DNA of 64,000 nt, taken from Methanofastidiosum sp. (GTDB lineage: Archaea; Methanobacteriota_B; Thermococci; Methanofastidiosales; Methanofastidiosaceae). Shown piece after piece: positions 1 to 64,000 of this stretch. The translations under genes and the position numbers were made by a program. Under the pieces are notes generated by a model. That model did no database searches and was not told where the DNA came from. It worked only from the letters and a program-made list of their open reading frames with translations. The stretch lies in assembly GCA_040771805.1 (NCBI GenBank), contig JAXGZJ010000001.1:1359961-1423960 (forward strand), read 5' to 3'. Within the stretch, counting starts at the first letter, position 1. Each line of letters begins with the position of its first letter.

Positions 1-1
1 A

Positions 2-163
2 GGCACTTATAAAGAGGAAATAAAAGAAGTTGAAGTTGTAATAAATGATGAAGATATAGAATTAGTAGTTGCTCAAACAGGAATAAATAAAGAAAAGGCA
101 AAAAGCCTTTTATTAAAAAATAAAGGAGATATTGCAGCCACTATTCTTGAAATACAAAAATAA
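2..163 (+). CDS. Nascent polypeptide-associated complex alpha subunit (NAC-alpha), C-terminal fragment. The gene starts upstream of the window.
   Basis: The frame beginning at nt 2 is open to TAA at 161-163. The translation ends ...DEDIELVVAQTGINKEKAKSLLLKNKGDIAATILEIQK, a UBA-like tail typical of archaeal NAC-alpha. Confidence 0.5.
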   Translation, partial: GTYKEEIKEVEVVINDEDIELVVAQTGINKEKAKSLLLKNKGDIAATILEIQK

Positions 164-1363
164 TTAAAATGATTTTTTCATTATTTCTACCGCTTCATCT
201 ATCTCTTTTTTAGATACAATTAATGGAGGTACGAGCCTTACAACTTTGTCTCTTGTACAACTTATAAGTAAGTTATTTTCAAAACATCTTTTTACATATT
301 CACTACATGACTCATCAAATTCTATACCTACCATCAAGCCCATACCTCTAACGTCATTTACATGTGGCATATCTAACATGAACTCTAGATTTTTAAGCAA
401 GTATTTTCCCATTTTTTCAGAATTTTGAATTAATTTATCAGATTCAATTGTATTCATTACAGTTAAACCAACAGAAGTAACTAGTGGATTTCCTCCAAAA
501 GTAGATCCGTGGTCACCTTGTTTCAAAACATCAGATATTTCTTTTTTGGCAACAATTGCACCTATTGGTACCCCTCCTCCAAGTGCTTTAGCCAAAGTAA
601 TAATATCTGGTTGAACATCGTAGTGTTGAAATCCGAACCATTTTCCAGTTCTTCCCATCCCACACTGAACTTCATCGAAAATTATTAAAATTTTTTTATC
701 CTCTCTAATGTCTGAAAGAACTTTCATGAATTCTTTTGAAGCTATGTTTATTCCACCTTCCCCTTGTATAGGTTCAACTAATAAAGCAGCAGTTTTTTTA
801 TTAACTTTTTCAACAACATCGTTGGGGTCATTATACTCTGCTCTAATAAATCCAGGAGGAAATGGACCAAATCCTTCCCTATACTTGTCTTTATCTGTAG
901 CCATTAAAGTAGTAATCGTTCTGCCATGAAATGATTGTGAAAAATAAAGGATTTCGTCTTTACCTTTTTGTGATTGATATCGTCTTGCAAGCTTAATTGC
1001 ACCTTCATTTGCTTCAGCCCCGCTATTACAAAAAAATGTTCTGTCAAGTCCAGAAATTTCACATAGCTTTTTTCCTAGAAGGTATTGCGAAGGAATATGA
1101 TAAAAGTTACTTACATGGATAACTTTTTTTGCTTGTTCAGATATACATTTGACAATATTTGGATGTGCATGCCCAAGGGAATTAACGGCAATGCCTGCTA
1201 GAAAGTCAAGATATTTTTTACCATCTGTTGAATATAAATAACATCCTTCACCTTTTTCTACAACTAATGGAAATCTTCCATAAGTATTAAAAACATATTT
1301 ATTTTCAAGATTTTTAGCCTCTTCTAAATTCATTTTATCCCTCTTAAGTATGATATTGAGCAT
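164..1363 (-). CDS. argD: Acetylornithine aminotransferase, a class III PLP-dependent aminotransferase
   Basis: 399 aa. Class III aminotransferase motifs are present (GHAHP, FFCNSGAEANEGAIKLAR, DEVQCGMGRTGK). It overlaps argJ by 20 nt, consistent with an operon. Confidence 0.8.
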   Translation of the reverse strand: MLNIILKRDKMNLEEAKNLENKYVFNTYGRFPLVVEKGEGCYLYSTDGKKYLDFLAGIAVNSLGHAHPNIVKCISEQAKKVIHVSNFYHIPSQYLLGKKLCEISGLDRTFFCNSGAEANEGAIKLARRYQSQKGKDEILYFSQSFHGRTITTLMATDKDKYREGFGPFPPGFIRAEYNDPNDVVEKVNKKTAALLVEPIQGEGGINIASKEFMKVLSDIREDKKILIIFDEVQCGMGRTGKWFGFQHYDVQPDIITLAKALGGGVPIGAIVAKKEISDVLKQGDHGSTFGGNPLVTSVGLTVMNTIESDKLIQNSEKMGKYLLKNLEFMLDMPHVNDVRGMGLMVGIEFDESCSEYVKRCFENNLLISCTRDKVVRLVPPLIVSKKEIDEAVEIMKKSF

Positions 1364-2531
1364 TTATTTTAACATAATTATACGAAAGATCACATCCCCA
1401 AGCTCTTGAACAAAAGTCACCTAAATTCATATTAATGGTAATATTTACACATTCCTTCTGTAACTCTTTTTTAGCTTCTTCTTGGGAAAAGCTTACACCA
1501 ATTCCTTTGCTCACCACTCTTATATTTCCCAAATATATCTCAATTTTATCTAATTCCATATCTGCCCCAGAATACCCTACAGCAGCAATAATTCTCCCCC
1601 AATTAGGATCTTCCCCAAATACTGCAGATTTAACCAAACTAGAATCAATAACTGATTTTGATATCCTCTCTGCGTCTTCTTGACTTTTTGCATTAACACA
1701 TTCACATTCAATTAATTTTGTTGCACCTTCCCCATCTCTTGCAATTTTTTTTGCAAGTTCCACACATACGAAATCTAATGCTTTACTAAAGCTTTCAATT
1801 TTATCAATCGTGTCAACTTTTACTTTTGAAAGCCCATTTGCTAGAATTACAACAGAATCGTTTGTGCTTGTATCCCCATCAACTGATATTCTATTAAACG
1901 ATTTATTAACTGAAGCTTTCAAACACTCACCTAGAATAGTTGAGGATACATCGGCATCAGTAAAAATAAAACAAAGCATTGTGGCCATGTTTGGATTGAT
2001 CATTCCGCTTCCTTTAGTTACTCCCGATATGACATAGTTATCATTTTCTATAGTGATTTCTTTTTTAACTAAATCAGTTGTGAGTATAGCATTTGCAATA
2101 TTTTCAGATGCGCCACTGGAACTTTCTAGTAATGGGGTAGTCGTATCGATTGCATTTTTCATTACTCCCATTGGTAAAGGAATTCCTATTACACCTGTAG
2201 AAAAAACTAGACAATTTTCTTTTTTAATTCCAAGTTTCTCACTTGTATATTCTGCCATAAACAATGCATCTTTCATTCCTTGTTCCCCAGTACATGCATT
2301 TGCAAATCCACTATTACATACTATGGCTTGTGCCTTCCCATCAGAAAGAAATTTTCTGTCGAGGATTACTGGAGCTGCAGCAGCCTTATTTTTTGTAAAT
2401 ACTCCTGCCGCATTGCATATTACTTCGGAATAAATTATAGCAAAATCTAGTTTATTTTTTTTAAAACCGGCATGTATACCTTGACCTTTTATGCCCTTAA
2501 CTGCAGTTATGCCTGATTTGATAATTTTCAT
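1344..2531 (-). CDS. argJ: Glutamate N-acetyltransferase / ornithine acetyltransferase ArgJ
   Basis: 395 aa. The ArgJ signature is present, including the self-cleavage region ...NMATMLCFIFTDA. It lies next to argD. Confidence 0.8.
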   Translation of the reverse strand: MKIIKSGITAVKGIKGQGIHAGFKKNKLDFAIIYSEVICNAAGVFTKNKAAAAPVILDRKFLSDGKAQAIVCNSGFANACTGEQGMKDALFMAEYTSEKLGIKKENCLVFSTGVIGIPLPMGVMKNAIDTTTPLLESSSGASENIANAILTTDLVKKEITIENDNYVISGVTKGSGMINPNMATMLCFIFTDADVSSTILGECLKASVNKSFNRISVDGDTSTNDSVVILANGLSKVKVDTIDKIESFSKALDFVCVELAKKIARDGEGATKLIECECVNAKSQEDAERISKSVIDSSLVKSAVFGEDPNWGRIIAAVGYSGADMELDKIEIYLGNIRVVSKGIGVSFSQEEAKKELQKECVNITINMNLGDFCSRAWGCDLSYNYVKINAQYHT

Positions 2532-2851
2532 TTAATCCCTTTCTAATGAATAGTGAAAGATATATAAGATTAATGTTAAATTATTGGAGTTTTGAATTGA
2601 AAAAGTTAAAAACAATGAAAGTAAGATTAATTTTATTCATTTTTAGGTAATATGTCCTATTTAATATGAAAAGGTATTTTGTATTGTAAGAAGACATAAA
2701 ATTACTAATAACTAAATCATTAAATGATAAATCATATTAAATGTATTTTATTAAAATATTCTTATACTAGTAATTACCTACTCTAAAATAAAGATCAGTA
2801 TCGTTATCGTGGACATTTGCATAAGCTACCGTAATATCCATTAATTCTAAT

Positions 2852-3706
2852 CTAGATAAATAACATCCATAATCCAATTAACATTATTGCAACACCCACC
2901 ACTCTTTCTCTGATATTCTCTTTAAGTATCCGCCCTGCCAAAAGAACGGTAATAATCATGGCAGTCATCGATGCAGGTTCAGCAATACTTACTTCTATTC
3001 CTGTAAATGCAATTAACAAAAGTAAGTAAGAATATGCATTTACCCCCCCGCTTAAAGTTGCGATTTTCTTTTTTTCCTTAAATAAATTGATTGTGGTCAT
3101 TATATTCCCTTTGATTAGAATGTATCCTAGCAAGAAAACTGTAATTCCTAAGTTTAGATAAAAGGCATAAAGCGTTGGACTAACTATCTTTATTGCGTTA
3201 CCATCTATCGTTCTACCAATTGCGATTAATAGTGAAGCTATTATCATGTATTGACATGGTCTATCCAAAAATATTGCCTTAAACGATTCAAATAAGTTGC
3301 TTTTCCTATTTAAGAAAGACACACCATAAAACAGAAATATTAATCCGGCCACTTTGAAAAATGTAATTTTTTCATTTAGGAATATTACGGCCAATATTAA
3401 TAAAAAAAATACATTAAAATTATACAGTGGGCTTACCAATGAAGCTTCGCCATCGGATAGAGATTTTACATACAACCAAAATGCAATGGAATATACAATG
3501 CTACTCAATGCAACAAATGTTAGAATTGACACGTTTAATACAATATCCACAAATAGAAGCGTAGGTACTAAAAATATAGTTCCTAATCCAAAAAATAGAA
3601 AAGTGCCGCTAATGCTATCAGATTTTTCGCCAAGTTTTTTTACCAGAATTCTTTCCCAGCCCAAAAAAATTATTCTTCCCAAAAGAGCGAGATAAGAAAT
3701 TAACAT
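2852..3706 (-). CDS. Polytopic membrane protein, probably a DMT/EamA-like transporter
   Basis: 284 aa with about 10 predicted hydrophobic helices. There are no catalytic motifs. Family assignment rests on topology and size only. Confidence 0.4.
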   Translation of the reverse strand: MLISYLALLGRIIFLGWERILVKKLGEKSDSISGTFLFFGLGTIFLVPTLLFVDIVLNVSILTFVALSSIVYSIAFWLYVKSLSDGEASLVSPLYNFNVFFLLILAVIFLNEKITFFKVAGLIFLFYGVSFLNRKSNLFESFKAIFLDRPCQYMIIASLLIAIGRTIDGNAIKIVSPTLYAFYLNLGITVFLLGYILIKGNIMTTINLFKEKKKIATLSGGVNAYSYLLLLIAFTGIEVSIAEPASMTAMIITVLLAGRILKENIRERVVGVAIMLIGLWMLFI

Positions 3707-3748
3707 GTCAAGAAGTAGAATAAAGAGTATATAAAGTTAATATAAATT

Positions 3749-4606
3749 ATGCGCAAAATTTATATAGTATTTAGTCAAATTTTATATATGATTGAGGACT
3801 ACTTGATGGAATTAGAGCTTCGAGGTCAATCCAAAAATACAATTAGAAATTATAGTTATACAATCTCAAATTTTCTTGAATTCACTGATAAATCTCCTGA
3901 AAACATTAACGAACAAGATATTAAGAGATATATGATATATCTTAAAAATCAAAAAAACGCGACTAATAGAACAATACATAGACATCTTAATGCTTTACGT
4001 TCTTTTTTTAGATATCAGAATATTGATATTGCAGATAAGGTACAGCTCCCCAAGTTGTCCAAACCTCTACCTAAGTTTTTGACAAGAGAAGAAATAAAAA
4101 TTTTACTTGAAAAAACTGATAGATTACGAGATAAGTGCTTAATTAGATTATTGTATTCTACAGGTTTGAGAGTGTCTGAGTTAGTTAATCTTAATAAAAA
4201 TGATATCAAAACTGAATCGATACATGTTATATCTGGTAAAGGCGCTAAAGATCGTATAGTTTTTGTTGATCCCGGGACCCAAGAAATGATAAACCATTAT
4301 ATTTCAGAGAGAAATGACGATAACGAAGCTCTTTTTTTGAGTACCCATGGCGATAGAATATCTGCAAGAACTATCCAATGGTTAATAAAAAATTATTCAA
4401 AAAAGGCAGGAATTGAAAAAAAAGTTACCCCCCATGTATTGAGGCACTCTTTTGCAACTCATATGCTTGAAGGGGATGCAGATATTGTCGTTATTAAAGA
4501 ATTACTCGGCCATTCTAATTTAGCTACAACCCAGATATATACGCACATAACTGATGAAAGGCGAAAAAAAGTTTACGATAAAGCACATCCATTATCGAAA
4601 GAATAA
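3749..4606 (+). CDS. xerA: Tyrosine recombinase, XerA-like (archaeal XerC/D homolog)
   Basis: 285 aa. The C-terminal catalytic region reads HVLRHSFATHMLEGDADIVVIKELLGHSNLATTQIYTH (R..H..R..Y). It sits in a host housekeeping context next to adk. The true start may be an internal Met (MIEDY... or MELELRG...). Confidence 0.7.
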   Translation: MRKIYIVFSQILYMIEDYLMELELRGQSKNTIRNYSYTISNFLEFTDKSPENINEQDIKRYMIYLKNQKNATNRTIHRHLNALRSFFRYQNIDIADKVQLPKLSKPLPKFLTREEIKILLEKTDRLRDKCLIRLLYSTGLRVSELVNLNKNDIKTESIHVISGKGAKDRIVFVDPGTQEMINHYISERNDDNEALFLSTHGDRISARTIQWLIKNYSKKAGIEKKVTPHVLRHSFATHMLEGDADIVVIKELLGHSNLATTQIYTHITDERRKKVYDKAHPLSKE

Positions 4607-4642
4607 CTTTAAAAACAACTACATGAGTTTCTAGTTGGTGTT

Positions 4643-5281
4643 TTGATGAGAGTAATTCTTTTAGGACCGCCTGGTTGCGGTAAGGGAACTCAAGCTGAAG
4701 TTATATGTAAAACTTTTGATATTCCCCACATATCTACTGGTGATATATTAAGAAATAATGTAAAAAGAAATACAGAAATTGGTTTATCTGCAAAAAAATA
4801 TATGGATATTGGTAGTTTGGTTCCTGATGAGATAATTATACAGATGATCAAAGAAAGATTATTAGAAGATGATTGTAAGGAAGGATTTTTATTAGATGGT
4901 TTCCCAAGAACAATTACACAAGCAGAATCATTAGATAATTTACTTGAGCAAATGAGTATTTCTTTGGACCACATAATTAACATAGATGTACCAGATGAAG
5001 ATATAATCAATAGGATATCAAAAAGACTTTCATGTGCTAATTGTGGGGAGGTATACAATTTATTATATAAAGTGCCAAAAAAAGAAATGACTTGTGATTC
5101 TTGTGGATTTAAACTTCACCAGCGAGAAGACGACAAAGAAGAAGTTATAAGAAACAGACTTGAAGTTTATAGGAAACAAACGGCACCATTAATTAAGTAC
5201 TATAAAAAGAAGATAAAAAATATTAATGGAAGTAAAAATATTAGCGAAGTTACAAATGACATACTTGATATTTTAAAATAA
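4643..5281 (+). CDS. adk: Adenylate kinase with a zinc-finger lid
   Basis: 212 aa. P-loop GPPGCGKGTQA is present. The lid carries CANCG...CDSCG zinc-binding cysteines. The fold is the bacterial-type long Adk. Confidence 0.85.
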   Translation: MMRVILLGPPGCGKGTQAEVICKTFDIPHISTGDILRNNVKRNTEIGLSAKKYMDIGSLVPDEIIIQMIKERLLEDDCKEGFLLDGFPRTITQAESLDNLLEQMSISLDHIINIDVPDEDIINRISKRLSCANCGEVYNLLYKVPKKEMTCDSCGFKLHQREDDKEEVIRNRLEVYRKQTAPLIKYYKKKIKNINGSKNISEVTNDILDILK

Positions 5282-5283
5282 TA

Positions 5284-5297
5284 ATTTTTTTCCCTTT
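5284..5297 (+). terminator. Oligo-T tract immediately after the adk stop; candidate archaeal terminator
   Basis: The sequence tttttttcccttt directly follows TAA. Archaeal termination commonly uses oligo-T runs. Convergent gene ends lie here. Confidence 0.3.
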
Positions 5298-5421
5298 AAT
5301 ACATTGGAGATGCTATATGTTCCATATGTGGGAGTATCTAGTTCCAGTTGAGATTGTTCTTTATAATCTCAAGAAATTACGATAAACGTTTTATTAAATA
5401 AAAGATAATCTGGCACACTTA

Positions 5422-6657
5422 TTAACTGTTGGATTCTATCCAGTTATCAATTTTTATGTATTCTGCACCATTAATTTTTAAAAAGGGCGAGGCACTTTTT
5501 ATCCTAACGCCCAATTTTAATAATTGCTCTCTTTTAAAAATATTATTTCTTTTTCTAAAGTTGATAATTCTATACGCACTTTTGGGTCCAATGCCAGGAA
5601 CCCTTATAAGTTCCTCATAAGAGGCCTCATTTGGATCTATACCAGAATCAAGAGTATTCAGTGCAATTTGTAATTTAGGATCCTTATTATTTAAGAATCC
5701 ATCTTCATTAAATGCTATTTTGATCTCTTTTTCTGAAAAATCATAAATTCTATATAGCCAGTCTAATTGGTACAATCTATGTTCTCGCCACATGGGTTGC
5801 TCAGATGTTTTCTCCAAAGGAGTACCCTGAATAGGATTAAATGCAGAATAATACACTCTTTTTAACATCATCTCTTTATATTCCCTAATGACTCTATTAA
5901 ATATTTCAAAGTCACTTTCTCCACACGCACCTATTACAAGCTGTGTAGTCTGGCCATAAGGAAGCTTTTTTTTAAATTCTAATTTTTTAATAAAATTCTG
6001 TCTTTTTAGAATATCTTTCATATAGTTTTTTGTGCTGCTCAATTCGGAAAGATAATTGTTATTTGGAGTTTCTATGTTAATACTGAGCCTATCTACAATT
6101 TCAGATGCTTGTTTAATATATTCATATGACACGCCTGGCAATACTTTAAAATGGATATATCCTGAAAAATTATATCTTTCTTTTAAGATTTTTATAGTTT
6201 CAATCATTTTTTCAGTTGTTGTATTTTCGTCTGAATTTATACCAGAGCTCAAGAAGAGCCCATCTATGTAGTTTCTCTTGTAAAGCGATATCGTTACTTT
6301 GGCTAATTCCTCTGGAGTATAAGAATATATTTTTTTATGTCCATTATATTCGGTTGAGTTTTGGCAGTACTTGCAGTCATGAGTACAATAGTTTGTGAAG
6401 AGAGTCTTAAACAGTAAAACAGAACATCCGGTCGTTGTAAAAGAATGAAAATTAATCGGCCTGTCTACATCTTGCAATATTTCACTTCGATTAGCGATCC
6501 TTGGAGATGAAGACAATGTACACATATCATGTTTAGTTCCTTGGCCTAAAGTTTCTATCTTGGAGAAATCAAAGTCAGTAAATGCCCTACTTTTATCATT
6601 TGTACACTCATATTTACTTTGATAGGCAAGATGAATTATCTTCTCAAGAGAAGTCAT
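5422..6657 (-). CDS. Radical SAM protein with a C-terminal helix-hairpin-helix domain, of the 'putative DNA modification/repair radical SAM' type
   Basis: 411 aa. The Cx3Cx2C motif CTHDCKYC is present. The C-terminal HhH reads ELIRVPGIGPKSAYRII. The architecture matches the family described as putative DNA modification/repair radical SAM proteins. Confidence 0.65.
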   Translation of the reverse strand: MTSLEKIIHLAYQSKYECTNDKSRAFTDFDFSKIETLGQGTKHDMCTLSSSPRIANRSEILQDVDRPINFHSFTTTGCSVLLFKTLFTNYCTHDCKYCQNSTEYNGHKKIYSYTPEELAKVTISLYKRNYIDGLFLSSGINSDENTTTEKMIETIKILKERYNFSGYIHFKVLPGVSYEYIKQASEIVDRLSINIETPNNNYLSELSSTKNYMKDILKRQNFIKKLEFKKKLPYGQTTQLVIGACGESDFEIFNRVIREYKEMMLKRVYYSAFNPIQGTPLEKTSEQPMWREHRLYQLDWLYRIYDFSEKEIKIAFNEDGFLNNKDPKLQIALNTLDSGIDPNEASYEELIRVPGIGPKSAYRIINFRKRNNIFKREQLLKLGVRIKSASPFLKINGAEYIKIDNWIESNS

Positions 6658-6754
6658 AGAAAATAATTAGATTATCTTTATTTAGGTATTTAGTGTACAC
6701 TTTTTTATTTTAGCAATACCAAAATATATATTTATTAAAAATAATGAAATAATT

Positions 6755-7531
6755 TTAAATGTTTTTCTTTTTTATTATAGTTCCTTTTACATTTCCTTTG
6801 ATAGTTTCAGATAAAACGCTTTTTTTAGTTAAATTGATTACATCTATTTCTATTCCCATATCAAATATAGTGATTATTTCTGATAATTTGCCTTCCATCC
6901 CTCCAGAAGCATCACCAGTATCTTTTGCAAACTTAAAGACTTCATTGATATTATCTTCAGTTATCCTATCAATTAGCTTCACGTTTTCTTTTTTTGGGTC
7001 ACCCGTATAGATCCCATCAACATCTGTTCCAAATATTACTCTTGAGGGCTTAAGTAGTTTTGAAAGATAAGATACTATTTGATCGCCGGATAATATTGAA
7101 AATCCTCTAGCCCTATCAAATACAAGATCTCCAGTAAATACTGGAAGTAAACCAAGCTCTATGGCCCGTAGTAGGGGTTCTTTGTGAAATTCAACGATTC
7201 TTCCGTTAGAAGTAATAAAGTTAGAGAAAGTACCTATCCTCACGGGAGTTAATCCATTTTGCATTAGTGATTTTAGTACAATACTATAAAGTTCACTGAC
7301 ACTAGCCCTTGTTTCAGAAAAACCTTTAAGCTGATAGTTGTCTAAATACCCTTTACCTAATGAATATTTCTTTGCGATTGGGTGGCCGTATGAACCTGCA
7401 CCATGCACCAATATGGATACTATTCCAGCATCTTTAATTTCTTGTGCAAGATTGGAAATTACCTCCATATTGGGGGTAAAATCTTCACTTTTTTTAGTAA
7501 TTGCCGAGCCGCCTGCTTTAATAATAATCAT
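6755..7531 (-). CDS. Isopentenyl phosphate kinase (amino-acid-kinase fold; alternative mevalonate pathway)
   Basis: 258 aa. It begins MIIIKAGGSAIT and carries HGAGSYGH (compare IPK HGGGSFGH). The size is typical of archaeal IPK. Confidence 0.65.
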   Translation of the reverse strand: MIIIKAGGSAITKKSEDFTPNMEVISNLAQEIKDAGIVSILVHGAGSYGHPIAKKYSLGKGYLDNYQLKGFSETRASVSELYSIVLKSLMQNGLTPVRIGTFSNFITSNGRIVEFHKEPLLRAIELGLLPVFTGDLVFDRARGFSILSGDQIVSYLSKLLKPSRVIFGTDVDGIYTGDPKKENVKLIDRITEDNINEVFKFAKDTGDASGGMEGKLSEIITIFDMGIEIDVINLTKKSVLSETIKGNVKGTIIKKKNI

Positions 7532-7573
7532 AAGAAAATATATTCTTATGATATTAAAAAGATTCCTATTGAT

Positions 7574-7882
7574 CTAATAATTTGAATAAAAAGGATTGGA
7601 AGATTTGTTTAATGATTCTAGCTTTTCGAAGTATATGCCCATCAGGAATCCTATTAAAAAGAAGAATCCAAGTAAGATAATACTTAGAATTACAGTAGAG
7701 GTCATAAATAGATTGATTACAAACATTTCAAATCCTATTATGCAACCTAAGGTAAAAACAATTAAAGCCCTTAAATTCGACGCTTGAATATATTTTTTTG
7801 GAGGCACTTTGTCTATAACCTCATCTATAAGTGTCTTGACTTCTGTTATCAATTTTAAATCATTTTGTTTAATGGAAGCCAT
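7574..7882 (-). CDS. Small hypothetical membrane protein
   Basis: 102 aa, with an amphipathic N-terminus followed by two hydrophobic helices. No recognisable motif. Confidence 0.35.
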   Translation of the reverse strand: MASIKQNDLKLITEVKTLIDEVIDKVPPKKYIQASNLRALIVFTLGCIIGFEMFVINLFMTSTVILSIILLGFFFLIGFLMGIYFEKLESLNKSSNPFYSNY

Positions 7883-8138
7883 AAAAAATGTAACTCCTTA
7901 TTTCATTTATAAACTTTGTGGTTAATAGCTATTTTATATACATAAATTAGTAAATATAAATAATATTCAAATTCCCCAAATAACCTAAAATCTATCATTA
8001 AATAACACATTATTATAAATTATTATTTTGTTTATTGATAATCAATAATAAACCTATAAGTTTATAAAGATAGCAAATAAATTGTATGTTGTTAGTTATA
8101 GTTCTCCATTATTTTTATTATGTAGAGGATAATAAGAT

Positions 8139-9527
8139 ATGTACAAAAAGATGGATGATATGGACTTATTGATAGACAATCACCATATAGATGGAAATTA
8201 TTCAATAGAAGATATATCAAGAGAATCAGTAATTTTCATAGAGCTGATTCATGGGATAGTCCACGAATTAAGCAATTCTTTGACTTCTGCTATGGCTGCT
8301 ACTGAAGTTTTGCAGGAAGAAATGATTAAATTAAGAAAAGGATTTAGTGACAATCACATTGATATTAAACTAGTTAATCATATCGAAAAAATCTTTACCC
8401 TGTACAAAACAACGACCGTCAAAAATCAAAATATTTTAAATTATTTACTAAAAATTGAATTTAAAATGCTAAGAGACCAATGTTATAAAATAAACTCCCC
8501 GCATCCAAAATTTGATCTCCTACAAAATTTAATATCGCTGAATATGAAAAGTAACGAAAAGATAGATTTAATTGTTAAAATTTTAAGAAACTTAGTAAAT
8601 ATTGATGAAGATATGGAACTAATCGATGTAAATGAGGTAATAAATACTAGTATCTTCCTATTACAAGACGAACTAAAAAATAAATACGTCATAAAAAAAG
8701 ATTTTTCAAAAGTACCTTTAATCAATTTTAGTTTTCGCCAGTTAAACTATATAATCATTTGTATCTTATTAAAAACTCTTGAGATAATGAATTTCGGTGA
8801 ACTTTCTTTAAAAACATTTGAAACTGATAAAGAAGTCTACATTATAGTTCAATTAAGTGGTGGAGAAATTACCCTAAAGAAAATTGAAGAAATAATAGCT
8901 CAGAAGGATTCGAAAATAGACATATGCTCGGTAAACAAATTACTTAAAAATAAAGGTGGCACCCTAACTATAAAAAAACTTAATGAGAAAAGAAGTTTAA
9001 ATTTGGAAAAAGAATTAGTTGCAGATATAGAGTTTAAAATCAAGCTTAATAAAGCTAATGCAGTAAGCTTCAAATTAAATAAATCTGTTGATTCGAATAA
9101 TAAAAATGAAAATGAATTTCAAGATTTTAAGCCAAGTTTATCCTATGAAGTAAAAAAGGAAAAAAATCAATCGAAAAATATTCTAATTGTTGATGATAAT
9201 CTAGAAACGTTAGTTAGCCTATTTTTGACGCTAAAAAAAGAAGATTTTGGTAATAAGATAATTATTGCTAAAACTGCCGAGGCGGCATTAGAACAATTGC
9301 AAAAAATTAATTTTAACATAATTATTTCTGATTATAAGCTACCAGGAATGAATGGAATTGATTTTTTAAGCCATGTAAAAAATAATTATCCTAATAGTAC
9401 TAGAATCCTTTTGACTGCATTTTTAACTAATTCTGTAAAAAAAGAAGCCAAAAATAAGGCATCAGTTAAAACAATAATTGAAAAGCCTTGGAATAAAGAT
9501 AACTTAATAAAACTAATTAATGAATAA
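8139..9527 (+). CDS. Hybrid two-component protein: histidine-kinase-like core with a C-terminal receiver (REC) domain
   Basis: 462 aa. The H-box is HELSNSLTSAMAATEVL. The C-terminal receiver region NILIVDDNLETL...IIISDYKLPGMNGIDF...RILLTAF contains the conserved Asp and Lys positions. The ATPase G-boxes look weak or degenerate. Confidence 0.55.
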   Translation: MYKKMDDMDLLIDNHHIDGNYSIEDISRESVIFIELIHGIVHELSNSLTSAMAATEVLQEEMIKLRKGFSDNHIDIKLVNHIEKIFTLYKTTTVKNQNILNYLLKIEFKMLRDQCYKINSPHPKFDLLQNLISLNMKSNEKIDLIVKILRNLVNIDEDMELIDVNEVINTSIFLLQDELKNKYVIKKDFSKVPLINFSFRQLNYIIICILLKTLEIMNFGELSLKTFETDKEVYIIVQLSGGEITLKKIEEIIAQKDSKIDICSVNKLLKNKGGTLTIKKLNEKRSLNLEKELVADIEFKIKLNKANAVSFKLNKSVDSNNKNENEFQDFKPSLSYEVKKEKNQSKNILIVDDNLETLVSLFLTLKKEDFGNKIIIAKTAEAALEQLQKINFNIIISDYKLPGMNGIDFLSHVKNNYPNSTRILLTAFLTNSVKKEAKNKASVKTIIEKPWNKDNLIKLINE

Positions 9528-9557
9528 TTTAAATAAAAATATTATTATACTAAAAGT

Positions 9558-12035
9558 TTATTGCCATGCTGAAATTATTTCTGTTTTTTTGTTTCCATTT
9601 TCATTATAAGTTATCTCCCACTTTGGAATCCAAACTAAAGATACCATTTTTATTTCTATATCTGATTTCTTTGGCTGTATTGTTACTTCTTTAACTTCGG
9701 TTGTCTCCTTTTCTCTTTTTTGCTTTATTGAATCTATTTGCAATTTGAGTTCATTTTCCAAGTACTCCATTTCTCTATTCAATGAATTGATATCTTTATT
9801 GACTCTCTCAATTTCTGCTGAGATATCCTTACTTTTTTGATATTTTTTCATTGTAGTTGTGGCAGACCTCGTAGAGCGTTTGCCCATAAACATACCGAGT
9901 ACAGATTCTCCAGCAGAAATCACTGCTTCTTGTTTTAATGAATTTGCAGATGCTTGTTTTTTTAAAAGAATTTCTTGAGACTTACTTAATTTAGACTTGA
10001 GTTTTTGAATTTCTTTAGCGTATTTTTGTTCTATTTTATCAATCTCTTCATCTCTAGCTTCCCTAGCCAGTTGATTTAATTTTAAAATAAATTCCGCCTT
10101 TGATTCATTAGATTTTGAATATATCTTAAAATGAGGGCTGTGATATAATTTGAAATTACTATTGTAGAACAAGAAATCATTAAAACTCCTTTTAAGTTCA
10201 TTAAAATCTTTAGGATTATTTATTTTTTCAGGAATTTCTGAGAACTTTGACTTGCTTTCGGGATCATTAAGAACTTGTGATACTTTTATTTCTTTAGATT
10301 CATCCCAACTTAATAATTCTGGGTTATCGATAATTAACGTCCTTTCTTGATCTTCCTTCAAATCAATATTTTTGTCTTGAAAATGGATTATTGCCTTTCC
10401 TATTACTCCTGGACTATAAATAAGGGAAGACTCTTCAAACTGCAATTCACTTTGATATTTGTTTTTTATTTCTTGAATAGAAAGAGCTGCATTTTTGACC
10501 ACAGGCAAAAATATCTGTTGAATGTCTCTTGAAATTGTTGGTGGAGTTAAAGTGAATTTGTCTGAAGATGCCCCAATATAAGCCTTTGTTATTGTGGGCG
10601 AAAATTTAATTTCATGATATCTATCTTTCATTACTAACTTAATTTCATTTTTTGTCATTGGCCCTCTCAAATAACTCATAGCCCATCTTGTTTGGAAAAT
10701 AATAGGATCTTTTGCATGAACATTATGAAGAATAAATACCCTTTTTCCCAAGTTAGATATTAATTTATTCATATTTTCTTTATTCAACGAATCTTTAGAA
10801 TTTGCGCTAATTATGTCTAATCCTTCAAGCAATCTGAGTTTATCTCTTTCTGTCTGTAGTCTACCTATAAACCAAGTGCCGGTATTTGTAAGCCCTTTAT
10901 AGTCCAAATCCACAGGATTTTGAGTGGCTAGTAGTACCCCAACTCCAAAAGCCCTCGCTTGTTTTAGCAAAGTAAGGAGGGGTTTTTTACTTGGAGGATT
11001 GGAAACTGGCGGGAAATAACCAAATATTTCATCCATATAAATTAATGTTCTGAGGCTATTTGTCCCACTTTGTTTTCTCATCCAAGATATAATTTGGTTG
11101 AAAAGAAGGGTGACAAAGAACATTCTTTCAGAGTCATTTAAGTGGGCAATATAAAAAATTGAATGCTTTGGTTTACCATCTTTATTTGAGATGAATTCAG
11201 GTATATCCAAGGGGTAACCTTCTAACCAATTTTTAAAGCTTGGCGATGCAATAAGATTATTCAATTTCATTGACAAGTTCAATCTATCTTTTTTTGGAAA
11301 AAAGGTATCAATTTCAAATACTCCTAGGGTTCTGAAAGGTGGATCTTGAATTGAGAGTATGAGTTTTGCTATATCGAGATTTTGATTTTTACTCCAGAAA
11401 TTTTCAAATATGTTTGAAAGTAGAATGTGTTCACGAGAGTTTATTGGATCCGCTTCAATTCCAATTAGGCCCAGTAGACTGCTAACAATACCTTGTATTT
11501 GATCTCTAATTAATTCTGAATCTTCTTCCCAATTAAAAGAAGGCGCATCAAAAGAATGTAATATAGAAACAGGATGCCCTGCCTCACTTCCGGGTGTATA
11601 TATTACAAAATCTGCATTTTCACGCAGCATTTTAATTCTATTTTCATCTTGGCCCCAATCTGCCAATCCCTTTTTCCATGATTCTGCCTGTTGTGCAGCA
11701 TAGTCATCTATACTCATTCCTTTTCTGTTTGCTTCGTCAGGATCTACCCACGGGAGGAAACTCTCTTTTTTAAGTTCTGGGAAAGTAAGCAATAAATTTG
11801 TGATATCTCCTTTTGGATCAATTATTATCGCAGGGATATTGTCTATGGCAGCTTCTTCTAAAATATCAATACATAAACCAGTTTTCCCACTCCCAGTCAT
11901 ACCAATACAGACCGCATGTGTTGTAAGGTCCCTCGAATCATACATAACAAGCTTATCAGTTGGCATTCCATTTTTCATGTCAAATTCTTTACCTAAGTAA
12001 AATGAGCCTAATTTTTCAAAGTCCATTTTGTCCAC
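9558..12035 (-). CDS. HerA/FtsK-superfamily P-loop ATPase (DUF87/DUF853-like) with a ~300 aa C-terminal coiled-coil extension
   Basis: 825 aa. Walker A is GMTGSGKTG. IIIDPKGD and LLATQNPVDLDYK resemble HerA-like/DUF853 signatures. Walker B is near YMDEIFGYF. The C-terminal third is K/E-rich heptad-like sequence ending in a small beta-rich tail. Confidence 0.55.
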   Translation of the reverse strand: MDKMDFEKLGSFYLGKEFDMKNGMPTDKLVMYDSRDLTTHAVCIGMTGSGKTGLCIDILEEAAIDNIPAIIIDPKGDITNLLLTFPELKKESFLPWVDPDEANRKGMSIDDYAAQQAESWKKGLADWGQDENRIKMLRENADFVIYTPGSEAGHPVSILHSFDAPSFNWEEDSELIRDQIQGIVSSLLGLIGIEADPINSREHILLSNIFENFWSKNQNLDIAKLILSIQDPPFRTLGVFEIDTFFPKKDRLNLSMKLNNLIASPSFKNWLEGYPLDIPEFISNKDGKPKHSIFYIAHLNDSERMFFVTLLFNQIISWMRKQSGTNSLRTLIYMDEIFGYFPPVSNPPSKKPLLTLLKQARAFGVGVLLATQNPVDLDYKGLTNTGTWFIGRLQTERDKLRLLEGLDIISANSKDSLNKENMNKLISNLGKRVFILHNVHAKDPIIFQTRWAMSYLRGPMTKNEIKLVMKDRYHEIKFSPTITKAYIGASSDKFTLTPPTISRDIQQIFLPVVKNAALSIQEIKNKYQSELQFEESSLIYSPGVIGKAIIHFQDKNIDLKEDQERTLIIDNPELLSWDESKEIKVSQVLNDPESKSKFSEIPEKINNPKDFNELKRSFNDFLFYNSNFKLYHSPHFKIYSKSNESKAEFILKLNQLAREARDEEIDKIEQKYAKEIQKLKSKLSKSQEILLKKQASANSLKQEAVISAGESVLGMFMGKRSTRSATTTMKKYQKSKDISAEIERVNKDINSLNREMEYLENELKLQIDSIKQKREKETTEVKEVTIQPKKSDIEIKMVSLVWIPKWEITYNENGNKKTEIISAWQ

Positions 12036-12298
12036 CCTATATAAAATGCTTTAATTGAGTATATTAATCTTATAGTTAATAAACATATACTAGTAAAAAT
12101 GAGTATGAAACTTAAATCATCCTTATTAACTAGATTCGATATCAATGGGCATAAGTTTCGTGTCTTTAATATTAATATAATACTCTTATTATATTGTTAA
12201 TTAGTTACCGATATTATCATATGTAATTAACGATGGTTTTCGAAAAATTCGCAATGATAACCATCATCTTTAAAAATCGATAACTAATTTAATTTTTT

Positions 12299-13501
12299 AT
12301 GAATAGATATACTATGGCTATTCTCTTTATGTTCATTGTTATTTTTGGACAAATTCCCACCCTATTGGCTAGTAAAGCAGATTGGAATTATAAAACAGAT
12401 AAGGCAGTTTACTCTGTCGATATATCTTCTGAAGGAGACTATATAGTTTGTGGATCATTGGATAATAATTTTTATTTTTTATCCAAAGAAGGCGATCTTT
12501 TGTGGAAATATCCGTCAAATGATAGGGCATTATGTGTAGATTTAACACCTGATGGTTATTATATAGTAGGGGGTTCAAAAGACAAAAAAGTGTATATGTT
12601 TTCTAAAGAAGGAGATTTACTTTGGTCCTTTGTTACAGGAAATACAGTTGAATCAGTTGCACTATCATTTAATGGATCAAAAATAATTGCAGGATCTGAC
12701 GATGGAGCGGCTTATTTTTTATCAAAGGAAGGTAGCCTACTTTGGAAATATGAAACTGGGGCCCCTGTTACAACAGTCGCTATTACCCCAAATGGAGAAT
12801 ATATTGCTATAGGTTCAAATGATAAAAGTATATACTTTTTGTCAGAAGACGGTAAAGTTATTTGGAAAATAAAAACTCTGGGCGAGATAAGTTCAATAGA
12901 TATGAGTTTTGATGGGGCTTACATTGTTTCTGGTACGAAAAATGGTTGGATTTATACTATATCAAATTCCGGAGAGATATTAAATAAAACTAAGAAAAAT
13001 AATGGAGTAGTAAACGTCAAGATCACCCCTAATGGAAATTACATAGTAGCCGGCTCAAGGGATGGAGGGGTATATGCTATGTCAAATAATGGTAAACTGT
13101 TATGGCAATCTCTTGATGATAAAGGGATATACTCTGTAGCCATTAATCCAGATGGAACTAAAGTTGCAGCTGGATCTATGGACACCATCTACATATTGTC
13201 CAAAAATGGAAAGGAAATAAAATGCTACCAAACTTACGATGACAAATATTACTTGTATTCCATTAACTCTTTAGCAATTTCACTTGACAGCTCGACATTG
13301 GTATCAACTTCTAGGGAATGTATTTTTTATTTTAATCACGACACGAAAAAAGAATTTGATTTAAATGAATGCGTACCAACTAAGAAAAATGAATCGACAG
13401 ACACATGTTTTCAAAAAAAATTATCCGAATTAAACGAAAATCCTAAGAGAAAAACTAATGAAATAATAAGCATTCTGCTTAGTTTTTTTAGAATTAGATA
13501 A
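12299..13501 (+). CDS. Secreted beta-propeller repeat protein (PQQ-like repeats)
   Basis: 400 aa. There is an N-terminal signal/TM segment. A ~40 aa motif recurs about 8 times: DG.YIV.GS.D..VY.LSKEG.LLWKY. Confidence 0.6.
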   Translation: MNRYTMAILFMFIVIFGQIPTLLASKADWNYKTDKAVYSVDISSEGDYIVCGSLDNNFYFLSKEGDLLWKYPSNDRALCVDLTPDGYYIVGGSKDKKVYMFSKEGDLLWSFVTGNTVESVALSFNGSKIIAGSDDGAAYFLSKEGSLLWKYETGAPVTTVAITPNGEYIAIGSNDKSIYFLSEDGKVIWKIKTLGEISSIDMSFDGAYIVSGTKNGWIYTISNSGEILNKTKKNNGVVNVKITPNGNYIVAGSRDGGVYAMSNNGKLLWQSLDDKGIYSVAINPDGTKVAAGSMDTIYILSKNGKEIKCYQTYDDKYYLYSINSLAISLDSSTLVSTSRECIFYFNHDTKKEFDLNECVPTKKNESTDTCFQKKLSELNENPKRKTNEIISILLSFFRIR

Positions 13502-13513
13502 GAAGGTATAATA

Positions 13514-14341
13514 TTAATCATATTTTTGACACACTGGACAAAAATATGAGGATGACCCAAGAATATTTTCTTTTAGTATTTTATTGCCACACAATTTACA
13601 TTCATTGGTATTTTTACTCACGAGCCTAACATATTTTCCCGAATTACCATAAAGATCGTATTCGTCTGAACTTCCACCAAGTTCAATTGCAGAATTTATT
13701 GTCTTGATGATAGAATCATAAAGATTGTTTCGCTCTATTTCCTTAAGATCAGATACTTTTCTTTTAGGATGTATTTTTGCCATGTAAAGAATATCATTTA
13801 TATAGGCGTTTCCAAGGCCAGACATTTCTTCTTGAAGATTTAGTGCAGCTTTAATTGATTTATTTTCATTATTTGATAAAACATGTAAAAAATAGTCTAA
13901 TGTAAATTCTGATTCATTTGGAGAAATACCAATATTGCCGGCATATCTGTGAACTTTTTTCTCTTCTAATGTGGCAACTACTATAAATGCGTATAGGAAA
14001 AGATTTAGTGTGACTATGGAACCATCATCAAATTGAAAACTAACATGGTATTTTGGAGGTAATGGCAAATCTTTTTTGATATACAGAAATTTACCTATTA
14101 TTTCGCCAAACATTAAAATACTGCCATTTTCAAACTCTAAAAATATCCACTTACCTTTAGGGATTATTCTTTTTATTTTGGAATTTAATATATCTTTAGT
14201 TCTATTGTCAAGATTTGACATTCCCTGTTTAATTGTGGATTCTAAGTGTTTGGTCAAAATGATGTTTGTAATTTCTTTTCCCAGTAAATTTTCTTTCATT
14301 TGTTCTGATATCGTTAGTATCTCAGGTATTTCCAATCCCAT
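13514..14341 (-). CDS. Fpg/Nei family DNA glycosylase / AP lyase
   Basis: 275 aa. The H2TH region reads SGLGNAYINDILYMAKIHP. The C-terminal zinc finger reads CKLCGNKI...CPVCQ. The N-terminus is MGLEIPE rather than the canonical MPELPEV. Confidence 0.65.
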   Translation of the reverse strand: MGLEIPEILTISEQMKENLLGKEITNIILTKHLESTIKQGMSNLDNRTKDILNSKIKRIIPKGKWIFLEFENGSILMFGEIIGKFLYIKKDLPLPPKYHVSFQFDDGSIVTLNLFLYAFIVVATLEEKKVHRYAGNIGISPNESEFTLDYFLHVLSNNENKSIKAALNLQEEMSGLGNAYINDILYMAKIHPKRKVSDLKEIERNNLYDSIIKTINSAIELGGSSDEYDLYGNSGKYVRLVSKNTNECKLCGNKILKENILGSSSYFCPVCQKYD

Positions 14342-14726
14342 AAAAACAATTAACTAAGGAATTATAGGTATATAGCTTTATTGTTTCCAAAATGTGCTAT
14401 CAAAAAAATACAGGACCGGGCATATTTATTTATTCCTAGCTATATTGAAATAATATGTACAACATACCTATTCTCACTCTATAGGGCTCTAGAAATTTAT
14501 TTACAAAGGACTCATGGCATGAAATCTAGATATACTAAGAATATAGGTATTGGTGAAATCAAAATGATTATATTTATCAACTATTTTCTATTAAAAGATC
14601 CATTAAAAGAAAAGATCAGTGATTTAAAGGGATCTGGCATTAGATGAGGTAAAAATTACTAACTGAATTAGAAAAATATTTAAACGTAACTACTATTAAC
14701 TTGGATGTAATAGGGGCGTAATTATT

Positions 14727-15817
14727 ATGAACAATAAAATAACTGCCATTTTCATAGTAGCTATATTCTTGATGTCTTTTGGGGTAGTTCTTGCAGCTGA
14801 CGGGGATGTTATCTGGAAAAGAGAGTATGACGGCAATGGTCCTGACTACGCAATGGGTGTAGCAACAGACTCTTATAACAACGTCATAGTAACAGGTTAT
14901 TCTTTTATGGGCGATAATTTAGATAATTTAAACTACTGCACCATAAAGTACGACGCAGCCGGAAACATTATCTGGAAAAGAGAGTATGACGGCGGCGATG
15001 AGGACGGAGCAAAAGGTGTAGCAACAGACTCTTATAACAACGTCATAGTAACAGGTATTTCTGAGATAGGTGGCAGGCGTTCTGACTACTGCACTATAAA
15101 ATATGATCCAAATGGAAACGTTGTCTGGGAAAAGGAGTACGATAGCGGCTTTGATGACTTTGCAAACGGTGTAGCAACAGACTCTTATAACAACGTCATA
15201 GTGACAGGTTATTCTAAGATAGGTGGCAAAATTAGATATTGCACCATAAAATATGATCCAAATGGAAACATTATCTGGAAAAGGAGTACGATAGCGGCTT
15301 TGATGACTTTGCAAACGGTGTAGCAACAGACTCTTATAACAACGTCATAGTAACAGGTTATTCTATTATAGGTGGCAAAATTAGATATTGCACCATAAAA
15401 TATGATCCAAATGGAAACATTATCTGGAAAAGAGAGTATGACGGCGGCGATAATGCCGGAGCAAACGGTGTAGCAACAGACTCTTATAACAACGTCATAG
15501 TAACAGGTTATTCTATTATAGGCGGCAGTCCTCCTGACTACTGCACCATAAAATATGATCCAAATGGAAACATTATCTGGAAAAGAGAGTATGACGGCGG
15601 CGATGAGGACGGAGCAAAAGGTGTAGCAACAGACTCTTATAACAACGTCATAGTAACAGGTATTTCTGAGATAGGTGGCAGGCGTTCTGACTACTGCACC
15701 ATAAAATACCAAGGTGTTCCTCCAAGAAGTAAATCCCTTCCAATAGACAAGTTCTTGAAGATACTTAAGAGAAACAGGTGCAAAAATCATCCAGATGCAG
15801 AAGACTGTAAAGTTTAG
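14727..15817 (+). pseudogene. SBBP-type beta-propeller repeat surface protein gene interrupted by a -1 frameshift near 15278-15283. It may instead be a sequencing/assembly error or a phase-variable tract.
   Basis: It has a signal peptide, then about 7 repeats of YCTIKYDPNGNIIWKREYDGG..GA.GVATDSYNNVIVTG.S. Frame 0 runs 14727-15323. The same repeat protein then continues in frame 2 to TAG at 15815-15817. The shift coincides with ctgggaaaagg versus ctggaaaagg in otherwise identical repeat copies. Confidence 0.5.
14800..15720 (+). repeat. Near-identical tandem DNA repeats of variable length (~149-159 nt) encoding the SBBP repeats
   Basis: Blocks of ~100 nt are identical between copies, for example 15001-15100 versus 15600-15700. 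The motif atctggaaaagagagtatgacggc recurs at 14811, 14970, 15422 and 15575. Confidence 0.7.
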
Positions 15818-16350
15818 TGACTTTATTTATTTTTTATCTTTTTTATATTAAACTTAATACTAAATACTATTTTGCTCTAGGATTTGCATAATATATCTGG
15901 CCCTAAAATTAAGGCCATGAGCAACAACTTGACGCAGACAAGGCTTGATTTTTTCTATAGGATTCAGGTCCAGAAGACCATACCTGAGTTTATTAGCATC
16001 AGAAAGATGAAGGTGCATGACAAGCGTATAACGATAGCATCCACAAGGAACGATTGTGAAAGCTTAGTCTGCCCCCATGTCAAAAGATCGCATGTCAGTA
16101 GATCATTCTCATACATCAGGTGCAACTATTCTAGCAATTTCAAAAAGCAGAGCCCGGGCCCATGTCACATCTGCCCGATGAAAAAGATTAGAAACATTTG
16201 GATCCCCGTTAGAACAGAGTGTCGGGAAAAAGAGTGGAAAGTGATGCCAAGCAACAAGTTCTGGAACTGGAAGAAAGAATGATTTCTATTTAAAAAATAA
16301 TTTCTTCCTTTTTTCCATATTTTTATAAAAGATGAAACTTATAATTATAC

Positions 16351-17109
16351 GTGGTAAAGATGGAAGAAATAAATTGTAAAAAATGCGGTAAAATTATTTC
16401 CAGTGAATTCCCACATTGCCCTTATTGCAGAGAAAGTTTGTCAAAGGAAAAACAAGATCGGGCTAATTACTTTTCTTTATGTAGGCATTGTGGCAGGGGA
16501 TTAAGAAGGATATGGATAACTTGCCCCTACTGTAACGGCATATTGGATTCAATATCATATGAAAAGTATAAACATATGGAAAGTAAGAATCCTGAAGCTG
16601 TAGAATCTAACAGAAAGGGAAATGAGTATCTTGAGTCGCGTGATGCTGCAAATGCAATCAAGTGCTATGAAAGAGCTATTGAACTGGATCCAAGCTATAC
16701 AGTCGCATGGCGTAGCAAAGGAATATCACTTTTAAATATAGGGAGAGACTCAGAGGCATTGTCGTGTTTTGAAAGGGCTACTGAGCTAAATCCAAATTAT
16801 GCACCTGCATGGCGTAACAAAGGAGTGTCACTCCTTAGGCTAGGGAAATATCCAGAGGCATTGTCATGCTATGAAAGAGCTATCGAACTGGATCCAAATA
16901 ATGCGTTTGCATGGCGCAATAAAGGAATATCTCTATTAAATATGGGAAGGTATTCAGAGGCATTGTCGTGTTTTGAAAGGGCTACTGAGCTAAATCCAAA
17001 GGATGCACATGCGTGGTGGAACAAAGGAGTTGCACTTCAGGAACTCGGTAGGGATACCCTAGCAAATGAATGTTTAGATAAGGCCAAACAGCTCGGATAT
17101 AAGGAATAG
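16351..17109 (+). CDS. TPR-repeat protein with two N-terminal zinc-ribbon motifs
   Basis: 252 aa. The N-terminus carries CKKCG...CPYCRE and CRHCG...CPYCNG. About 5 tandem 34-residue TPR units follow (AW.NKG..L..LG.Y.EAL.C.ERA.ELDPN). Confidence 0.6.
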   Translation: MVKMEEINCKKCGKIISSEFPHCPYCRESLSKEKQDRANYFSLCRHCGRGLRRIWITCPYCNGILDSISYEKYKHMESKNPEAVESNRKGNEYLESRDAANAIKCYERAIELDPSYTVAWRSKGISLLNIGRDSEALSCFERATELNPNYAPAWRNKGVSLLRLGKYPEALSCYERAIELDPNNAFAWRNKGISLLNMGRYSEALSCFERATELNPKDAHAWWNKGVALQELGRDTLANECLDKAKQLGYKE

Positions 17110-17303
17110 TATCATTAATTGATTATTTTGATTCCTATTTTAAACATAAGGATATTTTTAAAATGGGCTCTAAGACAGGAGGGGTTTTAGAATTTGTTGA
17201 GCCATCAAAGGACAAACAATTCATCTATAAGGAGAATGAAAGAAATATCCTAGTAAGATAAGCTTCAGTTAGCAATAAATGGTAGTAACTCTTTATATTA
17301 TGC

Positions 17304-17693
17304 ATGGGATGTATTTCTGAAGCTATATGCAAGGATTGTGGCACAAGATACGAAGTTCGTATGGGTGGCGGATTCATTGTCCACGACCTGCACTGCGACA
17401 AGTGCGGCGAGTTACGATGCGTATCATTTCATGAACTGGGTGAAATCCATTTAAAATTCATAAAAGGAATTAAGATACCTTATTGCATTGCAACTGGGGC
17501 TTCCGACAAGTATATCCAAGAAAACTATCCGGGAGAACCAATAGACGAGGACGAGTACCATAGATTGGTCGAAGAGTTTGCAGGAAAATGTAAGTGTGGG
17601 GGGAATTACACATTTAAGGCCCCTATAAGGTGCCCTAACTGTAAGTCTATTAATTTTGAACATGATCCTACTAAATTTACCTTATATGATTGA
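17304..17693 (+). CDS. Hypothetical zinc-ribbon protein
   Basis: 129 aa with four CxxC pairs (CKDCG, HCDKCG, CKCGG, CPNCK). Confidence 0.4.
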   Translation: MGCISEAICKDCGTRYEVRMGGGFIVHDLHCDKCGELRCVSFHELGEIHLKFIKGIKIPYCIATGASDKYIQENYPGEPIDEDEYHRLVEEFAGKCKCGGNYTFKAPIRCPNCKSINFEHDPTKFTLYD

Positions 17694-17829
17694 AAGTGAA
17701 TTAAATTACTCTAAATAATATCCTTTCGATCTTTTCTCATTCCAAAAGCTATAATTGAAATTAATGAACTTCGGGCTCAAAATAACTTATTTGAAATAAA
17801 AAACAACATCACATTAACTTTGTAAAGTG

Positions 17830-17885
17830 TGCGGGGGCCGTGATTTGAACACGGGAACTCCTACGAGACAGGGTCCTAAGCCCTG
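17830..17885 (-). repeat. Partial copy of the tRNA-Leu 3' half (56 bp): the distal attachment-site repeat of the integrated element
   Basis: It is identical over 56 bp to 28048-28103. The sequence diverges immediately outside. It cannot fold as a complete tRNA because no complementary 5' acceptor strand follows. Confidence 0.8.
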
Positions 17886-18465
17886 TGAACTTGAATGAAA
17901 ATCATCCTTCTCTATCCTGGAGGGGGCGTATCTTCATGATACACCATAATCAATAAAGCAGTAATCATTTAAATAATTTTTGGTTATATTTAAATTAAAT
18001 AATTTATTAATCAGGATTTATTAGCATCTCCATGTAAAAAAAGCCTAAAAATCATCAATCAGACACCAATTGATTTATTTTTTCGTATCGCCTACGCCCC
18101 CCCGTTCCTGGCGGAGGGGGGCTGCGGCGATATACCGAAAGAATTATTTTTTTATGCGTCTTGATGATTTTCTTAACGGCTTTTTTATAATCCATGTTTG
18201 AGATTATTTTGGGAGGGGTGGCTCGGCTCTACCCGAAAGAATAAAGAAAAATAAGATTGTTTAGACTAAAGCGCTTATTTTTTATAACGATTAAACCAAT
18301 ACAATTTTGCATACTCAGATTTTGGCATGATTTTAAGATTTGATTTTCTGAAATTCATTTTATTTCTATCGATATGAAGGACTTCATAGCCAGGATAAAT
18401 TGTTCCTCCGACCTTATTTTTTGCTACTAACTATGGGCAAGCTTTCCGGAATTCTTGTATCTAGA

Positions 18466-18648
18466 TTATCCTTTAGAGTCCACAAATATATTTGTATACG
18501 GACCAGATTTAATACTTGAGATTTTCTTAAGAAAAGGAATAGAATTAAATGATTTTGATATTCCTCTAATGATGGCAGATAAACTAACTCCAAATATTCC
18601 GGCTGCAGCATCGTCAGTCCACCCAACGATAGGGGAATAATCTGGCAT
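18466..18648 (-). CDS. Small hypothetical ORF. The region 18414-18648 has three overlapping frames, so the reading frame is uncertain and a frameshifted gene is possible.
   Basis: 60 aa (MPDYSPIVGWTDDAAAGIFGV...). Overlapping alternatives are 18414-18626(-) and 18455-18640(+). Confidence 0.2.
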   Translation of the reverse strand: MPDYSPIVGWTDDAAAGIFGVSLSAIIRGISKSFNSIPFLKKISSIKSGPYTNIFVDSKG

Positions 18649-18741
18649 CAGATCAATAGGGAAAACAGTTCAAATAAGTGCAGCAATTATAGGTATTGCG
18701 CTTAAAAGTAAAAATTTTTTATGATTGATAAACTTTACAGA

Positions 18742-18825
18742 TTAAATTTTACATCCACAATCTAGACAATAAGGACATGATTTAGGGATGAATTTTTTAC
18801 AGTTGATGCATTTATATTTCTCCAT
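18742..18825 (-). CDS. Micro-ORF encoding a 27 aa zinc-ribbon peptide (MEKYKCINCKKFIPKSCPYCLDCGCKI)
   Basis: ATG to TAA with two CxxC pairs. It is below the ORF-track length cutoff, lies inside the integrated element, and its coding status is unproven. Confidence 0.25.
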   Translation of the reverse strand: MEKYKCINCKKFIPKSCPYCLDCGCKI

Positions 18826-18876
18826 ATTGTATCTCCAAATTATTAGTTTTCCTAATTATAAAGATATGGAAATATC

Positions 18877-19347
18877 TCACAATCCAAATAAACTAGATAA
18901 TCCGCTTTCCCATCCAATTGTCTTGCAAATCTTCATAGGTATTGGCCGGAAAGGTTTATCGTTCTTACTACTAGTATTAAGAGAAATTTTTTCAACTACC
19001 TCCGAAAGACTCACCCAATACCAAGTTCTAAATTGGACTGCTTCAACTGAAAATGCGAGCCATATAGGTATTCTGAATATTCTTTCAAATGAAAGGAGTT
19101 TTTGGATTTCTTCTTCGTCTATGACAAATGATTCATATTTTTCATATATTTTTCTTTCTTTAACATCTACTGCAATTATACCGATTGAATTTATTACTAC
19201 TAAAAAATCAGGTCTTTTAGTAACTCCCTTGAATAGGCTTGAAAAGCAATCAAGTGATTGATCAATGTAAAGATACGCATATCCCTTATTTTCCAGCCAT
19301 TCTTTGAATCTTTGTTCAGAATTATTTGATACGACCACGATTATCAC
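18877..19347 (-). CDS. PD-(D/E)XK-fold nuclease-like protein (NERD-like)
   Basis: 156 aa. It reads ...RPDFLVVINSIGIIAVDVKERK, giving a PD...(D/E)xK arrangement. Its composition is protein-like. The overlapping + strand ORF 18788-19261 is judged spurious. Confidence 0.45.
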   Translation of the reverse strand: MIIVVVSNNSEQRFKEWLENKGYAYLYIDQSLDCFSSLFKGVTKRPDFLVVINSIGIIAVDVKERKIYEKYESFVIDEEEIQKLLSFERIFRIPIWLAFSVEAVQFRTWYWVSLSEVVEKISLNTSSKNDKPFRPIPMKICKTIGWESGLSSLFGL

Positions 19348-19502
19348 AAAAACTAGTAGTAAGTTTAAACTAGATTTTCTCCATATATAAACATATGGGA
19401 ATAAATTGAGAAATATACAAAAATTAATTTTTCCATTAGTGATATCTATAATATTAATAGTCTAAAGAGAACTTTTATTAATTATATTTTTTATTTAATA
19501 TC

Positions 19503-20765
19503 ATGAATGATGTTCAAAATGGAAATAATTCAGATTGGGAATTTAAAGGAATATCTAGACATTCAATGTTAATATCGACAGTTCTTTCTAATCGCATTAA
19601 AAGTATAGAAGAAAGTTTAATGGACAAATATGATTTAATTCCAACACCAAATCAAGTTTATGAAGAAAATAAAGAATTATTAGAAAGAATAAAAGAGTAT
19701 ATTAAAGAAGATAATAATTTTAGATCAGTATTAATAGAAAATAAATCTTCTGATTTAGGATTTCCTTATAGAATGAAAATTGAACACAAAAATGGAACAA
19801 TAATAGTTTTTGATGGCATTTCTATACGAAGCTCTAAAATTGTAAATGATAAAAACATCAAAATGGAAGACTTGTTAAAAGAAACAGGATACCCATCCGA
19901 TTATGATGAAATTAATGATTTTAATGAATGTATCAAAAAAAATTTAGATGTTCGATATCTCCGCTATACCCCTTATAGTTATTATACTATCAAGGAAACT
20001 AATTGGGAAAAAATCGGAATAAAATGGAATGGGCAAGAAGGTGAGATATGCCTTATAATAAATGATCCAAATAGATTTGAATTATTTTTCCCACAAAAAT
20101 ATGTAAAAACTGGAGAAGATTTTCATATATATTTGGGAAATGAAAATAAAATACATCAAAGGATATCCCATGACTACTTTATTAAGCGAGAATTAGAAAA
20201 ATATGAAGGATATTATAAAAATAAATTGGAAGAAGTATTAGGATATCGAAGTGACTTAAATAAAGATTTTGGGGGTATAGCCTCTCCAGCTTATAAATTA
20301 CTCAAAAAAACCAAGATGTGGGGATTTGTTAAAAATGCTGTCAAATCATTATATCAACTGATAGATTATATTGAAAGGGGAAATTTTCTTATAGATTATT
20401 TAGAGCGCAATATTAAAGAGAACATATCTTATATTAATTTACCGCCAGTGATTTTTTATATAGGTGGCGAGAAAAAAGATTTAAATAAAATGAATCGTTT
20501 TGAGGAAAAGCATTTTATTGTAATTAGAATTGAAGAAAATAAATCAATATCAAACTCCCCAGAGATTAAATACGCTATACCTTCCTACAACCCTGAAGTC
20601 AAAAATCTAAAATATTATTTAGAAAGTACTTCAAAAAATACGGAAAATATTTATAATCGAGAAAAAGATTTACTAACTGCTTATCAAACTGAATTTGGAT
20701 TATATGGTGTTTGGATTGCTATTATTGCAATTATTATAGCTATGGCCTCTTTATTTTTTAGGTAA
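19503..20765 (+). CDS. Hypothetical protein with a C-terminal transmembrane anchor (tail-anchored)
   Basis: 420 aa, ending GVWIAIIAIIIAMASLFFR. No recognisable motif. It lies in the element. Confidence 0.5.
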   Translation: MNDVQNGNNSDWEFKGISRHSMLISTVLSNRIKSIEESLMDKYDLIPTPNQVYEENKELLERIKEYIKEDNNFRSVLIENKSSDLGFPYRMKIEHKNGTIIVFDGISIRSSKIVNDKNIKMEDLLKETGYPSDYDEINDFNECIKKNLDVRYLRYTPYSYYTIKETNWEKIGIKWNGQEGEICLIINDPNRFELFFPQKYVKTGEDFHIYLGNENKIHQRISHDYFIKRELEKYEGYYKNKLEEVLGYRSDLNKDFGGIASPAYKLLKKTKMWGFVKNAVKSLYQLIDYIERGNFLIDYLERNIKENISYINLPPVIFYIGGEKKDLNKMNRFEEKHFIVIRIEENKSISNSPEIKYAIPSYNPEVKNLKYYLESTSKNTENIYNREKDLLTAYQTEFGLYGVWIAIIAIIIAMASLFFR

Positions 20766-20811
20766 TTATACTAGAAATATAATTTTAGCTATAAGAAATT
20801 TGTATGGCATA

Positions 20812-22263
20812 TCATTCTTCAATCAATAACACCTGAGCCATTTCTTTATTTTTAATAGTTCTATAATAATCTGAGGGATAATTTTCTGGAGTAAATATCT
20901 TCAATGCTTCGTCAAATGCTTCTATGGCTTTTATAACATTATCTTGTTTATCTTTAATTTTAGAAAATTCTATATAGACATTGCCAATATTACCATAAAT
21001 CAAAGCATATTGGTAAGGTTCATTATAGATTTTATATAAAATGAGAGCTTGTGAATACGCATCTAGAGCATTTATTAGATATTGTTCTTTATTTTGATTG
21101 TCTATTTCAGATAGTCTCCTATATATTGCCCCTTGAGTGATTTTTATTGAGCCGTAACTTTCTTTATTTCTTTCGAATGTATTTATCAGTAATGAATCTT
21201 CACAATATCCAAGCGCAATTTTTAGATTATTTAATGGATTTTCGAAAAAGGATAGTCTACGATGCGTAACAGCTAGATTAAAAAGTATATTGGCATAGTC
21301 TCCGGGATATTTTTCTATTGTATAAACTTTCAATGATTCATTAAATTCGTCCAAAGCTAGGTATAAATATTTTTTTCCTTCTGGTAAATCGTTTAGATTA
21401 GAATGGGCAACTCCTAGATTACATTTAGCAAATGCGTATTGATAAGGATACTTTTCAAGAGTAAAGAATCTCAAAGCTTCTTCAAAAGAGATTATGGAAT
21501 TGATAAAATTTGTCTCTTTATCTACGCCTAGCATGGCTAATGTACCATAAGATGCTCCCAAATTTATTTGAATTTTGGCATAGTCGTAACTTACATTATC
21601 ATCTTTATGGATTTCCAGAGCTTTTTTGAAATAACTTATGGACTCCTTGGAATTTTCTACCCTATTCTTGTATTTAGAAAAAGTTGCATAAATTACGCCA
21701 ATATTTGTATTTGTTGAAGCGTATTGCGTAGGGTATTTTTCTTTTGTGAAAACTTTCAAAGCTTTATTAAATGAAATTAGTGCATTATTTAAATTCTCAT
21801 CTCTTGTATTTTCATTCGCATTAGCTCTTTGAGAAAAATTATAATAACATACCCCTTTTTTATGTTCTAGGTCTGCAATAATATCTGGCTTTTCACTTCC
21901 ATTAAACTTATTCTCAAGGGCGACTATCCTCCCAAATGCTTTGTCGAATAGGCCAGAACTGATATCTAGTTGAATACTTTGAAGAGATTCTTCTATTATC
22001 TTTTGATGGTCTCTTCCTTCCTTGTAAGGGATGTATATTGTAAATATGGTGGTTATTATCCCCAAAATTACTCCCAATCCAACAACAATTTTCCAAAACT
22101 TCCTCAGTGACTCTTTGTTTATCATTTTAATCTCCTCCGATTGAGGCGTATATGTCTCTTCTTTACCTTGAATCTTAAATATTTTGTCAAATATTATTGG
22201 GGCAGATATTAAAAATACTAATATGATAATTCCTACAACTAAAATCTTTTTTATAGCTCCCAT
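20812..22263 (-). CDS. Membrane-anchored TPR-like repeat protein
   Basis: 483 aa. There is an N-terminal TM, a second TM around residue 60, and then repeated ~34-40 aa units with Y/A/L periodicity typical of TPR. Confidence 0.5.
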   Translation of the reverse strand: MGAIKKILVVGIIILVFLISAPIIFDKIFKIQGKEETYTPQSEEIKMINKESLRKFWKIVVGLGVILGIITTIFTIYIPYKEGRDHQKIIEESLQSIQLDISSGLFDKAFGRIVALENKFNGSEKPDIIADLEHKKGVCYYNFSQRANANENTRDENLNNALISFNKALKVFTKEKYPTQYASTNTNIGVIYATFSKYKNRVENSKESISYFKKALEIHKDDNVSYDYAKIQINLGASYGTLAMLGVDKETNFINSIISFEEALRFFTLEKYPYQYAFAKCNLGVAHSNLNDLPEGKKYLYLALDEFNESLKVYTIEKYPGDYANILFNLAVTHRRLSFFENPLNNLKIALGYCEDSLLINTFERNKESYGSIKITQGAIYRRLSEIDNQNKEQYLINALDAYSQALILYKIYNEPYQYALIYGNIGNVYIEFSKIKDKQDNVIKAIEAFDEALKIFTPENYPSDYYRTIKNKEMAQVLLIEE

Positions 22264-22370
22264 GGATATTAGAATACTTTCATATTTATATGAATATGGA
22301 AAAATATAGAAATTATTCCCAAGAAAGCTCTAATCTTACTAATAATACTCAAAGAGACTCTTTGCATGAA

Positions 22371-23165
22371 TTAGTTCTCCTCTTCAAAGAATAACTTTTT
22401 TTGTATCAAACTATCGATGGCATTTTCTCCAAACATCTCGATGAGCTTTGCCTTGTCTGTAGCCGGATTGTTTTTGAGAAAAAGAAATGCAATTATTTCT
22501 TTATCCGAGAGTTTCTCGTAATTCTTTAATAATTCCAAGGAAGAATCTTTTTTTTCAGAATTTATTATAATTCGTATTCTATTCAGCTTATTCTGTTTTT
22601 TTATTTTTTTATTTGTTGAGAAAAAAGAGATAATTTTTTCATCCCAGCTTTCTGGGACCAAGGAGCCTATGAAGAAAATCCCAATAGGAACAACTGGAAG
22701 TAACAGGATAAAATAAAATGTTTCGAAAGTACTATTATTTTGGTAATGAATAGTTGTTATTTTTGATTCTATATACGTGTCTCTTGATCCTCCCCAATTT
22801 GAAAAGGTCAAATAATATTTTCCACGAAGGTCAAGCTTTATTATTTTATCAATTTCTTTAGTGTTTAGAATTTCGTATTCAGAAATAAAACTTTTCCAAT
22901 TGGGTCCAATTCTCCTAAGATGATTTTCTTCTGACATTATATAGAAATTTATTGGCTCCGTAGATTTCATTTTAATTTTTATCTCAGATTCTCCAAATAA
23001 ATTAAACTCATACGATTGAGAGTATCCTTTATCAAGATCAAAATTTTTATTTAAGATGTCAAGCTCATACTCCTCTACACATATATCAGCTAATACGGAA
23101 AAGAATAATGCGAACGCAATTAAAATTATTACAATAATACCAGATATTTTGCTAGATTTTCTCAT
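22371..23165 (-). CDS. Hypothetical two-TM membrane protein with a possible C-terminal DNA-binding-like tail
   Basis: 264 aa. There is an N-terminal signal anchor, a second hydrophobic helix near residue 150, and a charged C-terminus. Confidence 0.4.
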   Translation of the reverse strand: MRKSSKISGIIVIILIAFALFFSVLADICVEEYELDILNKNFDLDKGYSQSYEFNLFGESEIKIKMKSTEPINFYIMSEENHLRRIGPNWKSFISEYEILNTKEIDKIIKLDLRGKYYLTFSNWGGSRDTYIESKITTIHYQNNSTFETFYFILLLPVVPIGIFFIGSLVPESWDEKIISFFSTNKKIKKQNKLNRIRIIINSEKKDSSLELLKNYEKLSDKEIIAFLFLKNNPATDKAKLIEMFGENAIDSLIQKKLFFEEEN

Positions 23166-23235
23166 ATTAAATCACCAAAGATTAGTTAAATATTGTCTTC
23201 TTCATATATAAGAATATGTAAAAATATAGGGAAAA

Positions 23236-24207
23236 TTAGTCATTCAAATTGAGGAAGTTTTGAAGATATTTCTTATTCTTTTTTTGATTGGCTATATGGA
23301 TATATTTCATAGTCGTGATAAGAGAGTTGTGACCTAAGTGTTCTTGAATCGTATAAGGGTCAACATCATTTAATGCCAGATGCGTTGCGCATGTATGGCG
23401 GAGCTTGTGAGGGTAGACCTTTACTCCGGCAGATTTTCCGGCTTTGGACATTATTTCACAGATACGATTTCGAGTAAGCCGATTTCTATTCCTTTTAGAC
23501 TGAAATAGAGCTTTATAGTGAGGATGCGATGATCTTTCAAGCGCAGTGTACAAAACGATAGCTAAGACGACATCTGCAGACAGTTCTCTTTCATAATCTC
23601 GCCGGTTTTTAGTATCCCTTAAAATTACAGAGCCCGACCAATAATAAAATCCGATGTTTTTAAAATCGTCAAAATCATCCCAATTATTGAGAAGATGTAG
23701 AAGCATCTCTACTGGATATCTAGAGAGGGTGGGAGACAATCTAAGGGAGGTACTACCGTTTTCATAGCTTTTTTGGACATATTTAAAATCATCAATATTG
23801 AGATTTACTACTTCAGACACCCTAAGGCCACCCTTCGCCATCAGAAGGAACATGGCAAGGTCGCGGTAGGACTTGAAATGAATCATCACTTTATTGAATT
23901 CCTCCTGGGTGAGGTACTCAGTCAGAGGATGATTGCTCTTGGGCAGTGGCAGATGATTTTCAATATTATGGAAGGAAAGGTAGTGATTCAGAATGACCGC
24001 AATATTCCTGGCCGTTTTAGGGGCATATTTATCAGAGCGGTACTGAAGATAGAACTTCCGTACATTTTCATAAAGATTGTTTTCATCGGTATCAGGATAT
24101 TCCCTCTTGAACTTCTCGATTATTCTCATATAGTCTTTGACCTGGGCTTCGGCTATGCACTTGTCAATAATCAGGTAGTTCTTGAAATCTTCGGATGATT
24201 TAAGCAT
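23236..24207 (-). CDS. Tyrosine integrase/recombinase (phage-integrase family), element-encoded
   Basis: 323 aa. The catalytic region reads HKLRHTCATHLALNDVDPYTIQEHLGHNSLITTMKYIH. The N-terminus is similar to the second integrase. Confidence 0.8.
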   Translation of the reverse strand: MLKSSEDFKNYLIIDKCIAEAQVKDYMRIIEKFKREYPDTDENNLYENVRKFYLQYRSDKYAPKTARNIAVILNHYLSFHNIENHLPLPKSNHPLTEYLTQEEFNKVMIHFKSYRDLAMFLLMAKGGLRVSEVVNLNIDDFKYVQKSYENGSTSLRLSPTLSRYPVEMLLHLLNNWDDFDDFKNIGFYYWSGSVILRDTKNRRDYERELSADVVLAIVLYTALERSSHPHYKALFQSKRNRNRLTRNRICEIMSKAGKSAGVKVYPHKLRHTCATHLALNDVDPYTIQEHLGHNSLITTMKYIHIANQKKNKKYLQNFLNLND

Positions 24208-24420
24208 GTCAAACGCCCCCCTCAGAAAATAAAGATTGAATCAATAAAAGGTTATTGAATTTCTATATAAATAATAATTTTTATCTTTTAGCTTCCTCGA
24301 GTTATATATTCAAGTAAGTTGATTCTTTCTCATAATCCCATCGAGAATGCCCTCTATATCGGCAGTCGTATCGTCAAAATTATTCCTACTAATTTTAAAA
24401 AATTTACAAAGCGGGCATTT

Positions 24421-24870
24421 CTATTTATATCCAAGGATAAACGGACTTTCATTTAATTCAATTTTGCATCTGGGGCAGAGAGGAATTTTCTCTACGGCAA
24501 ATATAGGTTTAGGAGTCGTGTCTGTTAAACTTAGAGGGTGTGGTTTGTAACTATATATCTCCCAAATGACATTATTATGCTCATATGTAGAGTGAATAGT
24601 CCAATCTTCGTTATTATAATATTGTTTACAATACCGGCGTTTTGATTTTTTGCGAGATGATTTCTTATAAGATATATACAATGCAATGGCAAATAGCATT
24701 AATATTAGAATCAAGGATAAATAATTAATTTCAAAAGTAAAGAAAAAATTTTTTATCCTTAGATCATTATCAATAAGATACTCAAAATATTTTATAATAA
24801 GACCGCCAGCTACAGCAATAATAATCCCATAGCATATATACTGTTTTGCACTCATATTATCTTTTTTCAT
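24421..24870 (-). CDS. Hypothetical membrane protein with a C-terminal CxxC pair
   Basis: 149 aa, two TM helices, a basic linker, and CPRCK near the C-terminus. Confidence 0.35.
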   Translation of the reverse strand: MKKDNMSAKQYICYGIIIAVAGGLIIKYFEYLIDNDLRIKNFFFTFEINYLSLILILMLFAIALYISYKKSSRKKSKRRYCKQYYNNEDWTIHSTYEHNNVIWEIYSYKPHPLSLTDTTPKPIFAVEKIPLCPRCKIELNESPFILGYK

Positions 24871-24992
24871 TTGATATTTGTAAGAATAATTGTTTAATAA
24901 ATATACCCTTATACCAATCTTGTTTAATGCTATTTGAAATACGATTAACTAAAAAACGAATATTATCGAAATAGGAAATAATTAACTAATAG

Positions 24993-25817
24993 CTATTTAA
25001 CATCAAAGTCTTGGGCTATTGATAGAGCATATTTTTTGTAGTTTGTTTTCTGGACTTCATCCACTGCATGGATGTATATCTGGGTCGATTCATAGCTTCG
25101 ATGCCTCAGCTGATTCTTAATAGTGTCTATATCTGCGCCGTTTATCCTCATCTGAGTTGCGCAGGTGTGCCTCAGCATATGAGGGTGGACTTTGACCCCT
25201 ATTGAATCTCCGGCTTTTTTTATAGTATTCTGGATTGCCCTTGTGCTGATTCTGGTATTCCTTCGGGTCAAGAATAGAGCCTTGTTCTTGATAGAGTTAT
25301 CCCTTTCAAGCGCTATGTAGCTCTGGATTAATGATATGGTGTCCTCCATAAGGTACACCTTCCAATCCTCCCTGTTTTTAGTATCCTTGAGCAGGATGTA
25401 TCCATCGTCGTTCTTGAAATAAAGGTCGTCGAGATTGAGCTTTGAGACCTCGCTGACTCTAAGCCCCGCTTGGACCATTAAGAGGAATAGGGAGATGTCG
25501 CGGTAAGAGGAAAATTGACACAGCATCTTATAGACATCCTCCTTCTTCAGGTACTGGATTTTAGTCTTGTTTTTCTTCGGAGGTTTTATGGAGAAGTCGA
25601 TTCCCCTGTATTCTGAAAATCTGTTTAGCGCAAAAGCGATGTTTCTGATGGTGGACTTTGAGTAATCACCATTTAGGTAGGAGATGTAGAACTCCATAAT
25701 ATCATCCTTTGATTCTCCAGGATATTTGGATCTAAAGCTCTCTATGGTGTATAGGTAGCACTGGGCTTGATAGGGAGATATGCCCTTTTCTATTATCAAA
25801 AAGTTCTTGAAGTCCAT
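24993..25817 (-). CDS. Tyrosine integrase/recombinase (second copy, paralogous to 23236-24207)
   Basis: 274 aa. The catalytic region reads HMLRHTCATQMRINGADIDTIKNQLRHRSYESTQIYIH. The N-terminus MDFKNFLIIEKGISPYQAQCY resembles the other integrase (DFKNYLIIDKCIAEAQVKDY). Confidence 0.8.
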   Translation of the reverse strand: MDFKNFLIIEKGISPYQAQCYLYTIESFRSKYPGESKDDIMEFYISYLNGDYSKSTIRNIAFALNRFSEYRGIDFSIKPPKKNKTKIQYLKKEDVYKMLCQFSSYRDISLFLLMVQAGLRVSEVSKLNLDDLYFKNDDGYILLKDTKNREDWKVYLMEDTISLIQSYIALERDNSIKNKALFLTRRNTRISTRAIQNTIKKAGDSIGVKVHPHMLRHTCATQMRINGADIDTIKNQLRHRSYESTQIYIHAVDEVQKTNYKKYALSIAQDFDVK

Positions 25818-25898
25818 ACACGCCTCCAGATATTTAATAAACTACGAATTAGGAAAAACAGCCCATTATGAAAGAGTATATGGAAAAGAAAGGCGTTG

Positions 25899-27890
25899 TC
25901 AGCCATCCGATGCCTCCCGATAAGATTCTAAGGATTCAAATACTAGATTTTTAAGTAAAGTGAAGGGGTCTAATGGTTCTTTGTGAATACAAGTATTACT
26001 AACTATAGGGCCCTCATTTGAAGGATCTAGATTAGGAGTAGTTTCAACACTATTTAGGGAATAAAAGAAAGAGTATAGAGGCACATGGCAGTCAAGACAC
26101 AATGTCCCTAATGGCGTTAATACCCAGCATTTTAGTGAACGATTATATCTTATTAATTTAAGGCGGACAAGCTTCTTTACATATTTCTTGTATTGGTATT
26201 CGCTGTAGCCGAAATTCAACATAATTGAATCTACCTCTTTAAAGTCAGATATTTCATTGAGGATTTCACGCATGGTCTTATTTTTTAGTTTAGGGAGTTT
26301 CTGGTCCAAATAAGGGGTTGATTTATCGGATAAAGAGCGGATAAACTCGGTGATGCCGGAAAGAGGGTAATAGGTCTCAAATACTTCAGCTAAGAATGAT
26401 TTGAACAGTTTTCGGCGATGCTCAAGTGAGAAACAGGGATATCCCGATAGTAAAGGATTTAGATACCTGATAATTTGGGCATCCTTTCTTTTTGTATCAG
26501 ACAGCCTTGAGATGTCCTTTGATTCGAGCTTCAATTCAAATCTTTCAACAAACCAGGGAATTTGAATTCCGCGCCTTTGGTAGAGCTCTAAGGTCTTGTC
26601 ATAAACATATGCCTTTGGCCTATTGGGAAACTCAAAATAAATTGTAGAGCCTTTGAGGATTGAGATATATTCTGAATTGCAGGCGGCGTAAGATGCTATG
26701 ACGGAATGGAACATCTTTTGCTTTCTCTTTGAGGGGAAGAAGAAGTTGACGTGCAGTTCAAGATAATTGGGGATTATATTTTCAAAGTCAATCATGAAGA
26801 GCTTGCTTAGGTACTGGGCGAAGTTGTATGGATGGTTTTCGGAAGAATCATAATAACGAGAATGCTCAAGCTTTTTGATATATGTGATTTCAAGGGGGTC
26901 AATGTCATTTAGAATTGTTACATTCCCGAAATCAAATTCTCCAAAATTCCCTCTTTTAAAATAGAAGTTGCTGGAAGGGCCGGAATTTATAGAAGCAGGC
27001 TCAAAGAGAAGATTGAATAAATTATGAAGTTCTTCGTTTGCGCGGCATAGGCACCTGGTATTGGAGTCATATGTATCCTGGCTAATTACAAGATTATACG
27101 GCGCCTCACATTCAGGGTCGTATATGGGAAGATTGTACCTGATATGGGATGTAAAAGGAAAATCCGTCCTAATCTCCAGGGTAAGACCGGATATAAAATT
27201 TATTTTATACCACCAGGGATTGTTTTTGCCCCTGTAATGTTGGAAGTTGGCAATTGATTCAACCCCGTAGGCAGAAGGATTTTTTGAAATTGGCTCGTAA
27301 ATATATTTTCTTAAGAAATATCCAAATTCAGAGCACCATTTATCGAGTGCACAAATATAATACGCATCTTCATCGGAAATAGGCTTGCCTTTAGAAATCT
27401 GATCCTTTAATGCGTAGGCCTTGTGACCCGAGGGGAACAGGTTTAACTGCTTCAATCCGAATCTGTCCAAAACAACAGATGACATAAAGGTTGAAAGTTC
27501 CGGGATTTTTGAGAACTCGTAAGCTTCATACATCTGTTTACGGGTATAGTAGGCCAGTTTTTTTTCATTAAGTGCACGGTCAATTATAGATATTTTTTCT
27601 TCTGTCTGGTCTAGATAGCAGATTAAGATGGAATTATTGGGATTTTGAGAAATAGCAGATTTAAGGGCTTTAAGAGATAGCATAAGCCCGGCTCTTTCTT
27701 TTTTCAGCTCTTTTCTTTCTTTATCAATTTCGGCGAATGATTCTTTTAATTCAGAATATAGCGAAATCAAAGTTTTCTGATTGTCAATATCTGTTGCAGA
27801 CAATCCTATATCCAGCTCATCAATTATGTCCTGGTATTTAGCAAGTGATTCCGGATCTTCCAATATATAATTTCGCCTCATATTGAACAC
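25899..27890 (-). CDS. Large hypothetical protein of the element, possibly a replication/initiator-like protein with a C-terminal winged-helix-like region
   Basis: 663 aa with no recognisable catalytic motif. The C-terminal segment (MREILNEISDFKEVDSIMLNFGYSEYQYKKYVKKLVRLKLIRY) looks wHTH-like. It is the largest gene and lies next to the tRNA junction. Confidence 0.35.
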   Translation of the reverse strand: MFNMRRNYILEDPESLAKYQDIIDELDIGLSATDIDNQKTLISLYSELKESFAEIDKERKELKKERAGLMLSLKALKSAISQNPNNSILICYLDQTEEKISIIDRALNEKKLAYYTRKQMYEAYEFSKIPELSTFMSSVVLDRFGLKQLNLFPSGHKAYALKDQISKGKPISDEDAYYICALDKWCSEFGYFLRKYIYEPISKNPSAYGVESIANFQHYRGKNNPWWYKINFISGLTLEIRTDFPFTSHIRYNLPIYDPECEAPYNLVISQDTYDSNTRCLCRANEELHNLFNLLFEPASINSGPSSNFYFKRGNFGEFDFGNVTILNDIDPLEITYIKKLEHSRYYDSSENHPYNFAQYLSKLFMIDFENIIPNYLELHVNFFFPSKRKQKMFHSVIASYAACNSEYISILKGSTIYFEFPNRPKAYVYDKTLELYQRRGIQIPWFVERFELKLESKDISRLSDTKRKDAQIIRYLNPLLSGYPCFSLEHRRKLFKSFLAEVFETYYPLSGITEFIRSLSDKSTPYLDQKLPKLKNKTMREILNEISDFKEVDSIMLNFGYSEYQYKKYVKKLVRLKLIRYNRSLKCWVLTPLGTLCLDCHVPLYSFFYSLNSVETTPNLDPSNEGPIVSNTCIHKEPLDPFTLLKNLVFESLESYREASDG

Positions 27891-28047
27891 ATACTTCTAT
27901 TATTGAAAGCCGTACCAGAATAGTCCAGGTCTACAATTAAAGCGCAAGGTTTTAGGCCCTGTGACATTAGGAGTTGGAAATTTATTCTAGTTCAGCTTTA
28001 AGACCAATCCGCAAAGGATTGGTAAGATAGAAAAGAATGATTTCTGA

Positions 28048-28132
28048 TGCGGGGGCCGTGATTTGAACACGGGAACTCCTACGAGACAGGGTCCTAAGCC
28101 CTGCACCTTTGACCAGGCTCGGCAACCCCCGC
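28048..28132 (-). tRNA. tRNA-Leu (anticodon TAG), class II with a long variable arm. CCA is not encoded.
   Basis: The reverse complement folds as acceptor GCGGGGG/CCCCCGC, anticodon stem CAGGG/CCCUG with loop CUUAGGA, a long variable arm, and T-arm CCGUGUUCAAAUCACGG. Confidence 0.85.
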
Positions 28133-28254
28133 GTATTTATAAAATCCAAACCATATATTTTGAAATTCTTTATAAATGTAACGATAATTGTTACGTCAAT
28201 TAAATACAGTGAAACTTTTATATTAAGCCAATAACTTATTTTTAGGTGTAAGAA

Positions 28255-28755
28255 ATGGAACATTTAATGGCCGATAAGGCGAAAGATATTCTTGGGATAA
28301 TGAAGGTCTTTTCTATTGACCCTCTTGAAGTTAAAAATTGTAGTTTCCCGGGGCATAAAGGAAGGGATTCTGGGGATAGTAGTATTGGTTTTTTAGAATA
28401 TACTGATGATAAAAATATCTACACCATCCATTCTGTTCATTATTGTAGACAACACAGGAATATATCTATATTAGAAATACAAAAAAGATTAAAAGATAAA
28501 ATTAAAGGCATTACTGAAGATAAAGGCACAGTATTAATAACAAAAATTAAGATAGATCCTGAAAGCTTTCCAGAAAAAGATATTCTTGGTAAAAAGGTTA
28601 GTATTGAAGAAACTACTTCAATTCTTATTAACAAGGGTAATTTAGGATTTTTAATAAATATTTCTGAAGAATCAAAAAATATGACATTGAAGGAAGTTAT
28701 TGATAAAATAATGAATCTAGAAATTGAATTTGATATCGCTTGGGAGGAATTCTAA
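28255..28755 (+). CDS. Hypothetical protein
   Basis: 166 aa. It overlaps the pyk start by 16 nt, which suggests co-transcription. No motif recognised. Confidence 0.4.
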   Translation: MEHLMADKAKDILGIMKVFSIDPLEVKNCSFPGHKGRDSGDSSIGFLEYTDDKNIYTIHSVHYCRQHRNISILEIQKRLKDKIKGITEDKGTVLITKIKIDPESFPEKDILGKKVSIEETTSILINKGNLGFLINISEESKNMTLKEVIDKIMNLEIEFDIAWEEF

Positions 28756-30149
28756 ATTTGAAGAAAACTAAGATAATATGCACAATAGGGCCAAGTGTTT
28801 CAAATTATGAGATGATAGCAAAACTTGTTAACTCTGGAATGGATGTAGCAAGATTAAATTTCTCCCATGGCACCCACTCCGAACATCTCAAGGTGATAAA
28901 AACAATAAGGGAAGTATCTGAAGATACAAACAAAAGAGTGGGTATTCTGCTGGATACCAAAGGCCCCGATATTAGGATTGGAGAGTTCAACAATACAATC
29001 CGTATATTCACGGGACAGGAATATGTATTTTCTTCAAAAAAACAAAATGGTATTATCCAATTACAAAATGATATATCCCAATTTTTGAAATCTGGTGATA
29101 GAGTCTTAATTGATGACGGTACACTAATCTTTACGGTAGTTAAAATTGAAGATGGAAATATTTATCTCAAAGCATTGAATGAAGGATATCTTAGACAAAA
29201 GGTAAGTATAAACATACCTGGGGATGCATATTGTCCTTCCGCCGTTACTAAGAATGATATAGTTGACATCAAATTTGGAGTGAAGAATGATGTAGATTTC
29301 ATTGCACTGTCCTTTGCATCGACTAAAGAGGATATATTGAAAGCTAGAGAGTTAATAAATGGGGAACAATGGATTATATCAAAGGTAGAATCAAATTATG
29401 GAATAAAAAACATAAATGATTTAATAGAATATTCTGAAGGAATAATGGTTGCGAGAGGGGATTTAGGTGTTGAAATTGATCTTTCTAGAATCCCAAGCGT
29501 TCAAAGATCTATAATAGAAAAATGCAATGCCAAAGGTAGACCAGTCATAGTAGCAACTCAAATGTTAAACTCAATGATAGAAAATCCAAGGCCAACTAGG
29601 GCGGAAGTAGAGGATATAGCCAGTGCAATTTACAGTGGTGCTGATGCAGTTATGTTATCAGGTGAAACAGCAATTGGGAAATACCCGATTGAGAGTGTGG
29701 AAATGATGGTAAAAGTGGCCATTGAAACTGAGAAAGAACTTAAACCGAGAACGGATTATGGGCCATCTAAAAGAATTGCAGACGTGATATCTTCTCTTGT
29801 CGCTAAAGCCGTATTACTTTCTGAAGTTAAAGCAATAGTTACTTCAACTAGATCTGGGTATACTGCATGTATGGTGTCTCGACATAAACTGTCTGTACCC
29901 ACCTATGGTATGACAAACAATCCCGCAACTGCCAGAAAGCTCTCTTTAGTTTGGGGTATAAGAGAAGTGCATTTAAACAGAGAGAAAGAGGGGATTTCAG
30001 ACGGAGCCTTTCATGCTGCCAAATATTTAAAAAGTGAAGGATTACAAGATAGTGATCTTTTCATTTTTACAGCAGGAGTTAGTAATTCAAAAAAACAAAG
30101 AACTAATCTGCTAGAAATTAGAGAGATAGGAGAGGTCTTATCTTCTTGA
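28740..30149 (+). CDS. pyk: Pyruvate kinase
   Basis: 469 aa. It reads KTKIICTIGPSVSNYEMIAKLVNSGMDVARLNFSHG and carries MVARGDLGVEI. Confidence 0.85.
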   Translation: MGGILNLKKTKIICTIGPSVSNYEMIAKLVNSGMDVARLNFSHGTHSEHLKVIKTIREVSEDTNKRVGILLDTKGPDIRIGEFNNTIRIFTGQEYVFSSKKQNGIIQLQNDISQFLKSGDRVLIDDGTLIFTVVKIEDGNIYLKALNEGYLRQKVSINIPGDAYCPSAVTKNDIVDIKFGVKNDVDFIALSFASTKEDILKARELINGEQWIISKVESNYGIKNINDLIEYSEGIMVARGDLGVEIDLSRIPSVQRSIIEKCNAKGRPVIVATQMLNSMIENPRPTRAEVEDIASAIYSGADAVMLSGETAIGKYPIESVEMMVKVAIETEKELKPRTDYGPSKRIADVISSLVAKAVLLSEVKAIVTSTRSGYTACMVSRHKLSVPTYGMTNNPATARKLSLVWGIREVHLNREKEGISDGAFHAAKYLKSEGLQDSDLFIFTAGVSNSKKQRTNLLEIREIGEVLSS

Positions 30150-31082
30150 AAGGAGCATTAACGAGATTGTTGCTATTAATCCAGATAATGTTAGCACTAA
30201 AATGGCTTCTTGTAAAGTACTAAAAATTGATTTTTGAGCTTTTAACTGAGGTGTTGTTTGTTCCAGAGTTAGATTTGTATCGTTTGCTTCATTTGTTTTT
30301 AATTCACTTGGAGAGTCCAATTTCACTACTTCTATAGGATTAACAATTAATTTAATTGGAAATTTCAAATAAGTGGATTTGTCATATATATCTTTTATTT
30401 CTAGATTAAGATATATAGTATGCTCTCCAGGGGTATCTGGAATTTCAGTAACTACTATTTCTTTTTTAACTAATGAAATAATTGCACCAACATCTTCGGT
30501 ATAATCTAGATTAAATTTAGATTTATCATATTCCATTATCATATATGAACTCTTAACTGTAGATCCTCTATTGGTAATATAGATCGGTAGTGAATAAGGA
30601 ACTTCTTTTATTTCAAAGCTTCTTTTATCTTTTAAGTCAACTATAGGCGTCCTGACCCCATCAATTCTAAATGGAACTTCTTGTAAAAATCCTTCAGACG
30701 CATAACTACACTTCAAACCTGAACAATATACTTGATAAGAATATTGAGTTGTTACCTTTAATGGATATGTTCCAGGATCAATAGCTTTGACTGTATAACG
30801 AATTCTTTCTATTTTCTTTTCACCTGGCTGTAATTCTCCATAGATAAATTTATTTTTATTAAGTTCAAAATATTCATCTTTTACATAAATATTGATATTT
30901 TTTAAGACATTATTGCTTGCATTGTCAAAAACAATTGAAAATTCTCCACTGTCACCTGAATAAAAAGAAGGTGTTTTTTCGAAGTATATCTTCATTTTCT
31001 CGTTTGGCGCTGTTATCCCAGTGATTGTAAGGAAACTCAACGTTAAAAAACCTATAAATATTATAGTATAGAGTTTTCGCAT
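30138..31082 (-). CDS. Secreted, C-terminally membrane-anchored hypothetical protein (surface-protein-like)
   Basis: 314 aa, with an N-terminal signal peptide, a Thr/Asn-rich linker, and a C-terminal TM with a basic tail (archaeal surface-protein topology). Confidence 0.45.
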   Translation of the reverse strand: MRKLYTIIFIGFLTLSFLTITGITAPNEKMKIYFEKTPSFYSGDSGEFSIVFDNASNNVLKNINIYVKDEYFELNKNKFIYGELQPGEKKIERIRYTVKAIDPGTYPLKVTTQYSYQVYCSGLKCSYASEGFLQEVPFRIDGVRTPIVDLKDKRSFEIKEVPYSLPIYITNRGSTVKSSYMIMEYDKSKFNLDYTEDVGAIISLVKKEIVVTEIPDTPGEHTIYLNLEIKDIYDKSTYLKFPIKLIVNPIEVVKLDSPSELKTNEANDTNLTLEQTTPQLKAQKSIFSTLQEAILVLTLSGLIATISLMLLSRR

Positions 31083-31132
31083 ATAATAAATAGTAAATAG
31101 AATATTTTAAAAGCTTTATTCTTATAAATTAT

Positions 31133-31555
31133 GTGATGGATACAAATATGTTTGAATATTTTGATGTTACTGCAGATATTGGCGTCAAGGTATGGGGAAA
31201 TTCTATTAATGAATTATTTGAAAATGCGGCTATTGCAGTCACAAGTTTAATGATAGATCCAGCTAGATTGAAAAGAAATATAACTAAAGAAATTTTCGTC
31301 GAAGGAAATGATATTCCTTCCCTTTTAATCAATTGGATTACGGAACTTTTAATAATCAGAGATAGTGAAGCGATTCTGTTTTCATCTTTTAAAGTGAATG
31401 TTTCAAGTGATGGAAGAACTCTAACCGCTAAAATTCTGGGGGACCATATTATTGGAAGTACTATAGAAATGGATATAAAAGCAATAACATATTCTCTCTT
31501 TGAATTAAAAGAGTTAGATAACAGCTTCCATGTGCAATTTGTTCTCGATATATAA
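31133..31555 (+). CDS. Archease
   Basis: 140 aa. It reads FEYFDVTADIGVKVWGNSINELFENAAIAVTSLMI, matching the archease family. The likely true start is the ATG at 31148. Confidence 0.6.
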   Translation: MMDTNMFEYFDVTADIGVKVWGNSINELFENAAIAVTSLMIDPARLKRNITKEIFVEGNDIPSLLINWITELLIIRDSEAILFSSFKVNVSSDGRTLTAKILGDHIIGSTIEMDIKAITYSLFELKELDNSFHVQFVLDI

Positions 31556-31625
31556 AAAGTGCACATTCAATAAGAAGATTAGATATGCCAATTTATAACG
31601 ATTTATTATAATAAATCTATAATGT

Positions 31626-32189
31626 ATGAAAAAATTTATATATGTAGAACTCAAATATAAAAATGGCGATATTATGGTTGAACTAATAAAAAAAATGCTA
31701 GTTCCAGTAGATGGTTCTAAAGCTTCTGAAAAAGCGGTAGAATATGCATCATGGGTAGCTAGTAAAACAGGAGCAAATGTAACTATAATACATGTGCTGG
31801 ATGTAGATAAGTTACAGATGAATTATGAGGCAATGGATAGATTTTTGCCTGATTGGAAAGATAAGATAAAAGGAACAGATGATATAAAGAGGTACTCTCC
31901 TTTCTTCGAAAATCAGCTATCTTGCATGATGGACGATCCAATATGCAAAAGAGGAAATAATATACTAAAGGAAATGGAAAAACTTGCAGCAAAGAATGGA
32001 ATGAAAGTAAAAACAATGCTTAAACTTGGAAGAGTTGTTGACACAATAGTACAGATTGCAGATGAAGAAAACTTTGATCATATAGTTGTAGGTAAGACTG
32101 GGCTCACAGGAATCCGAAGATTAGTTATAGGCCATGTTGCAGAAGATGTTGCAAAATATGCTTCAGTTAGAGTAACAGTAGTTCCTTAA
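31626..32189 (+). CDS. Universal stress protein (UspA family)
   Basis: 187 aa. It reads MLVPVDGSKASEKAVEYA...TIIHV...HIVVGKTGLTGIRRLVIGHVAEDVAKYASVRVTVVP. The start may be the internal Met (MVELIKKMLVP). Confidence 0.7.
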   Translation: MKKFIYVELKYKNGDIMVELIKKMLVPVDGSKASEKAVEYASWVASKTGANVTIIHVLDVDKLQMNYEAMDRFLPDWKDKIKGTDDIKRYSPFFENQLSCMMDDPICKRGNNILKEMEKLAAKNGMKVKTMLKLGRVVDTIVQIADEENFDHIVVGKTGLTGIRRLVIGHVAEDVAKYASVRVTVVP

Positions 32190-32284
32190 ACATAGTAATT
32201 TAATTTTTTTATTTTTATACTATTCTGTTAATTTTGTATAATAAAAAGGATAAGTTTTTTAATAGAGAAATAAATTTATAATAT

Positions 32285-32713
32285 ATGCCTCGAGCTAGGA
32301 AAAAAAGATGTATTTATGTAGATACCTATACCCGTTACTTTAAACCTCGTGGAGTACCATTAGAACAACTAGATATTGTTAGGCTTACTTTTGAAGAACT
32401 TGAGGCAATTAGACTCAAGGATTTAGTTGGATTGGAACAAATAGAAGCTTCTGAAAAAATGGGAATTTCCCAGCCAACTTTTCATAGGATACTAAAAGAA
32501 GCCAGGAATAAAGTATCAGACGCTCTCGTTAATTCTAAAGCTATCGAGATATTTGGCGGGGATTATGAAATCGGCATTACACAATTTAAATGTCAAAATT
32601 GTAATCATATATGGGAGTTGGATGCTAGTTCAAAGATTGATAGAAAATGCCCAAATTGCAATAGGGAAAAAATTATTAATCTCATGAGTAATATGTACAA
32701 TTGTAAAAAATAG
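32285..32713 (+). CDS. DUF134/UPF0251 family putative DNA-binding protein fused to a C-terminal zinc ribbon
   Basis: 142 aa. It reads MPRARKKRCIY...FKPRGVPL...LTFEELEAIRLKDLVGLEQIEASEKMGISQPTFHRILKEARNKVSDALVNSKAI. The C-terminus carries CQNC...CPNC. Confidence 0.6.
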   Translation: MPRARKKRCIYVDTYTRYFKPRGVPLEQLDIVRLTFEELEAIRLKDLVGLEQIEASEKMGISQPTFHRILKEARNKVSDALVNSKAIEIFGGDYEIGITQFKCQNCNHIWELDASSKIDRKCPNCNREKIINLMSNMYNCKK

Positions 32714-32763
32714 GAAAAATAGTTAACTGTATAACTCTCTCCAATAAGATTTAGAGGAATATT

Positions 32764-33129
32764 ATGAAAATTGCAATACCAACAGATTTAGAAGGCGGAC
32801 TTTCAGACACTGTTTTCAATCATTTTGGTATGGCCCCTACATATACTATCGTAGAGATAGTTGATAATAAAATCAAAAGTATAGAGGTCCTAAAAAATAC
32901 AAGTGATCACTTTGGTGGATCTGAGAGTCTCATAGACTTGTTTTTCAGAAAAAATGTTGGGATTATAATCTGTTCAAATTTAGGGCCGCATGCTATGGAA
33001 GCTCTTAGAAGTCAAGGATTTGATATTTTCTTCACTAAAAGAGAAAAAATTGAAGACGTTATTAGTAAATTTATCAAAGGCGAATTAGAAAGATTTTCAA
33101 ACGGAAAAGCATCCTGTAATGCCCAATAA
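32764..33129 (+). CDS. Dinitrogenase FeMo-cofactor-binding domain protein (NifX/NifB-C-terminal-like)
   Basis: 121 aa. It begins MKIAIPTDLEGGLSDTVFNHFGMAPTYTIVEI. This family is commonly encoded next to DUF134 genes in archaea. Confidence 0.55.
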   Translation: MKIAIPTDLEGGLSDTVFNHFGMAPTYTIVEIVDNKIKSIEVLKNTSDHFGGSESLIDLFFRKNVGIIICSNLGPHAMEALRSQGFDIFFTKREKIEDVISKFIKGELERFSNGKASCNAQ

Positions 33130-33131
33130 TA

Positions 33132-33746
33132 TCATTCAAATTTGTAGTTTTTTATCTTTTTAATCCAGTAGTTTGAATAAAGCGCACCTATTGGATTATG
33201 AGCTAAAATCCTATCCTTGACTATAAGAACTGTAGTGGGAGCCTTTGAATATTTGATAAATAGAGAATCATGGCCTACACACAATCCTACGACAATATTG
33301 AATTCGGTACCTTCTTTTTCTAGTAATTTAGCCTGGCCTATAGGATTGCATGCAGATTCACTTAAATTGTTAGATAAAGTTTTAACTACACCGAAGTCAC
33401 CTTTACCAATTCCGTGAGCTTTACAAATAGCAAGAGATACTTCAAATCCCTTTTCTTGAAGCAAATCGGTCAGGATCTGAGATTCATTTTTTAGCCCTAT
33501 ACAAGATGCAATACCAAGTTTTTTGTAATTCATTCTTTTTGAAAATTCAATTAACTCCAATACCCGTGGGAGTTTCATATATGCATCTACTTCAAGTTCA
33601 GTTGAAGTTATGTAAAAATTACTATTTTCTTCTTTTTTTATTTCATTTTCTGCATAGATTCGGATATCCTTACCATAACAATTTATTCCTTCCTTACAGA
33701 AGGAATCTTCACAATCATTACATCTCATAGAAAAAGTAAATATCAA
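33132..33746 (-). CDS. Cysteine-rich putative metal-binding protein (DUF1847-like)
   Basis: 204 aa. The N-terminal Cys cluster reads CNDCEDSFCKEGINCYG, with additional conserved Cys/His (CIGL, CKAHG, CVGHD). Confidence 0.35.
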   Translation of the reverse strand: MIFTFSMRCNDCEDSFCKEGINCYGKDIRIYAENEIKKEENSNFYITSTELEVDAYMKLPRVLELIEFSKRMNYKKLGIASCIGLKNESQILTDLLQEKGFEVSLAICKAHGIGKGDFGVVKTLSNNLSESACNPIGQAKLLEKEGTEFNIVVGLCVGHDSLFIKYSKAPTTVLIVKDRILAHNPIGALYSNYWIKKIKNYKFE

Positions 33747-33762
33747 TAGTTTAAAAAGATAA

Positions 33763-34734
33763 TTATTTTATCCCAGTTATAATGTCTGTTTTAAAGTCAA
33801 ATAGTGTTTTTTTCTCATTTTTATCTTGTATAGTCATAGTATTACCATTAGTAACTTTCCCTACAATTTTAGCTTCTATTTTTTGCTTTTTAAAAAGAGA
33901 TAATATCTTATCAGAGTTTTCAGGTGCAGATGTCAATGTAAATCCATATCCTGGATAAATTTTTAACCAGTCTATAAAATCTATATTTTCAGGTCTTTGT
34001 ATTTCTTCAATGTCAATTACCGCTCCCTTTCGTGATGTTTCAAGAAGCATTCCAATTGTGCCTAATATACCAGGATTAGATATATCTTTAGCTGCAAAGG
34101 AAAGTTCCCTTTCTGCAATTTCATTCATTATGCTAAGTTTAGATAAACATTCTTCGGATGATTTATTTAGAGTGGTATCCCAATTAAGAAAATTATTATA
34201 CTGCCTGCCATCCATATCCATTGCCAAGATAATATCTTCACCTTCTTTTGCAGAAAAACTTGAGAGTATTTTTGATGCATTTCCCATTATTGAAACAGAT
34301 ACAGTAGTAGACTGGGTATCTGGGTGGAGGTGTCCTCCCACCATTGGAACTTTAAATTTATCACAACCAGTTTTAATTCCTTCAAGTAAGCTTTTACAAT
34401 TATCCGTCTTTTTTAAAGACATAATATTAACCATAGCAATAGGCTTACCTCCCATTGCATAAATGTCGTTGACATTTACAAGCACAGCACAATATCCTGC
34501 CCAAAAAAGATCATTTAATAAATTTGCCCATATCCCATCTGCAGCTAAAAGCAAATAATTGTTGCCATATTTTAAAACTGCAGCATCATCGCCGAAATCA
34601 ATAACAGTGTTTCCATAATTAGAAAATGGTTTAAATTGATTAATTAGGTATTTAATAGGATTTTTTCTTTTAACACCTTCGTAATTTCTAATTTCTTGAA
34701 CAATTCTATTTAGATCTGTCATACATTTCAACAT
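33763..34734 (-). CDS. AIR-synthase-related (PurM-like superfamily) protein; ThiL/HypE-like
   Basis: 323 aa. It reads DFGDDAAVL...AVLVNVNDIYAMGGKP...VGGHLHPD, matching the PurM-like N- and C-domain pattern. Confidence 0.5.
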   Translation of the reverse strand: MLKCMTDLNRIVQEIRNYEGVKRKNPIKYLINQFKPFSNYGNTVIDFGDDAAVLKYGNNYLLLAADGIWANLLNDLFWAGYCAVLVNVNDIYAMGGKPIAMVNIMSLKKTDNCKSLLEGIKTGCDKFKVPMVGGHLHPDTQSTTVSVSIMGNASKILSSFSAKEGEDIILAMDMDGRQYNNFLNWDTTLNKSSEECLSKLSIMNEIAERELSFAAKDISNPGILGTIGMLLETSRKGAVIDIEEIQRPENIDFIDWLKIYPGYGFTLTSAPENSDKILSLFKKQKIEAKIVGKVTNGNTMTIQDKNEKKTLFDFKTDIITGIK

Positions 34735-34766
34735 GCGGTTAAAGGATAGATTATTTATAAAAGTTT

Positions 34767-35279
34767 TTATTTTATGATACTTTCCATAAATTTCCTAATC
34801 TCAGTCGGTGTAGAAGATTCAAGGCCATATATTTCAGAAAATTTTGAAGTTGTTTTTAGCATTTTAGTTTTTCCACATGGTTCAGCGTCAACTAGGCCTG
34901 CTTCAACTAAGGATTTGACATGTTCATAACATTGACTTCCCCTATATTTTACTAAATCAGATTTTTTTAATGGTTGTTTGTATGCAATAATAGCTAATGT
35001 CTTTAAAACAGCCCCTCTTATCTCTGATTTAGGGGCAAAATCTGCAGTTAACAAGGAAAACTCGTTTTTTACCTGCATTGTATACCTATCCTCAACGGCC
35101 CGTATAACTTCTATAGCGCTACCTCTATCCCGATAATCTTTTGAAAGACTTTCAATCAATCCCTCTACATAATCTCTTTCTTTTATACCTAGTTTTTTTA
35201 GTAATTTAGAAATCGGAACAGGCTCACCAGATATGAAAAGAATTGCTTCAATTGATGCTTTGTCTTTTGATATATCCAT
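34767..35279 (-). CDS. scpB: Segregation and condensation protein B-like (ScpB) winged-helix protein
   Basis: 170 aa. It reads IEAILFISGEPVPISKLLKKLG and has a second wH in the C-terminal half. Confidence 0.5.
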   Translation of the reverse strand: MDISKDKASIEAILFISGEPVPISKLLKKLGIKERDYVEGLIESLSKDYRDRGSAIEVIRAVEDRYTMQVKNEFSLLTADFAPKSEIRGAVLKTLAIIAYKQPLKKSDLVKYRGSQCYEHVKSLVEAGLVDAEPCGKTKMLKTTSKFSEIYGLESSTPTEIRKFMESIIK

Positions 35280-35392
35280 ATATCTCCTAATATTGTTTAC
35301 ATTTAAATGGTTTACACGTCAAATAATAGTAAAAACAAAAATAAATTAGAAACTTTTTTAATGTTCAAAGAAATGTCAAATTAGGTGAGGGA

Positions 35393-36667
35393 ATGGATTT
35401 GGAAGAAATAGTCGATAAAACAATGAAATTTATACATTCTGAAGGGGAAGTATTTGCCCAAAAAATAAAAGTTATTTCTTATGATATAGAAAAAAGCAAT
35501 ATTGAGATTGGTGAGGAAAAAGAGACAATTGGGATTGGAGTAAGAATAATTGAGGGAAAAAAGCAGGGATTTTCATTTACAAATAATCTTAATAGTTTAG
35601 AAGATTGCGTTAAGACAGCGTATAAAGTTCTTAAAGTGTCTAGGGATAAAGAAGATTTCATTAGTCTTCCCACTCCAACTACAATTAAAGAGAGAAAATT
35701 AGTAGACAAGTCTTTGTATGATATAACTTCTAACGATTTAATGGAATTCTCAGTAGACATGATTAAAGGATGTAAAGAAAAAAATGGAATTCCTTCTTCG
35801 GGAAGTACTAATCTTACATTCTATGAAGAGTCAATTTCGTCGACAACAGGAATTTCTTTACATCAAAAGTATGCGACTCTTTTTGGGTACCTCTCTTCCA
35901 TTTATAAAAATGAGGATGTATCTACTGGTTTTGATTATAATATTATGAGAAAAAAATTCAATTTTGCTCCAATTGGGGAATTAGCTGCATTGAAAGCAAA
36001 AGAAACGAGTAATGCAAAAAAGATCCGTTCTATGCATTGTGACGTAATATTGGGGCCTGAAGCGATTTCTTCATTATTATCAAATACATTTATACCTCAT
36101 CTTTTTGCGGAAAGTGTTGACAAAAATAAAAGTTTTTTAAAGGAAAAAATAGGCAAAAGGATAACAAATCTTACAGTGATAGATGATGGTACACTTGAGT
36201 ATGGTGTTGCTTCTACAAATTTTGATGGAGATGGTAACCCTACAAAAAGAAACATAGTCATAGACAATGGTATATTGAAAAAATATCTTTATGACGATTT
36301 TTATGCAAAAAAATATGGAATTGAATCTACAGGTAATGCAGAGAGAAATTATAACTCCCTTCCCTCAATTGGCATTACTAATTTCATAATTGAAGGAGAG
36401 CCATTAGAAGGAATACAAGAAGGATTTATTATAAATGAATTAAGAGGCGCACATACAGCAAATCCAATTTCTGGAGATTTTTCCGTAGAAATATCAAGTG
36501 GATTTTACATTAGTAATGAGGAAAAACAGCATCCAATCAAACATGGAATGATGGTGGGAAATATTTTTGAATTCTTAAATAAAGTTAAAGGAATATATGG
36601 GCAAGTAAAAAATACGGGCGGTATAATTACTCCTTCAATTATATCAGAAGCGAGGGTAGTCGGATGA
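35393..36667 (+). CDS. TldD/PmbA family protein
   Basis: 424 aa. It shows the family pattern (GIGVRIIEGKKQGFSFTNNL ... C-terminal GG..TPS). It overlaps the next gene by 4 nt. Confidence 0.6.
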   Translation: MDLEEIVDKTMKFIHSEGEVFAQKIKVISYDIEKSNIEIGEEKETIGIGVRIIEGKKQGFSFTNNLNSLEDCVKTAYKVLKVSRDKEDFISLPTPTTIKERKLVDKSLYDITSNDLMEFSVDMIKGCKEKNGIPSSGSTNLTFYEESISSTTGISLHQKYATLFGYLSSIYKNEDVSTGFDYNIMRKKFNFAPIGELAALKAKETSNAKKIRSMHCDVILGPEAISSLLSNTFIPHLFAESVDKNKSFLKEKIGKRITNLTVIDDGTLEYGVASTNFDGDGNPTKRNIVIDNGILKKYLYDDFYAKKYGIESTGNAERNYNSLPSIGITNFIIEGEPLEGIQEGFIINELRGAHTANPISGDFSVEISSGFYISNEEKQHPIKHGMMVGNIFEFLNKVKGIYGQVKNTGGIITPSIISEARVVG

Positions 36668-37191
36668 TAGGAATAGTCGGTATGCCAGGTTCTGGAAAAA
36701 GCGAATTTGTTAACATTGCACTTACTTTAGGGTATAGATTCATCTCGATGGGAGATATTGTAAGGGAAGAAACTGTAAGAAAAGGATATCCGTTAGAAGA
36801 AAGTGGAAAAGTTGCTCAGAAACTTAGAGATGAAAACGGGCTTGATATCATAGCTATTTTGACTTTAGACAAAATAAGGAAGATTCATGACAATAAATTT
36901 TTGATTGAGGGCATACGGGGAATAAAAGAAATTGAAAGATTTAGAATGGAAATGGATTTTTTTTTAATTGGTATACACTGTTCGCCTAAAATCAGATTTG
37001 AAAGATTGAAAAATAGAAAACGAGACGATGATTATCAAACTTATGAAGAGTTCTATACTAGAGATCTAAGGGAGCTTTCGTGGGGGTTAGGTGAAGCATT
37101 GGCCCTATCTGATGTTATTATTAACAACAACAGCACTTTAGAAGATTTTAAGGAAAATATCTATGCGGTGATTAAAAATTATGAGCTTTAG
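36664..37191 (+). CDS. UPF0200-type P-loop nucleotide kinase (dephospho-CoA-kinase-like fold)
   Basis: 175 aa. It begins MIGIVGMPGSGKSEF...FISMGDIVREE. Confidence 0.55.
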   Translation: MIGIVGMPGSGKSEFVNIALTLGYRFISMGDIVREETVRKGYPLEESGKVAQKLRDENGLDIIAILTLDKIRKIHDNKFLIEGIRGIKEIERFRMEMDFFLIGIHCSPKIRFERLKNRKRDDDYQTYEEFYTRDLRELSWGLGEALALSDVIINNNSTLEDFKENIYAVIKNYEL

Positions 37192-37558
37192 ATTAGAAGT
37201 CTCTGCAGATGTAAAGAAAACTGAAGACCCGGAAAAAGTAAAGATATCAATAACTAATATATTTCCGGATATCAATATAGAAAAAAATAAGGATATAGTT
37301 ATCGGATATTCTGAAGACGAAAATGTCCTTTCAAGGTTCATCGAATTAATACATTCTGATGCTATAAGGGATAGTGTCAATATGATATTAAAAGAAGGTA
37401 TCCATGAATTAAACATATCCTTTTTGATGAATAAACAAGCTGCGTTTGCGGGCAGAGTAAATTTATCAAAATTATCCCCACTTGGCTCAATAAGAGTAAA
37501 AATATACGTAGAAAATCCATATGAATTTATAGATAAAATAGCGCCTAAGACAATTTGA
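37181..37558 (+). CDS. UPF0201-type small conserved archaeal protein (predicted RNA-binding)
   Basis: 125 aa. It overlaps the UPF0200 gene by 11 nt. The UPF0200/UPF0201 pairing is conserved in archaea. The antisense ORF 37138-37596 is rejected. Confidence 0.4.
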   Translation: MSFRLEVSADVKKTEDPEKVKISITNIFPDINIEKNKDIVIGYSEDENVLSRFIELIHSDAIRDSVNMILKEGIHELNISFLMNKQAAFAGRVNLSKLSPLGSIRVKIYVENPYEFIDKIAPKTI

Positions 37559-37577
37559 TTTTTAATAGTTTTGTAAT

Positions 37578-38306
37578 CTACTTTTTGTGATTCCACTCTT
37601 TTGAGTTATATTTTTCATAGGCCAATTTTTTTGCAAGAGAAAGCTCTTCTTTAGAAAGTTTACCTTTGTTTGATTTTCCATAAATTTCTTCAAATCCTTT
37701 TTTTAAATTTTTGATTAATTCTTTTTTGTCAATACTGTATCCTTCCTTAGAAAGAGTTGTAATCCTCTTTCTTATTTCCATTTTTTGATTGGATACCCTA
37801 AGAGCTTTTTCCATTAATTCAATATTTGTATTAAACATAAGAGTTCCATGTTGTAGGATAATCCCATTTTTTCTAGTTTGGGCCGAGCCAGATATTTTTT
37901 TTGAGTTGAGGGTAAGATCATTAAGAGGTTTGAATTCAACGTTTATACCCATATTCTTCAACCCTTTTATGACTCCCCCATAAATAAATTCAAATGAATC
38001 AAGGATATTATAAGGAGATTTTTTTTCAGACACTATAACAGAATAAGTTACTTCCCCCATATAGTCATGAAAAACATTCCCTCCCCCTGTTATTCTTCTA
38101 ACATAGTCAATGTCATTTCTAAGACAATAATCTATATCAATTGAAGAATTTAGTCTTTGAAAATAACCAATTGAGATGCATGAAGGAAAAAAAGAATAAA
38201 ATCTAAATGTGTCTTCCACTTTATCTTCGATCCTTAATAATAGTAACGCCTCATCCAAACCCATTGAAAGATATCCATTTTCTTTCCTATAAGGTAAATA
38301 TCTCAT
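37578..38306 (-). CDS. lplA: Lipoate-protein ligase A, catalytic domain (BPL/LplA/LipB family)
   Basis: 242 aa. It reads RRITGGGNVFHD and has a conserved Lys region near KKISGSAQ. Confidence 0.7.
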   Translation of the reverse strand: MRYLPYRKENGYLSMGLDEALLLLRIEDKVEDTFRFYSFFPSCISIGYFQRLNSSIDIDYCLRNDIDYVRRITGGGNVFHDYMGEVTYSVIVSEKKSPYNILDSFEFIYGGVIKGLKNMGINVEFKPLNDLTLNSKKISGSAQTRKNGIILQHGTLMFNTNIELMEKALRVSNQKMEIRKRITTLSKEGYSIDKKELIKNLKKGFEEIYGKSNKGKLSKEELSLAKKLAYEKYNSKEWNHKK

Positions 38307-38453
38307 AGAATGATTACTATAGAAAAGTATTTATAGGTTTATGTAATTGTTATCGATGGGAAGGGAAATGGAGGAAAAAGTTAGAATCCTCTCATATTTT
38401 TTCACCTCTAGTGCTAGATTTCCCTTCCCTCGTTATGGCTTTAGGAGGCATTT

Positions 38454-38675
38454 ATGTATCAAAGAATTTTAAAATTACTTGAGAATGAAGAATCACCTAT
38501 TTCTGCAGAAAACATCAGTGAAAAAACAAAAGAGAGTTTAATTAAAACTAAGTCTCTTTTGTTAAGATTGCAAGAAGAAGGTAAAGTTGAAAGTAGCAAA
38601 AAAGAAAATAGTATAGTGTGGCAGATAAAGAAAAAAGATGATATTGAAAAGAAGTTAGAAAAGATGGTAAGATAA
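38454..38675 (+). CDS. Small winged-helix-like DNA-binding protein, translationally coupled to hef
   Basis: 73 aa. It reads LLENEESPISAENISEKTKESLIKTKSLLLRLQEEGKV. Its stop TAA overlaps the hef ATG (TAATG). Confidence 0.4.
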   Translation: MYQRILKLLENEESPISAENISEKTKESLIKTKSLLLRLQEEGKVESSKKENSIVWQIKKKDDIEKKLEKMVR

Positions 38676-40882
38676 TGCCTTTGTCTCATCCCTTTATAAA
38701 AGGGGAGATTTCGCCTAGACCCTATCAAGAAACAATTTTTGTAAAAAGTAAGGATAAAAATACACTAGTCATACTGCCAACAGGTCTTGGAAAAACTTAC
38801 ATTGGAATTTTATTAGCAGCATATACCTTACAATTACTGAGAAAAAAAGTGTTAGTCCTGGCTCCAACTAAGCCTTTGTCAGAGCAGCATTTTAAAACTT
38901 TTTCAGAAATATTGAATGTTGATAAAGAGAGCGTTGCCATTCTTACCGGGGTTGTGTCACCAATAAATCGAGAGAAAATATATAATAAATCTTTAGTTTT
39001 GATGGCCACCCCCCAAGTCATAGAAAATGACATTTTAAATGGGAAGATAAATTTAAGCGAATTTGGGCTTATTATTTTTGATGAAGCGCATCGTGCAATA
39101 GGAAATTATGCATACACTTACATAGCAGAAAAAGCTATTTCTAAAAATGTTAGAATTTTAGGTTTAACTGCTTCACCTGCATCAAATAAAGAAAAAATGC
39201 AAGAAATAATCAAAAATTTAGGAATAGAACATATAGAGTTAAGAAATGAAAACTCTCCAGATGTTAAACCTTATGTTCAAGATATTGAAATTTCTTGGAT
39301 TACAGTTAAACTACCTGATGAGTTTTTAGAAATTAAGAAGTTACTTGAACTTTTATTGAACAGAGAAATAACAAATCTAAAAGATCTAGGATTTGTTTCA
39401 TCCCAAGAAGTCACAAAAAAAGAAATATTGGGCACTGTACTTAAAATTAATAATAAAATTAAAGAAGTGCCAATCCAAGAGAAATCAGTTTATTATGGAG
39501 CACTCAAATCTCAAGCAAAGGCAATTAAGTTATACCATGCTTTAGAATTATTAGAAACTCAAGGCATTTCTTCTTTGATATCATATTTTAAAAAAATGCG
39601 CGAGGGAAAAAGCCGCTCTTCATTAGAGCTACTTTCTGAGAAAAATGTAATGAAAATTATAGCAATGGCAGATAATCTAAATCAAATGGGCATAGAACAC
39701 CCTAAACTTTCAAAGTTATATGAAATCGTCGCCAATAACGTAAGCGAAGGAAAAAATTTAATTGTTTTTTCGCATTATAGAGACACTACAATTAGAATCG
39801 TTAATGAGTTGAAGAAAATAGATGGAGTAAAAGTTGAGAGATTTGTTGGTCAAGCTTCAAAAAGGGGAGACGAAGGTTTATCTCAAAAAAAACAGAAGGA
39901 AATAATAGAGAAATTTAGATTGGGCGAATTTAACGTACTTGTTGCTACATCAGTAGCTGAAGAGGGACTTGACATACCAGAAGTCGATATGGTCATATTA
40001 TTTGAACCCGTACCTTCAGAAATACGAACAATTCAGAGAAGAGGTAGAACTGCTAGAAGAAGAAGCGGCCAAGTGATAATTCTTATTGCAGAGAAAACTA
40101 GAGATGAAGGGTACTATTGGGCAAGTAAACGAAAAGAAAAATTAATGAGGCACACCGTAATGGAATTGAAGAGAAATATCAAGAAAAGTGATGAAGCTAT
40201 TATTGCTGGAAAAGGACAGAGTAAGCTCAAAGATTTTGTTGAAATGCCCCACATCATAGCAGATGACAGGGAAGATAAGAAGTTTTTAAAAGTCTTATCA
40301 GAAAATGCAAATGTTAAGATTAGCCGTTTGGAAGTGGGAGATTACATCTTATCAAATAGAATTGGGGTTGAAAGAAAGTCATCAAATGATTTTATTGAAT
40401 CATTAATCAAAGGAACTCTTTTTTCTCAAATTATGTCCCTTTCAAATACATTTGAAGTTCCTATAGTGGTGGTAGAGGGAAGCGATATTTATTCAATAAG
40501 AAATATGGATGAGAAATCAATTCGAGGTGCAATTATATCTGCTATAGTAGATTTCAGAGTTAGGATTATTTTTACTAAAACGCTTGAAGAAACAGCAAAT
40601 TTTCTTGTTGATATCTCATTAAGAGAACAGAAAGAGAAAGATCGGATGCCTGTAATACGTGGAGAAAAAAGAATAATGAGCTTAAGAGAAAAACAACTAT
40701 ACATTATTGAAGGTCTTCCAGAAGTTTCATCCATTCTTTCTCGAAGATTATTAAAAAAATTTGGCAGTGTTCTGGGAGTTTTTAATGCAGGCGAGATAGA
40801 ACTTAAGGAAGTTGAGGGTGTTGGAGATACTAAAGCTAAAAAGATAAGAGAGGTAATAGACTCTCAGTATGAAGAAGTATAA
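38675..40882 (+). CDS. hef: Hef: archaeal helicase plus XPF/ERCC4-type nuclease plus (HhH)2
   Basis: 735 aa. The N-terminal SF2 helicase has PTGLGKT and FDEAHRA. The ERCC4 nuclease motif is GDYILSNRIGVERKSSND. The C-terminal HhH reads GLPEVSSILSRRLLKKFGSV. Confidence 0.85.
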   Translation: MPLSHPFIKGEISPRPYQETIFVKSKDKNTLVILPTGLGKTYIGILLAAYTLQLLRKKVLVLAPTKPLSEQHFKTFSEILNVDKESVAILTGVVSPINREKIYNKSLVLMATPQVIENDILNGKINLSEFGLIIFDEAHRAIGNYAYTYIAEKAISKNVRILGLTASPASNKEKMQEIIKNLGIEHIELRNENSPDVKPYVQDIEISWITVKLPDEFLEIKKLLELLLNREITNLKDLGFVSSQEVTKKEILGTVLKINNKIKEVPIQEKSVYYGALKSQAKAIKLYHALELLETQGISSLISYFKKMREGKSRSSLELLSEKNVMKIIAMADNLNQMGIEHPKLSKLYEIVANNVSEGKNLIVFSHYRDTTIRIVNELKKIDGVKVERFVGQASKRGDEGLSQKKQKEIIEKFRLGEFNVLVATSVAEEGLDIPEVDMVILFEPVPSEIRTIQRRGRTARRRSGQVIILIAEKTRDEGYYWASKRKEKLMRHTVMELKRNIKKSDEAIIAGKGQSKLKDFVEMPHIIADDREDKKFLKVLSENANVKISRLEVGDYILSNRIGVERKSSNDFIESLIKGTLFSQIMSLSNTFEVPIVVVEGSDIYSIRNMDEKSIRGAIISAIVDFRVRIIFTKTLEETANFLVDISLREQKEKDRMPVIRGEKRIMSLREKQLYIIEGLPEVSSILSRRLLKKFGSVLGVFNAGEIELKEVEGVGDTKAKKIREVIDSQYEEV

Positions 40883-40968
40883 TTCCATTATTGTTAATCA
40901 ATATATAACCAAAAGATTTAAATATTAAGAAGCAATAATGCCTATTACCACTAATAGGTGATGACTTA

Positions 40969-41130
40969 TGAGAGGACGTAACGATTCAGAAGCAAGAAAA
41001 TTCTTTAGACAAGCAAAAAAAATGAAAGATAGAGCTGAAGCAAATATAAAAAAAAGAAATTTTGTATTAGCTTCTATTGAAATAGATGTTGCAAATAGGC
41101 TTCTTGAAGAAGGAAGTAAATTTCTCTAAA
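40969..41130 (+). CDS. Small hypothetical ORF (53 aa, basic/helical)
   Basis: ATG to TAA, MRGRNDSEARKFFRQAKKMKDRAEANIKKRNFVLASIEIDVANRLLEEGSKFL. It is below the track cutoff and its coding status is uncertain. Confidence 0.2.
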
Positions 41131-41283
41131 TTTTATTTTTTAATTGATATTTTTAGATAATATCTATTTAGATTTACTCACTATAATGTGTAAAAGTAAT
41201 AAAATCTAGATTGTGTAAAATCAGATGGTAAAATAGAAATGGCAAATCTTCAAATTCTAAAATTAAAAATAATAAAATATTTA

Positions 41284-42396
41284 TTATAATTTTTCAAATC
41301 TTTTTTCAAGCTCCCTTAATACTTTTGGAAGTGTTGTATATTCCATATCTTCAGGGGGCAATCTATGGGGCTCAAATGGCCCATGCCGCCTCATATAGTC
41401 TGCAACTCTTTGTGCTTTTATCCTAGCATTGTCATATGCGGGGTCATCGAACAGATCGACAGGTCCAATTAGTTTTCCATTTGCTATTTGGAACCCTAAA
41501 GCAATGACTCTTGGTGGCCCGTCAAATCTTGTGCATACAGCATTTTTTTGACTTACAGGCATTATTGGTCCATTATGCGATCCTCTCATCCATCCTGCTA
41601 CTAAGTGTGGAAAAGCAAAAGGCTCAAGGACTTCACCTACTGCAGGGAGCCCCGATTGGGCCCTTACTAAAGCCACAGGATCATCTTTTCCTACATATTC
41701 TCCAGCAATTTTGTAAAGTTTCTCAGTGCTTATAGTTGCTACTGCCTCATCTGCGGATAATTTTCCTCCTTTCTTAGGGTACACTCTTTTTATTACATAT
41801 CTTGATTTGGCACCAATTAATGCGAGCATTTTGTAAAGTTCCTCAGGGCAATCCATAAACACTTTTTTACTATCGAATATGTCCCATATTTCAAATCTAA
41901 ATCCTGCCACAGCGTTAGGATCTATTACAAGGCCTATAGTATTAAATGGATCTGCAAACATCTTATATATGGGTAGATTAAAAGCTCCTGGATCTGTTTT
42001 ATCCATCATAAATGCAATTAATGGTTCTGCTTTCCTTTCTTCGAATTCTAGTTCTGCCACACCAGGGCCCATCCCTCTAACATTTCCACTGAAAGATTCT
42101 GCTAAAAGATCTTGGCCCGCACCATAAAGTTTCAGTTTTTTGGCCATTTCTGTTGCTTTTTCAAAAGTATCCCAAGCAAGGTGGTGAACTTCCAAACAAT
42201 CGACACCTTTTCTGTGTGTCATTATTAATTCTAAATCATCTCCACAGTTTGTAACGTGGAAATCAACTAGTAGTTTACCTTTTTCTTTTTCTAATTCTTT
42301 TTTAGCTGTTTGAATTAAATCAGGATGTACCAAAGCGTGGCCTGGCCATCCCCCAACATCTGCTTTAATAAGAGAAACTGTTATTTTTTCTCCCAT
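41284..42396 (-). CDS. fbp: Fructose-1,6-bisphosphate aldolase/phosphatase (class V FBPase)
   Basis: 370 aa. The N-terminus MGEKITVSLIKADVGGWPGH is characteristic of the archaeal bifunctional FBP aldolase/phosphatase. Confidence 0.85.
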   Translation of the reverse strand: MGEKITVSLIKADVGGWPGHALVHPDLIQTAKKELEKEKGKLLVDFHVTNCGDDLELIMTHRKGVDCLEVHHLAWDTFEKATEMAKKLKLYGAGQDLLAESFSGNVRGMGPGVAELEFEERKAEPLIAFMMDKTDPGAFNLPIYKMFADPFNTIGLVIDPNAVAGFRFEIWDIFDSKKVFMDCPEELYKMLALIGAKSRYVIKRVYPKKGGKLSADEAVATISTEKLYKIAGEYVGKDDPVALVRAQSGLPAVGEVLEPFAFPHLVAGWMRGSHNGPIMPVSQKNAVCTRFDGPPRVIALGFQIANGKLIGPVDLFDDPAYDNARIKAQRVADYMRRHGPFEPHRLPPEDMEYTTLPKVLRELEKRFEKL

Positions 42397-43005
42397 TTAA
42401 TCCTCCTCATCCTTTGATTTAAAATCATCAATTGTGAATGGAGGTTCCTCACCATCTTTAATCTGCCCTTTCGCTTTCATCATTTCTCTGGCAATGAGAT
42501 AATAAATAAGCGCTAAAGCTTTTTTACCTTTGTTATTTGTTGGTACAACTAAATCAACATTTGATAAGTAATTTTCAGAGTCACATAGGGCAACTACTGG
42601 TATTTTTGCAAGTCCCGCCTCTCTTAATATTTGATAATCTGCCCTTGGGTCTGTCAATATGACTACTTCAGGTTCAATAAAATCGTCACAGTTTGGATTT
42701 GTGAGAGATCCGGGTATGAATCTTTTGGTAATTGTTTTTGCCCCCGTTTTTTGACCGAAAGCCAATACAGGTTTGAATCCATAGATTCTTGATGATACCA
42801 CAAGGATTTTTTCTGGCTCAAATTTGGCAAGAAACTTTCCAACTTTTTCTATTTTCCTGTTTGTTTCATTTATGTCCAATATATAAAGACCATCTTGTCT
42901 TATCCTAAATATATACCTTTCCATATCTTTTGTTTTTTGGGTCGTTCCAATATGAATCCCTGATGCAAGGTATAAATCAAGGGGTACTAACATTTCATCA
43001 CTCAT
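42397..43005 (-). CDS. rps2: 30S ribosomal protein S2
   Basis: 202 aa. It reads LASGIHIGTTQKTKDMERYIFRIRQDGLYILDI. Confidence 0.85.
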   Translation of the reverse strand: MSDEMLVPLDLYLASGIHIGTTQKTKDMERYIFRIRQDGLYILDINETNRKIEKVGKFLAKFEPEKILVVSSRIYGFKPVLAFGQKTGAKTITKRFIPGSLTNPNCDDFIEPEVVILTDPRADYQILREAGLAKIPVVALCDSENYLSNVDLVVPTNNKGKKALALIYYLIAREMMKAKGQIKDGEEPPFTIDDFKSKDEED

Positions 43006-43604
43006 TAAATCTCCTCTCCTAAATATTCTTTAATTCTTATTAGTTCATTTATAATAGGAATATTTTCTTCTGTTATATCTAGGTACTTTAGATTAAATGC
43101 CAAGGCTAAATGGCAGATTCCTTCATCAACTGCAGAGATAATGCAATTATTATCCTCTTTTGAAGAAACATATATCTTTGATATCGTATCTAGATCAATT
43201 TTCTTAGGCCTATGTTTTTCCTTTAGTTCATTCAAATCTATATCAAATATTTTTTCTCCGATGGTTAGAAATGGCATTTGACCTTCGTAAATACCACCAA
43301 GATACCTAAAAAGGGGTAAGGAATAAAAGGAAGATGCTGCTTTAGCAGATGCCAAAGACAATACAAATCTTATTTGGTTATATGGCGTTATTTCACAAAG
43401 TAATTCATCTAATGATTTTTGTTCTATTGCATCCAATCCTACAAGTTCAGGCAAAACAACTTCCTCTATTTCGGAGATATCTCCTTCAAATGGTACGGAA
43501 GCTCTTCCAAAGCTTGAATTCGTATAGATATCTATCTCTACTATTTTCTTCTCTCGACCACTGTTGTAAATCATTCTTGCTCTTATATCCTCTATTACGG
43601 TCAA
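43005..43604 (-). CDS. Enolase N-terminal-domain-like protein (truncated enolase paralog, ~190-200 aa; lacks the TIM-barrel catalytic domain)
   Basis: Clear similarity to the enolase N-domain: IEDIRARMIYNSGREKKIVEIDIY...FGRASVP...FVLSLASAKAASSFYSLPLFRYLGG. The ORF stops after ~200 aa, directly abutting rps2. The start is probably TTG at 43602-43604 or ATG at 43572-43574. The track ORF's upstream extension overlaps tRNA-Pro. Confidence 0.5.
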   Translation of the reverse strand: MTVIEDIRARMIYNSGREKKIVEIDIYTNSSFGRASVPFEGDISEIEEVVLPELVGLDAIEQKSLDELLCEITPYNQIRFVLSLASAKAASSFYSLPLFRYLGGIYEGQMPFLTIGEKIFDIDLNELKEKHRPKKIDLDTISKIYVSSKEDNNCIISAVDEGICHLALAFNLKYLDITEENIPIINELIRIKEYLGEEI

Positions 43605-43631
43605 TCTTTCCTCTCCTTTTTCTATTTCCAA

Positions 43632-43709
43632 TGGTGGGACCGTCGGGATTTGAACCCGAGTTTCCACCACCCCAAGGTGAGAGGCTAGTCCAAGCTACCC
43701 CACGGTCCC
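43632..43709 (-). tRNA. tRNA-Pro (anticodon GGG). The 3' CCA is encoded.
   Basis: The reverse complement gives acceptor GGGACCG/CGGUCCC, anticodon stem UCACC/GGUGG with loop UUGGGGU, T-arm UCGGGUUCAAAUCCCGA, followed by A and CCA. Confidence 0.8.
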
Positions 43710-43744
43710 ATGTGAAATCAACTATAAACTATTAAAATATAAAA

Positions 43745-43939
43745 TTATATTTTATAGTCGAGCAATTCGTCTATGAGGTCAACATGGGTAAGAAGCATTC
43801 GTCTACAGCAATATCTTGTCAATCCCATGTCATCCAATATTTTTTCTGATAGTTCCCCTTTGCTTAACCTATCTAGGTATGGCTCATAAAGATGTCCAAT
43901 CACTTTTCCACAAGTAAAACATCTTACAGGGATTATCAA
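43745..43939 (-). CDS. rpoN: DNA-directed RNA polymerase subunit N (Rpb10 homolog)
   Basis: 64 aa. It begins [15 protein letters not shown]...YCCRRM. Confidence 0.85.
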
Positions 43940-43943
43940 AAGA

Positions 43944-44348
43944 TCACCTGTAAGATTTTTGTCTTCTTGCTCTTGGCCCTTTAGAAGACTTACTTGGTTT
44001 GTGTTCCTCAGTTCTCCTTGAATCCCCTCTTAATAGTATTCTATCATATCCTAAATAAGCTTCTTTCAAAGAGTTGTCTTGGGTGAATTCTACAAGACCC
44101 CTTGCAATTGCTATTCTGCATGCATCGGCTTGTCCCATAATACCTCCCCCTCGAACATCAACATCAATGTCAACGGTGTTGGCTGTATCGCCTGCAAGGA
44201 TAATTGGTTCAAACATTTTTATTCTAACCATTTCAGGTTCTATTATTGGCAGGGGTTTACTATTAATTCTTACTCTTCCCTTACCTTCTTTTACAGTTGC
44301 TCTTGCAACTGCTTTTTTTCTTTTGCCAATTGATTGAATTATTTTCAT
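43944..44348 (-). CDS. rps9: 30S ribosomal protein S9
   Basis: 134 aa, ending [11 protein letters not shown], with [19 protein letters not shown]. Confidence 0.85.
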
Positions 44349-44770
44349 ATACGGCCCCCAAGGAAGCTTGATATTTCTTTAACTTTAAAGTATTTTTTAG
44401 TTCTAAGTTTTGAAACATCTGCATCATTGAATCTAATATATTCCTTCCCAGTCAAATCATCAGGAACTCCAACATATACCTTTAATTTTCGGTAAGCCTT
44501 TCTTCCCTTTTCCTTTTTCCAAGGTAACATTCCCCTTATAGCTCTTCTGACTATTCTGTCAGATCTTTTAGGGAAAAATGAACCTCTTAAAGGATTAGCT
44601 AAATCTTTGAATTGAGCTCTTTTTTGATAAAGTTCAAAGAAATAGTCCCTATTGCCTGTAATTATAACTTCTTCAGCATTAACTATGAAAACTTCTTCCC
44701 CTTCTAAAAGTTTTTTTGCAGCAACTGATGCCATTCTACCTAGAATCTGATCTTTTCCATCGATTATCAT
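44345..44770 (-). CDS. rpl13: 50S ribosomal protein L13
   Basis: 141 aa. It begins [39 protein letters not shown]. Confidence 0.85.
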
Positions 44771-44774
44771 AAGA

Positions 44775-45143
44775 TCACTCCATTATTTTTACACCGCTAC
44801 CTCTTGGGTTTTCTTTGTAAAGATCATAAAGATTTATTGCTCTTCCCTTTTTGTTTATTTTTTCTAGGGCAGATTTAGAGAATTTGAATGCTGAAACAGT
44901 GACTTTATGGTCTAACTCACCGCTGCCTAATACTTTACCGGGGATTACAACTGTATCCCCTTCTTGTGAATATCTGTTAATTTTTGACAAATTTACTTGA
45001 GGCAAATGCCTTGTAGGTCTTTTAAATCTCTTAGAAAGATCAATCCACAAGGGTGTTTTTTCTGAATATCCTTTGTCTATAAAAAAATCTATAAGGTTCA
45101 ATATATTGGGATTAGTTTTATTTAACTTTTTCATTAATTTCAC
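44775..45143 (-). CDS. rpl18e: 50S ribosomal protein L18e
   Basis: 122 aa. It is in the conserved position upstream of L13 in the archaeal cluster and is basic, L18e-like. Confidence 0.65.
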   Translation of the reverse strand: MKLMKKLNKTNPNILNLIDFFIDKGYSEKTPLWIDLSKRFKRPTRHLPQVNLSKINRYSQEGDTVVIPGKVLGSGELDHKVTVSAFKFSKSALEKINKKGRAINLYDLYKENPRGSGVKIME

Positions 45144-45269
45144 CTCTCAAACTCATACGCTTCCGCTCGCCTGAGATTAACATTGATATTTTAATACACT
45201 ATTTAAACGTTTCTATAAAATTTAGTCTATATATCGATATCTCTAAAGGAAACGCAGTATTATTGTTTC

Positions 45270-46400
45270 CTATAGTTTTGATATTGGATTTAAAATTGGG
45301 GTAAGCTCAGTCTTATACCCTAAATCTTTTAATGCCATCTGTAAACATGCCACAGTGGAGATTATTTCTTTTTCAGTAATACTGCCCATATGGCCAATTC
45401 GTATTATCTTCCCTTTAAGATGATCTTGCCCGCCAGCTATGATTATATCATGCTTCTCTCTCATTAGTTTAATGAGTTCAAGGCCATCAATGCCTTCTGG
45501 AACTTTTATAGAAGTAACAGTATTCGAACATGTCTTTTCATCTTGTGGGAATAGTTCTAGGCCCAATGCTTTTGCAGCCTCTCTAGTGGCTTTAGCCAGA
45601 TTTTCATGCTTTTTAATCCAGTTTTCAAGGCCGTATTCATCGATGATGTCTAAAGCTTCTTTTAATCCATAGGTCATTGATACTGGTTGCGTAAATGGAG
45701 CTTTATATTTGTTATTTTTATATTTTTTAAGGCTAAGATAATAGCATGTTGCATCTGTTTTTTCAATTACATCCCATGCTTTTTGACTAATCGAAATAAA
45801 GCACATTCCTGGTGGTAGTCCAATACACTTTTGGCTGCCTGATGCACATAGGTCTATCCCCCAATTATCAACTTCAATATTGTCTCCTCCAAGGGAAGAA
45901 ATTGTATCTACTACCAAAAGAGCTTTAGTATTTCTTACAATTTTGCCTAGTTCTGCAACAGGATTTCTAACTCCTGTTGAAGTTTCATTATGTACCATTG
46001 TTACGGCTTTAATGAACGGATCCTTTTCTAACGCTTTTTTCACGTCTTCTATATTTATTGGCGATCCCCATTCGTATTTTAGTTCAACTACTGTTCCCTT
46101 GTAGGCTTTTACTATATCCCTAAACCTCTCTCCAAATTTGCCTGAAGTAATACATAGGACCTTATCTCCCGGTTGTATGATATTAGCTATTGCAGCATCC
46201 ATTGCGGCAGTTCCAGACCCAGCCATTAAAAAAACATCATTATTTGTTTTGAATAATTTTTTCATTCTTTCTGATTGTTCCATAAAGAGTTTGTTGAATT
46301 CTTCGCCCCGATGAGGCATGATTTTCATTGACATTGCTCGAAATACCCTAGGATGTACAGGTATAGGGCCGGGTATCATAAGTAAAAAATCTTCATTCAT
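45270..46400 (-). CDS. Class V aminotransferase (serine-pyruvate / alanine-glyoxylate / phosphoserine aminotransferase-like)
   Basis: 376 aa. It reads LMIPGPIPVHPRVFRAM and carries the PLP-Lys region SGSQKCIGLPPG. Confidence 0.7.
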   Translation of the reverse strand: MNEDFLLMIPGPIPVHPRVFRAMSMKIMPHRGEEFNKLFMEQSERMKKLFKTNNDVFLMAGSGTAAMDAAIANIIQPGDKVLCITSGKFGERFRDIVKAYKGTVVELKYEWGSPINIEDVKKALEKDPFIKAVTMVHNETSTGVRNPVAELGKIVRNTKALLVVDTISSLGGDNIEVDNWGIDLCASGSQKCIGLPPGMCFISISQKAWDVIEKTDATCYYLSLKKYKNNKYKAPFTQPVSMTYGLKEALDIIDEYGLENWIKKHENLAKATREAAKALGLELFPQDEKTCSNTVTSIKVPEGIDGLELIKLMREKHDIIIAGGQDHLKGKIIRIGHMGSITEKEIISTVACLQMALKDLGYKTELTPILNPISKL

Positions 46401-46507
46401 ATAATCACGACATTATTTTAACCAAAATAAACATATATAAGATTATCCTATCTAACTACTAGTTAAAAGTGTTAGAATAGAATTAATCCCAAAGATATTA
46501 AAACAAA

Positions 46508-46702
46508 TCACATTATTTCTTTATGTGTCATTAGTCTTGTTGTGTATCCTGCAATGCGATTCAATAGTTTGTGTGTAGGTACGTCTATTAAATCTTTAAT
46601 TATTAATTTATTTTCTTCAAAGTCTTTTGTTAATTCGGCTCTGTGTTTTTCAACTAATTGTCTTGAAATTCTTTTTAAGAACGATGGCCTAATTCTTCCC
46701 AA
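46508..46702 (-). CDS. rps17e: 30S ribosomal protein S17e
   Basis: 64 aa. It begins MGRIRPSFLKRISRQLVEKHRAELTKDFEENK...KLLNRIAGYTTRLM. Confidence 0.8.
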   Translation of the reverse strand: MGRIRPSFLKRISRQLVEKHRAELTKDFEENKLIIKDLIDVPTHKLLNRIAGYTTRLMTHKEIM

Positions 46703-46818
46703 TATTACACCTCCATTTTAGATGAAATGACCTTATTCGCTTTTTAAAATTATCGCAAATACTTTGTTTTTCTTTCTAGGGGCCCTTATTTTAATATAAA
46801 TTACAGTAAATATTTAAG

Positions 46819-47574
46819 GTGAGTAAGCGAAAAATACTCATGCTCAAGATTATAAATAGTCGAATTAATTCAAATATGACTATAGGGATAGGTGCTTATG
46901 AAAATCCAGATAAAATTGAAGAAGTTGCAGACAACATCAATTTTTGTAATGTTAAAGTTTTTTATAACTCTGCAAAAATAATATCTTCTCTAAAAAAGGG
47001 CAGTGTAGATGCAATAGTTAGAGGCACCTTGCCAAGTTCTGATTTTTTAAATGAGGTGAAAAATAAATTTAATATAGATAAAATCTATAGAATTGGTCTT
47101 CTAGGAACCTATGACAAAAAATATTTCTTTTTTGCGCCCCTTGGTATAGATGAAGGAGAGAATCTTAGAGAAAAAGAGATGTTTATTGAATATGCCAATG
47201 ATTTATTAAAACAATTTAGAGTTGAGCCAAAGATATCTGTACTATCGGGCGGGAGATTAAAAGATATTGGAAGATCTAAACTAGTTGACAAAAGTATCAT
47301 TGAAGCAGACGCTTTAGCAAAAAAGTATGCAGTTAAACACGCCCAAATATTAATTGAAAATGCAGTAATAGATTCAAATTTTATTCTTGCCCCAGACGGA
47401 ATTTCTGGGAATTTAATTTATCGAACTTTAATTCATCTTGGAGGTGGAAGTTCACATGGTGCTTTGTACTATCCTTTAGCTATTAACAACACAATTATTG
47501 TGGACACGTCAAGAGCTGCGCCCAAAGAAGAGTATATTTCCTCAATAGCACTTGCTAATGCCATTAAAAATTAA
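46819..47574 (+). CDS. Phosphate acetyl/butyryl-transferase family (PTA/PTB-like) short protein
   Basis: 251 aa. The C-terminal region APDGISGNLIYRTLIHLGGGSSHGALYYPL...VDTSRAAPKEEYISSIALA resembles the Pta C-terminal consensus. Confidence 0.4.
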   Translation: MSKRKILMLKIINSRINSNMTIGIGAYENPDKIEEVADNINFCNVKVFYNSAKIISSLKKGSVDAIVRGTLPSSDFLNEVKNKFNIDKIYRIGLLGTYDKKYFFFAPLGIDEGENLREKEMFIEYANDLLKQFRVEPKISVLSGGRLKDIGRSKLVDKSIIEADALAKKYAVKHAQILIENAVIDSNFILAPDGISGNLIYRTLIHLGGGSSHGALYYPLAINNTIIVDTSRAAPKEEYISSIALANAIKN

Positions 47575-48356
47575 TAATTAAACGTATCAATTATTTTATC
47601 TAAGTTTATTACATCCTTCCACGATCTAATTTCATTATGATTTGTCGCATCTAGATGTATTGGCGTCAAAGAAATTTTATTCTGTAGTAGTGCAGAGTAG
47701 TCGGTACCATCTTCTACAAAACCCCCCGGAGCTTTACCGAATACTTTAAAGACCATCTTACCTCCCTCGTTATCAGTTTCGAATGGTTCATCGTAGTACA
47801 CCCTCCTACCTAGTCGTGTTACTTCAATACCCTTTAGTTCATTGAAGGGCACAGAAGGAACATTTATGTTAAGAAGCGTATCAGTTGGCAACTTAGAAAA
47901 ATTCCAAGAATTGAAAAGTATTTCTAAAAATTTTGTTGCAGTTTCAAACATAGGATTAAAGTAGTCACTTGAAGAAATTGCTATTGAAGGTATTCCGTTT
48001 ATTATGCCTTCTCTTGCAGCTGAAACAGTGCCCGAGTAATATATATCATAAGATATATTCTCTCCGTGATTTATTCCAGAAAGAATCAAGTCAATTTTTT
48101 CTTTCATGAAATGCCTTATAGATAGAGCGACACAGTCTACAGGGGTCCCAGAAACAACATAGTCTGTTCTTTTTTTATTTTCTAAGTATACCTCTTCAAC
48201 TCCAATTTTTTTAAATATAGAATAACTATGCCCAATACCACTGCAGTTTTCTTTGGGGGCTACAACTACCACCTCTCCCAAAGATTCGGCAATTTCTATA
48301 AGGCTATTTAGTCCTTCTCTTCCATAACCATCATCATTAGTTACAAGTATTCTCAT
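47571..48356 (-). CDS. surE: 5'/3'-nucleotidase SurE
   Basis: 261 aa. It begins MRILVTNDDGYGREGL...VVVAPKENCSGIGHS. Confidence 0.85.
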   Translation of the reverse strand: MRILVTNDDGYGREGLNSLIEIAESLGEVVVVAPKENCSGIGHSYSIFKKIGVEEVYLENKKRTDYVVSGTPVDCVALSIRHFMKEKIDLILSGINHGENISYDIYYSGTVSAAREGIINGIPSIAISSSDYFNPMFETATKFLEILFNSWNFSKLPTDTLLNINVPSVPFNELKGIEVTRLGRRVYYDEPFETDNEGGKMVFKVFGKAPGGFVEDGTDYSALLQNKISLTPIHLDATNHNEIRSWKDVINLDKIIDTFNY

Positions 48357-48390
48357 TTGAACTAAAAAAGATATGAGTTACTTTTAAAGG

Positions 48391-49518
48391 TTATTCTCTA
48401 ATAATTTCAAGTACTGCCTCTTTTGGTACCCTTAAATGAATTAAATTTTGTTTACCGCGACCTCTAGATTGTGCCCGTTGAATATCTATGAGCTTAAGAT
48501 TTTCAAGTTTTGTTGTCACTTTTCTAAATAGTTCATATGACATTTCTCCAGATAAAATATTGAAGAAATCATTGGCTTTTGTAAATTTACCGGAATTTAA
48601 AGCTATAGTTTTTAGAACCCTTACATCAGAATTGGATAAACCATCAAAGACATTTTCAACATGAAGAAAAGAGCTTATCCGATCAATTGCCTTTTCAACA
48701 TCATCAACAGTTATTTTCCGTCTAGCTTCAAGCTCTGCTAACATTCCTGCTTCTTTTATTCCCCTTATCCCTAGCCTTAAATCTCCTTTATCAAAAGTTA
48801 TCTCCGAAATTTTATCTAAAACTTCTTCATCCATTACTCCCGGATATAGCCCGATATCACAACGATATCTAAGAATATCCGATATTGTAGATCGTGAGTA
48901 GGGCTTAAAGTGAACTTCATTTGGCATGAATACTGTTCTAATTTTTTCAGAAACTTTAAATGAAAATGCATTATCTGTAACAATTCCAATAATTCCTGTT
49001 TTAACACCAGGAAATATCTCATGTGCCCTTAGAATTTTATAAAGAATATTTTCTGCAACGTTGACATGGAATAAAAAATCAACATCATCCAATGCAACAA
49101 GTAATCTTTTATCCTTTTTTTGTAATTCTCCCATAGTATATTCATATAGTGTTGCCAAAGGTTTACCAGTTTCTACTGGAGGGTATCCAAAAATTCCTTT
49201 AAAAATTTGGGCCATTATAGAAAACTCTCGGTAATGAAACTGACAGTTAATGTAGACGGGTACGACCTCATTTGAAACTTCAGTAATATTTTTGAATAGT
49301 AACTTGACAGAGGTAGTTTTTCCAGTACCTGTTGGCCCAAGAATTATAGTATTTGTAGGGAGATCTCCTTTGATTAAGGGTTTTACATTATGGGATATAG
49401 CCTCAAGCTCATTGTCTCTAAAATTGAAAACCTCCGGTACATAACTAAGATCGAATACTTCTGGGCGTCTAAACAATGATTCGTCCCACATCAAGATATT
49501 TTTTATTTTGCTTGACAT
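48391..49518 (-). CDS. cdc6: Orc1/Cdc6 replication initiator (AAA+ with C-terminal winged helix)
   Basis: 375 aa. Walker A is ILGPTGTGKT. Walker B is near LLVALDDVD. The C-terminus is a wH. Confidence 0.85.
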   Translation of the reverse strand: MSSKIKNILMWDESLFRRPEVFDLSYVPEVFNFRDNELEAISHNVKPLIKGDLPTNTIILGPTGTGKTTSVKLLFKNITEVSNEVVPVYINCQFHYREFSIMAQIFKGIFGYPPVETGKPLATLYEYTMGELQKKDKRLLVALDDVDFLFHVNVAENILYKILRAHEIFPGVKTGIIGIVTDNAFSFKVSEKIRTVFMPNEVHFKPYSRSTISDILRYRCDIGLYPGVMDEEVLDKISEITFDKGDLRLGIRGIKEAGMLAELEARRKITVDDVEKAIDRISSFLHVENVFDGLSNSDVRVLKTIALNSGKFTKANDFFNILSGEMSYELFRKVTTKLENLKLIDIQRAQSRGRGKQNLIHLRVPKEAVLEIIRE

Positions 49519-50223
49519 AACTAAATAAAAAAATTATTTTAAGTTTTTATGCTTTAGCTATCTCCATAAATATGTTCGATAGTATAAAGTTTTTTTCCTT
49601 TTTTTCAGCATTTGCATGTTCTATTGCCTTTTCAATTATTAGTGGAAAAGGTACTTTTTTCAAATTATTGTTGTGTGTCATACAATCACCAATTAATATA
49701 AAATTAGAAATAATATAAAGTAATCCTAGACAGAATATTTTATTTTTTATTAAATTATTAGTTTAATATTACTCAAAATAGCCAAATACCCCTAAATAAT
49801 CCTTATTTTTAGATTTTAAAAAATATTACGTATTAGAATCTTATAAAAAACAGTATTTAATCTTAAATAAATTAACATATATATGGAAGTAAAAAAAAGA
49901 GAGTCATAATAATAATTATTGTAGTATATGAAATGCTTTTATTCTCCTCTTTACACATTTTTATATTTTAGATAGTGTTATAAAAATAAAATCATGAAAA
50001 AAATTTATACAAAATTTTCGAAATAGTAACAAAGGAAAACTGCCACTACACTAATAATAAATATTGTATATCCAAATATTAATTCTACAATGTCTTCAGC
50101 TTTCAAATAATCGCCCTATTAAAATAGGATTTAGAGTAAATAAAGTTTACTATGAGATTAGTAAAAATAAAAAATATGTCAGACCGCCCATCTCTCATCA
50201 TTCATCAGACGCTGTCGGTTTCC
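49519..50223. promoter_or_regulatory. Candidate replication origin (oriC): ~700 bp AT-rich non-coding region immediately upstream of orc1/cdc6
   Basis: The region is extremely AT-rich (about 15% GC at 49861-49920). Inverted ORB-like motifs lie at 49644-49654 (AGTGGAAAAGG) and 50036-50049 (reverse complement AGTGGCAGTTTTCC), flanking the AT-rich core. It is adjacent to cdc6, as at most archaeal origins. Confidence 0.4.
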
Positions 50224-51447
50224 TCATCCATACATGCCAATAAGTGAATTATTTGGATATTCCGATGATGTAATTCTAGATACTGAACATTTAAAGTCTT
50301 CGGAAGTTACGTAATCTCGATCATCTCTTATAGCAGCCATTCCAGCCTCTGTGCATAGAGACCTAATCTCTGCACCAGATAAACCATCTATTATATCAAT
50401 AATTTCTGAATAATCAAGATTTTTGATATTCATGTTTCTTGAATGGATTTTGAATATATCCAAACATCCATCTTTTGTAGGCGGAGGTATTTCAATTAGC
50501 CTATCAAATCTACCAGGGCGTAGAAGTGCGGGATCTAATATATCAACCCTATTTGTAGCTCCCAATATCTTAACTTGCCCTCTCGAATCAAATCCGTCAA
50601 GTTCAGCTAAAAGTTGCATCATCGTTCTTGCAACTTCCCTATCTCCACTTATACCAGTATCTACACGTCTTGCCCCTATAGCATCAATTTCATCAATAAA
50701 TAAAATTGAAGGAGATTTTTCTCTTGCGAGATTAAAAACTTCTCGCACCATTCTTGCTCCTTCTCCAATATACTTTCTAACAAATTCCGATCCTACGACT
50801 CTAATAAAAGTGGAATCAGTTTCATTGGCAACAGCTTTAACGATTAAAGTCTTACCGTTTCCGGGGGGGCCATACAGTAGTACTCCGTTTGGAGGATCTA
50901 TTCCGACTTTATCAAATAATTCGGGTTTTTTAAGAGGTAGCTCTACAGTCTCTTTTATTTTATTTATTTGATCTCTTAATCCACCAATTTCACAATATGT
51001 AACTCCAGTTTTATCTAAAACTTCCATTCCACAAACTTCTGGATCTTTTGTAGAAGGCAATACTTCCATTATTGAAAGGTTTCTTTGATTGCAAGCTACT
51101 AATGCGCCAGGAACTAGATCTTTCATATCTACATTAGAACATGCGCCCACTACAAACTTGGGCCCGCTAGAGCTTTTTATAATTATTTTGGAAGGATCTA
51201 TTGCTTCAACCACAACACCCGTGATTAATGGAGGTGCATTCAATCTATCCAGTTCTTTTTTGAGATTTTCATTCTCTTTTTCCAATCTAATTTTTTCCGT
51301 AATAAAACTTCTATTTTGAATTTCTAAAAGCTTTAATCTTTCTATTATTTTATCATTATATTGAACATCATTCTCATAAACATCTTCTTCGTCAAGTCTC
51401 TTTGTCCGATACTTAATACTACTGTCCACTATTAGCACCCCGAACAT
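50224..51447 (-). CDS. pan: Proteasome-activating nucleotidase PAN (AAA+ ATPase)
   Basis: 407 aa. It has an N-terminal coiled coil. Walker A is GPPGNGKT. An AAA SRH is present. The C-terminal MYG is an HbYX-type tail. Confidence 0.85.
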   Translation of the reverse strand: MFGVLIVDSSIKYRTKRLDEEDVYENDVQYNDKIIERLKLLEIQNRSFITEKIRLEKENENLKKELDRLNAPPLITGVVVEAIDPSKIIIKSSSGPKFVVGACSNVDMKDLVPGALVACNQRNLSIMEVLPSTKDPEVCGMEVLDKTGVTYCEIGGLRDQINKIKETVELPLKKPELFDKVGIDPPNGVLLYGPPGNGKTLIVKAVANETDSTFIRVVGSEFVRKYIGEGARMVREVFNLAREKSPSILFIDEIDAIGARRVDTGISGDREVARTMMQLLAELDGFDSRGQVKILGATNRVDILDPALLRPGRFDRLIEIPPPTKDGCLDIFKIHSRNMNIKNLDYSEIIDIIDGLSGAEIRSLCTEAGMAAIRDDRDYVTSEDFKCSVSRITSSEYPNNSLIGMYG

Positions 51448-51605
51448 AATATATTAGATTTCACTGATTTATAAATGTTTCTGCATTGAGTATCATTGGT
51501 GTGAGAAATATTTTAAAAAAAACTTACAATAGTGGATATCACTTTTAATAAGAGACAGAAGTTCAAAACCCTTATAAATATTGATATTGAAAAACTATTG
51601 ATAAG

Positions 51606-52097
51606 ATGATATGTGAAATATGTGGCAAAATTATACATGGAAAAGTGTTCAATATTAAAGTTGAAAGTGCCAGCATAAAAGTTTGTGATAAATGTTCAAG
51701 ATTTGGAGTAGATCATCAAAGTTGGTCAAAGTATGGCAAAGGTGATATAGGTTCAGAAGGGATAGCCTTACCTTTGAAGTCTCGGATAAGTGCACCAGTT
51801 AAAATGAAAGAAGAATATACGTTAGTAGAGGACTATCACAAAGTAATAAAGGATGCTCGAGAAGCAAAAGGATGGTCACAGAAAGATCTCGCTAGAAAAA
51901 TGAATGAAAAAGAATCTATTATACACCATATTGAAACAGAAGGTTTTGCCCTTTCTAATGAGTTAATACAAAAATTAGAGAAGATTTTGAACATTAAATT
52001 AAAAGATAAATCTGATGAAGTCATAAACATATCTAAGTCAAAACAAAATTTAAAGGAAACAACAATAGGCGATATAATCAAGATAAAGAAAAAGTGA
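51606..52097 (+). CDS. Archaeal MBF1 (multiprotein bridging factor 1): Zn ribbon plus XRE-type HTH
   Basis: 163 aa. The N-terminus carries CEICGK...CDKC. The HTH reads KDAREAKGWSQKDLARKMNEKESIIHHIE. Confidence 0.7.
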   Translation: MICEICGKIIHGKVFNIKVESASIKVCDKCSRFGVDHQSWSKYGKGDIGSEGIALPLKSRISAPVKMKEEYTLVEDYHKVIKDAREAKGWSQKDLARKMNEKESIIHHIETEGFALSNELIQKLEKILNIKLKDKSDEVINISKSKQNLKETTIGDIIKIKKK

Positions 52098-53223
52098 GAT
52101 AATCTAAGAATACTGTTGCATATTCTCCTTTATAAAGAAAAAACATAAAGTTAGCCTTATTTTCATCAATTTTATATGAAAGATCCTTATACTTTCCTAA
52201 GATGTTTCTATATGCGCCATTTGATGCTAAAAAAGGAGCCTCTTTAACTTGAAAATTCATTCTACTAATTCCGTCTTTTTCCAAAATATCAACTAATAAT
52301 CTCCCTAAGATAGATTTGGGAATAAGCGAATTAAATCCCACTAACGGACCTATAACGTTAATATTGCCTTTTTTTATTCCATCCTTAATCCTTTCTATAT
52401 TGGACTTTGTTGCCTGTGTTCTATGATAGTTTCCTTCTTTTTCCATAGAAACTAAATCACCAATCTCGACATCATTAATAGGAACTTCCTTTATCCGATC
52501 TAAAAGTGCGTCATTGAATATCTTTGCTTGGTATGCATGAACAAAAAGGGAATAAGTTGAAGGAGGGAGTATTGAAAAAGCTTTTGAGTAATTGGAAGAC
52601 TTTGACAAATACTCTAAAATATACCTCTCATTTCTCAACTTGGGGTAATATTCAAGTGCTTTAGCATACTTCCCTTCTATAATCAATTCATTTAGCTCTG
52701 AAGAAAGATTATCCTTTATTAAATATTTTTCAACTGCTTCCTTGAATTCTCCTCTTAAGATAAATCTACCTACTTCTTCGTTTCCTCCAAATCTCTGTTC
52801 TCCAAAAAGATTTGGAAATCCAAAATTTTTTTCAATTTCTTGAATATTGGATTGTACAACATTTTCAAAATTTTCTGGAATATTTCTAACAAGGATGTTG
52901 AAATTATTTCCTACTAAGTCACCTATATTAATCTTCTGCCCTTCAGAAAAATCGGATAATTCTACACAATTGATAGTAATTCCCTCTAGTATATCCCTAT
53001 AATGTTTATCAACGGAAAAATACTGGGTGGTAACTGCATGTCTATCCTTAAGTCCCGCAAATCCAAATTTTCCAAAAGGTATTCCAGTCTTCTTTGAAAT
53101 TTCATGAATTACATCTATCGTATCTCGATTAGTTTTTTTCACTTTAAATACTAGGTATTTTCCATTTTTAATATCTATTACTTCATCTACTTGAAAATCC
53201 TCAGGATACTTCTTTATTTCCAT
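52078..53223 (-). CDS. truD: tRNA pseudouridine synthase TruD (Pus7 family)
   Basis: 381 aa. It reads YPEDFQVDEVI and GFAGLKDRHAVTTQYFSV, the TruD catalytic Asp motif. Confidence 0.7.
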   Translation of the reverse strand: MEIKKYPEDFQVDEVIDIKNGKYLVFKVKKTNRDTIDVIHEISKKTGIPFGKFGFAGLKDRHAVTTQYFSVDKHYRDILEGITINCVELSDFSEGQKINIGDLVGNNFNILVRNIPENFENVVQSNIQEIEKNFGFPNLFGEQRFGGNEEVGRFILRGEFKEAVEKYLIKDNLSSELNELIIEGKYAKALEYYPKLRNERYILEYLSKSSNYSKAFSILPPSTYSLFVHAYQAKIFNDALLDRIKEVPINDVEIGDLVSMEKEGNYHRTQATKSNIERIKDGIKKGNINVIGPLVGFNSLIPKSILGRLLVDILEKDGISRMNFQVKEAPFLASNGAYRNILGKYKDLSYKIDENKANFMFFLYKGEYATVFLDYLTFSLS

Positions 53224-53233
53224 GAGCGCAGCC

Positions 53234-53887
53234 CTAATTAACCCTAGTACTTATTTCGGTTAAGGTAAAAAAATCTCCGATGCCAGTCCACCTAACTCTC
53301 AAAGGTCCACTGTATAATCCAGATGATTGTGTGCTCAAAATTACTTCAAAATTTAATGTTTGATGTGGACCAAGAGAATCTATTGAAATTTCGTTATTGA
53401 TTAGCCTTGCTCTTGGATCTGTTACTCTTACTACTTGAAATCCTCTCATATAAGATTCAGGTAATGAAATTCTAATATTTTGAGCATTTTCATTCGCAGT
53501 ATTTGTTAAATTGAAGGCAATCCGGACATTATCACTTGGATGCAAAATTGAAGAGGTCCATTGAACTTCACTAGATACCCAGATTACAGGGATATCCCAC
53601 GACTTAAGTTGAAGTTGTAAAACTTCATTTTTCTTCAATAAATCTTGAATTTGAGAGGTATAGTTTCTAATAACAGAATCATATTGAGATTTAGCAACTT
53701 CAAGTACGGCAATCTTATTTTCAAGGATTGTTTGTTGGCTTTGAAGTCTTGTTATGTCTTGATTAAGTGTGGTTATTTTTTGACTGAGCATGGTATTTTG
53801 AGTATTTAGAAGACTAACGTTATAAACTGCTACTGCAAGCCCTACAGCCAAAATAAATGTAGCAACTACAAATACTTCTTTTTGCAT
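53234..53887 (-). CDS. Hypothetical membrane-anchored coiled-coil protein
   Basis: 217 aa, with an N-terminal TM, a Q/L-rich coiled coil, and a beta-rich C-terminal domain. Confidence 0.4.
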   Translation of the reverse strand: MQKEVFVVATFILAVGLAVAVYNVSLLNTQNTMLSQKITTLNQDITRLQSQQTILENKIAVLEVAKSQYDSVIRNYTSQIQDLLKKNEVLQLQLKSWDIPVIWVSSEVQWTSSILHPSDNVRIAFNLTNTANENAQNIRISLPESYMRGFQVVRVTDPRARLINNEISIDSLGPHQTLNFEVILSTQSSGLYSGPLRVRWTGIGDFFTLTEISTRVN

Positions 53888-53894
53888 AAAATCC

Positions 53895-54740
53895 CTACCT
53901 AATTATATTGACAACAAAGTCCATTATGATTCTACCAAATCCTTCTGGCAATGAGTCCATTAGGATAAGAGTCATATTTTTGTTATAAACTTTTATTTTG
54001 TCCTCCCTATATAGTCTAAGTATTTTATAATATATATCTTTTCTTGTTGTCTTATCATATTTGGCTTGATCAAGTAAGCTTATAGATATTTCTCCAATTA
54101 TCTTGCTTTTTACCCTCCAAAGACTTGCCTCAGGTATATCTCTTATACTTGTAGGATCAACTATTGGAAATGCTTTTCCTTGAAGAATCTGCTTAGCCAT
54201 GATGCCATTAACATCTCCTTTTGCAATAATATCCCGTTTTAATCCAAGTATGAGAATCTGTTGATTGAAATCAACGGGGACATCTCCAACAACATCAACC
54301 AATTCTTTTAATGTTTCAGAATCTATAACAACAACTCTGTGTATATCAATCTTTGATTGATCTTTTGAAATCTCTTTAGCATATTCGATTCCTTGTTTTA
54401 TGTCATGAGCTTTAATCAATGAGTTGTTTATATTTATTCCTAGATAGTTTAAAGTAGTGTTCGTTGATAAAGGGTCTATATCAATGCTATTTCCTTTAGA
54501 TCTTAGATTTGAGAATGTGATAATTGAAGACACTTCAACTAAGCCTGGATCCCCTTTTTCCTCATCTACAAAAAGGAAAAGTACATTTTCATTACCAAGC
54601 TTGTAGACGTCACAAAAAATCACAGTAAACATTAAACCCAGCAATAAAACTATAAGTATGAAGATTTTCCACTTTTTAGTTTTTTTCTTAGATTCCTGTT
54701 TTGGAGTTTCACCATTATTTTTTTTCATCTTTCTCACCAA
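53895..54740 (-). CDS. Hypothetical signal-anchored protein
   Basis: 281 aa, with a basic N-terminus, one TM, and an extracytoplasmic domain. No motif recognised. Confidence 0.4.
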   Translation of the reverse strand: MVRKMKKNNGETPKQESKKKTKKWKIFILIVLLLGLMFTVIFCDVYKLGNENVLFLFVDEEKGDPGLVEVSSIITFSNLRSKGNSIDIDPLSTNTTLNYLGININNSLIKAHDIKQGIEYAKEISKDQSKIDIHRVVVIDSETLKELVDVVGDVPVDFNQQILILGLKRDIIAKGDVNGIMAKQILQGKAFPIVDPTSIRDIPEASLWRVKSKIIGEISISLLDQAKYDKTTRKDIYYKILRLYREDKIKVYNKNMTLILMDSLPEGFGRIIMDFVVNIIR

Positions 54741-54800
54741 TGTCTCTTAATTGCCCCTAATTCCTAAAAATATTTAAGACTACCTATTACAAGTACTATT

Positions 54801-55742
54801 ATGAAGATACTTTGCCCTAATTGTAGGGCCGCTATCATTTTCAAGGGCGATGAAAAATACTTAAGTTGTCTAAATTGTAAGTTAAAGATAAAGATGCCTA
54901 GGAAAAAAGACTCTATAAAGATAGAGCCAAATCTTATTGAAAAATGTTCTATCTGTGAAAAGATAATAAAAGCTTCCAAAAATAAAAGAAGATGTCCTGT
55001 TTGTGGGCAAAAGGTATGCTCTTCTTGTTGGAATTATTCTAGACTTGTCTGTAAAAAGTGCCTTGAAGAGGGCATAACTACAAGACCACTTTATACTTTA
55101 AAAGAGAGAAGTTCAAGACCTAAGCTATTTCTAAGAGAAGAGTTCATAGAAGAAATAAAAGAAAAAGAAATAACTTCAATTTCTCTCAAGATTAAAAATT
55201 TAGGAAACGAAGATGCCCTATATGTAAAGGCAGATATAAGATCCTCTCCAAATGTCACAACAATTGAGTCTGCAGACATAGGTAAAATAGAAATAGAAAA
55301 AGAAAAGAAATGTATATTGAGATTCACCCCGAAATATAGTGGTGAGGGATATATAGAGATTCTTCTGAGCTATGAAGATTATGAAAAAAACAAGTTTTTT
55401 GAAAGTATAAAAACAAAGTTTGAAATTAAAGAAAAAAAGAAACGTAGCGATGGGACGTGGAATTATCAAAAATGGGAATATCGTTCAAAAAATGAAAGAC
55501 AAAGAGAAAAGCCAATAATAAAAGAAGGTGATTCTCTAGAAGTGTTGTTAAAAAAATTTGGATGTCCTCCTGATGCAACAATCGAAGAAATAAAAAAGAG
55601 AAAGAAGATATTAAATATGATGTTCCATCCAGACTTTAATGTAAATAAACCTGATCAAGTTAAGAAAGAAATGGAAGATATGCTTAAGGAGATAAATGAA
55701 ACTTATCAAAAAATTTTAATTAAAAAGGGAGATTTAAAATAA
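54801..55742 (+). CDS. Zinc-ribbon protein with a C-terminal J domain (DnaJ-like co-chaperone domain)
   Basis: 313 aa. The N-terminus carries CPNC...CLNC and CSIC...CPVCGQKVCSSC...CKKC. The C-terminal J domain carries the HPD motif (ILNMMFHPDFNVNKPDQVKKEMEDMLKEINETYQKI). Confidence 0.55.
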   Translation: MKILCPNCRAAIIFKGDEKYLSCLNCKLKIKMPRKKDSIKIEPNLIEKCSICEKIIKASKNKRRCPVCGQKVCSSCWNYSRLVCKKCLEEGITTRPLYTLKERSSRPKLFLREEFIEEIKEKEITSISLKIKNLGNEDALYVKADIRSSPNVTTIESADIGKIEIEKEKKCILRFTPKYSGEGYIEILLSYEDYEKNKFFESIKTKFEIKEKKKRSDGTWNYQKWEYRSKNERQREKPIIKEGDSLEVLLKKFGCPPDATIEEIKKRKKILNMMFHPDFNVNKPDQVKKEMEDMLKEINETYQKILIKKGDLK

Positions 55743-55843
55743 ACTAACGCATTACTCTAAAATCAATACATAAATTATTGAATTAGTTGAATATTATGTT
55801 TACCCTTTACAAATATTGGAATTTTTTTTAATTTAGCTGTAGG

Positions 55844-56434
55844 ATGAAAAGTATGGTTCATAAATTCAATATTAAAGAAATGCACAAATTAGATTCTTTT
55901 GAAAGAAGAAAAGTACTGCCTCCGGAAGAAATTTTAATTAAAGCCGGCCTGAAAAATAAAGATATCTTCATAGATATTGGGTGTGGAATAGGTTATTTTT
56001 CAATACCTGCTTCTAGGATTATAGGAGAGGGAGGTAAGGTATTTGCCCTAGATACTTCTAGTGAAATGTTAGAGGAATTTGAAAAGAGAATAAATGAAAG
56101 AAATATAAAAAATATTACGCCAATTCTTTCTGATCCTTATAAATTTCCTTTAGAATCTAATGTCGGAACATTTGCATTAATTTCGAATGTTCTTCATGAA
56201 GTTGAGGATAAAGTAAGCTTTCTAAACGAAACAAACAGAGTTCTACGTGTATGTGGAATACTTTGCATAATCGAATGGCAAAAAAGGAAAACAGATAGAG
56301 GGCCTCCCTTGGAAGATAGAATAGATGAATCTGAAATAAAAAATTTATTAGAAAAAACTAATTACAAACTAATTAATAAATATTTAATAGGAGAGTTATA
56401 CTCTCTTTATATATCAAGGAAGTTAATTAAATAA
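55844..56434 (+). CDS. Class I SAM-dependent methyltransferase
   Basis: 196 aa. Motif I reads FIDIGCGIGYFSI. Motif post-I reads VFALDTS. Confidence 0.7.
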   Translation: MKSMVHKFNIKEMHKLDSFERRKVLPPEEILIKAGLKNKDIFIDIGCGIGYFSIPASRIIGEGGKVFALDTSSEMLEEFEKRINERNIKNITPILSDPYKFPLESNVGTFALISNVLHEVEDKVSFLNETNRVLRVCGILCIIEWQKRKTDRGPPLEDRIDESEIKNLLEKTNYKLINKYLIGELYSLYISRKLIK

Positions 56435-56843
56435 GTTATAAGGGATATGCCATCTTCTTGTTAAATTTTTTCCAATTATGACTTTAATACACAAATATCA
56501 AATTTAACTGTAATCAAATATTTAAACGTTAGATGTTTCACAAACTAGTTGTGTTCTTAATTTTAATTTCAATAATCTTACAAACATATTCTTCAAAATA
56601 ATTAGTATAGATTTTAAAAAGTATAATTTCATAGTTCAAATTTTTTTAAAAAAACTGTTTTTGAATGTGTCTTAAATATCAAATTATAATAGTTTGTAGC
56701 CCTAAATTTCTCTAATGGTTTCAACTGTATCAACGTTTTAATATTAAATTTAATTATTCTGCCTCTTTAAGATATTTGATAGTATATTTGTTGTCAAGTC
56801 TTATAGCTTGTAATAAAAAGTCAAATAAGAACTACAGATACCT

Positions 56844-57428
56844 TCACATATCTTTTCTTAAAGATTTAAAGGATCCTATGGGCCTCTTTTTTTTAAATGG
56901 AATACCTACAAATCTATCTTCACTAACAGATTTAACATCTTCTACTGAAACAAAAGAATCAGGGATATACTTGTTAATTGCATCATATATCATGTCTAGT
57001 TTTTTTCGTTTAACTACTGTAAAAAGAATCTTTACATTTCCTTTTATTCCTTTGGCATCAATTATGGTAACTCCACATTTTTCTTTCTTTAAAAATTTAA
57101 GGAAATCATCAGTTTTTTCTTTTGTTATAATTCTTGCAATCACATGCCCAACAGCAAGCCTTTCCTCAATCACGATTCCAACATAATTTCCCGCTGCAAA
57201 TCCTGCTGCATACGATATATAATGTATGACACTGTTTACATTTTGCATTACCTGGCCGATTACATTAATCCAGATAAAAACTTCAAAAAATCCTACTAAT
57301 GGCGCAAGTTTCTTAAGATTTTTTGATACGAAAATAATCCTCATAGTTCCTAAGCTAACATCGGCCACCCTTGCAAGAAAAATTAATACGGGTAAAACCC
57401 AAAACATCAAATTCATCCAAGTCCCCAT
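56844..57428 (-). CDS. UPF0316/DUF2179-like membrane protein
   Basis: 194 aa, with three N-terminal TM helices and a C-terminal soluble domain (...GVTIIDAKGIKGN...). Confidence 0.45.
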   Translation of the reverse strand: MGTWMNLMFWVLPVLIFLARVADVSLGTMRIIFVSKNLKKLAPLVGFFEVFIWINVIGQVMQNVNSVIHYISYAAGFAAGNYVGIVIEERLAVGHVIARIITKEKTDDFLKFLKKEKCGVTIIDAKGIKGNVKILFTVVKRKKLDMIYDAINKYIPDSFVSVEDVKSVSEDRFVGIPFKKKRPIGSFKSLRKDM

Positions 57429-57567
57429 CAGTAGAACTAATAATTAGTATAAAAGTATTTATGTAGTAGTCCAAATACATGTAAAAAAGTTACTCATAAG
57501 TCATTATTATTTCTTACAAGTCGAAATATTTTTAAACGATTATTCAATTAATTAAAATGAGAGCGTT

Positions 57568-58206
57568 ATGCCTAAAGTATTTCCAGAATACAGAGAAGAA
57601 GCAAAAAATAGAATAATAAAGCAATCTGTAAAGTTCTTTTCTGAAAAAGGATATTATAAAACGAAGATGGCTGAAATTGCAGAGTGTCTTGGGGTTAGCA
57701 AAGGGGCAATATATCAGTATTTTAAAAGTAAAGAAGAACTTTTTTTGGAAGTAATAAAATTTTATGTCGAATACACTCAAAAAGATTTAGTGACATTTTT
57801 GAATTCAAGACCTCCCCAAGACATATCTACGGATGAATTTTTTGACATTATGTTTAACTTAGAGCAGTCTGCATCATTTGAAAATTTTAAAATATTGGAC
57901 AAATTATTCCCTCCTCTTGACTTTAATTTGGCAATGTCTGAGCTCATGACAAGTAATCCTTTGATGAAAGAAGAAATGACAAAATACTACAAAGATTCAA
58001 TTAAACTAATGGCAGACTACTTTGAAAGTTATAAGACAAAAGGATTGATAAAAAAAGATATTGATAGTTTTTCTCTTTCAATGGGAATAACTTCTATCCA
58101 AGATGGACTCATGGCAGCTATGCAAATGGGAATTGAAATTTCTGATATAAGAAAATCGTGGAAAGAAATAACTAAAATGATTTTAAAAAGCACGTTAGTT
58201 AAATAA
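57568..58206 (+). CDS. TetR family transcriptional regulator
   Basis: 212 aa. The N-terminal HTH reads KGYYKTKMAEIAECLGVSKGAIYQYFKSKEELF. Confidence 0.75.
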   Translation: MPKVFPEYREEAKNRIIKQSVKFFSEKGYYKTKMAEIAECLGVSKGAIYQYFKSKEELFLEVIKFYVEYTQKDLVTFLNSRPPQDISTDEFFDIMFNLEQSASFENFKILDKLFPPLDFNLAMSELMTSNPLMKEEMTKYYKDSIKLMADYFESYKTKGLIKKDIDSFSLSMGITSIQDGLMAAMQMGIEISDIRKSWKEITKMILKSTLVK

Positions 58207-58341
58207 TATTTTAATTTTAAATTTGAACTTACAAGTCTTCATTAAGAGTTCTGTCAAAATATTTCAAACTCCATAGCTTTATCTTAAATTTTAAAAAGTA
58301 TACTAAATCCTTATATATAAAATCGACACATATCGTTACTT

Positions 58342-59670
58342 ATGTATGTAATAGTCGTAGGTGGCGGCCTTACAGGATTCAATATTGCAAAACTCCTTAT
58401 AGAAGAAGGCATTGGGGTAGTTGTTATTGAAAAGGATCTTACAAGATGTCAAGAAATATCAAAGAAGATAGATGCTCTTGTAATACAGGGTAATGGCTCG
58501 AATCCTAAAGTACTCGCTGAGGCTGGCGTGAAGGATGCGGATCTTTTAGTTGCAGTTACCAATTCTTCTGAGGTTAATCTAATATCTTGTATAACGGCAA
58601 AAAATCTTGGTGCAGTAAAAACTGTTGCTAAGATTGCAATTGAGTATACATTCGCTGAAAATATTGATTTAACTAAAGTTGGAGTAGATTACTCTTTCTC
58701 TCCTGGCACCATTATAGCTTATGATGTGGAAAGAATATTAGAACTTCCAAGTGCACTTGCTATCCAAGCTTTAGCAGATGGAAAGGTAACTATGGCAGAG
58801 TTTTTAATTAAGAATGATTCTAAATATATTGGCAGAGCTCTAAAGGAAAACATATTTCCAGAAGGCTCTATAATTGGTGCTGTCATAAAAGGAGAATACA
58901 CAATAATCCCTACAGGAGAGTATGTTTTTGAAGAGGGGGATAAAGTATTCATACTTGGTAAACCAAAGCTAGTTGAAAGTATTATAGAAAAATGTAGCGA
59001 GTGTCAAAGGATAAGGAAGGTAATGATAATTGGTGCAAGTAACACTGCGGTGCAACTTGCAAAAATGCTTGAAAGAAGTATGTCTGTTAAACTGATTGAT
59101 AATGATACAAAAAGATGTGAAGAAATATCTAAAATCCTACAAAAAACGCTTGTTATCAACGGGAATATAATGGACCTTTCCTTATTGAAGGATGAAGGAA
59201 TTGGAGATGTCGATGCTTTTATCTCTTTAACTAAATACGACCAATTGAATTTATTTTCTTGCCTTATAGGAAAGTATTTAGGCGCTTCAAAAACCATTTC
59301 GAGAGTCGAAAATCTTGAACTCATTAGATTTTTTGAAGATATGGGAATAGACATTGCTCTAAGTCCAAAAATTTCAGCTGCAGAACATGTTATGCGTTTT
59401 ATTAGAATGGGTGGACTTAAATCACTTATAATACTTCCAACAGGGCAAGCAGAAATTATAGAACTATTACCCACTAAAAATGCAAAGATACTTGGAAAGA
59501 CTTTAAGGGACATCACTTTACCGGAAGAAATTCTGTTTTTAATTATTGTAAGAGATAACAAGCTTATTATTCCAAGAGGGGACGATATAGTTCAAATTGG
59601 TGATAAAGTTATTATATCTGCAAAGGTAGAAAAAATTAAAAAAATAAGAGAATTATTCGGCCAATATTAA
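58342..59670 (+). CDS. trkA: Trk potassium uptake protein TrkA (two RCK/NAD-binding domains)
   Basis: 442 aa. It reads MYVIVVGGGLTGFNIAKLL and has a second MIIGASNTAVQLAKML Rossmann motif. Confidence 0.85.
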   Translation: MYVIVVGGGLTGFNIAKLLIEEGIGVVVIEKDLTRCQEISKKIDALVIQGNGSNPKVLAEAGVKDADLLVAVTNSSEVNLISCITAKNLGAVKTVAKIAIEYTFAENIDLTKVGVDYSFSPGTIIAYDVERILELPSALAIQALADGKVTMAEFLIKNDSKYIGRALKENIFPEGSIIGAVIKGEYTIIPTGEYVFEEGDKVFILGKPKLVESIIEKCSECQRIRKVMIIGASNTAVQLAKMLERSMSVKLIDNDTKRCEEISKILQKTLVINGNIMDLSLLKDEGIGDVDAFISLTKYDQLNLFSCLIGKYLGASKTISRVENLELIRFFEDMGIDIALSPKISAAEHVMRFIRMGGLKSLIILPTGQAEIIELLPTKNAKILGKTLRDITLPEEILFLIIVRDNKLIIPRGDDIVQIGDKVIISAKVEKIKKIRELFGQY

Positions 59671-59675
59671 TTATT

Positions 59676-60062
59676 TTATTTTTTATTTTTATATGCAACG
59701 CAGGATATTTCGATATCCGAATTTTTAGGTAATTTTGATACTTCTACTGTGACTCTAGATGGTTTTATTTCACAAGAAAAAAATCTCGCATAGGTTTTAT
59801 TAAATTTATCAAAGTTATCCAAATTTTTAAGATATACCTCTGATTTTATAACGTCTTGAAGTGAAAGATTTTCTTCTTTTAAAATCGATTCAATATTCTC
59901 TAAAACTACCTCTGTAGCTTTTTCAATATCATTTAGGACAATCTCCCCAGATTTTAAAATTGGAAGTTGTCCTGAAATAAATACAAGATCTCCCGCAACT
60001 ATGCCTTGGGAATAAGGCCCAACAGGAGCGGGTGCATTTTTAGATTCTAATTTCTTGATCAT
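59676..60062 (-). CDS. ridA: RidA/YjgF/L-PSP family protein
   Basis: 128 aa. It reads APAPVGPYSQGIVAGDLVFISGQ...PSRVTVEVSKLPKNSDIEI. Confidence 0.8.
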   Translation of the reverse strand: MIKKLESKNAPAPVGPYSQGIVAGDLVFISGQLPILKSGEIVLNDIEKATEVVLENIESILKEENLSLQDVIKSEVYLKNLDNFDKFNKTYARFFSCEIKPSRVTVEVSKLPKNSDIEISCVAYKNKK

Positions 60063-60301
60063 ATTTACCCCTAACCTAAGTAATTCAATAATAGATAAAT
60101 ATACTTATTAAACTATTCGTATAGGGTTAATTTAAAGTTTTATAAAAAATCACCTGAAAAGGAGAAGAATTAAAAAGTGAATAGACATGCCAAAATTTTA
60201 GATATTTCTAATTATAAAAAAAATAGAGGCATTATTACCCATATAAATTCAATTTTTTTAAATAATTTTATAAATAAAACAACAGTAACTAATTAGATTA
60301 A

Positions 60302-61735
60302 ATGAGGCTAAATCCAGTTTTACATATACTTGGACAATTACTACAAGTAGTAAGCATCTCAATGATACTCCCATTGCTATGCGGGATCTACTATCATGAA
60401 AATGAATCATACATATTCTTACTCTGCATTTTAATAACTTTAATTGCAGGAACTTCATTGAAGTTATTATTCAAAGAAGAAAATATACGCCTCATTGAAG
60501 GTTTTAGTGTCGTTTCTTTTTGTTGGATAATAATACCAATTTTTGGATCACTACCACTTTACCTCTCGGGCAATATTAGTTTTATTGATGCCTACTTTGA
60601 AACTATATCAGGATTTACAACTACAGGGGCTTCTGTTATTAGTAATGTTGAAATATTGCCAAAATGTATTTTATTTTGGAGATCCTTTACAATATGGTTG
60701 GGTGGTATTGGAATAGTTGTTCTTGCACTGGTAATATTGCCCGCACTTTCAGTTGGAGGCAGACAAATTTTTCTACCAGAGCAATCCGGACCAAAATTGG
60801 ATAAATTGAAACCTCAGGTTAGAGAGGTTGGGAAAATTATCTATGGAGTATATATTTTTTTTACCTGTGCCCAGATTTTTCTATTAGTTTTGTCAGGTAT
60901 GAATCTATTTGATGCATCATGCCACTCTTTTGGTGCTCTTGGAACAGGGGGATTTTCAACTAAGAATACTAGTATTGGATTTTATAATAGTTTAAAAATA
61001 GAAAGTGTAATAATTTTATTCATGTTTTTAGGTGCAACAAGTTTCTCTTTGCATTATACGGCATTGAGGGGAAAAATAACTTATTTAAAAGATAGTGAAT
61101 TTGTGTTATACCTATCTATTTTGGCCTTTTCCATACTACTTGTAACATTAGACATTAGCTATCAATTACATGAAAATCTTTCAGTTGCATTTAGGCATGC
61201 TATTTTCAATGTAGTGAGCATATCAAGTACTACAGGATATGCAACGACAGATTTTAATTTATGGCCAGACTTTTCAAAGCTGATTCTTATCATTCTTATG
61301 TTAATTGGGGGGTGTGCAGGAGGAACTGCAGGAGCTATTAAAGTTGTAAGAATACTATTATTGGTAAAAGTGAGCTTAAGAGAACTCTATAAAATTATAC
61401 ATCCAAATGCAATATTTCAGATTAAATTAAATGGAAAAATTATCCCCGAAGATATCCTTCAGGGAGTAGGCGGATTTTATTTTTTGTATATGATAACTTT
61501 TGGGTTGTGCAGCCTAATTATGCTTGCATTTGGAAATGATCTTCTCACATCTATATCTTCAGTTGCTACTACTTTGGGAGGGGTAGGTCCAGGGCTAAGC
61601 TTAGTTGGGCCTATGGCCACGTATGGTTTCTTACCGTCAATACCAAAACTTGTATTGTGTTTTTGTATGCTAGCCGGCAGATTAGAATTAATTACTCTGT
61701 TTGCATTATTTATTCCAAGTTATTGGAAAGAATAA
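60302..61735 (+). CDS. trkH: Trk-type K+ transporter membrane subunit TrkH (copy 1)
   Basis: 477 aa, polytopic, with selectivity-filter-like GFTTTG/GGFSTKN/TTGY/GGVGPG motifs. Confidence 0.8.
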   Translation: MRLNPVLHILGQLLQVVSISMILPLLCGIYYHENESYIFLLCILITLIAGTSLKLLFKEENIRLIEGFSVVSFCWIIIPIFGSLPLYLSGNISFIDAYFETISGFTTTGASVISNVEILPKCILFWRSFTIWLGGIGIVVLALVILPALSVGGRQIFLPEQSGPKLDKLKPQVREVGKIIYGVYIFFTCAQIFLLVLSGMNLFDASCHSFGALGTGGFSTKNTSIGFYNSLKIESVIILFMFLGATSFSLHYTALRGKITYLKDSEFVLYLSILAFSILLVTLDISYQLHENLSVAFRHAIFNVVSISSTTGYATTDFNLWPDFSKLILIILMLIGGCAGGTAGAIKVVRILLLVKVSLRELYKIIHPNAIFQIKLNGKIIPEDILQGVGGFYFLYMITFGLCSLIMLAFGNDLLTSISSVATTLGGVGPGLSLVGPMATYGFLPSIPKLVLCFCMLAGRLELITLFALFIPSYWKE

Positions 61736-61793
61736 GTTTAATAAATTATTGGATTAAAAAAAACTAAGTCTTTAACTTCATTGGGGTCCATCT

Positions 61794-63230
61794 ATGCGAA
61801 GTAAAATTGTATTAAATATTATTGGAAATCTCCTTATGATGATAGGTATTTCAATGATATTTCCCCTAATATGGGCATTTTACTATAGAGAAAAAGAGAT
61901 AATTGTGTTTATTATTTCTATCATTGCTACTTTTTTATCAGGATTTGTATTAAGTGAAATAAAAAGTCAGGACGAAGGATTAAGACTTATAGAAGGTTTA
62001 GGTGTTGTATCCCTGGGGTGGGCAGCATTTTCAGCGTTTGGTGCACTTCCATTTTTTCTCTCTGGAACTTTAGGATATCTTGATGCCTATTTTGAAACTA
62101 TGTCCGGATTCACTACAACAGGCGCTACAGTCATCCAAAATATTGATATTTTACCTAAATCAATAATTTTTTGGAGAGCAATGACCCAATGGATTGGGGG
62201 AATGGGAATTATAGTACTTGCAGTTGCAATCCTTCCTGCCCTTTCAATAGGAGGTATGCAATTATTTAATGCAGAATCCCCGGGCCCCAAAATAGATAAA
62301 TTAAAGCCACAAGTAAGAGATACTGCAAAGATCCTTTATGGAGTATATCTTATTTTTACCGCTGTAGAGATAATTCTTTTAATAATTGGAGGAATGGGAT
62401 TTTTTGACGCTTCATGCTATACTTTCTCCACACTTGCGACCGGAGGATTTTCAACTAAGAATTTAAGTGTCGCGTATTATAATAATCCATTTATTGAAGG
62501 TGTTATAATTTTATTCATGTATGTATCTGGGGCAAATTTTATGTTACACTATGCAGCATTAAAAGGGAAAATAGAATATTTTAAAAATAAAGAATTCTTA
62601 TTTTATTCAGCAATTATAACAAGTTCAATTATTATTATAGCTGCTGATTTAAGATATAGTGTTTATACTAATATAATTGATGCCATAAGGTATTCTTCTT
62701 TTCAAGTTGTCAGTATAATAACAACAACAGGATTTGTTTCAAGTAATTTTGATGCCTATCCCGCTCTTTCAAGAATGATACTACTACTTCTCATGTTCAT
62801 TGGTGGCTGCGCTTGTTCAACTGGAGGAGGTATTAAGAATATAAGAATATTAATACTCTTAAAATACTTTTATAGGGAAATATATCAATTTATACATCCA
62901 AATGCAATTTTAGCAATAAAAGTTGGAGAAGATACAATTTCTGACGACGTTATAAAGGGAATAATGGGATTTTTTATAGGATATATATCCATTTTTATTA
63001 TAGCAACGGTGCTTGTTACCTCTTATGGAATTGATTTAATAACGTCAATTTCTAGTGTGGCTACAACGTTAGGTAATGTTGGCCCAGGTATGGGATTAGT
63101 AGGTCCAATGTACACTTTTTCATTTTTACCTAATTTTGTTAAAATAGTCTTAACATTTTGCATGTGGGCCGGAAGATTAGAAATATTTTCGGTGATGATA
63201 CTTTTTATGCCTGATTTTTGGAAAGAATAA
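61794..63230 (+). CDS. trkH: Trk-type K+ transporter membrane subunit TrkH (copy 2, paralog of the preceding gene)
   Basis: 478 aa. It is collinear in sequence with copy 1 (GFTTTGATV, GGFSTKN, TTGF, GNVGPG). Confidence 0.8.
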   Translation: MRSKIVLNIIGNLLMMIGISMIFPLIWAFYYREKEIIVFIISIIATFLSGFVLSEIKSQDEGLRLIEGLGVVSLGWAAFSAFGALPFFLSGTLGYLDAYFETMSGFTTTGATVIQNIDILPKSIIFWRAMTQWIGGMGIIVLAVAILPALSIGGMQLFNAESPGPKIDKLKPQVRDTAKILYGVYLIFTAVEIILLIIGGMGFFDASCYTFSTLATGGFSTKNLSVAYYNNPFIEGVIILFMYVSGANFMLHYAALKGKIEYFKNKEFLFYSAIITSSIIIIAADLRYSVYTNIIDAIRYSSFQVVSIITTTGFVSSNFDAYPALSRMILLLLMFIGGCACSTGGGIKNIRILILLKYFYREIYQFIHPNAILAIKVGEDTISDDVIKGIMGFFIGYISIFIIATVLVTSYGIDLITSISSVATTLGNVGPGMGLVGPMYTFSFLPNFVKIVLTFCMWAGRLEIFSVMILFMPDFWKE

Positions 63231-63233
63231 AAA

Positions 63234-64000
63234 TTAAATTAATTCTCTTTCAACAAGATTTATGGCTTCATCTATTTTTTTCTTTAAAGCGATGGGCAGC
63301 CCCTTAATCTCTATATCTAAAAAGCCCCTAACTATTGCAGCAGTTGCTTCATCTCTTGTAAATCCCCTAGACATTAAATAAAAGATTTCTTCTTCAGCAA
63401 TCTTCCCAATTGCTGCTTCATGGCTTAAATCAACATTTGGATGTTTTGCTTCTAATTCAGGAATTGCAATTATACTGCCTTGTTCAGATAACATCATCCC
63501 CATGCACTCTAAATGTCCTTTTGCATCTGGGGAATCTCCAACTATATCCCCTCTAGAATAAATAGTTCCTCCTTTGCTGATAGCCCTAGAAAGGATTTCT
63601 GCACTAGATCCTTTTCCTTTAATTATAACACGGCTTCCTGTGTCAACTATTGAATTATCCATGGCCACAATAATGCTGCTCATTATGGCAGTTGAGTTAT
63701 CTCCATTTAAGTGAACTGTTGGATATGATTGGACTATTTTAACAGGATTCATGATAATATAGTTACTTATGTAGATTCCACCATCTTCAACAATTGCCGC
63801 GCTTCTTGGCCTTACCTCAATATTAGTTTCCCAATTGTGGATCATAGTGAATGACAATTTAGCATTCTTTTTTACATAAAACTCTGAAATACCTAAATGC
63901 ATACCTGTTGTAAGACCAGGATGAGATGCACATCCAGATATTATATTTAATTCAGAATTTTCTTCGGCGATAATAATATTATGAACTTTCTGTTTTTTAG
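63234..64000 (-). CDS. sufB: Fe-S cluster assembly protein SufB/SufD family, C-terminal part. The gene continues past the window end.
   Basis: It reads ...GHLECMGMMLSEQGSIIAIPELEAKHPNVDLSHEAAIGKIAEEEIFYLMSRGFTRDEA, a SufB/D signature. The ORF is open to nt 64000. Confidence 0.7.
   Translation of the reverse strand, partial: KKQKVHNIIIAEENSELNIISGCASHPGLTTGMHLGISEFYVKKNAKLSFTMIHNWETNIEVRPRSAAIVEDGGIYISNYIIMNPVKIVQSYPTVHLNGDNSTAIMSSIIVAMDNSIVDTGSRVIIKGKGSSAEILSRAISKGGTIYSRGDIVGDSPDAKGHLECMGMMLSEQGSIIAIPELEAKHPNVDLSHEAAIGKIAEEEIFYLMSRGFTRDEATAAIVRGFLDIEIKGLPIALKKKIDEAINLVERELI

Follow-up and report, generated by a model that had tools for sequence, protein, structure and literature searches.

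A site-specifically inserted element at tRNA-Leu(TAG) of Methanofastidiosum with a candidate Rep_trans-like rolling-circle initiator

The analysed window is a 64-kb stretch of DNA from Methanofastidiosum, an uncultured methanogen of anaerobic digesters. Within it, a perfect 56-bp direct repeat encloses 10,162 bp, with the identity between the copies ending sharply on either side of both (Table 1); across 64 kb a perfect repeat of 56 nucleotides cannot have arisen by chance. The right copy lies within a tRNA-Leu(TAG) gene, while ARAGORN finds no tRNA in the left copy and none can be folded there. An earlier note on this DNA had located both copies correctly, and its view that the left one is not part of a second functional tRNA is upheld. 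It had also recognised the repeat as the 3' part of the tRNA; however, it let it end at the 3' side of the anticodon stem, whereas the repeat spans the complete anticodon stem-loop including the 5' stem, the variable arm, the T arm, the 3' acceptor strand and the discriminator.

Table 1. Features of the element and its target site, in window coordinates.
Feature	Coordinates	Strand	Basis
attL, tRNA-distal copy of the 56-bp att core	17830..17885	.	perfect match to 28048-28103
Conserved hairpin-rich non-coding region, candidate origin or structured RNA	18033..18250	.	~215 bp
60-aa ORF, weak match to DUF1232 fragment	18466..18648	-	Pfam E=0.0074; called as a gene in most assemblies
27-aa Cys4 zinc-ribbon-like ORF	18742..18825	-	translation; zinc-finger match weak
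156-aa PD-(D/E)XK-type nuclease-like protein (Hjc/NERD/HYExAFE-like)	18877..19347	-	profile matches and motif
420-aa protein, C-terminal membrane anchor	19503..20765	+	no family match
483-aa protein, two N-terminal membrane helices then TPR repeats	20812..22263	-	TPR_12 2.2e-13, TPR_2 9.6e-7
264-aa membrane protein	22371..23165	-	hydrophobic segments in translation
Second tyrosine recombinase, 323 aa, XerA-like, ~45-aa insertion	23236..24207	-	PF00589 2.1e-27; XerA_Arch 135.8 bits
149-aa two-helix membrane protein, C-terminal CxxC	24421..24870	-	translation; family matches noise-level only
Backbone tyrosine integrase, 274 aa, XerA-like	24993..25817	-	PF00589 3.3e-33; XerA_Arch 167.8 bits
660-aa Rep_trans-like protein, putative rolling-circle initiator	25899..27881	-	weak PF02486, hhalign
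Conserved leader/promoter region upstream of the rep-like gene, within the element	27882..28047	-	aligns with L031:9823-10000
attR, 56-bp att core = positions 30-85 of functional tRNA-Leu(TAG)	28048..28103	.	
tRNA-Leu(TAG), integration target, kept intact despite insertion	28048..28132	-	ARAGORN; same tRNA at empty sites

A 4.8-kb sister element on another contig (L031), inserted at tRNA-Arg(TCG) and bounded by a 51-bp repeat with one mismatch, points to the conserved backbone of the two: a 660-aa-type protein, an integrase of the 274-aa type and a hairpin-rich non-coding region, in the common order tRNA, rep-like gene, integrase, hairpin. The sister retains just these, with its integrase N-terminally truncated. 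The genes common to both are ~66% identical, the 274-aa integrase is 73% identical to that of the sister, and the leader regions upstream of the rep-like genes share a TATA-like box, TTAGAAT[A/T]AAT. In the larger element, a low-GC accessory block of ~6 kb lies between integrase and hairpin and encodes the second integrase, TPR and membrane proteins, a tail-anchored protein and a PD-(D/E)XK nuclease-like protein.

Both tyrosine integrase genes proposed in the earlier note are confirmed by Pfam. The two proteins are 37% identical to each other and score best against the archaeal XerA family (XerA_Arch), although below its cut-off of 220. As the genes are intact and internal, with the att sites outside them, the arrangement is of the non-gene-splitting, pNOB8 type, as had been proposed. 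Archaeal elements of the pNOB8 type that target tRNA genes likewise integrate without disrupting their recombinase gene; their att reproduces the 3' part of a tRNA gene, the tRNA is restored upon integration, and the insert lies between direct repeats. The likeness is one of arrangement: the integrases here are XerA-like, there are two paralogous ones, and they are placed inside the element rather than beside the att.

The large ORF next to the integrase, earlier described as 663 aa long, is present, but its start is most likely the ATG at 27881 rather than the GTG at 27890; the resulting length of 660 aa is called in all public assemblies. The earlier reading had not recognised it as a likely replication initiator. 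The protein has an N-terminal coiled coil, an alpha/beta catalytic-like domain (~140-460), a winged helix (~540-600) and a tail. It has almost no relatives; the related protein clusters number about six and are all encoded on Methanofastidiosales-type contigs, and in every relative the gene adjoins a tyrosine integrase. Overall identity within the family is only 24-29%. Five of the seven members give weak matches to PF02486, with every score under the family threshold (13.6 vs 29.6 bits), and an hhalign comparison of the family with six Rep_trans proteins (E=0.0052) is centred on the motif around Tyr191 of RepC. Here residues that are invariant in both families coincide: T416, Y418, Y430, K432, E435, R450 and E452 align with T176, Y178, Y191, K193, E196, R212 and E214 of RepC, such that the catalytic Tyr191 of pT181 RepC corresponds to Y430 and its metal ligand Glu214 to E452. 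The block T-x-Y-F ... (R/V)-x-Y-(N/D)-K-x-x-E ... R-x-E is thereby shared with the bacterial Rep_trans proteins (pT181 RepC, pC221 RepD and ICEBs1 NicK; PF02486), while the other metal ligands of that family (D46, D142) are matched by eye only (D142, E378), outside the alignment. In contrast to the bacterial proteins, this one is twice as long, with an added coiled coil and winged helix, and belongs to an archaeal host. Judged by these sequence comparisons, it is probably a very divergent Rep_trans-like rolling-circle initiator.

Initiators of the recently described Rep-Arvir family, which includes RepSNJ2 of the betapleolipovirus SNJ2, PAV1 ORF528 and the pRT1 and pAMT11 Reps (PMC13107129), offer a second comparison. 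They too are archaeal mobile-element proteins whose catalytic domain precedes a winged helix, are tied to integrases and integrative elements, and are accompanied by a conserved hairpin in the element. An AF2 model of the 660-aa protein (pLDDT 62) yields, in a Foldseek search of BFVD, matches that include TBP/TFIID and a protein of the inovirus accession series, and RepSNJ2 has distant fold matches of like kinds (PMC13107129). However, none of the seven family members matches the Rep-Arvir profile PF25227 (DUF7845), against which PAV1 ORF528, run as a control, scores 2.6e-55; with hhalign the winged helix alone aligns with that protein. Further differences are the additional N-terminal coiled coil of ~130 aa, the bacterial-type tyrosine motif (VYDK..E vs KHYYM) and the position of the hairpin, which is found beyond attP on the upstream side of the rep-like gene rather than downstream of it.

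The hairpin-rich region comprises a 22-bp outer stem, an inner C5/G5 hairpin and two CCGAA[A/T]GAAT motifs. It is 78.6% identical to its counterpart in the sister element (L031:13580-13730), as against ~66% for the common genes, and a 46-aa ORF within it is not conserved. Folding gives z-scores of -6.9 (minus strand) and -3.7 (plus strand), and double-sided compensatory changes occur in 3 of the 32 predicted pairs between the two elements, although the loop sequence differs; among the more distant relatives inspected, no similar hairpin was seen. We tentatively regard the region as a replication origin, at somewhat less than even odds; a hairpin-containing origin, putative here, is also a feature of the bacterial Rep_trans systems. 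It might just as well represent an RNA or a terminator acting in both directions.

The 660-aa protein might instead be a DNA-binding regulator without nuclease activity or a recombination directionality factor, which would aid the integrase through its coiled coil and winged helix, in an element incapable of autonomous replication. The winged helix is the part detected with any robustness, and the strict adjacency to an integrase would also suit an excision cofactor. We nevertheless consider this unlikely: the seven invariant residues coincide with the Rep_trans catalytic motif, including the nucleophilic tyrosine and the metal-binding glutamate, and known directionality factors are far smaller than 660 aa.

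Alternatively, it might act as a relaxase like the MOBT/NicK enzymes of bacterial ICEs and IMEs, rendering the element mobilisable, with the hairpin as an origin of transfer instead of or besides an origin of replication. Rep_trans enzymes act as the relaxases of ICEBs1, ICESt3 and Tn916 (cf. PMC5704250, PMC12614216). One distant relative (L044) is encoded on a contig of at least 16 kb together with a weak match to a DUF87 (HerA/VirB4-like) ATPase. This appears improbable, as the element is devoid of transfer genes and the minimal sister is too small for transfer functions; moreover, conjugation by way of single-stranded DNA has, to our knowledge, yet to be established for this archaeal lineage.

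The TPR and membrane proteins and the tiny zinc-ribbon ORF listed in the earlier note are present. Its PD-(D/E)XK assignment for the 156-aa protein is plausible, if weak, given matches to Hjc (7e-4), NERD (1.6e-3), phrog_28481 (7.5e-7) and HYExAFE (6e-6) and the motif RPD47...D61-V-K63 readable in the translation. The 420-aa protein shows nothing above noise in Pfam, PHROGs, NCBIfam or PADLOC, and the 264-aa membrane protein no family match in profile searches. PADLOC matches no defence system in the cargo and thus lends no support to the suggested role in defence or exclusion. Were the element a provirus, for instance of the pleomorphic membrane-vesicle type, its membrane proteins would belong to the virion, with the 660-aa protein serving as viral replication initiator. 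Pleolipoviruses and spindle viruses do possess initiators of the Rep-Arvir and Rep_trans-like kinds (PMC13107129), membrane segments are present in four of the eight larger proteins, and the element is of a size that suits small archaeal viruses. The chance of this is nonetheless slim: neither a capsid nor a spike or packaging ATPase is present, no protein has a PHROG structural match, IMG/VR contains no relatives of the rep-like, 420-aa and 323-aa proteins, the tail-anchored 420-aa protein is devoid of a signal peptide, and the sister element retains the backbone alone.

The earlier note had predicted an empty site with an uninterrupted tRNA-Leu directly followed by the gene at 17304-17693. 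Six public metagenome contigs of the same strain (L011, L013, L016, L019, L029, L030) have this layout of left flank, single 56-bp core and 5' part of the tRNA, with exact junctions, and the site is also empty in a relative of ~94% identity (L041, L043). Conversely, six assemblies (L001-L004, L006, L010) contain occupied copies that are identical across all 10,274 bp. Insertion, exact boundaries and presence or absence within the same strain are directly visible here, and site-specific insertion of an integrative element at tRNA-Leu(TAG) is virtually certain. For two of the empty sites (L011 and L013), 8582/8582 bases of the left flank (100.000%) and 7863/7864 of the right (99.987%) agree with the window. 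The integrative element is real, and its gain or loss was very recent. The excised circular (attP) junction that the earlier note proposed seeking was found neither in JGI metagenome contigs and IMG/VR nor in the about 60 contigs inspected. That the element is a fixed, decaying remnant, its presence and absence reflecting old strain sorting rather than current mobility, is very improbable: this would agree with the unseen circular junction and with the truncated integrase and mismatched repeat of the sister, but the repeats are perfect, every ORF is intact, occupied and empty genomes are at most one base apart over 16 kb of flank, and all occupied copies are identical.

A second, unrelated element, element B, uses the same tRNA-Leu in other samples (L004, L026, L038-L040), in tandem with the 10.2-kb element in L004 and alone in L038-L040. 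The two have in common the att core and a related XerA-like integrase (32% identity to the 274-aa protein). They differ in that element B carries a radical SAM protein, a PolB-exo-like protein, a Cys-rich protein of 1.1-1.2 kaa, a DUF2341 protein and a peptidase, no rep-like gene within the parts seen, and an integrase that directly adjoins the att. The tRNA is completed by a diverged 3' part that element B itself supplies, and only from CTAAGCCCTGCAC onwards does the sequence become identical again. Because of this diverged copy, the crossover can be placed in the anticodon loop and 5' anticodon stem.

Taken together, we favour, with a probability of roughly 0.7, an integrative plasmid-like element with a Rep_trans-like initiator acting at the hairpin region. 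Its 56-bp copy of the tRNA 3' part (attP) would recombine with the chromosomal tRNA-Leu(TAG) gene (attB) through a tyrosine recombinase, likely the 274-aa XerA-like integrase, which we infer to catalyse both integration and excision; the crossover would fall where it was mapped for element B. Insertion restores an intact tRNA and leaves the displaced copy at the far end. After excision, the 660-aa protein, as a putative nicking enzyme of the Rep_trans superfamily in which Tyr430 would be the catalytic residue and Glu452 a metal ligand, ahead of a C-terminal winged helix, would bind to the hairpin region, introduce a nick there and so start rolling-circle replication of the circle, in parallel to what RepSNJ2 and pT181 RepC do.

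The element is bounded by two copies of a 56-bp sequence that, as the earlier note had it, are identical (56/56 positions), with similarity dropping off abruptly outside both. The right copy falls within a tRNA-Leu(TAG) gene detected by ARAGORN, while at the left copy the same program calls nothing, in keeping with the earlier view that no second tRNA resides there. Reading of the tRNA sequence places the repeat at its positions 30-85; hence, the proposed match to the 3' portion of the tRNA stands, and the repeat runs slightly further than had been described, taking in the whole anticodon stem-loop. Inside it there are eight ORFs of between 149 and 663 aa, besides some very small ones. Two of the eight are tyrosine integrases (Pfam PF00589, E=3.3e-33 and 2.1e-27), 37% identical to each other, in whose translations the catalytic residues R...HxxR...Y are readable as GLRVSE, HxLRH and a terminal Y; archaeal XerA is the best-scoring model for both in the NCBIfam comparison, under its cut-off. 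Both integrase genes are complete and interior, lying 2.2-4.8 kb away from the att sites, which are outside them. Judged by these unsplit genes, integration is of the non-partitioning pNOB8-type rather than the SSV-type, as originally proposed.

Coordinates of the features discussed; unprefixed positions refer to the window, prefixed ones to public contigs
Feature	Position	Strand	Remark
Tandem coding repeats	15005-15708 and 16663-17036		just outside the element
DUF8255 gene	17304-17693		left flank
attL	17830-17885		left 56-bp copy
Hairpin region	18033-18250		
323-aa integrase	23236-24207	minus	
274-aa integrase	24993-25817	minus	
rep-like gene	25899-27881	minus	ATG at 27881 is the likeliest start (660 aa)
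rep leader	27882-28047		166 bp
attR	28048-28103		right 56-bp copy
tRNA-Leu(TAG)	28048-28132	minus	target gene
166-aa gene	28255-28755		right flank
Sister element	L031:9773-14659		4.8 kb, at tRNA-Arg(TCG)
Element B	L004:1-6146, L026:1-4258, L038, L039, L040:1-12199		second element at the same tRNA-Leu core
tRNA-Leu rebuilt by element B	L026:4259-4346		
Contig with distant rep-like relative	L044:1-13120		617-aa relative

Public contigs were gathered by exact-protein look-up of the integrase and the two flanking genes, most of them being from anaerobic-digester metagenomes; samples with the occupied genotype include ERZ27257402, ERZ795052 and JGI 3300009664. The empty site predicted in the earlier note was seen in six of these (L011, L013, L016, L019, L029 and L030), in the order DUF8255 gene, a single core, the tRNA 5' part and the 166-aa gene; a three-way alignment shows it to be the left flank, core and right flank joined exactly to the base. 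In two of these contigs, L011 and L013, the left flank agrees with the window at 8582/8582 positions (100%) and the right flank at 7863/7864 (99.987%), and therefore a single strain occurs both with and without the element. The occupied copies on six contigs (L001-L004, L006 and L010) are identical across all 10,274 bp, and in a ~94% identical relative (L041, L043) the site is likewise empty. Apparent gene-content variants were set aside: the split integrase calls in L003, L008 and L010 are gene-calling differences on identical DNA, and L005 and L060 are assemblies of low coverage that contain indels. In assembled sequence, namely the JGI metagenome contigs, IMG/VR and the fetched contigs, the exact attP junction of the excised circle that the earlier note had proposed to look for was not found; such a junction would join window 27998-28047 through the core to 17886-17935. 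Taken together, the repeats, empty sites and integrases all agree with the main interpretation of a tRNA-targeting integrated element: it is of an ordinary kind with tyrosine integrases, cleanly delimited and recently mobile, with attB, attL and attR defined, and its natural presence and absence within one strain is unusually good documentation. Just outside it, a coding repeat of ~150 bp occurs in tandem four to five times, and a 252-aa zinc-ribbon/TPR gene contains repeats of 102 bp; upstream of this 249/252-aa gene the contigs differ, with gene calls of 161, 198 or 298 aa.

The same core is also used by a second element, B. In sample ERZ21942150 (L004) the core upstream of the present element (element A) is joined not to the tRNA 5' part but to element B, which terminates at that junction with a 282-aa integrase adjoining the att site (32% identical to the 274-aa integrase of A). 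On the tRNA side of B (L026), the tRNA-Leu 3' part differs from the native one at many positions and identity is regained only at CTAAGCCCTGCAC, which comprises the anticodon loop and the 5' anticodon stem. Therefore, B supplied its own diverged tRNA 3' part, with strand exchange in this 13-bp stretch, and the native 3' part was pushed to the B/A junction. The crossover of A is predicted to fall in the 13-bp stretch as well. Element B occurs without A in a ~94% identical sister strain (L038-L040) and in tandem with A in one sample. The tRNA-Leu that it rebuilds deviates in the T arm, variable arm and acceptor and is still recognized by ARAGORN as tRNA-Leu(TAG); with B inserted, the host would rely on a tRNA half supplied by the element. 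The cargo of B includes an RNaseH/PolB-exo-like protein, a radical SAM enzyme, a Cys-rich protein of 1.1-1.2 kaa, a DUF2341 protein, a trypsin-like peptidase and a TrmB-like regulator, and B may be a virus.

A sister of element A from another Methanofastidiosum species is flanked by a 51-bp repeat of its target tRNA with one mismatch. Its order is tRNA, rep-like gene, Cys-rich ORF, N-truncated integrase, hairpin region and membrane ORF, with the rep-like protein ~60% identical to the 660-aa protein of A and the integrase 73% identical to the 274-aa integrase. It is probably immobilized, because of the repeat mismatch and the truncated integrase. The anticodon stem-loops of the Leu and Arg targets are almost identical (GGGCTT[A/C]GGACCC). 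The parts common to both elements define a conserved backbone of a rep-like gene, a 274-type integrase and a hairpin region, the other ~6 kb of A being accessory DNA of lower GC. The contrast between 26-31% GC in the cargo block (window 19-23 kb) and 37-41% in the rep/integrase block (25-28 kb) suggests a mosaic of modules with different histories; a composite of two fused elements was rejected, as a degenerate internal att copy was sought and none was found.

Within the accessory part, a PD...DxK motif can be read in the 156-aa protein, which also matches Hjc, NERD and HYExAFE weakly. In the 483-aa protein, TPR repeats come after two membrane helices. Membrane segments are present in the 420-, 264- and 149-aa proteins too, none of which matches a family. 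The defence role floated in the earlier note finds no echo in PADLOC, whose defence-system models gave zero matches for six cargo proteins. No relatives of the rep-like, 420-aa or 323-aa proteins were found in IMG/VR, and a viral or exclusion role of the cargo, although conceivable, has nothing in its support.

The most interesting part of the element is its very divergent Rep_trans-like protein of 660 aa, along with the conserved hairpin partner. A search of 5.8 billion proteins recovered only this protein itself and two clusters ~60% identical to it, the sole named homologue being from "Methanofastidiosum sp.". Four distant relatives (P0005-P0007 and P0009; 24-29% identity) came to light in an exhaustive profile search across 1.8 billion cluster representatives; a further match was discarded as a spurious repeat protein. 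Among the GTDB species-representative genomes there is a single relative, in an uncultured "Thermococci" MAG. Every rep-like relative with a readable context has a tyrosine integrase no more than two genes away; in L048 a 350-aa ORF occupies that position. One distant relative (617 aa) lies on a contig of at least 16 kb (L044) together with a 345-aa integrase, a weak match to the DUF87 (HerA/VirB4-like) ATPases and many small ORFs; this may represent a larger relative, conjugative or viral, of the element family.

The 660-aa protein matches PF02486 (Rep_trans) in Pfam at 13.6 bits, below the 29.6-bit cut-off, and such weak matches recur independently in five of the seven family members (best E=0.0041). 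For profile-profile comparisons we used pT181 RepC, whose catalytic Tyr191 is the Y of RIYNKKQE by residue count on the retrieved sequence. At least 120 RepC homologues were listed, all near-identical staphylococcal copies; a diverse set of six Rep_trans proteins, 27-83% identical to RepC, was drawn from plasmid records. With hhalign the family gave E=0.061 against RepC and E=0.0052, at a probability of only 6.9%, against the six proteins, with the same 46-column alignment. This pairs T416, Y418, Y430, K432, E435, R450 and E452 with RepC T176, Y178, Y191, K193, E196, R212 and E214, respectively. Six of the seven residues invariant in the aligned stretch of the archaeal family are invariant Rep_trans residues, including the nucleophile and a metal ligand. 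The spacing differs in motif III, which is YxxK in Rep_trans and Y-D-K in the 660-aa protein, with Y430 and K432 invariant. RepDE has three acidic metal ligands, D46, D142 and E214 (PMC13107129), the last being the one aligned with E452; D142 and E378 of the 660-aa protein, both invariant in the archaeal family, may provide the remaining two, and relaxed hhalign did not align them to the Rep_trans ligands.

A first AF2 model of the 660-aa protein from three sequences was unusable (pLDDT 39.7), while one from seven sequences (pLDDT 62.4) displays a coiled-coil hairpin, an alpha/beta domain and a winged helix. The latter model retrieved A0A345MP47 (E=1.8e-4) and a mimivirus TFIID/TBP (2.9e-3) from the viral-structure library BFVD. 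This is the pattern published for RepSNJ2, whose fold matches are TBP-fold proteins and an inovirus Rep_trans protein with an accession neighbouring A0A345MP47 (PMC13107129, 2026). PDB fold searches with the model were uninformative on a TBP-like catalytic fold, and PDB sequence searches returned coiled-coil and winged-helix matches only. The winged helix follows the catalytic-like domain at approximately residues 540-600, with matches to HTH_45, MarR_2, TrmB, HVO_A0261_N and Sso10a and to MarR-type folds. RepSNJ2 founded the archaeal Rep-Arvir family, which combines DUF7845 with a winged helix, is tied to Rep_trans by structure only, and in the case of RepSNJ2 requires a hairpin origin (PMC13107129). 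DUF7845 (PF25227) was detected in none of the seven family members at E<=1, the positive control PAV1 ORF528 scoring 2.6e-55, and with hhalign the winged helix is the only part aligned to ORF528. Given the lack of DUF7845 and the sub-threshold Rep_trans match, the 660-aa protein is filed neither as Rep-Arvir nor as Rep_trans proper; in our reading it belongs, as a divergent member, to the Rep_trans/Rep-Arvir superfamily and probably acts like their initiators.

The hairpin region is 78.6% identical to that of the sister element, as against ~66% for the common genes, and folds far better than shuffled sequence (z = -6.9 and -3.7). Conserved within it are an outer stem of 22 bp, in which two compensatory swaps lie side by side, a C5/G5 hairpin whose loop varies, and a third hairpin that has a single swap. 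Two CCGAA[A/T]GAAT motifs are present, with the variable base switching jointly in both copies. A 46-aa ORF within the region was rejected as a gene for its lack of conservation in the sister element, and the hairpin motif was not found in the distant relatives L044-L048. Circularization would bring the region, across attP, to within a few hundred bp of rep on its upstream side, and it is a reasonable candidate for the origin. It may instead be an RNA or a terminator; an Rfam E-value search of window 17000-29000 gave zero matches and missed even the tRNA-Leu found by ARAGORN, and its silence on the hairpin region therefore carries little weight. The leader upstream of rep, which may be regulatory, is conserved with the sister element, including a TATA-like TTAGAAT[A/T]AAT box and, in its 5' part, a long stretch; thus, the rep promoter is probably internal to the element.

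Reading the protein and the origin candidate jointly, we give a probability of roughly 0.45, somewhat short of even, to the following as a whole: the 660-aa protein and its relatives form an undescribed third branch of the Rep_trans/Rep-Arvir initiators. This branch would be restricted to mobile elements of the Methanofastidiosales, would retain the bacterial-type catalytic motif at the sequence level, unlike Rep-Arvir, and would be partnered with a conserved hairpin origin that comes to lie next to rep only once the element circularizes. The element would then be the first candidate autonomous replicon for an uncultured methanogen lineage.

The Methanofastidiosa, methyl-reducing methanogens that are common inhabitants of anaerobic digesters, have yet to be cultured and, to our knowledge, almost nothing is known of their mobile elements. 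An integrase/att pair and a replicon are the customary basis for genetic tools, and this locus offers defined att sites, a hotspot common to a second element, and a minimal backbone of rep-like gene, integrase and hairpin. Should the protein indeed be a Rep, archaeal Rep_trans-type rolling-circle replication would reach beyond Rep-Arvir, and the 660-aa protein would link the bacterial branch to the archaeal one at the level of sequence; if the third-branch reading is also true, the replicon would be raw material for a vector for the Methanofastidiosum lineage.

Follow-up and report, generated by a model that had tools for sequence, protein, structure and literature searches.

For more than two decades, enolase has stood out as an unexpected but conserved member of the archaeal ribosomal-protein/RNA-polymerase gene cluster, and authors have proposed for it there a second role outside metabolism, which to our knowledge has never been demonstrated. 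Makarova, Wolf and Koonin (2015; PMC4390880), who named the enolase arCOGs arCOG01169 and arCOG01170, suggested that in Thermococci and Methanococci the enolase paralogues residing in the operon retain only an ancillary, non-glycolytic role, linked to the ribosomal superoperon. The locus described here, from a Methanofastidiosum sp., a methanogen, and lying within a 64,000-nucleotide stretch of DNA (the 64-kb window), sharpens the question, in that the gene directly upstream of rps2 encodes an enolase-like protein of only 199 residues. Is this gene a remnant, an artefact, or a working protein, and if the latter, what could an enolase of this size still do? A literature search returned no paper mentioning Methanofastidiosa together with enolase.

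Results

The gene (enoL, encoding the mini-enolase) occupies positions 43005..43604 of the minus strand and comprises 199 codons plus a TAA stop, with a TTG start at 43604-43602; its open reading frame, Pfam and NCBIfam matches, dN/dS and AF2 model point to a catalytically dead enolase derivative. The TAA stop and the ATG of rps2 (ribosomal protein S2; 42397..43005, minus strand, Pfam Ribosomal_S2) have one base in common (TAATG), and a fructose-1,6-bisphosphate (FBP) aldolase/phosphatase gene (41284..42396, minus strand, Pfam FBPase_3, 612 bits) begins directly after the rps2 stop, an adjacency also found in loci L006 and L007. A pyruvate kinase gene also lies within the window. As the start of enoL, TTG 43604, one of the candidates named by an earlier reading of the letters (the sequence-only reading), is the supported choice, because orthologues begin at the same codon with TTG, GTG or ATG, a Shine-Dalgarno-like GGAGAGG (43610..43616, minus strand), putatively functional, lies 6-12 nt upstream, and TVIEDIRAR, which directly follows the TTG, aligns with enolase strand beta1. 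The longest ORF, from GTG 43670, passes through a tRNA-Pro gene, as do the public calls P0001-P0006, P0009 and P0013, which are 206-221 aa long and labelled 'hypothetical protein'; these calls, which start within or upstream of the tRNA gene, are annotation artefacts, just as that reading had suspected of the upstream extension, and the public annotations need correcting. Two antisense ORFs on the plus strand (43141-43281 and 43349-43735) are mechanical, lying opposite the conserved gene and the tRNA.

The tRNA in question, tRNA-Pro(GGG) with an encoded CCA (43632..43709, minus strand; ARAGORN, and Rfam RF00005 at 47.7 bits), had been recognized from the letters alone, and is preceded by rpoN (RNA polymerase subunit N / Rpo10; 43745..43939, minus strand, Pfam RNA_pol_N, 108 bits). 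A TATA-box-like TTTATATT (43736..43743, minus strand), identified by its letters only, lies ~30 nt upstream of the tRNA and may be a promoter for tRNA-Pro and the downstream genes, for which it is weak evidence because the genome is AT-rich (32% GC). The gaps from rpoN to tRNA-Pro (35 nt) and from tRNA-Pro to enoL (27 nt) hold no rpoK, as had been claimed, and an RpoK HMM, built from 8 RpoK genes of the fetched loci and finding RpoK in the Thermococcales-type locus L085 and 8 other loci, had no match in the 64-kb window or in any Methanofastidiosa-type locus. Neither did tblastn with RpoK query sequences match anything in the window, and an RpoK profile search of the protein database (~8000 matches) gave, among the 120 listed, none attributable to Methanofastidiosa. 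Two candidates were rejected: P0239 (loci L091-L093, 33-36% GC), considered as a Methanofastidiosa RpoK, belongs to Thermoplasmata, judged by the neighboring beta-CASP gene, and for a fusion of RpoK with the C-terminal half of enoL the RpoK HMM gave no match even at E <= 10 with filters off.

The sequence-only reading had the tRNA standing in place of rpoK and offered a rearranged region as one alternative; comparison with other loci shows the tRNA to be no replacement for rpoK and no evidence of rearrangement. All relatives have the same tRNA-Pro after rpoN, as do 22 of 67 archaeal loci, and the order in the Thermococcales-type locus is rpoN-tRNAPro(GGG)-rpoK-enoL-rps2, so that tRNA-Pro(GGG), by this synteny, is an ancestral neighbor of rpoN and no substitute for rpoK. 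Since the Thermococcales-type locus already holds tRNA-Pro between rpoN and rpoK, the sole change of order at our locus is, as far as gene order can tell, the departure of rpoK from its slot, presumably via relocation. The claim that a canonical order was altered is thus half right: rpoK has gone from its slot, but the 'canonical' rpoN-rpoK-eno-rps2 order occurs in only 1 of the 67 loci, and rpoK follows rpoN in 7. That the mini-enolase makes up for rpoK having left this locus, or been lost from it, is very unlikely, since Rpo6/RpoK is present almost universally and in many archaea is simply encoded elsewhere.

Profile searches bore out the identification of the ORF adjoining rps2 as a homologue of the enolase N-terminal domain. 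The enoL protein scored 40.1 bits against Pfam Enolase_N (PF03952; gathering score 35, E 5e-10) and matched PDB enolases of solved structure in phmmer, and Pfam Enolase_C (PF00113) gave no match at E <= 1. Its top NCBIfam match was PRK08350 (NF006223), at 70.1 bits and hence below the family cut-off of 624, with the best stretch covering profile positions 1-129 of 341; the canonical eno model TIGR01060 scored 42.9 bits over residues 43-112 only, also below its cut-off (300). As a positive control, P0029, from the same operon slot of a Thermococcales-type contig, reached 641 bits against the PRK08350 cut-off of 624. From its slot, and from the modestly better score of PRK08350, enoL may descend from a PRK08350-like paralogue, the sequences being very divergent.

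The protein has two retained parts. The enolase N-terminal domain (residues ~1-105; 43290..43604, minus strand), with beta1-beta3 and four helices, was delimited by hhalign, phmmer, alignment A5 and Foldseek, and aligned to enolases in hhalign with 99.7% probability and a gap at the catalytic loop. The second part (residues ~112-199; 43008..43271, minus strand; hhalign, tblastn, MAFFT alignments A3/A5 and AF2 secondary structure) is a barrel remnant with the C-terminal helix, consisting in order of two short strands, a poorly conserved linker, the last beta/alpha barrel units and that helix. Whole-family hhalign returned the N-domain only, and a separate run on a sliced alignment mapped the C-terminal part to enolase residues 304-410 of 418 (E 4e-5), a mapping reproduced by both MAFFT alignments and supported by tblastn with residues 342-407 of P0034 and 295-332 of P0029. 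Over its last 65-90 residues the protein aligns to the barrel end and C-terminal helix, pairing LDTIS with enolase GTLTE, CIISAVDEG with VSHRSGETED, ICHLALAF with IADLAVA, KYLDI with QIKTG, and the terminal helix INELIRIKEYLG with YNQLLRIEEELG; the placement of KIFDIDL is ambiguous, hhalign assigning it to the GDDL strand and MAFFT to near beta4/beta5. The sequence-only reading, in which the entire TIM barrel was missing and the SGASTG motif degenerate, must be revised on both points. Two internal deletions, and no truncation, account for the length: one of ~25 aa between VPFE and GDISEIEE, which removed SGASTG itself (a gap of ~25 columns), and one of ~160-190 aa in the center of the barrel, which took the acid/base and metal-binding residues with it. 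Judged by these alignments, the 199-aa protein is a genuine enolase derivative, formed by internal deletions rather than 3' truncation.

Nothing of the active site is left intact. In alignment A5, SGASTG, the GGxHA and QEF region, DEGG, the DxAAS and EDP metal ligands, SHRSGET and KTG are all lost or replaced, with SAV---DEG in the SHRSGET column and YLDI in that of IKTG, and the loop Ser of SGASTG, the Glu/Lys acid-base pair, the Asp/Glu/Asp Mg ligands and the phosphate/carboxylate residues (His-Arg-Ser and Lys) fall in gaps or at non-equivalent residues. As far as alignment can tell, no catalytic or metal-binding motif is intact, and because the two deletions removed the active-site residues, the predicted mini-enolase cannot convert 2-phosphoglycerate (2-PG) to phosphoenolpyruvate (PEP).

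With a broad alignment, which included real enolases and may therefore bias the C-terminal half toward an enolase-like arrangement, the AF2 model of the enoL protein reached pLDDT 92.1 and pTM 0.90; it replaced a model from the enoL family alignment alone, in which the C-terminal half had pLDDT < 50. Foldseek superposed the broad-alignment model on whole enolases from N- to C-terminus (TMq 0.70-0.78), and the remaining fold is predicted to be the N-domain, a half-barrel (the first two and last three strands) and the C-terminal helix. The enolase dimer of S. aureus is built by beta1-beta3, alpha5 and alpha12 (PMC4667285). By alignment, enoL keeps beta1-beta3 and the alpha12-equivalent helix and has lost alpha5; with two of the three interface elements kept, its product is probably a dimer, which is not assured without alpha5.

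The mini-enolase could also be a regulatory pseudo-subunit, forming a heterodimer with the organism's catalytic enolase and modulating it or tethering it to the translation/transcription machinery. The retention of beta1-beta3 and of the alpha12-equivalent helix, the best-conserved segment of enoL (7 of 16 positions invariant across three lineages), would fit such a role, and the pyruvate kinase and FBP aldolase/phosphatase genes of the window imply a PEP/gluconeogenic metabolism that would need a real enolase. We nevertheless think it rather unlikely, as a tblastn search for a catalytic enolase within the 64-kb window found none, the alpha5 element of the interface is missing, and the retained elements fit a homodimer and a heterodimer alike. 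Less likely still, and improbable in our judgment, is that the half-barrel has acquired a new activity, whether enzymatic or in the binding of small molecules. Enolase superfamily members often change chemistry, and a few polar residues of the C-terminal half are invariant (D121, LDT 138-140, D151, G162 and H165), of which D121, LDT, G162 and H165 remain so when P0027 and P0028 are added. Yet none of the known metal ligands or acid/base residues survives, conservation within the protein is lowest in the linker and half-barrel (7-14% invariant positions), and we know of no precedent for a five-stranded open sheet as an enolase-superfamily active site.

Selection on the gene speaks to whether it is a gene at all. 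In three lineages, only ~40% identical to each other, this operon slot holds an orthologue of 191-200 aa, and such proteins are carried by > 13 independent assemblies (family A1 has 13 members) and by dozens of independent contigs (NCBI, ENA, JGI, Logan); in an all-against-library HMM search, the mini-enolase type comprised three 50%-identity clusters only, with identical synteny in all. The dN/dS of enoL is 0.07-0.11, compared to 0.006-0.055 for rps2, rps9 and rpoN, and its non-synonymous rate is ~4x that of the neighboring genes. Because of this dN/dS and the conservation of length and slot in three such distant lineages, enoL is, by comparative evidence, a functional protein-coding gene under purifying selection, neither a pseudogene nor the product of a frameshift. 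A decaying pseudogene, i.e. a functionless enolase remnant left by deletion, might be suspected from the loss of over half of the ancestral protein and of every catalytic motif and from the roughly fourfold faster non-synonymous change, but we give it very little credence: the dN/dS contradicts it, the frame is intact and of equal length in all three lineages, the start position, Shine-Dalgarno sequence and rps2 stop/start overlap are conserved, and structure prediction gives a confident fold. A full-length enolase disrupted by a sequencing or assembly error (frameshift, collapsed region) can be set aside as well. Nothing was found in its favor beyond the metagenome-type genome, where such errors occur, and the sequence-only reading had already thought it unlikely; the overlap with the rps2 start leaves no room for a full-length gene, and independent assemblies agree, the 191-200-aa gene recurring in dozens of independent contigs.

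Discussion

Taken together, these results make it probable that the enolase of this operon slot was reduced by two deletions to a non-catalytic protein with a non-glycolytic role. The ancestor would have been an enolase copy between rpoN/rpoK and rps2 in the archaeal ribosomal-protein/RNA-polymerase operon, and the catalytic loop and barrel center would have been deleted on the branch from which Methanofastidiosales and two sister lineages descend. What remained may be a small protein with a structural or binding function, probably dimeric; its translation would begin at TTG 43604, after the Shine-Dalgarno sequence, and presumably be coupled to that of rps2. The rpoK gene would have left the slot, with tRNA-Pro(GGG) there from the ancestor onwards. 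The cellular role would be non-glycolytic and linked to gene expression, as proposed for operon-resident archaeal enolases, and gene context together with that published hypothesis suggests a possible ribosome- or RNA polymerase-linked binding or scaffold role. The earlier proposal that a non-catalytic enolase-N-domain protein had been retained here holds as regards a retained protein (selection, conserved length, fold) and the absence of catalysis, but not as regards the N-domain being all that is left.

An enolase with no active site, under purifying selection and coupled to rps2, argues strongly for a non-catalytic function, and narrows the search for it to ~200 residues, i.e., the N-domain, the last barrel units and the C-terminal helix. 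We also entertain, more tentatively and as a possibility we would not bet on, that the mini-enolase is the minimal module of the non-glycolytic function, a partner-binding dimer whose target would be S2/small-subunit assembly or else RNA polymerase. In that case nature would have carried out the deletion series for us, and the module could serve directly as bait for the partner.

The closest known counterpart is the diverged and catalytically dead Thermococcales PRK08350 paralogue ('hypothetical protein', 341 aa; the accelerated in-situ branch, PMC4390880), which occupies the same slot as the mini-enolase, upstream of rps2 and downstream of rpoN-tRNAPro. Like the mini-enolase, it is without SGASTG, SHRSGET and KTG, and the two have the C-terminal NELIRI(A/K)E helix in common. 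Unlike the mini-enolase, the paralogue has a full-size barrel and a weak Pfam Enolase_C match and is preceded by rpoK; the mini-enolase is 142 aa shorter and, at 70 bits versus 624, not a member of PRK08350 by the curated test. Canonical enolase (TIGR01060; PF03952 + PF00113) has a homologous N-domain, C-terminal beta/alpha units and helix, in the same predicted arrangement, but is ~420-430 aa long compared to 199 aa, and possesses the catalytic loop, acid/base residues, three metal ligands and phosphate-binding HRS and K that the mini-enolase lacks.

Bacterial 'mini-enolases' (P0032, P0045, P0035, P0137, P0051 and P0082; 220-270 aa), of which we know of no published description, have the same architecture, with the mid-barrel deleted and the N-domain joined to a GT(L/I)(S/T)E ... 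ADLAVA ... N(E/R)L(V/L)RIEE tail, and several of them retain more of the catalytic-loop region than the archaeal protein. The two neighborhoods examined among the six, those of P0032 and P0045, are unrelated, bacterial-type contexts (thioredoxin-related genes; RecX). P0032 matches the canonical eno model with a better score than PRK08350, and for this reason we take it to have arisen independently of the archaeal mini-enolase. Similar architectures arising independently in bacteria suggest a stable, reusable module.

In the E. coli degradosome, an RNase E peptide binds enolase at its dimer interface (PDB 2FYM, 5OHG), and both of these structures are among the Foldseek matches of the mini-enolase; we know of no archaeal partner of enolase. 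Degradosomal enolase is a precedent for a non-glycolytic role linked to RNA metabolism, and the mini-enolase keeps beta1-beta3 and alpha12 of the interface; unlike the mini-enolase, however, the degradosomal protein is a fully active enzyme, and the analogy serves as a lead only. Among known systems, the mini-enolase is an extreme form of the already described non-glycolytic enolase copy.

Results

The locus on the minus strand reads rpl18e (45143-44775), rpl13 (44770-44345), rps9 (44348-43944), rpoN (43939-43745), tRNA-Pro(GGG) (43709-43632; called by ARAGORN, 47.7 bits in Rfam, CCA encoded at its end), the enolase-like ORF enoL ending at 43005, rps2 (43005-42397) and a gluconeogenic fructose-1,6-bisphosphate (FBP) aldolase/phosphatase gene (42396-41284), in a window of 32% GC. 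The organism belongs to Candidatus Methanofastidiosa, the name given to proteins near-identical to enoL; the nearest GTDB loci are those of Methanofastidiosum methylothiophilum and 'uncultured Thermococci' MAGs. The rps13-rps4-rps11-rpoD block that normally precedes rpl18e is missing, and its place is taken by an aminotransferase-like ORF (45270-46400, minus) and an S17e-like ORF (46508-46702, minus), both recognized from translation only; since a sister lineage (L001) retains rps4-rps11-rpoD-tRNALeu-rpl18e, the ribosomal superoperon is fragmented in Methanofastidiosum. ARAGORN also called a tRNA-Leu(TAG) at 28048-28132 (minus), which on inspection has the long variable arm and ordinary appearance of a class II tRNA. 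The Rfam scan gave no match there even at E <= 1, a discrepancy that seems due to the tool or model and not to biology.

The longest ORF in the enoL frame begins at GTG 43670, inside the tRNA, and public gene calls (206-221 aa) take such upstream starts; the sequence-only reading had remarked that the annotated extension would run through the tRNA. The true start is TTG 43604, because the family alignment starts there with (M/L)TVIEDIRAR, orthologues have TTG, GTG or ATG at exactly the same codon, a GGAGAGG motif sits 6-12 nt before that codon, and the residues that follow align with enolase strand beta1; the internal ATG 43574, which that reading had left as a candidate, would cost this conserved strand. 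The enoL TAA stop and the rps2 ATG share one base (TAATG), which indicates probable translational coupling of the two genes. The FBP aldolase/phosphatase gene begins at the very base that follows the rps2 stop codon and is thus probably co-transcribed with rps2; this adjacency is kept in L006 and L007, two loci with enoL orthologues, and is not found in the P0017 and P0028 lineages nor at a Thermococcales-type locus.

The 199-aa product matched Pfam Enolase_N (40.1 bits, gathering score 35), and no match to Enolase_C was reported. Among NCBIfam models, the best score (70.1 bits) went to PRK08350, whose 341 positions describe a 'hypothetical protein' family, with canonical eno (TIGR01060) at 42.9 bits; both scores lie far under the cut-offs, so enoL belongs to neither family by the curated tests and we file it as a new, strongly reduced variant. 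Searched with phmmer against solved structures, it matched only enolases; in addition to the N-domain, residues 180-196 weakly matched their C-terminal helix, NQLLRIEEELG. Profile-profile alignment mapped residues 1-113 to the enolase N-domain (99.7% probability), with a gap of approximately 25 residues exactly at the SGASTG catalytic loop, a motif earlier described as degenerate that is in fact missing. In a separate run, the C-terminal 87 alignment columns fell on positions 304-410 of an archaeal enolase of 418 aa (E 4e-5), and the same tail was recovered independently by tblastn with full-length enolases. Two MAFFT alignments concur on this mapping, pairing LDTIS with GTLTE, CIISAV-DEG with VSHRSGETED, ICHLALAF with IADLAVA, KYLDI with QIKTG and INELIRIKEYLG with YNQLLRIEEELG. 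Profile-profile alignment and MAFFT place the KIFDIDL segment differently. Together, the two mappings imply that some 160-190 residues of the mid-barrel have been lost. The N-domain match of the sequence-only reading thus stood, and its truncation lacking the entire barrel did not: enoL is an enolase derivative with internal deletions. All catalytic and ligand-binding motifs in the aligned columns are absent or replaced, and the protein is predicted to be incapable of enolase function.

AlphaFold was confident for the N-domain only when given a family-only alignment; including longer relatives raised pLDDT to 92.1 (pTM 0.90), with an alignment that contains true enolases and may bias the model to their arrangement. 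In the model, three strands at the N-terminus are followed by four helices, a pair of short strands and then three strand-helix units; Foldseek superposed it end to end on complete enolases (TMq 0.70-0.78).

Pairwise dN/dS for enoL was 0.09-0.11 between the window and the L006 and L007 orthologues and 0.07 between the latter two, with 0.006-0.055 for the neighbors rps2, rps9 and rpoN. With the motifs gone and dN/dS at 0.07-0.11, the retention of a non-catalytic enolase derivative, the first of two alternatives proposed earlier, is borne out, and enoL is a working gene. When 1.84 billion representative proteins were searched by HMM, this type appeared in only three 50%-identity clusters, P0003, P0027 (191 aa) and P0028 (197 aa); ranked after them were the PRK08350 type of 341 aa, further shortened forms and ordinary enolases. 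Among the shortened forms were proteins of 220-270 aa (P0032, P0045, P0035, P0137, P0051, P0082), with the N-domain and C-terminal beta/alpha units and the mid-barrel deleted, of which we know no description. P0032 (L088:1679-2401) adjoins thioredoxin and ferredoxin-thioredoxin-reductase-like genes, and P0045 (L090:2094-2813) adjoins RecX, both in unrelated, bacterial-looking neighborhoods. As P0032 also matches the canonical eno model better than PRK08350, the reduction is independent and convergent, and the shortened architecture has arisen more than once.

Gaps of 35 nt and 27 nt flank tRNA-Pro, therefore there is no room for rpoK, whose absence between rpoN and enoL had been correctly read. 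P0029, a PRK08350-type protein (641 bits, clearing the cut-off), lies on a Thermococcales-type contig (55% GC) ordered rps9-rpoN-tRNAPro(GGG)-rpoK-enoL(341 aa)-rps2-tRNALeu, from which the window differs only by the absent rpoK and the much smaller enoL. With both genes present there, tRNA-Pro does not stand in for rpoK and is an original resident; synteny upheld the loss of rpoK from the slot, not the tRNA as its replacement. Nor is RpoN-RpoK-enolase-S2, previously taken as canonical, the rule: across 67 GTDB species loci that extend far enough past rpoN, the gene directly downstream was tRNA-Pro in 22, an enolase homologue in 12 and rpoK in 7, and one locus had the complete rpoN-tRNAPro-rpoK-eno-rps2 string. 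In a Theionarchaea locus (L010, MAG JACVGW010000002.1), an intron-containing tRNA-Pro lies between rpoN and rps2, and the slot holds neither an enolase-like gene nor rpoK; the tRNA-Pro(GGG)-like sequence (L010:6190-6338), with an apparent intron of approximately 27 nt after the anticodon, was overlooked by ARAGORN in default mode. The rpoK of Methanofastidiosa was not found in the 64-kb window or the fetched loci, and among the 120 RpoK matches listed by a profile search of the protein database none could be assigned to this group. Low-GC Thermoplasmata (L091-L093) are an example of rpoK encoded elsewhere: their solitary gene (RpoK P0239) lies far from the rpoN-rps2 cluster, its 3' end overlapping a convergently transcribed beta-CASP RNase gene.

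Discussion

The S. aureus enolase dimer is built by beta1-beta3, alpha5 and alpha12 (PMC4667285), of which the mini-enolase retains beta1-beta3 and an alpha12-equivalent helix. Conservation of the mini-enolase across three lineages peaks in this helix, where 7 of 16 positions are invariant, against 2 of 28 in the linker. Given the retained dimer elements and the conserved helix, we favor a small binding or scaffold protein, probably dimeric, that would be produced together with S2. The main rival would make it a pseudo-subunit pairing with a catalytic enolase. No catalytic enolase is present in the 64-kb window; a pyruvate kinase ORF (28740-30149, plus), identified from translation, and the FBP aldolase/phosphatase imply PEP-linked central carbon metabolism, which suggests the need for a genuine enolase, encoded elsewhere. 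Pseudogene and assembly-artefact readings are ruled out by the order rps9-rpoN-tRNAPro(GGG)-enoL-rps2, common to three clusters of only approximately 40% mutual identity, in line with the earlier judgment that a frameshift was unlikely; the observation is real and more than chance.

Thermococci and Methanococci have two enolase paralogues (Makarova, Wolf and Koonin 2015, PMC4390880). The one that remains in the ribosomal superoperon, beside Rpo6 and S2, is fast-evolving; its retained function was proposed to be ancillary only and tied to ribosome biogenesis, with the dispersed copy serving glycolysis (PMC4390880). The enoL of the window fits this picture of the superoperon paralogue, carried to an extreme.
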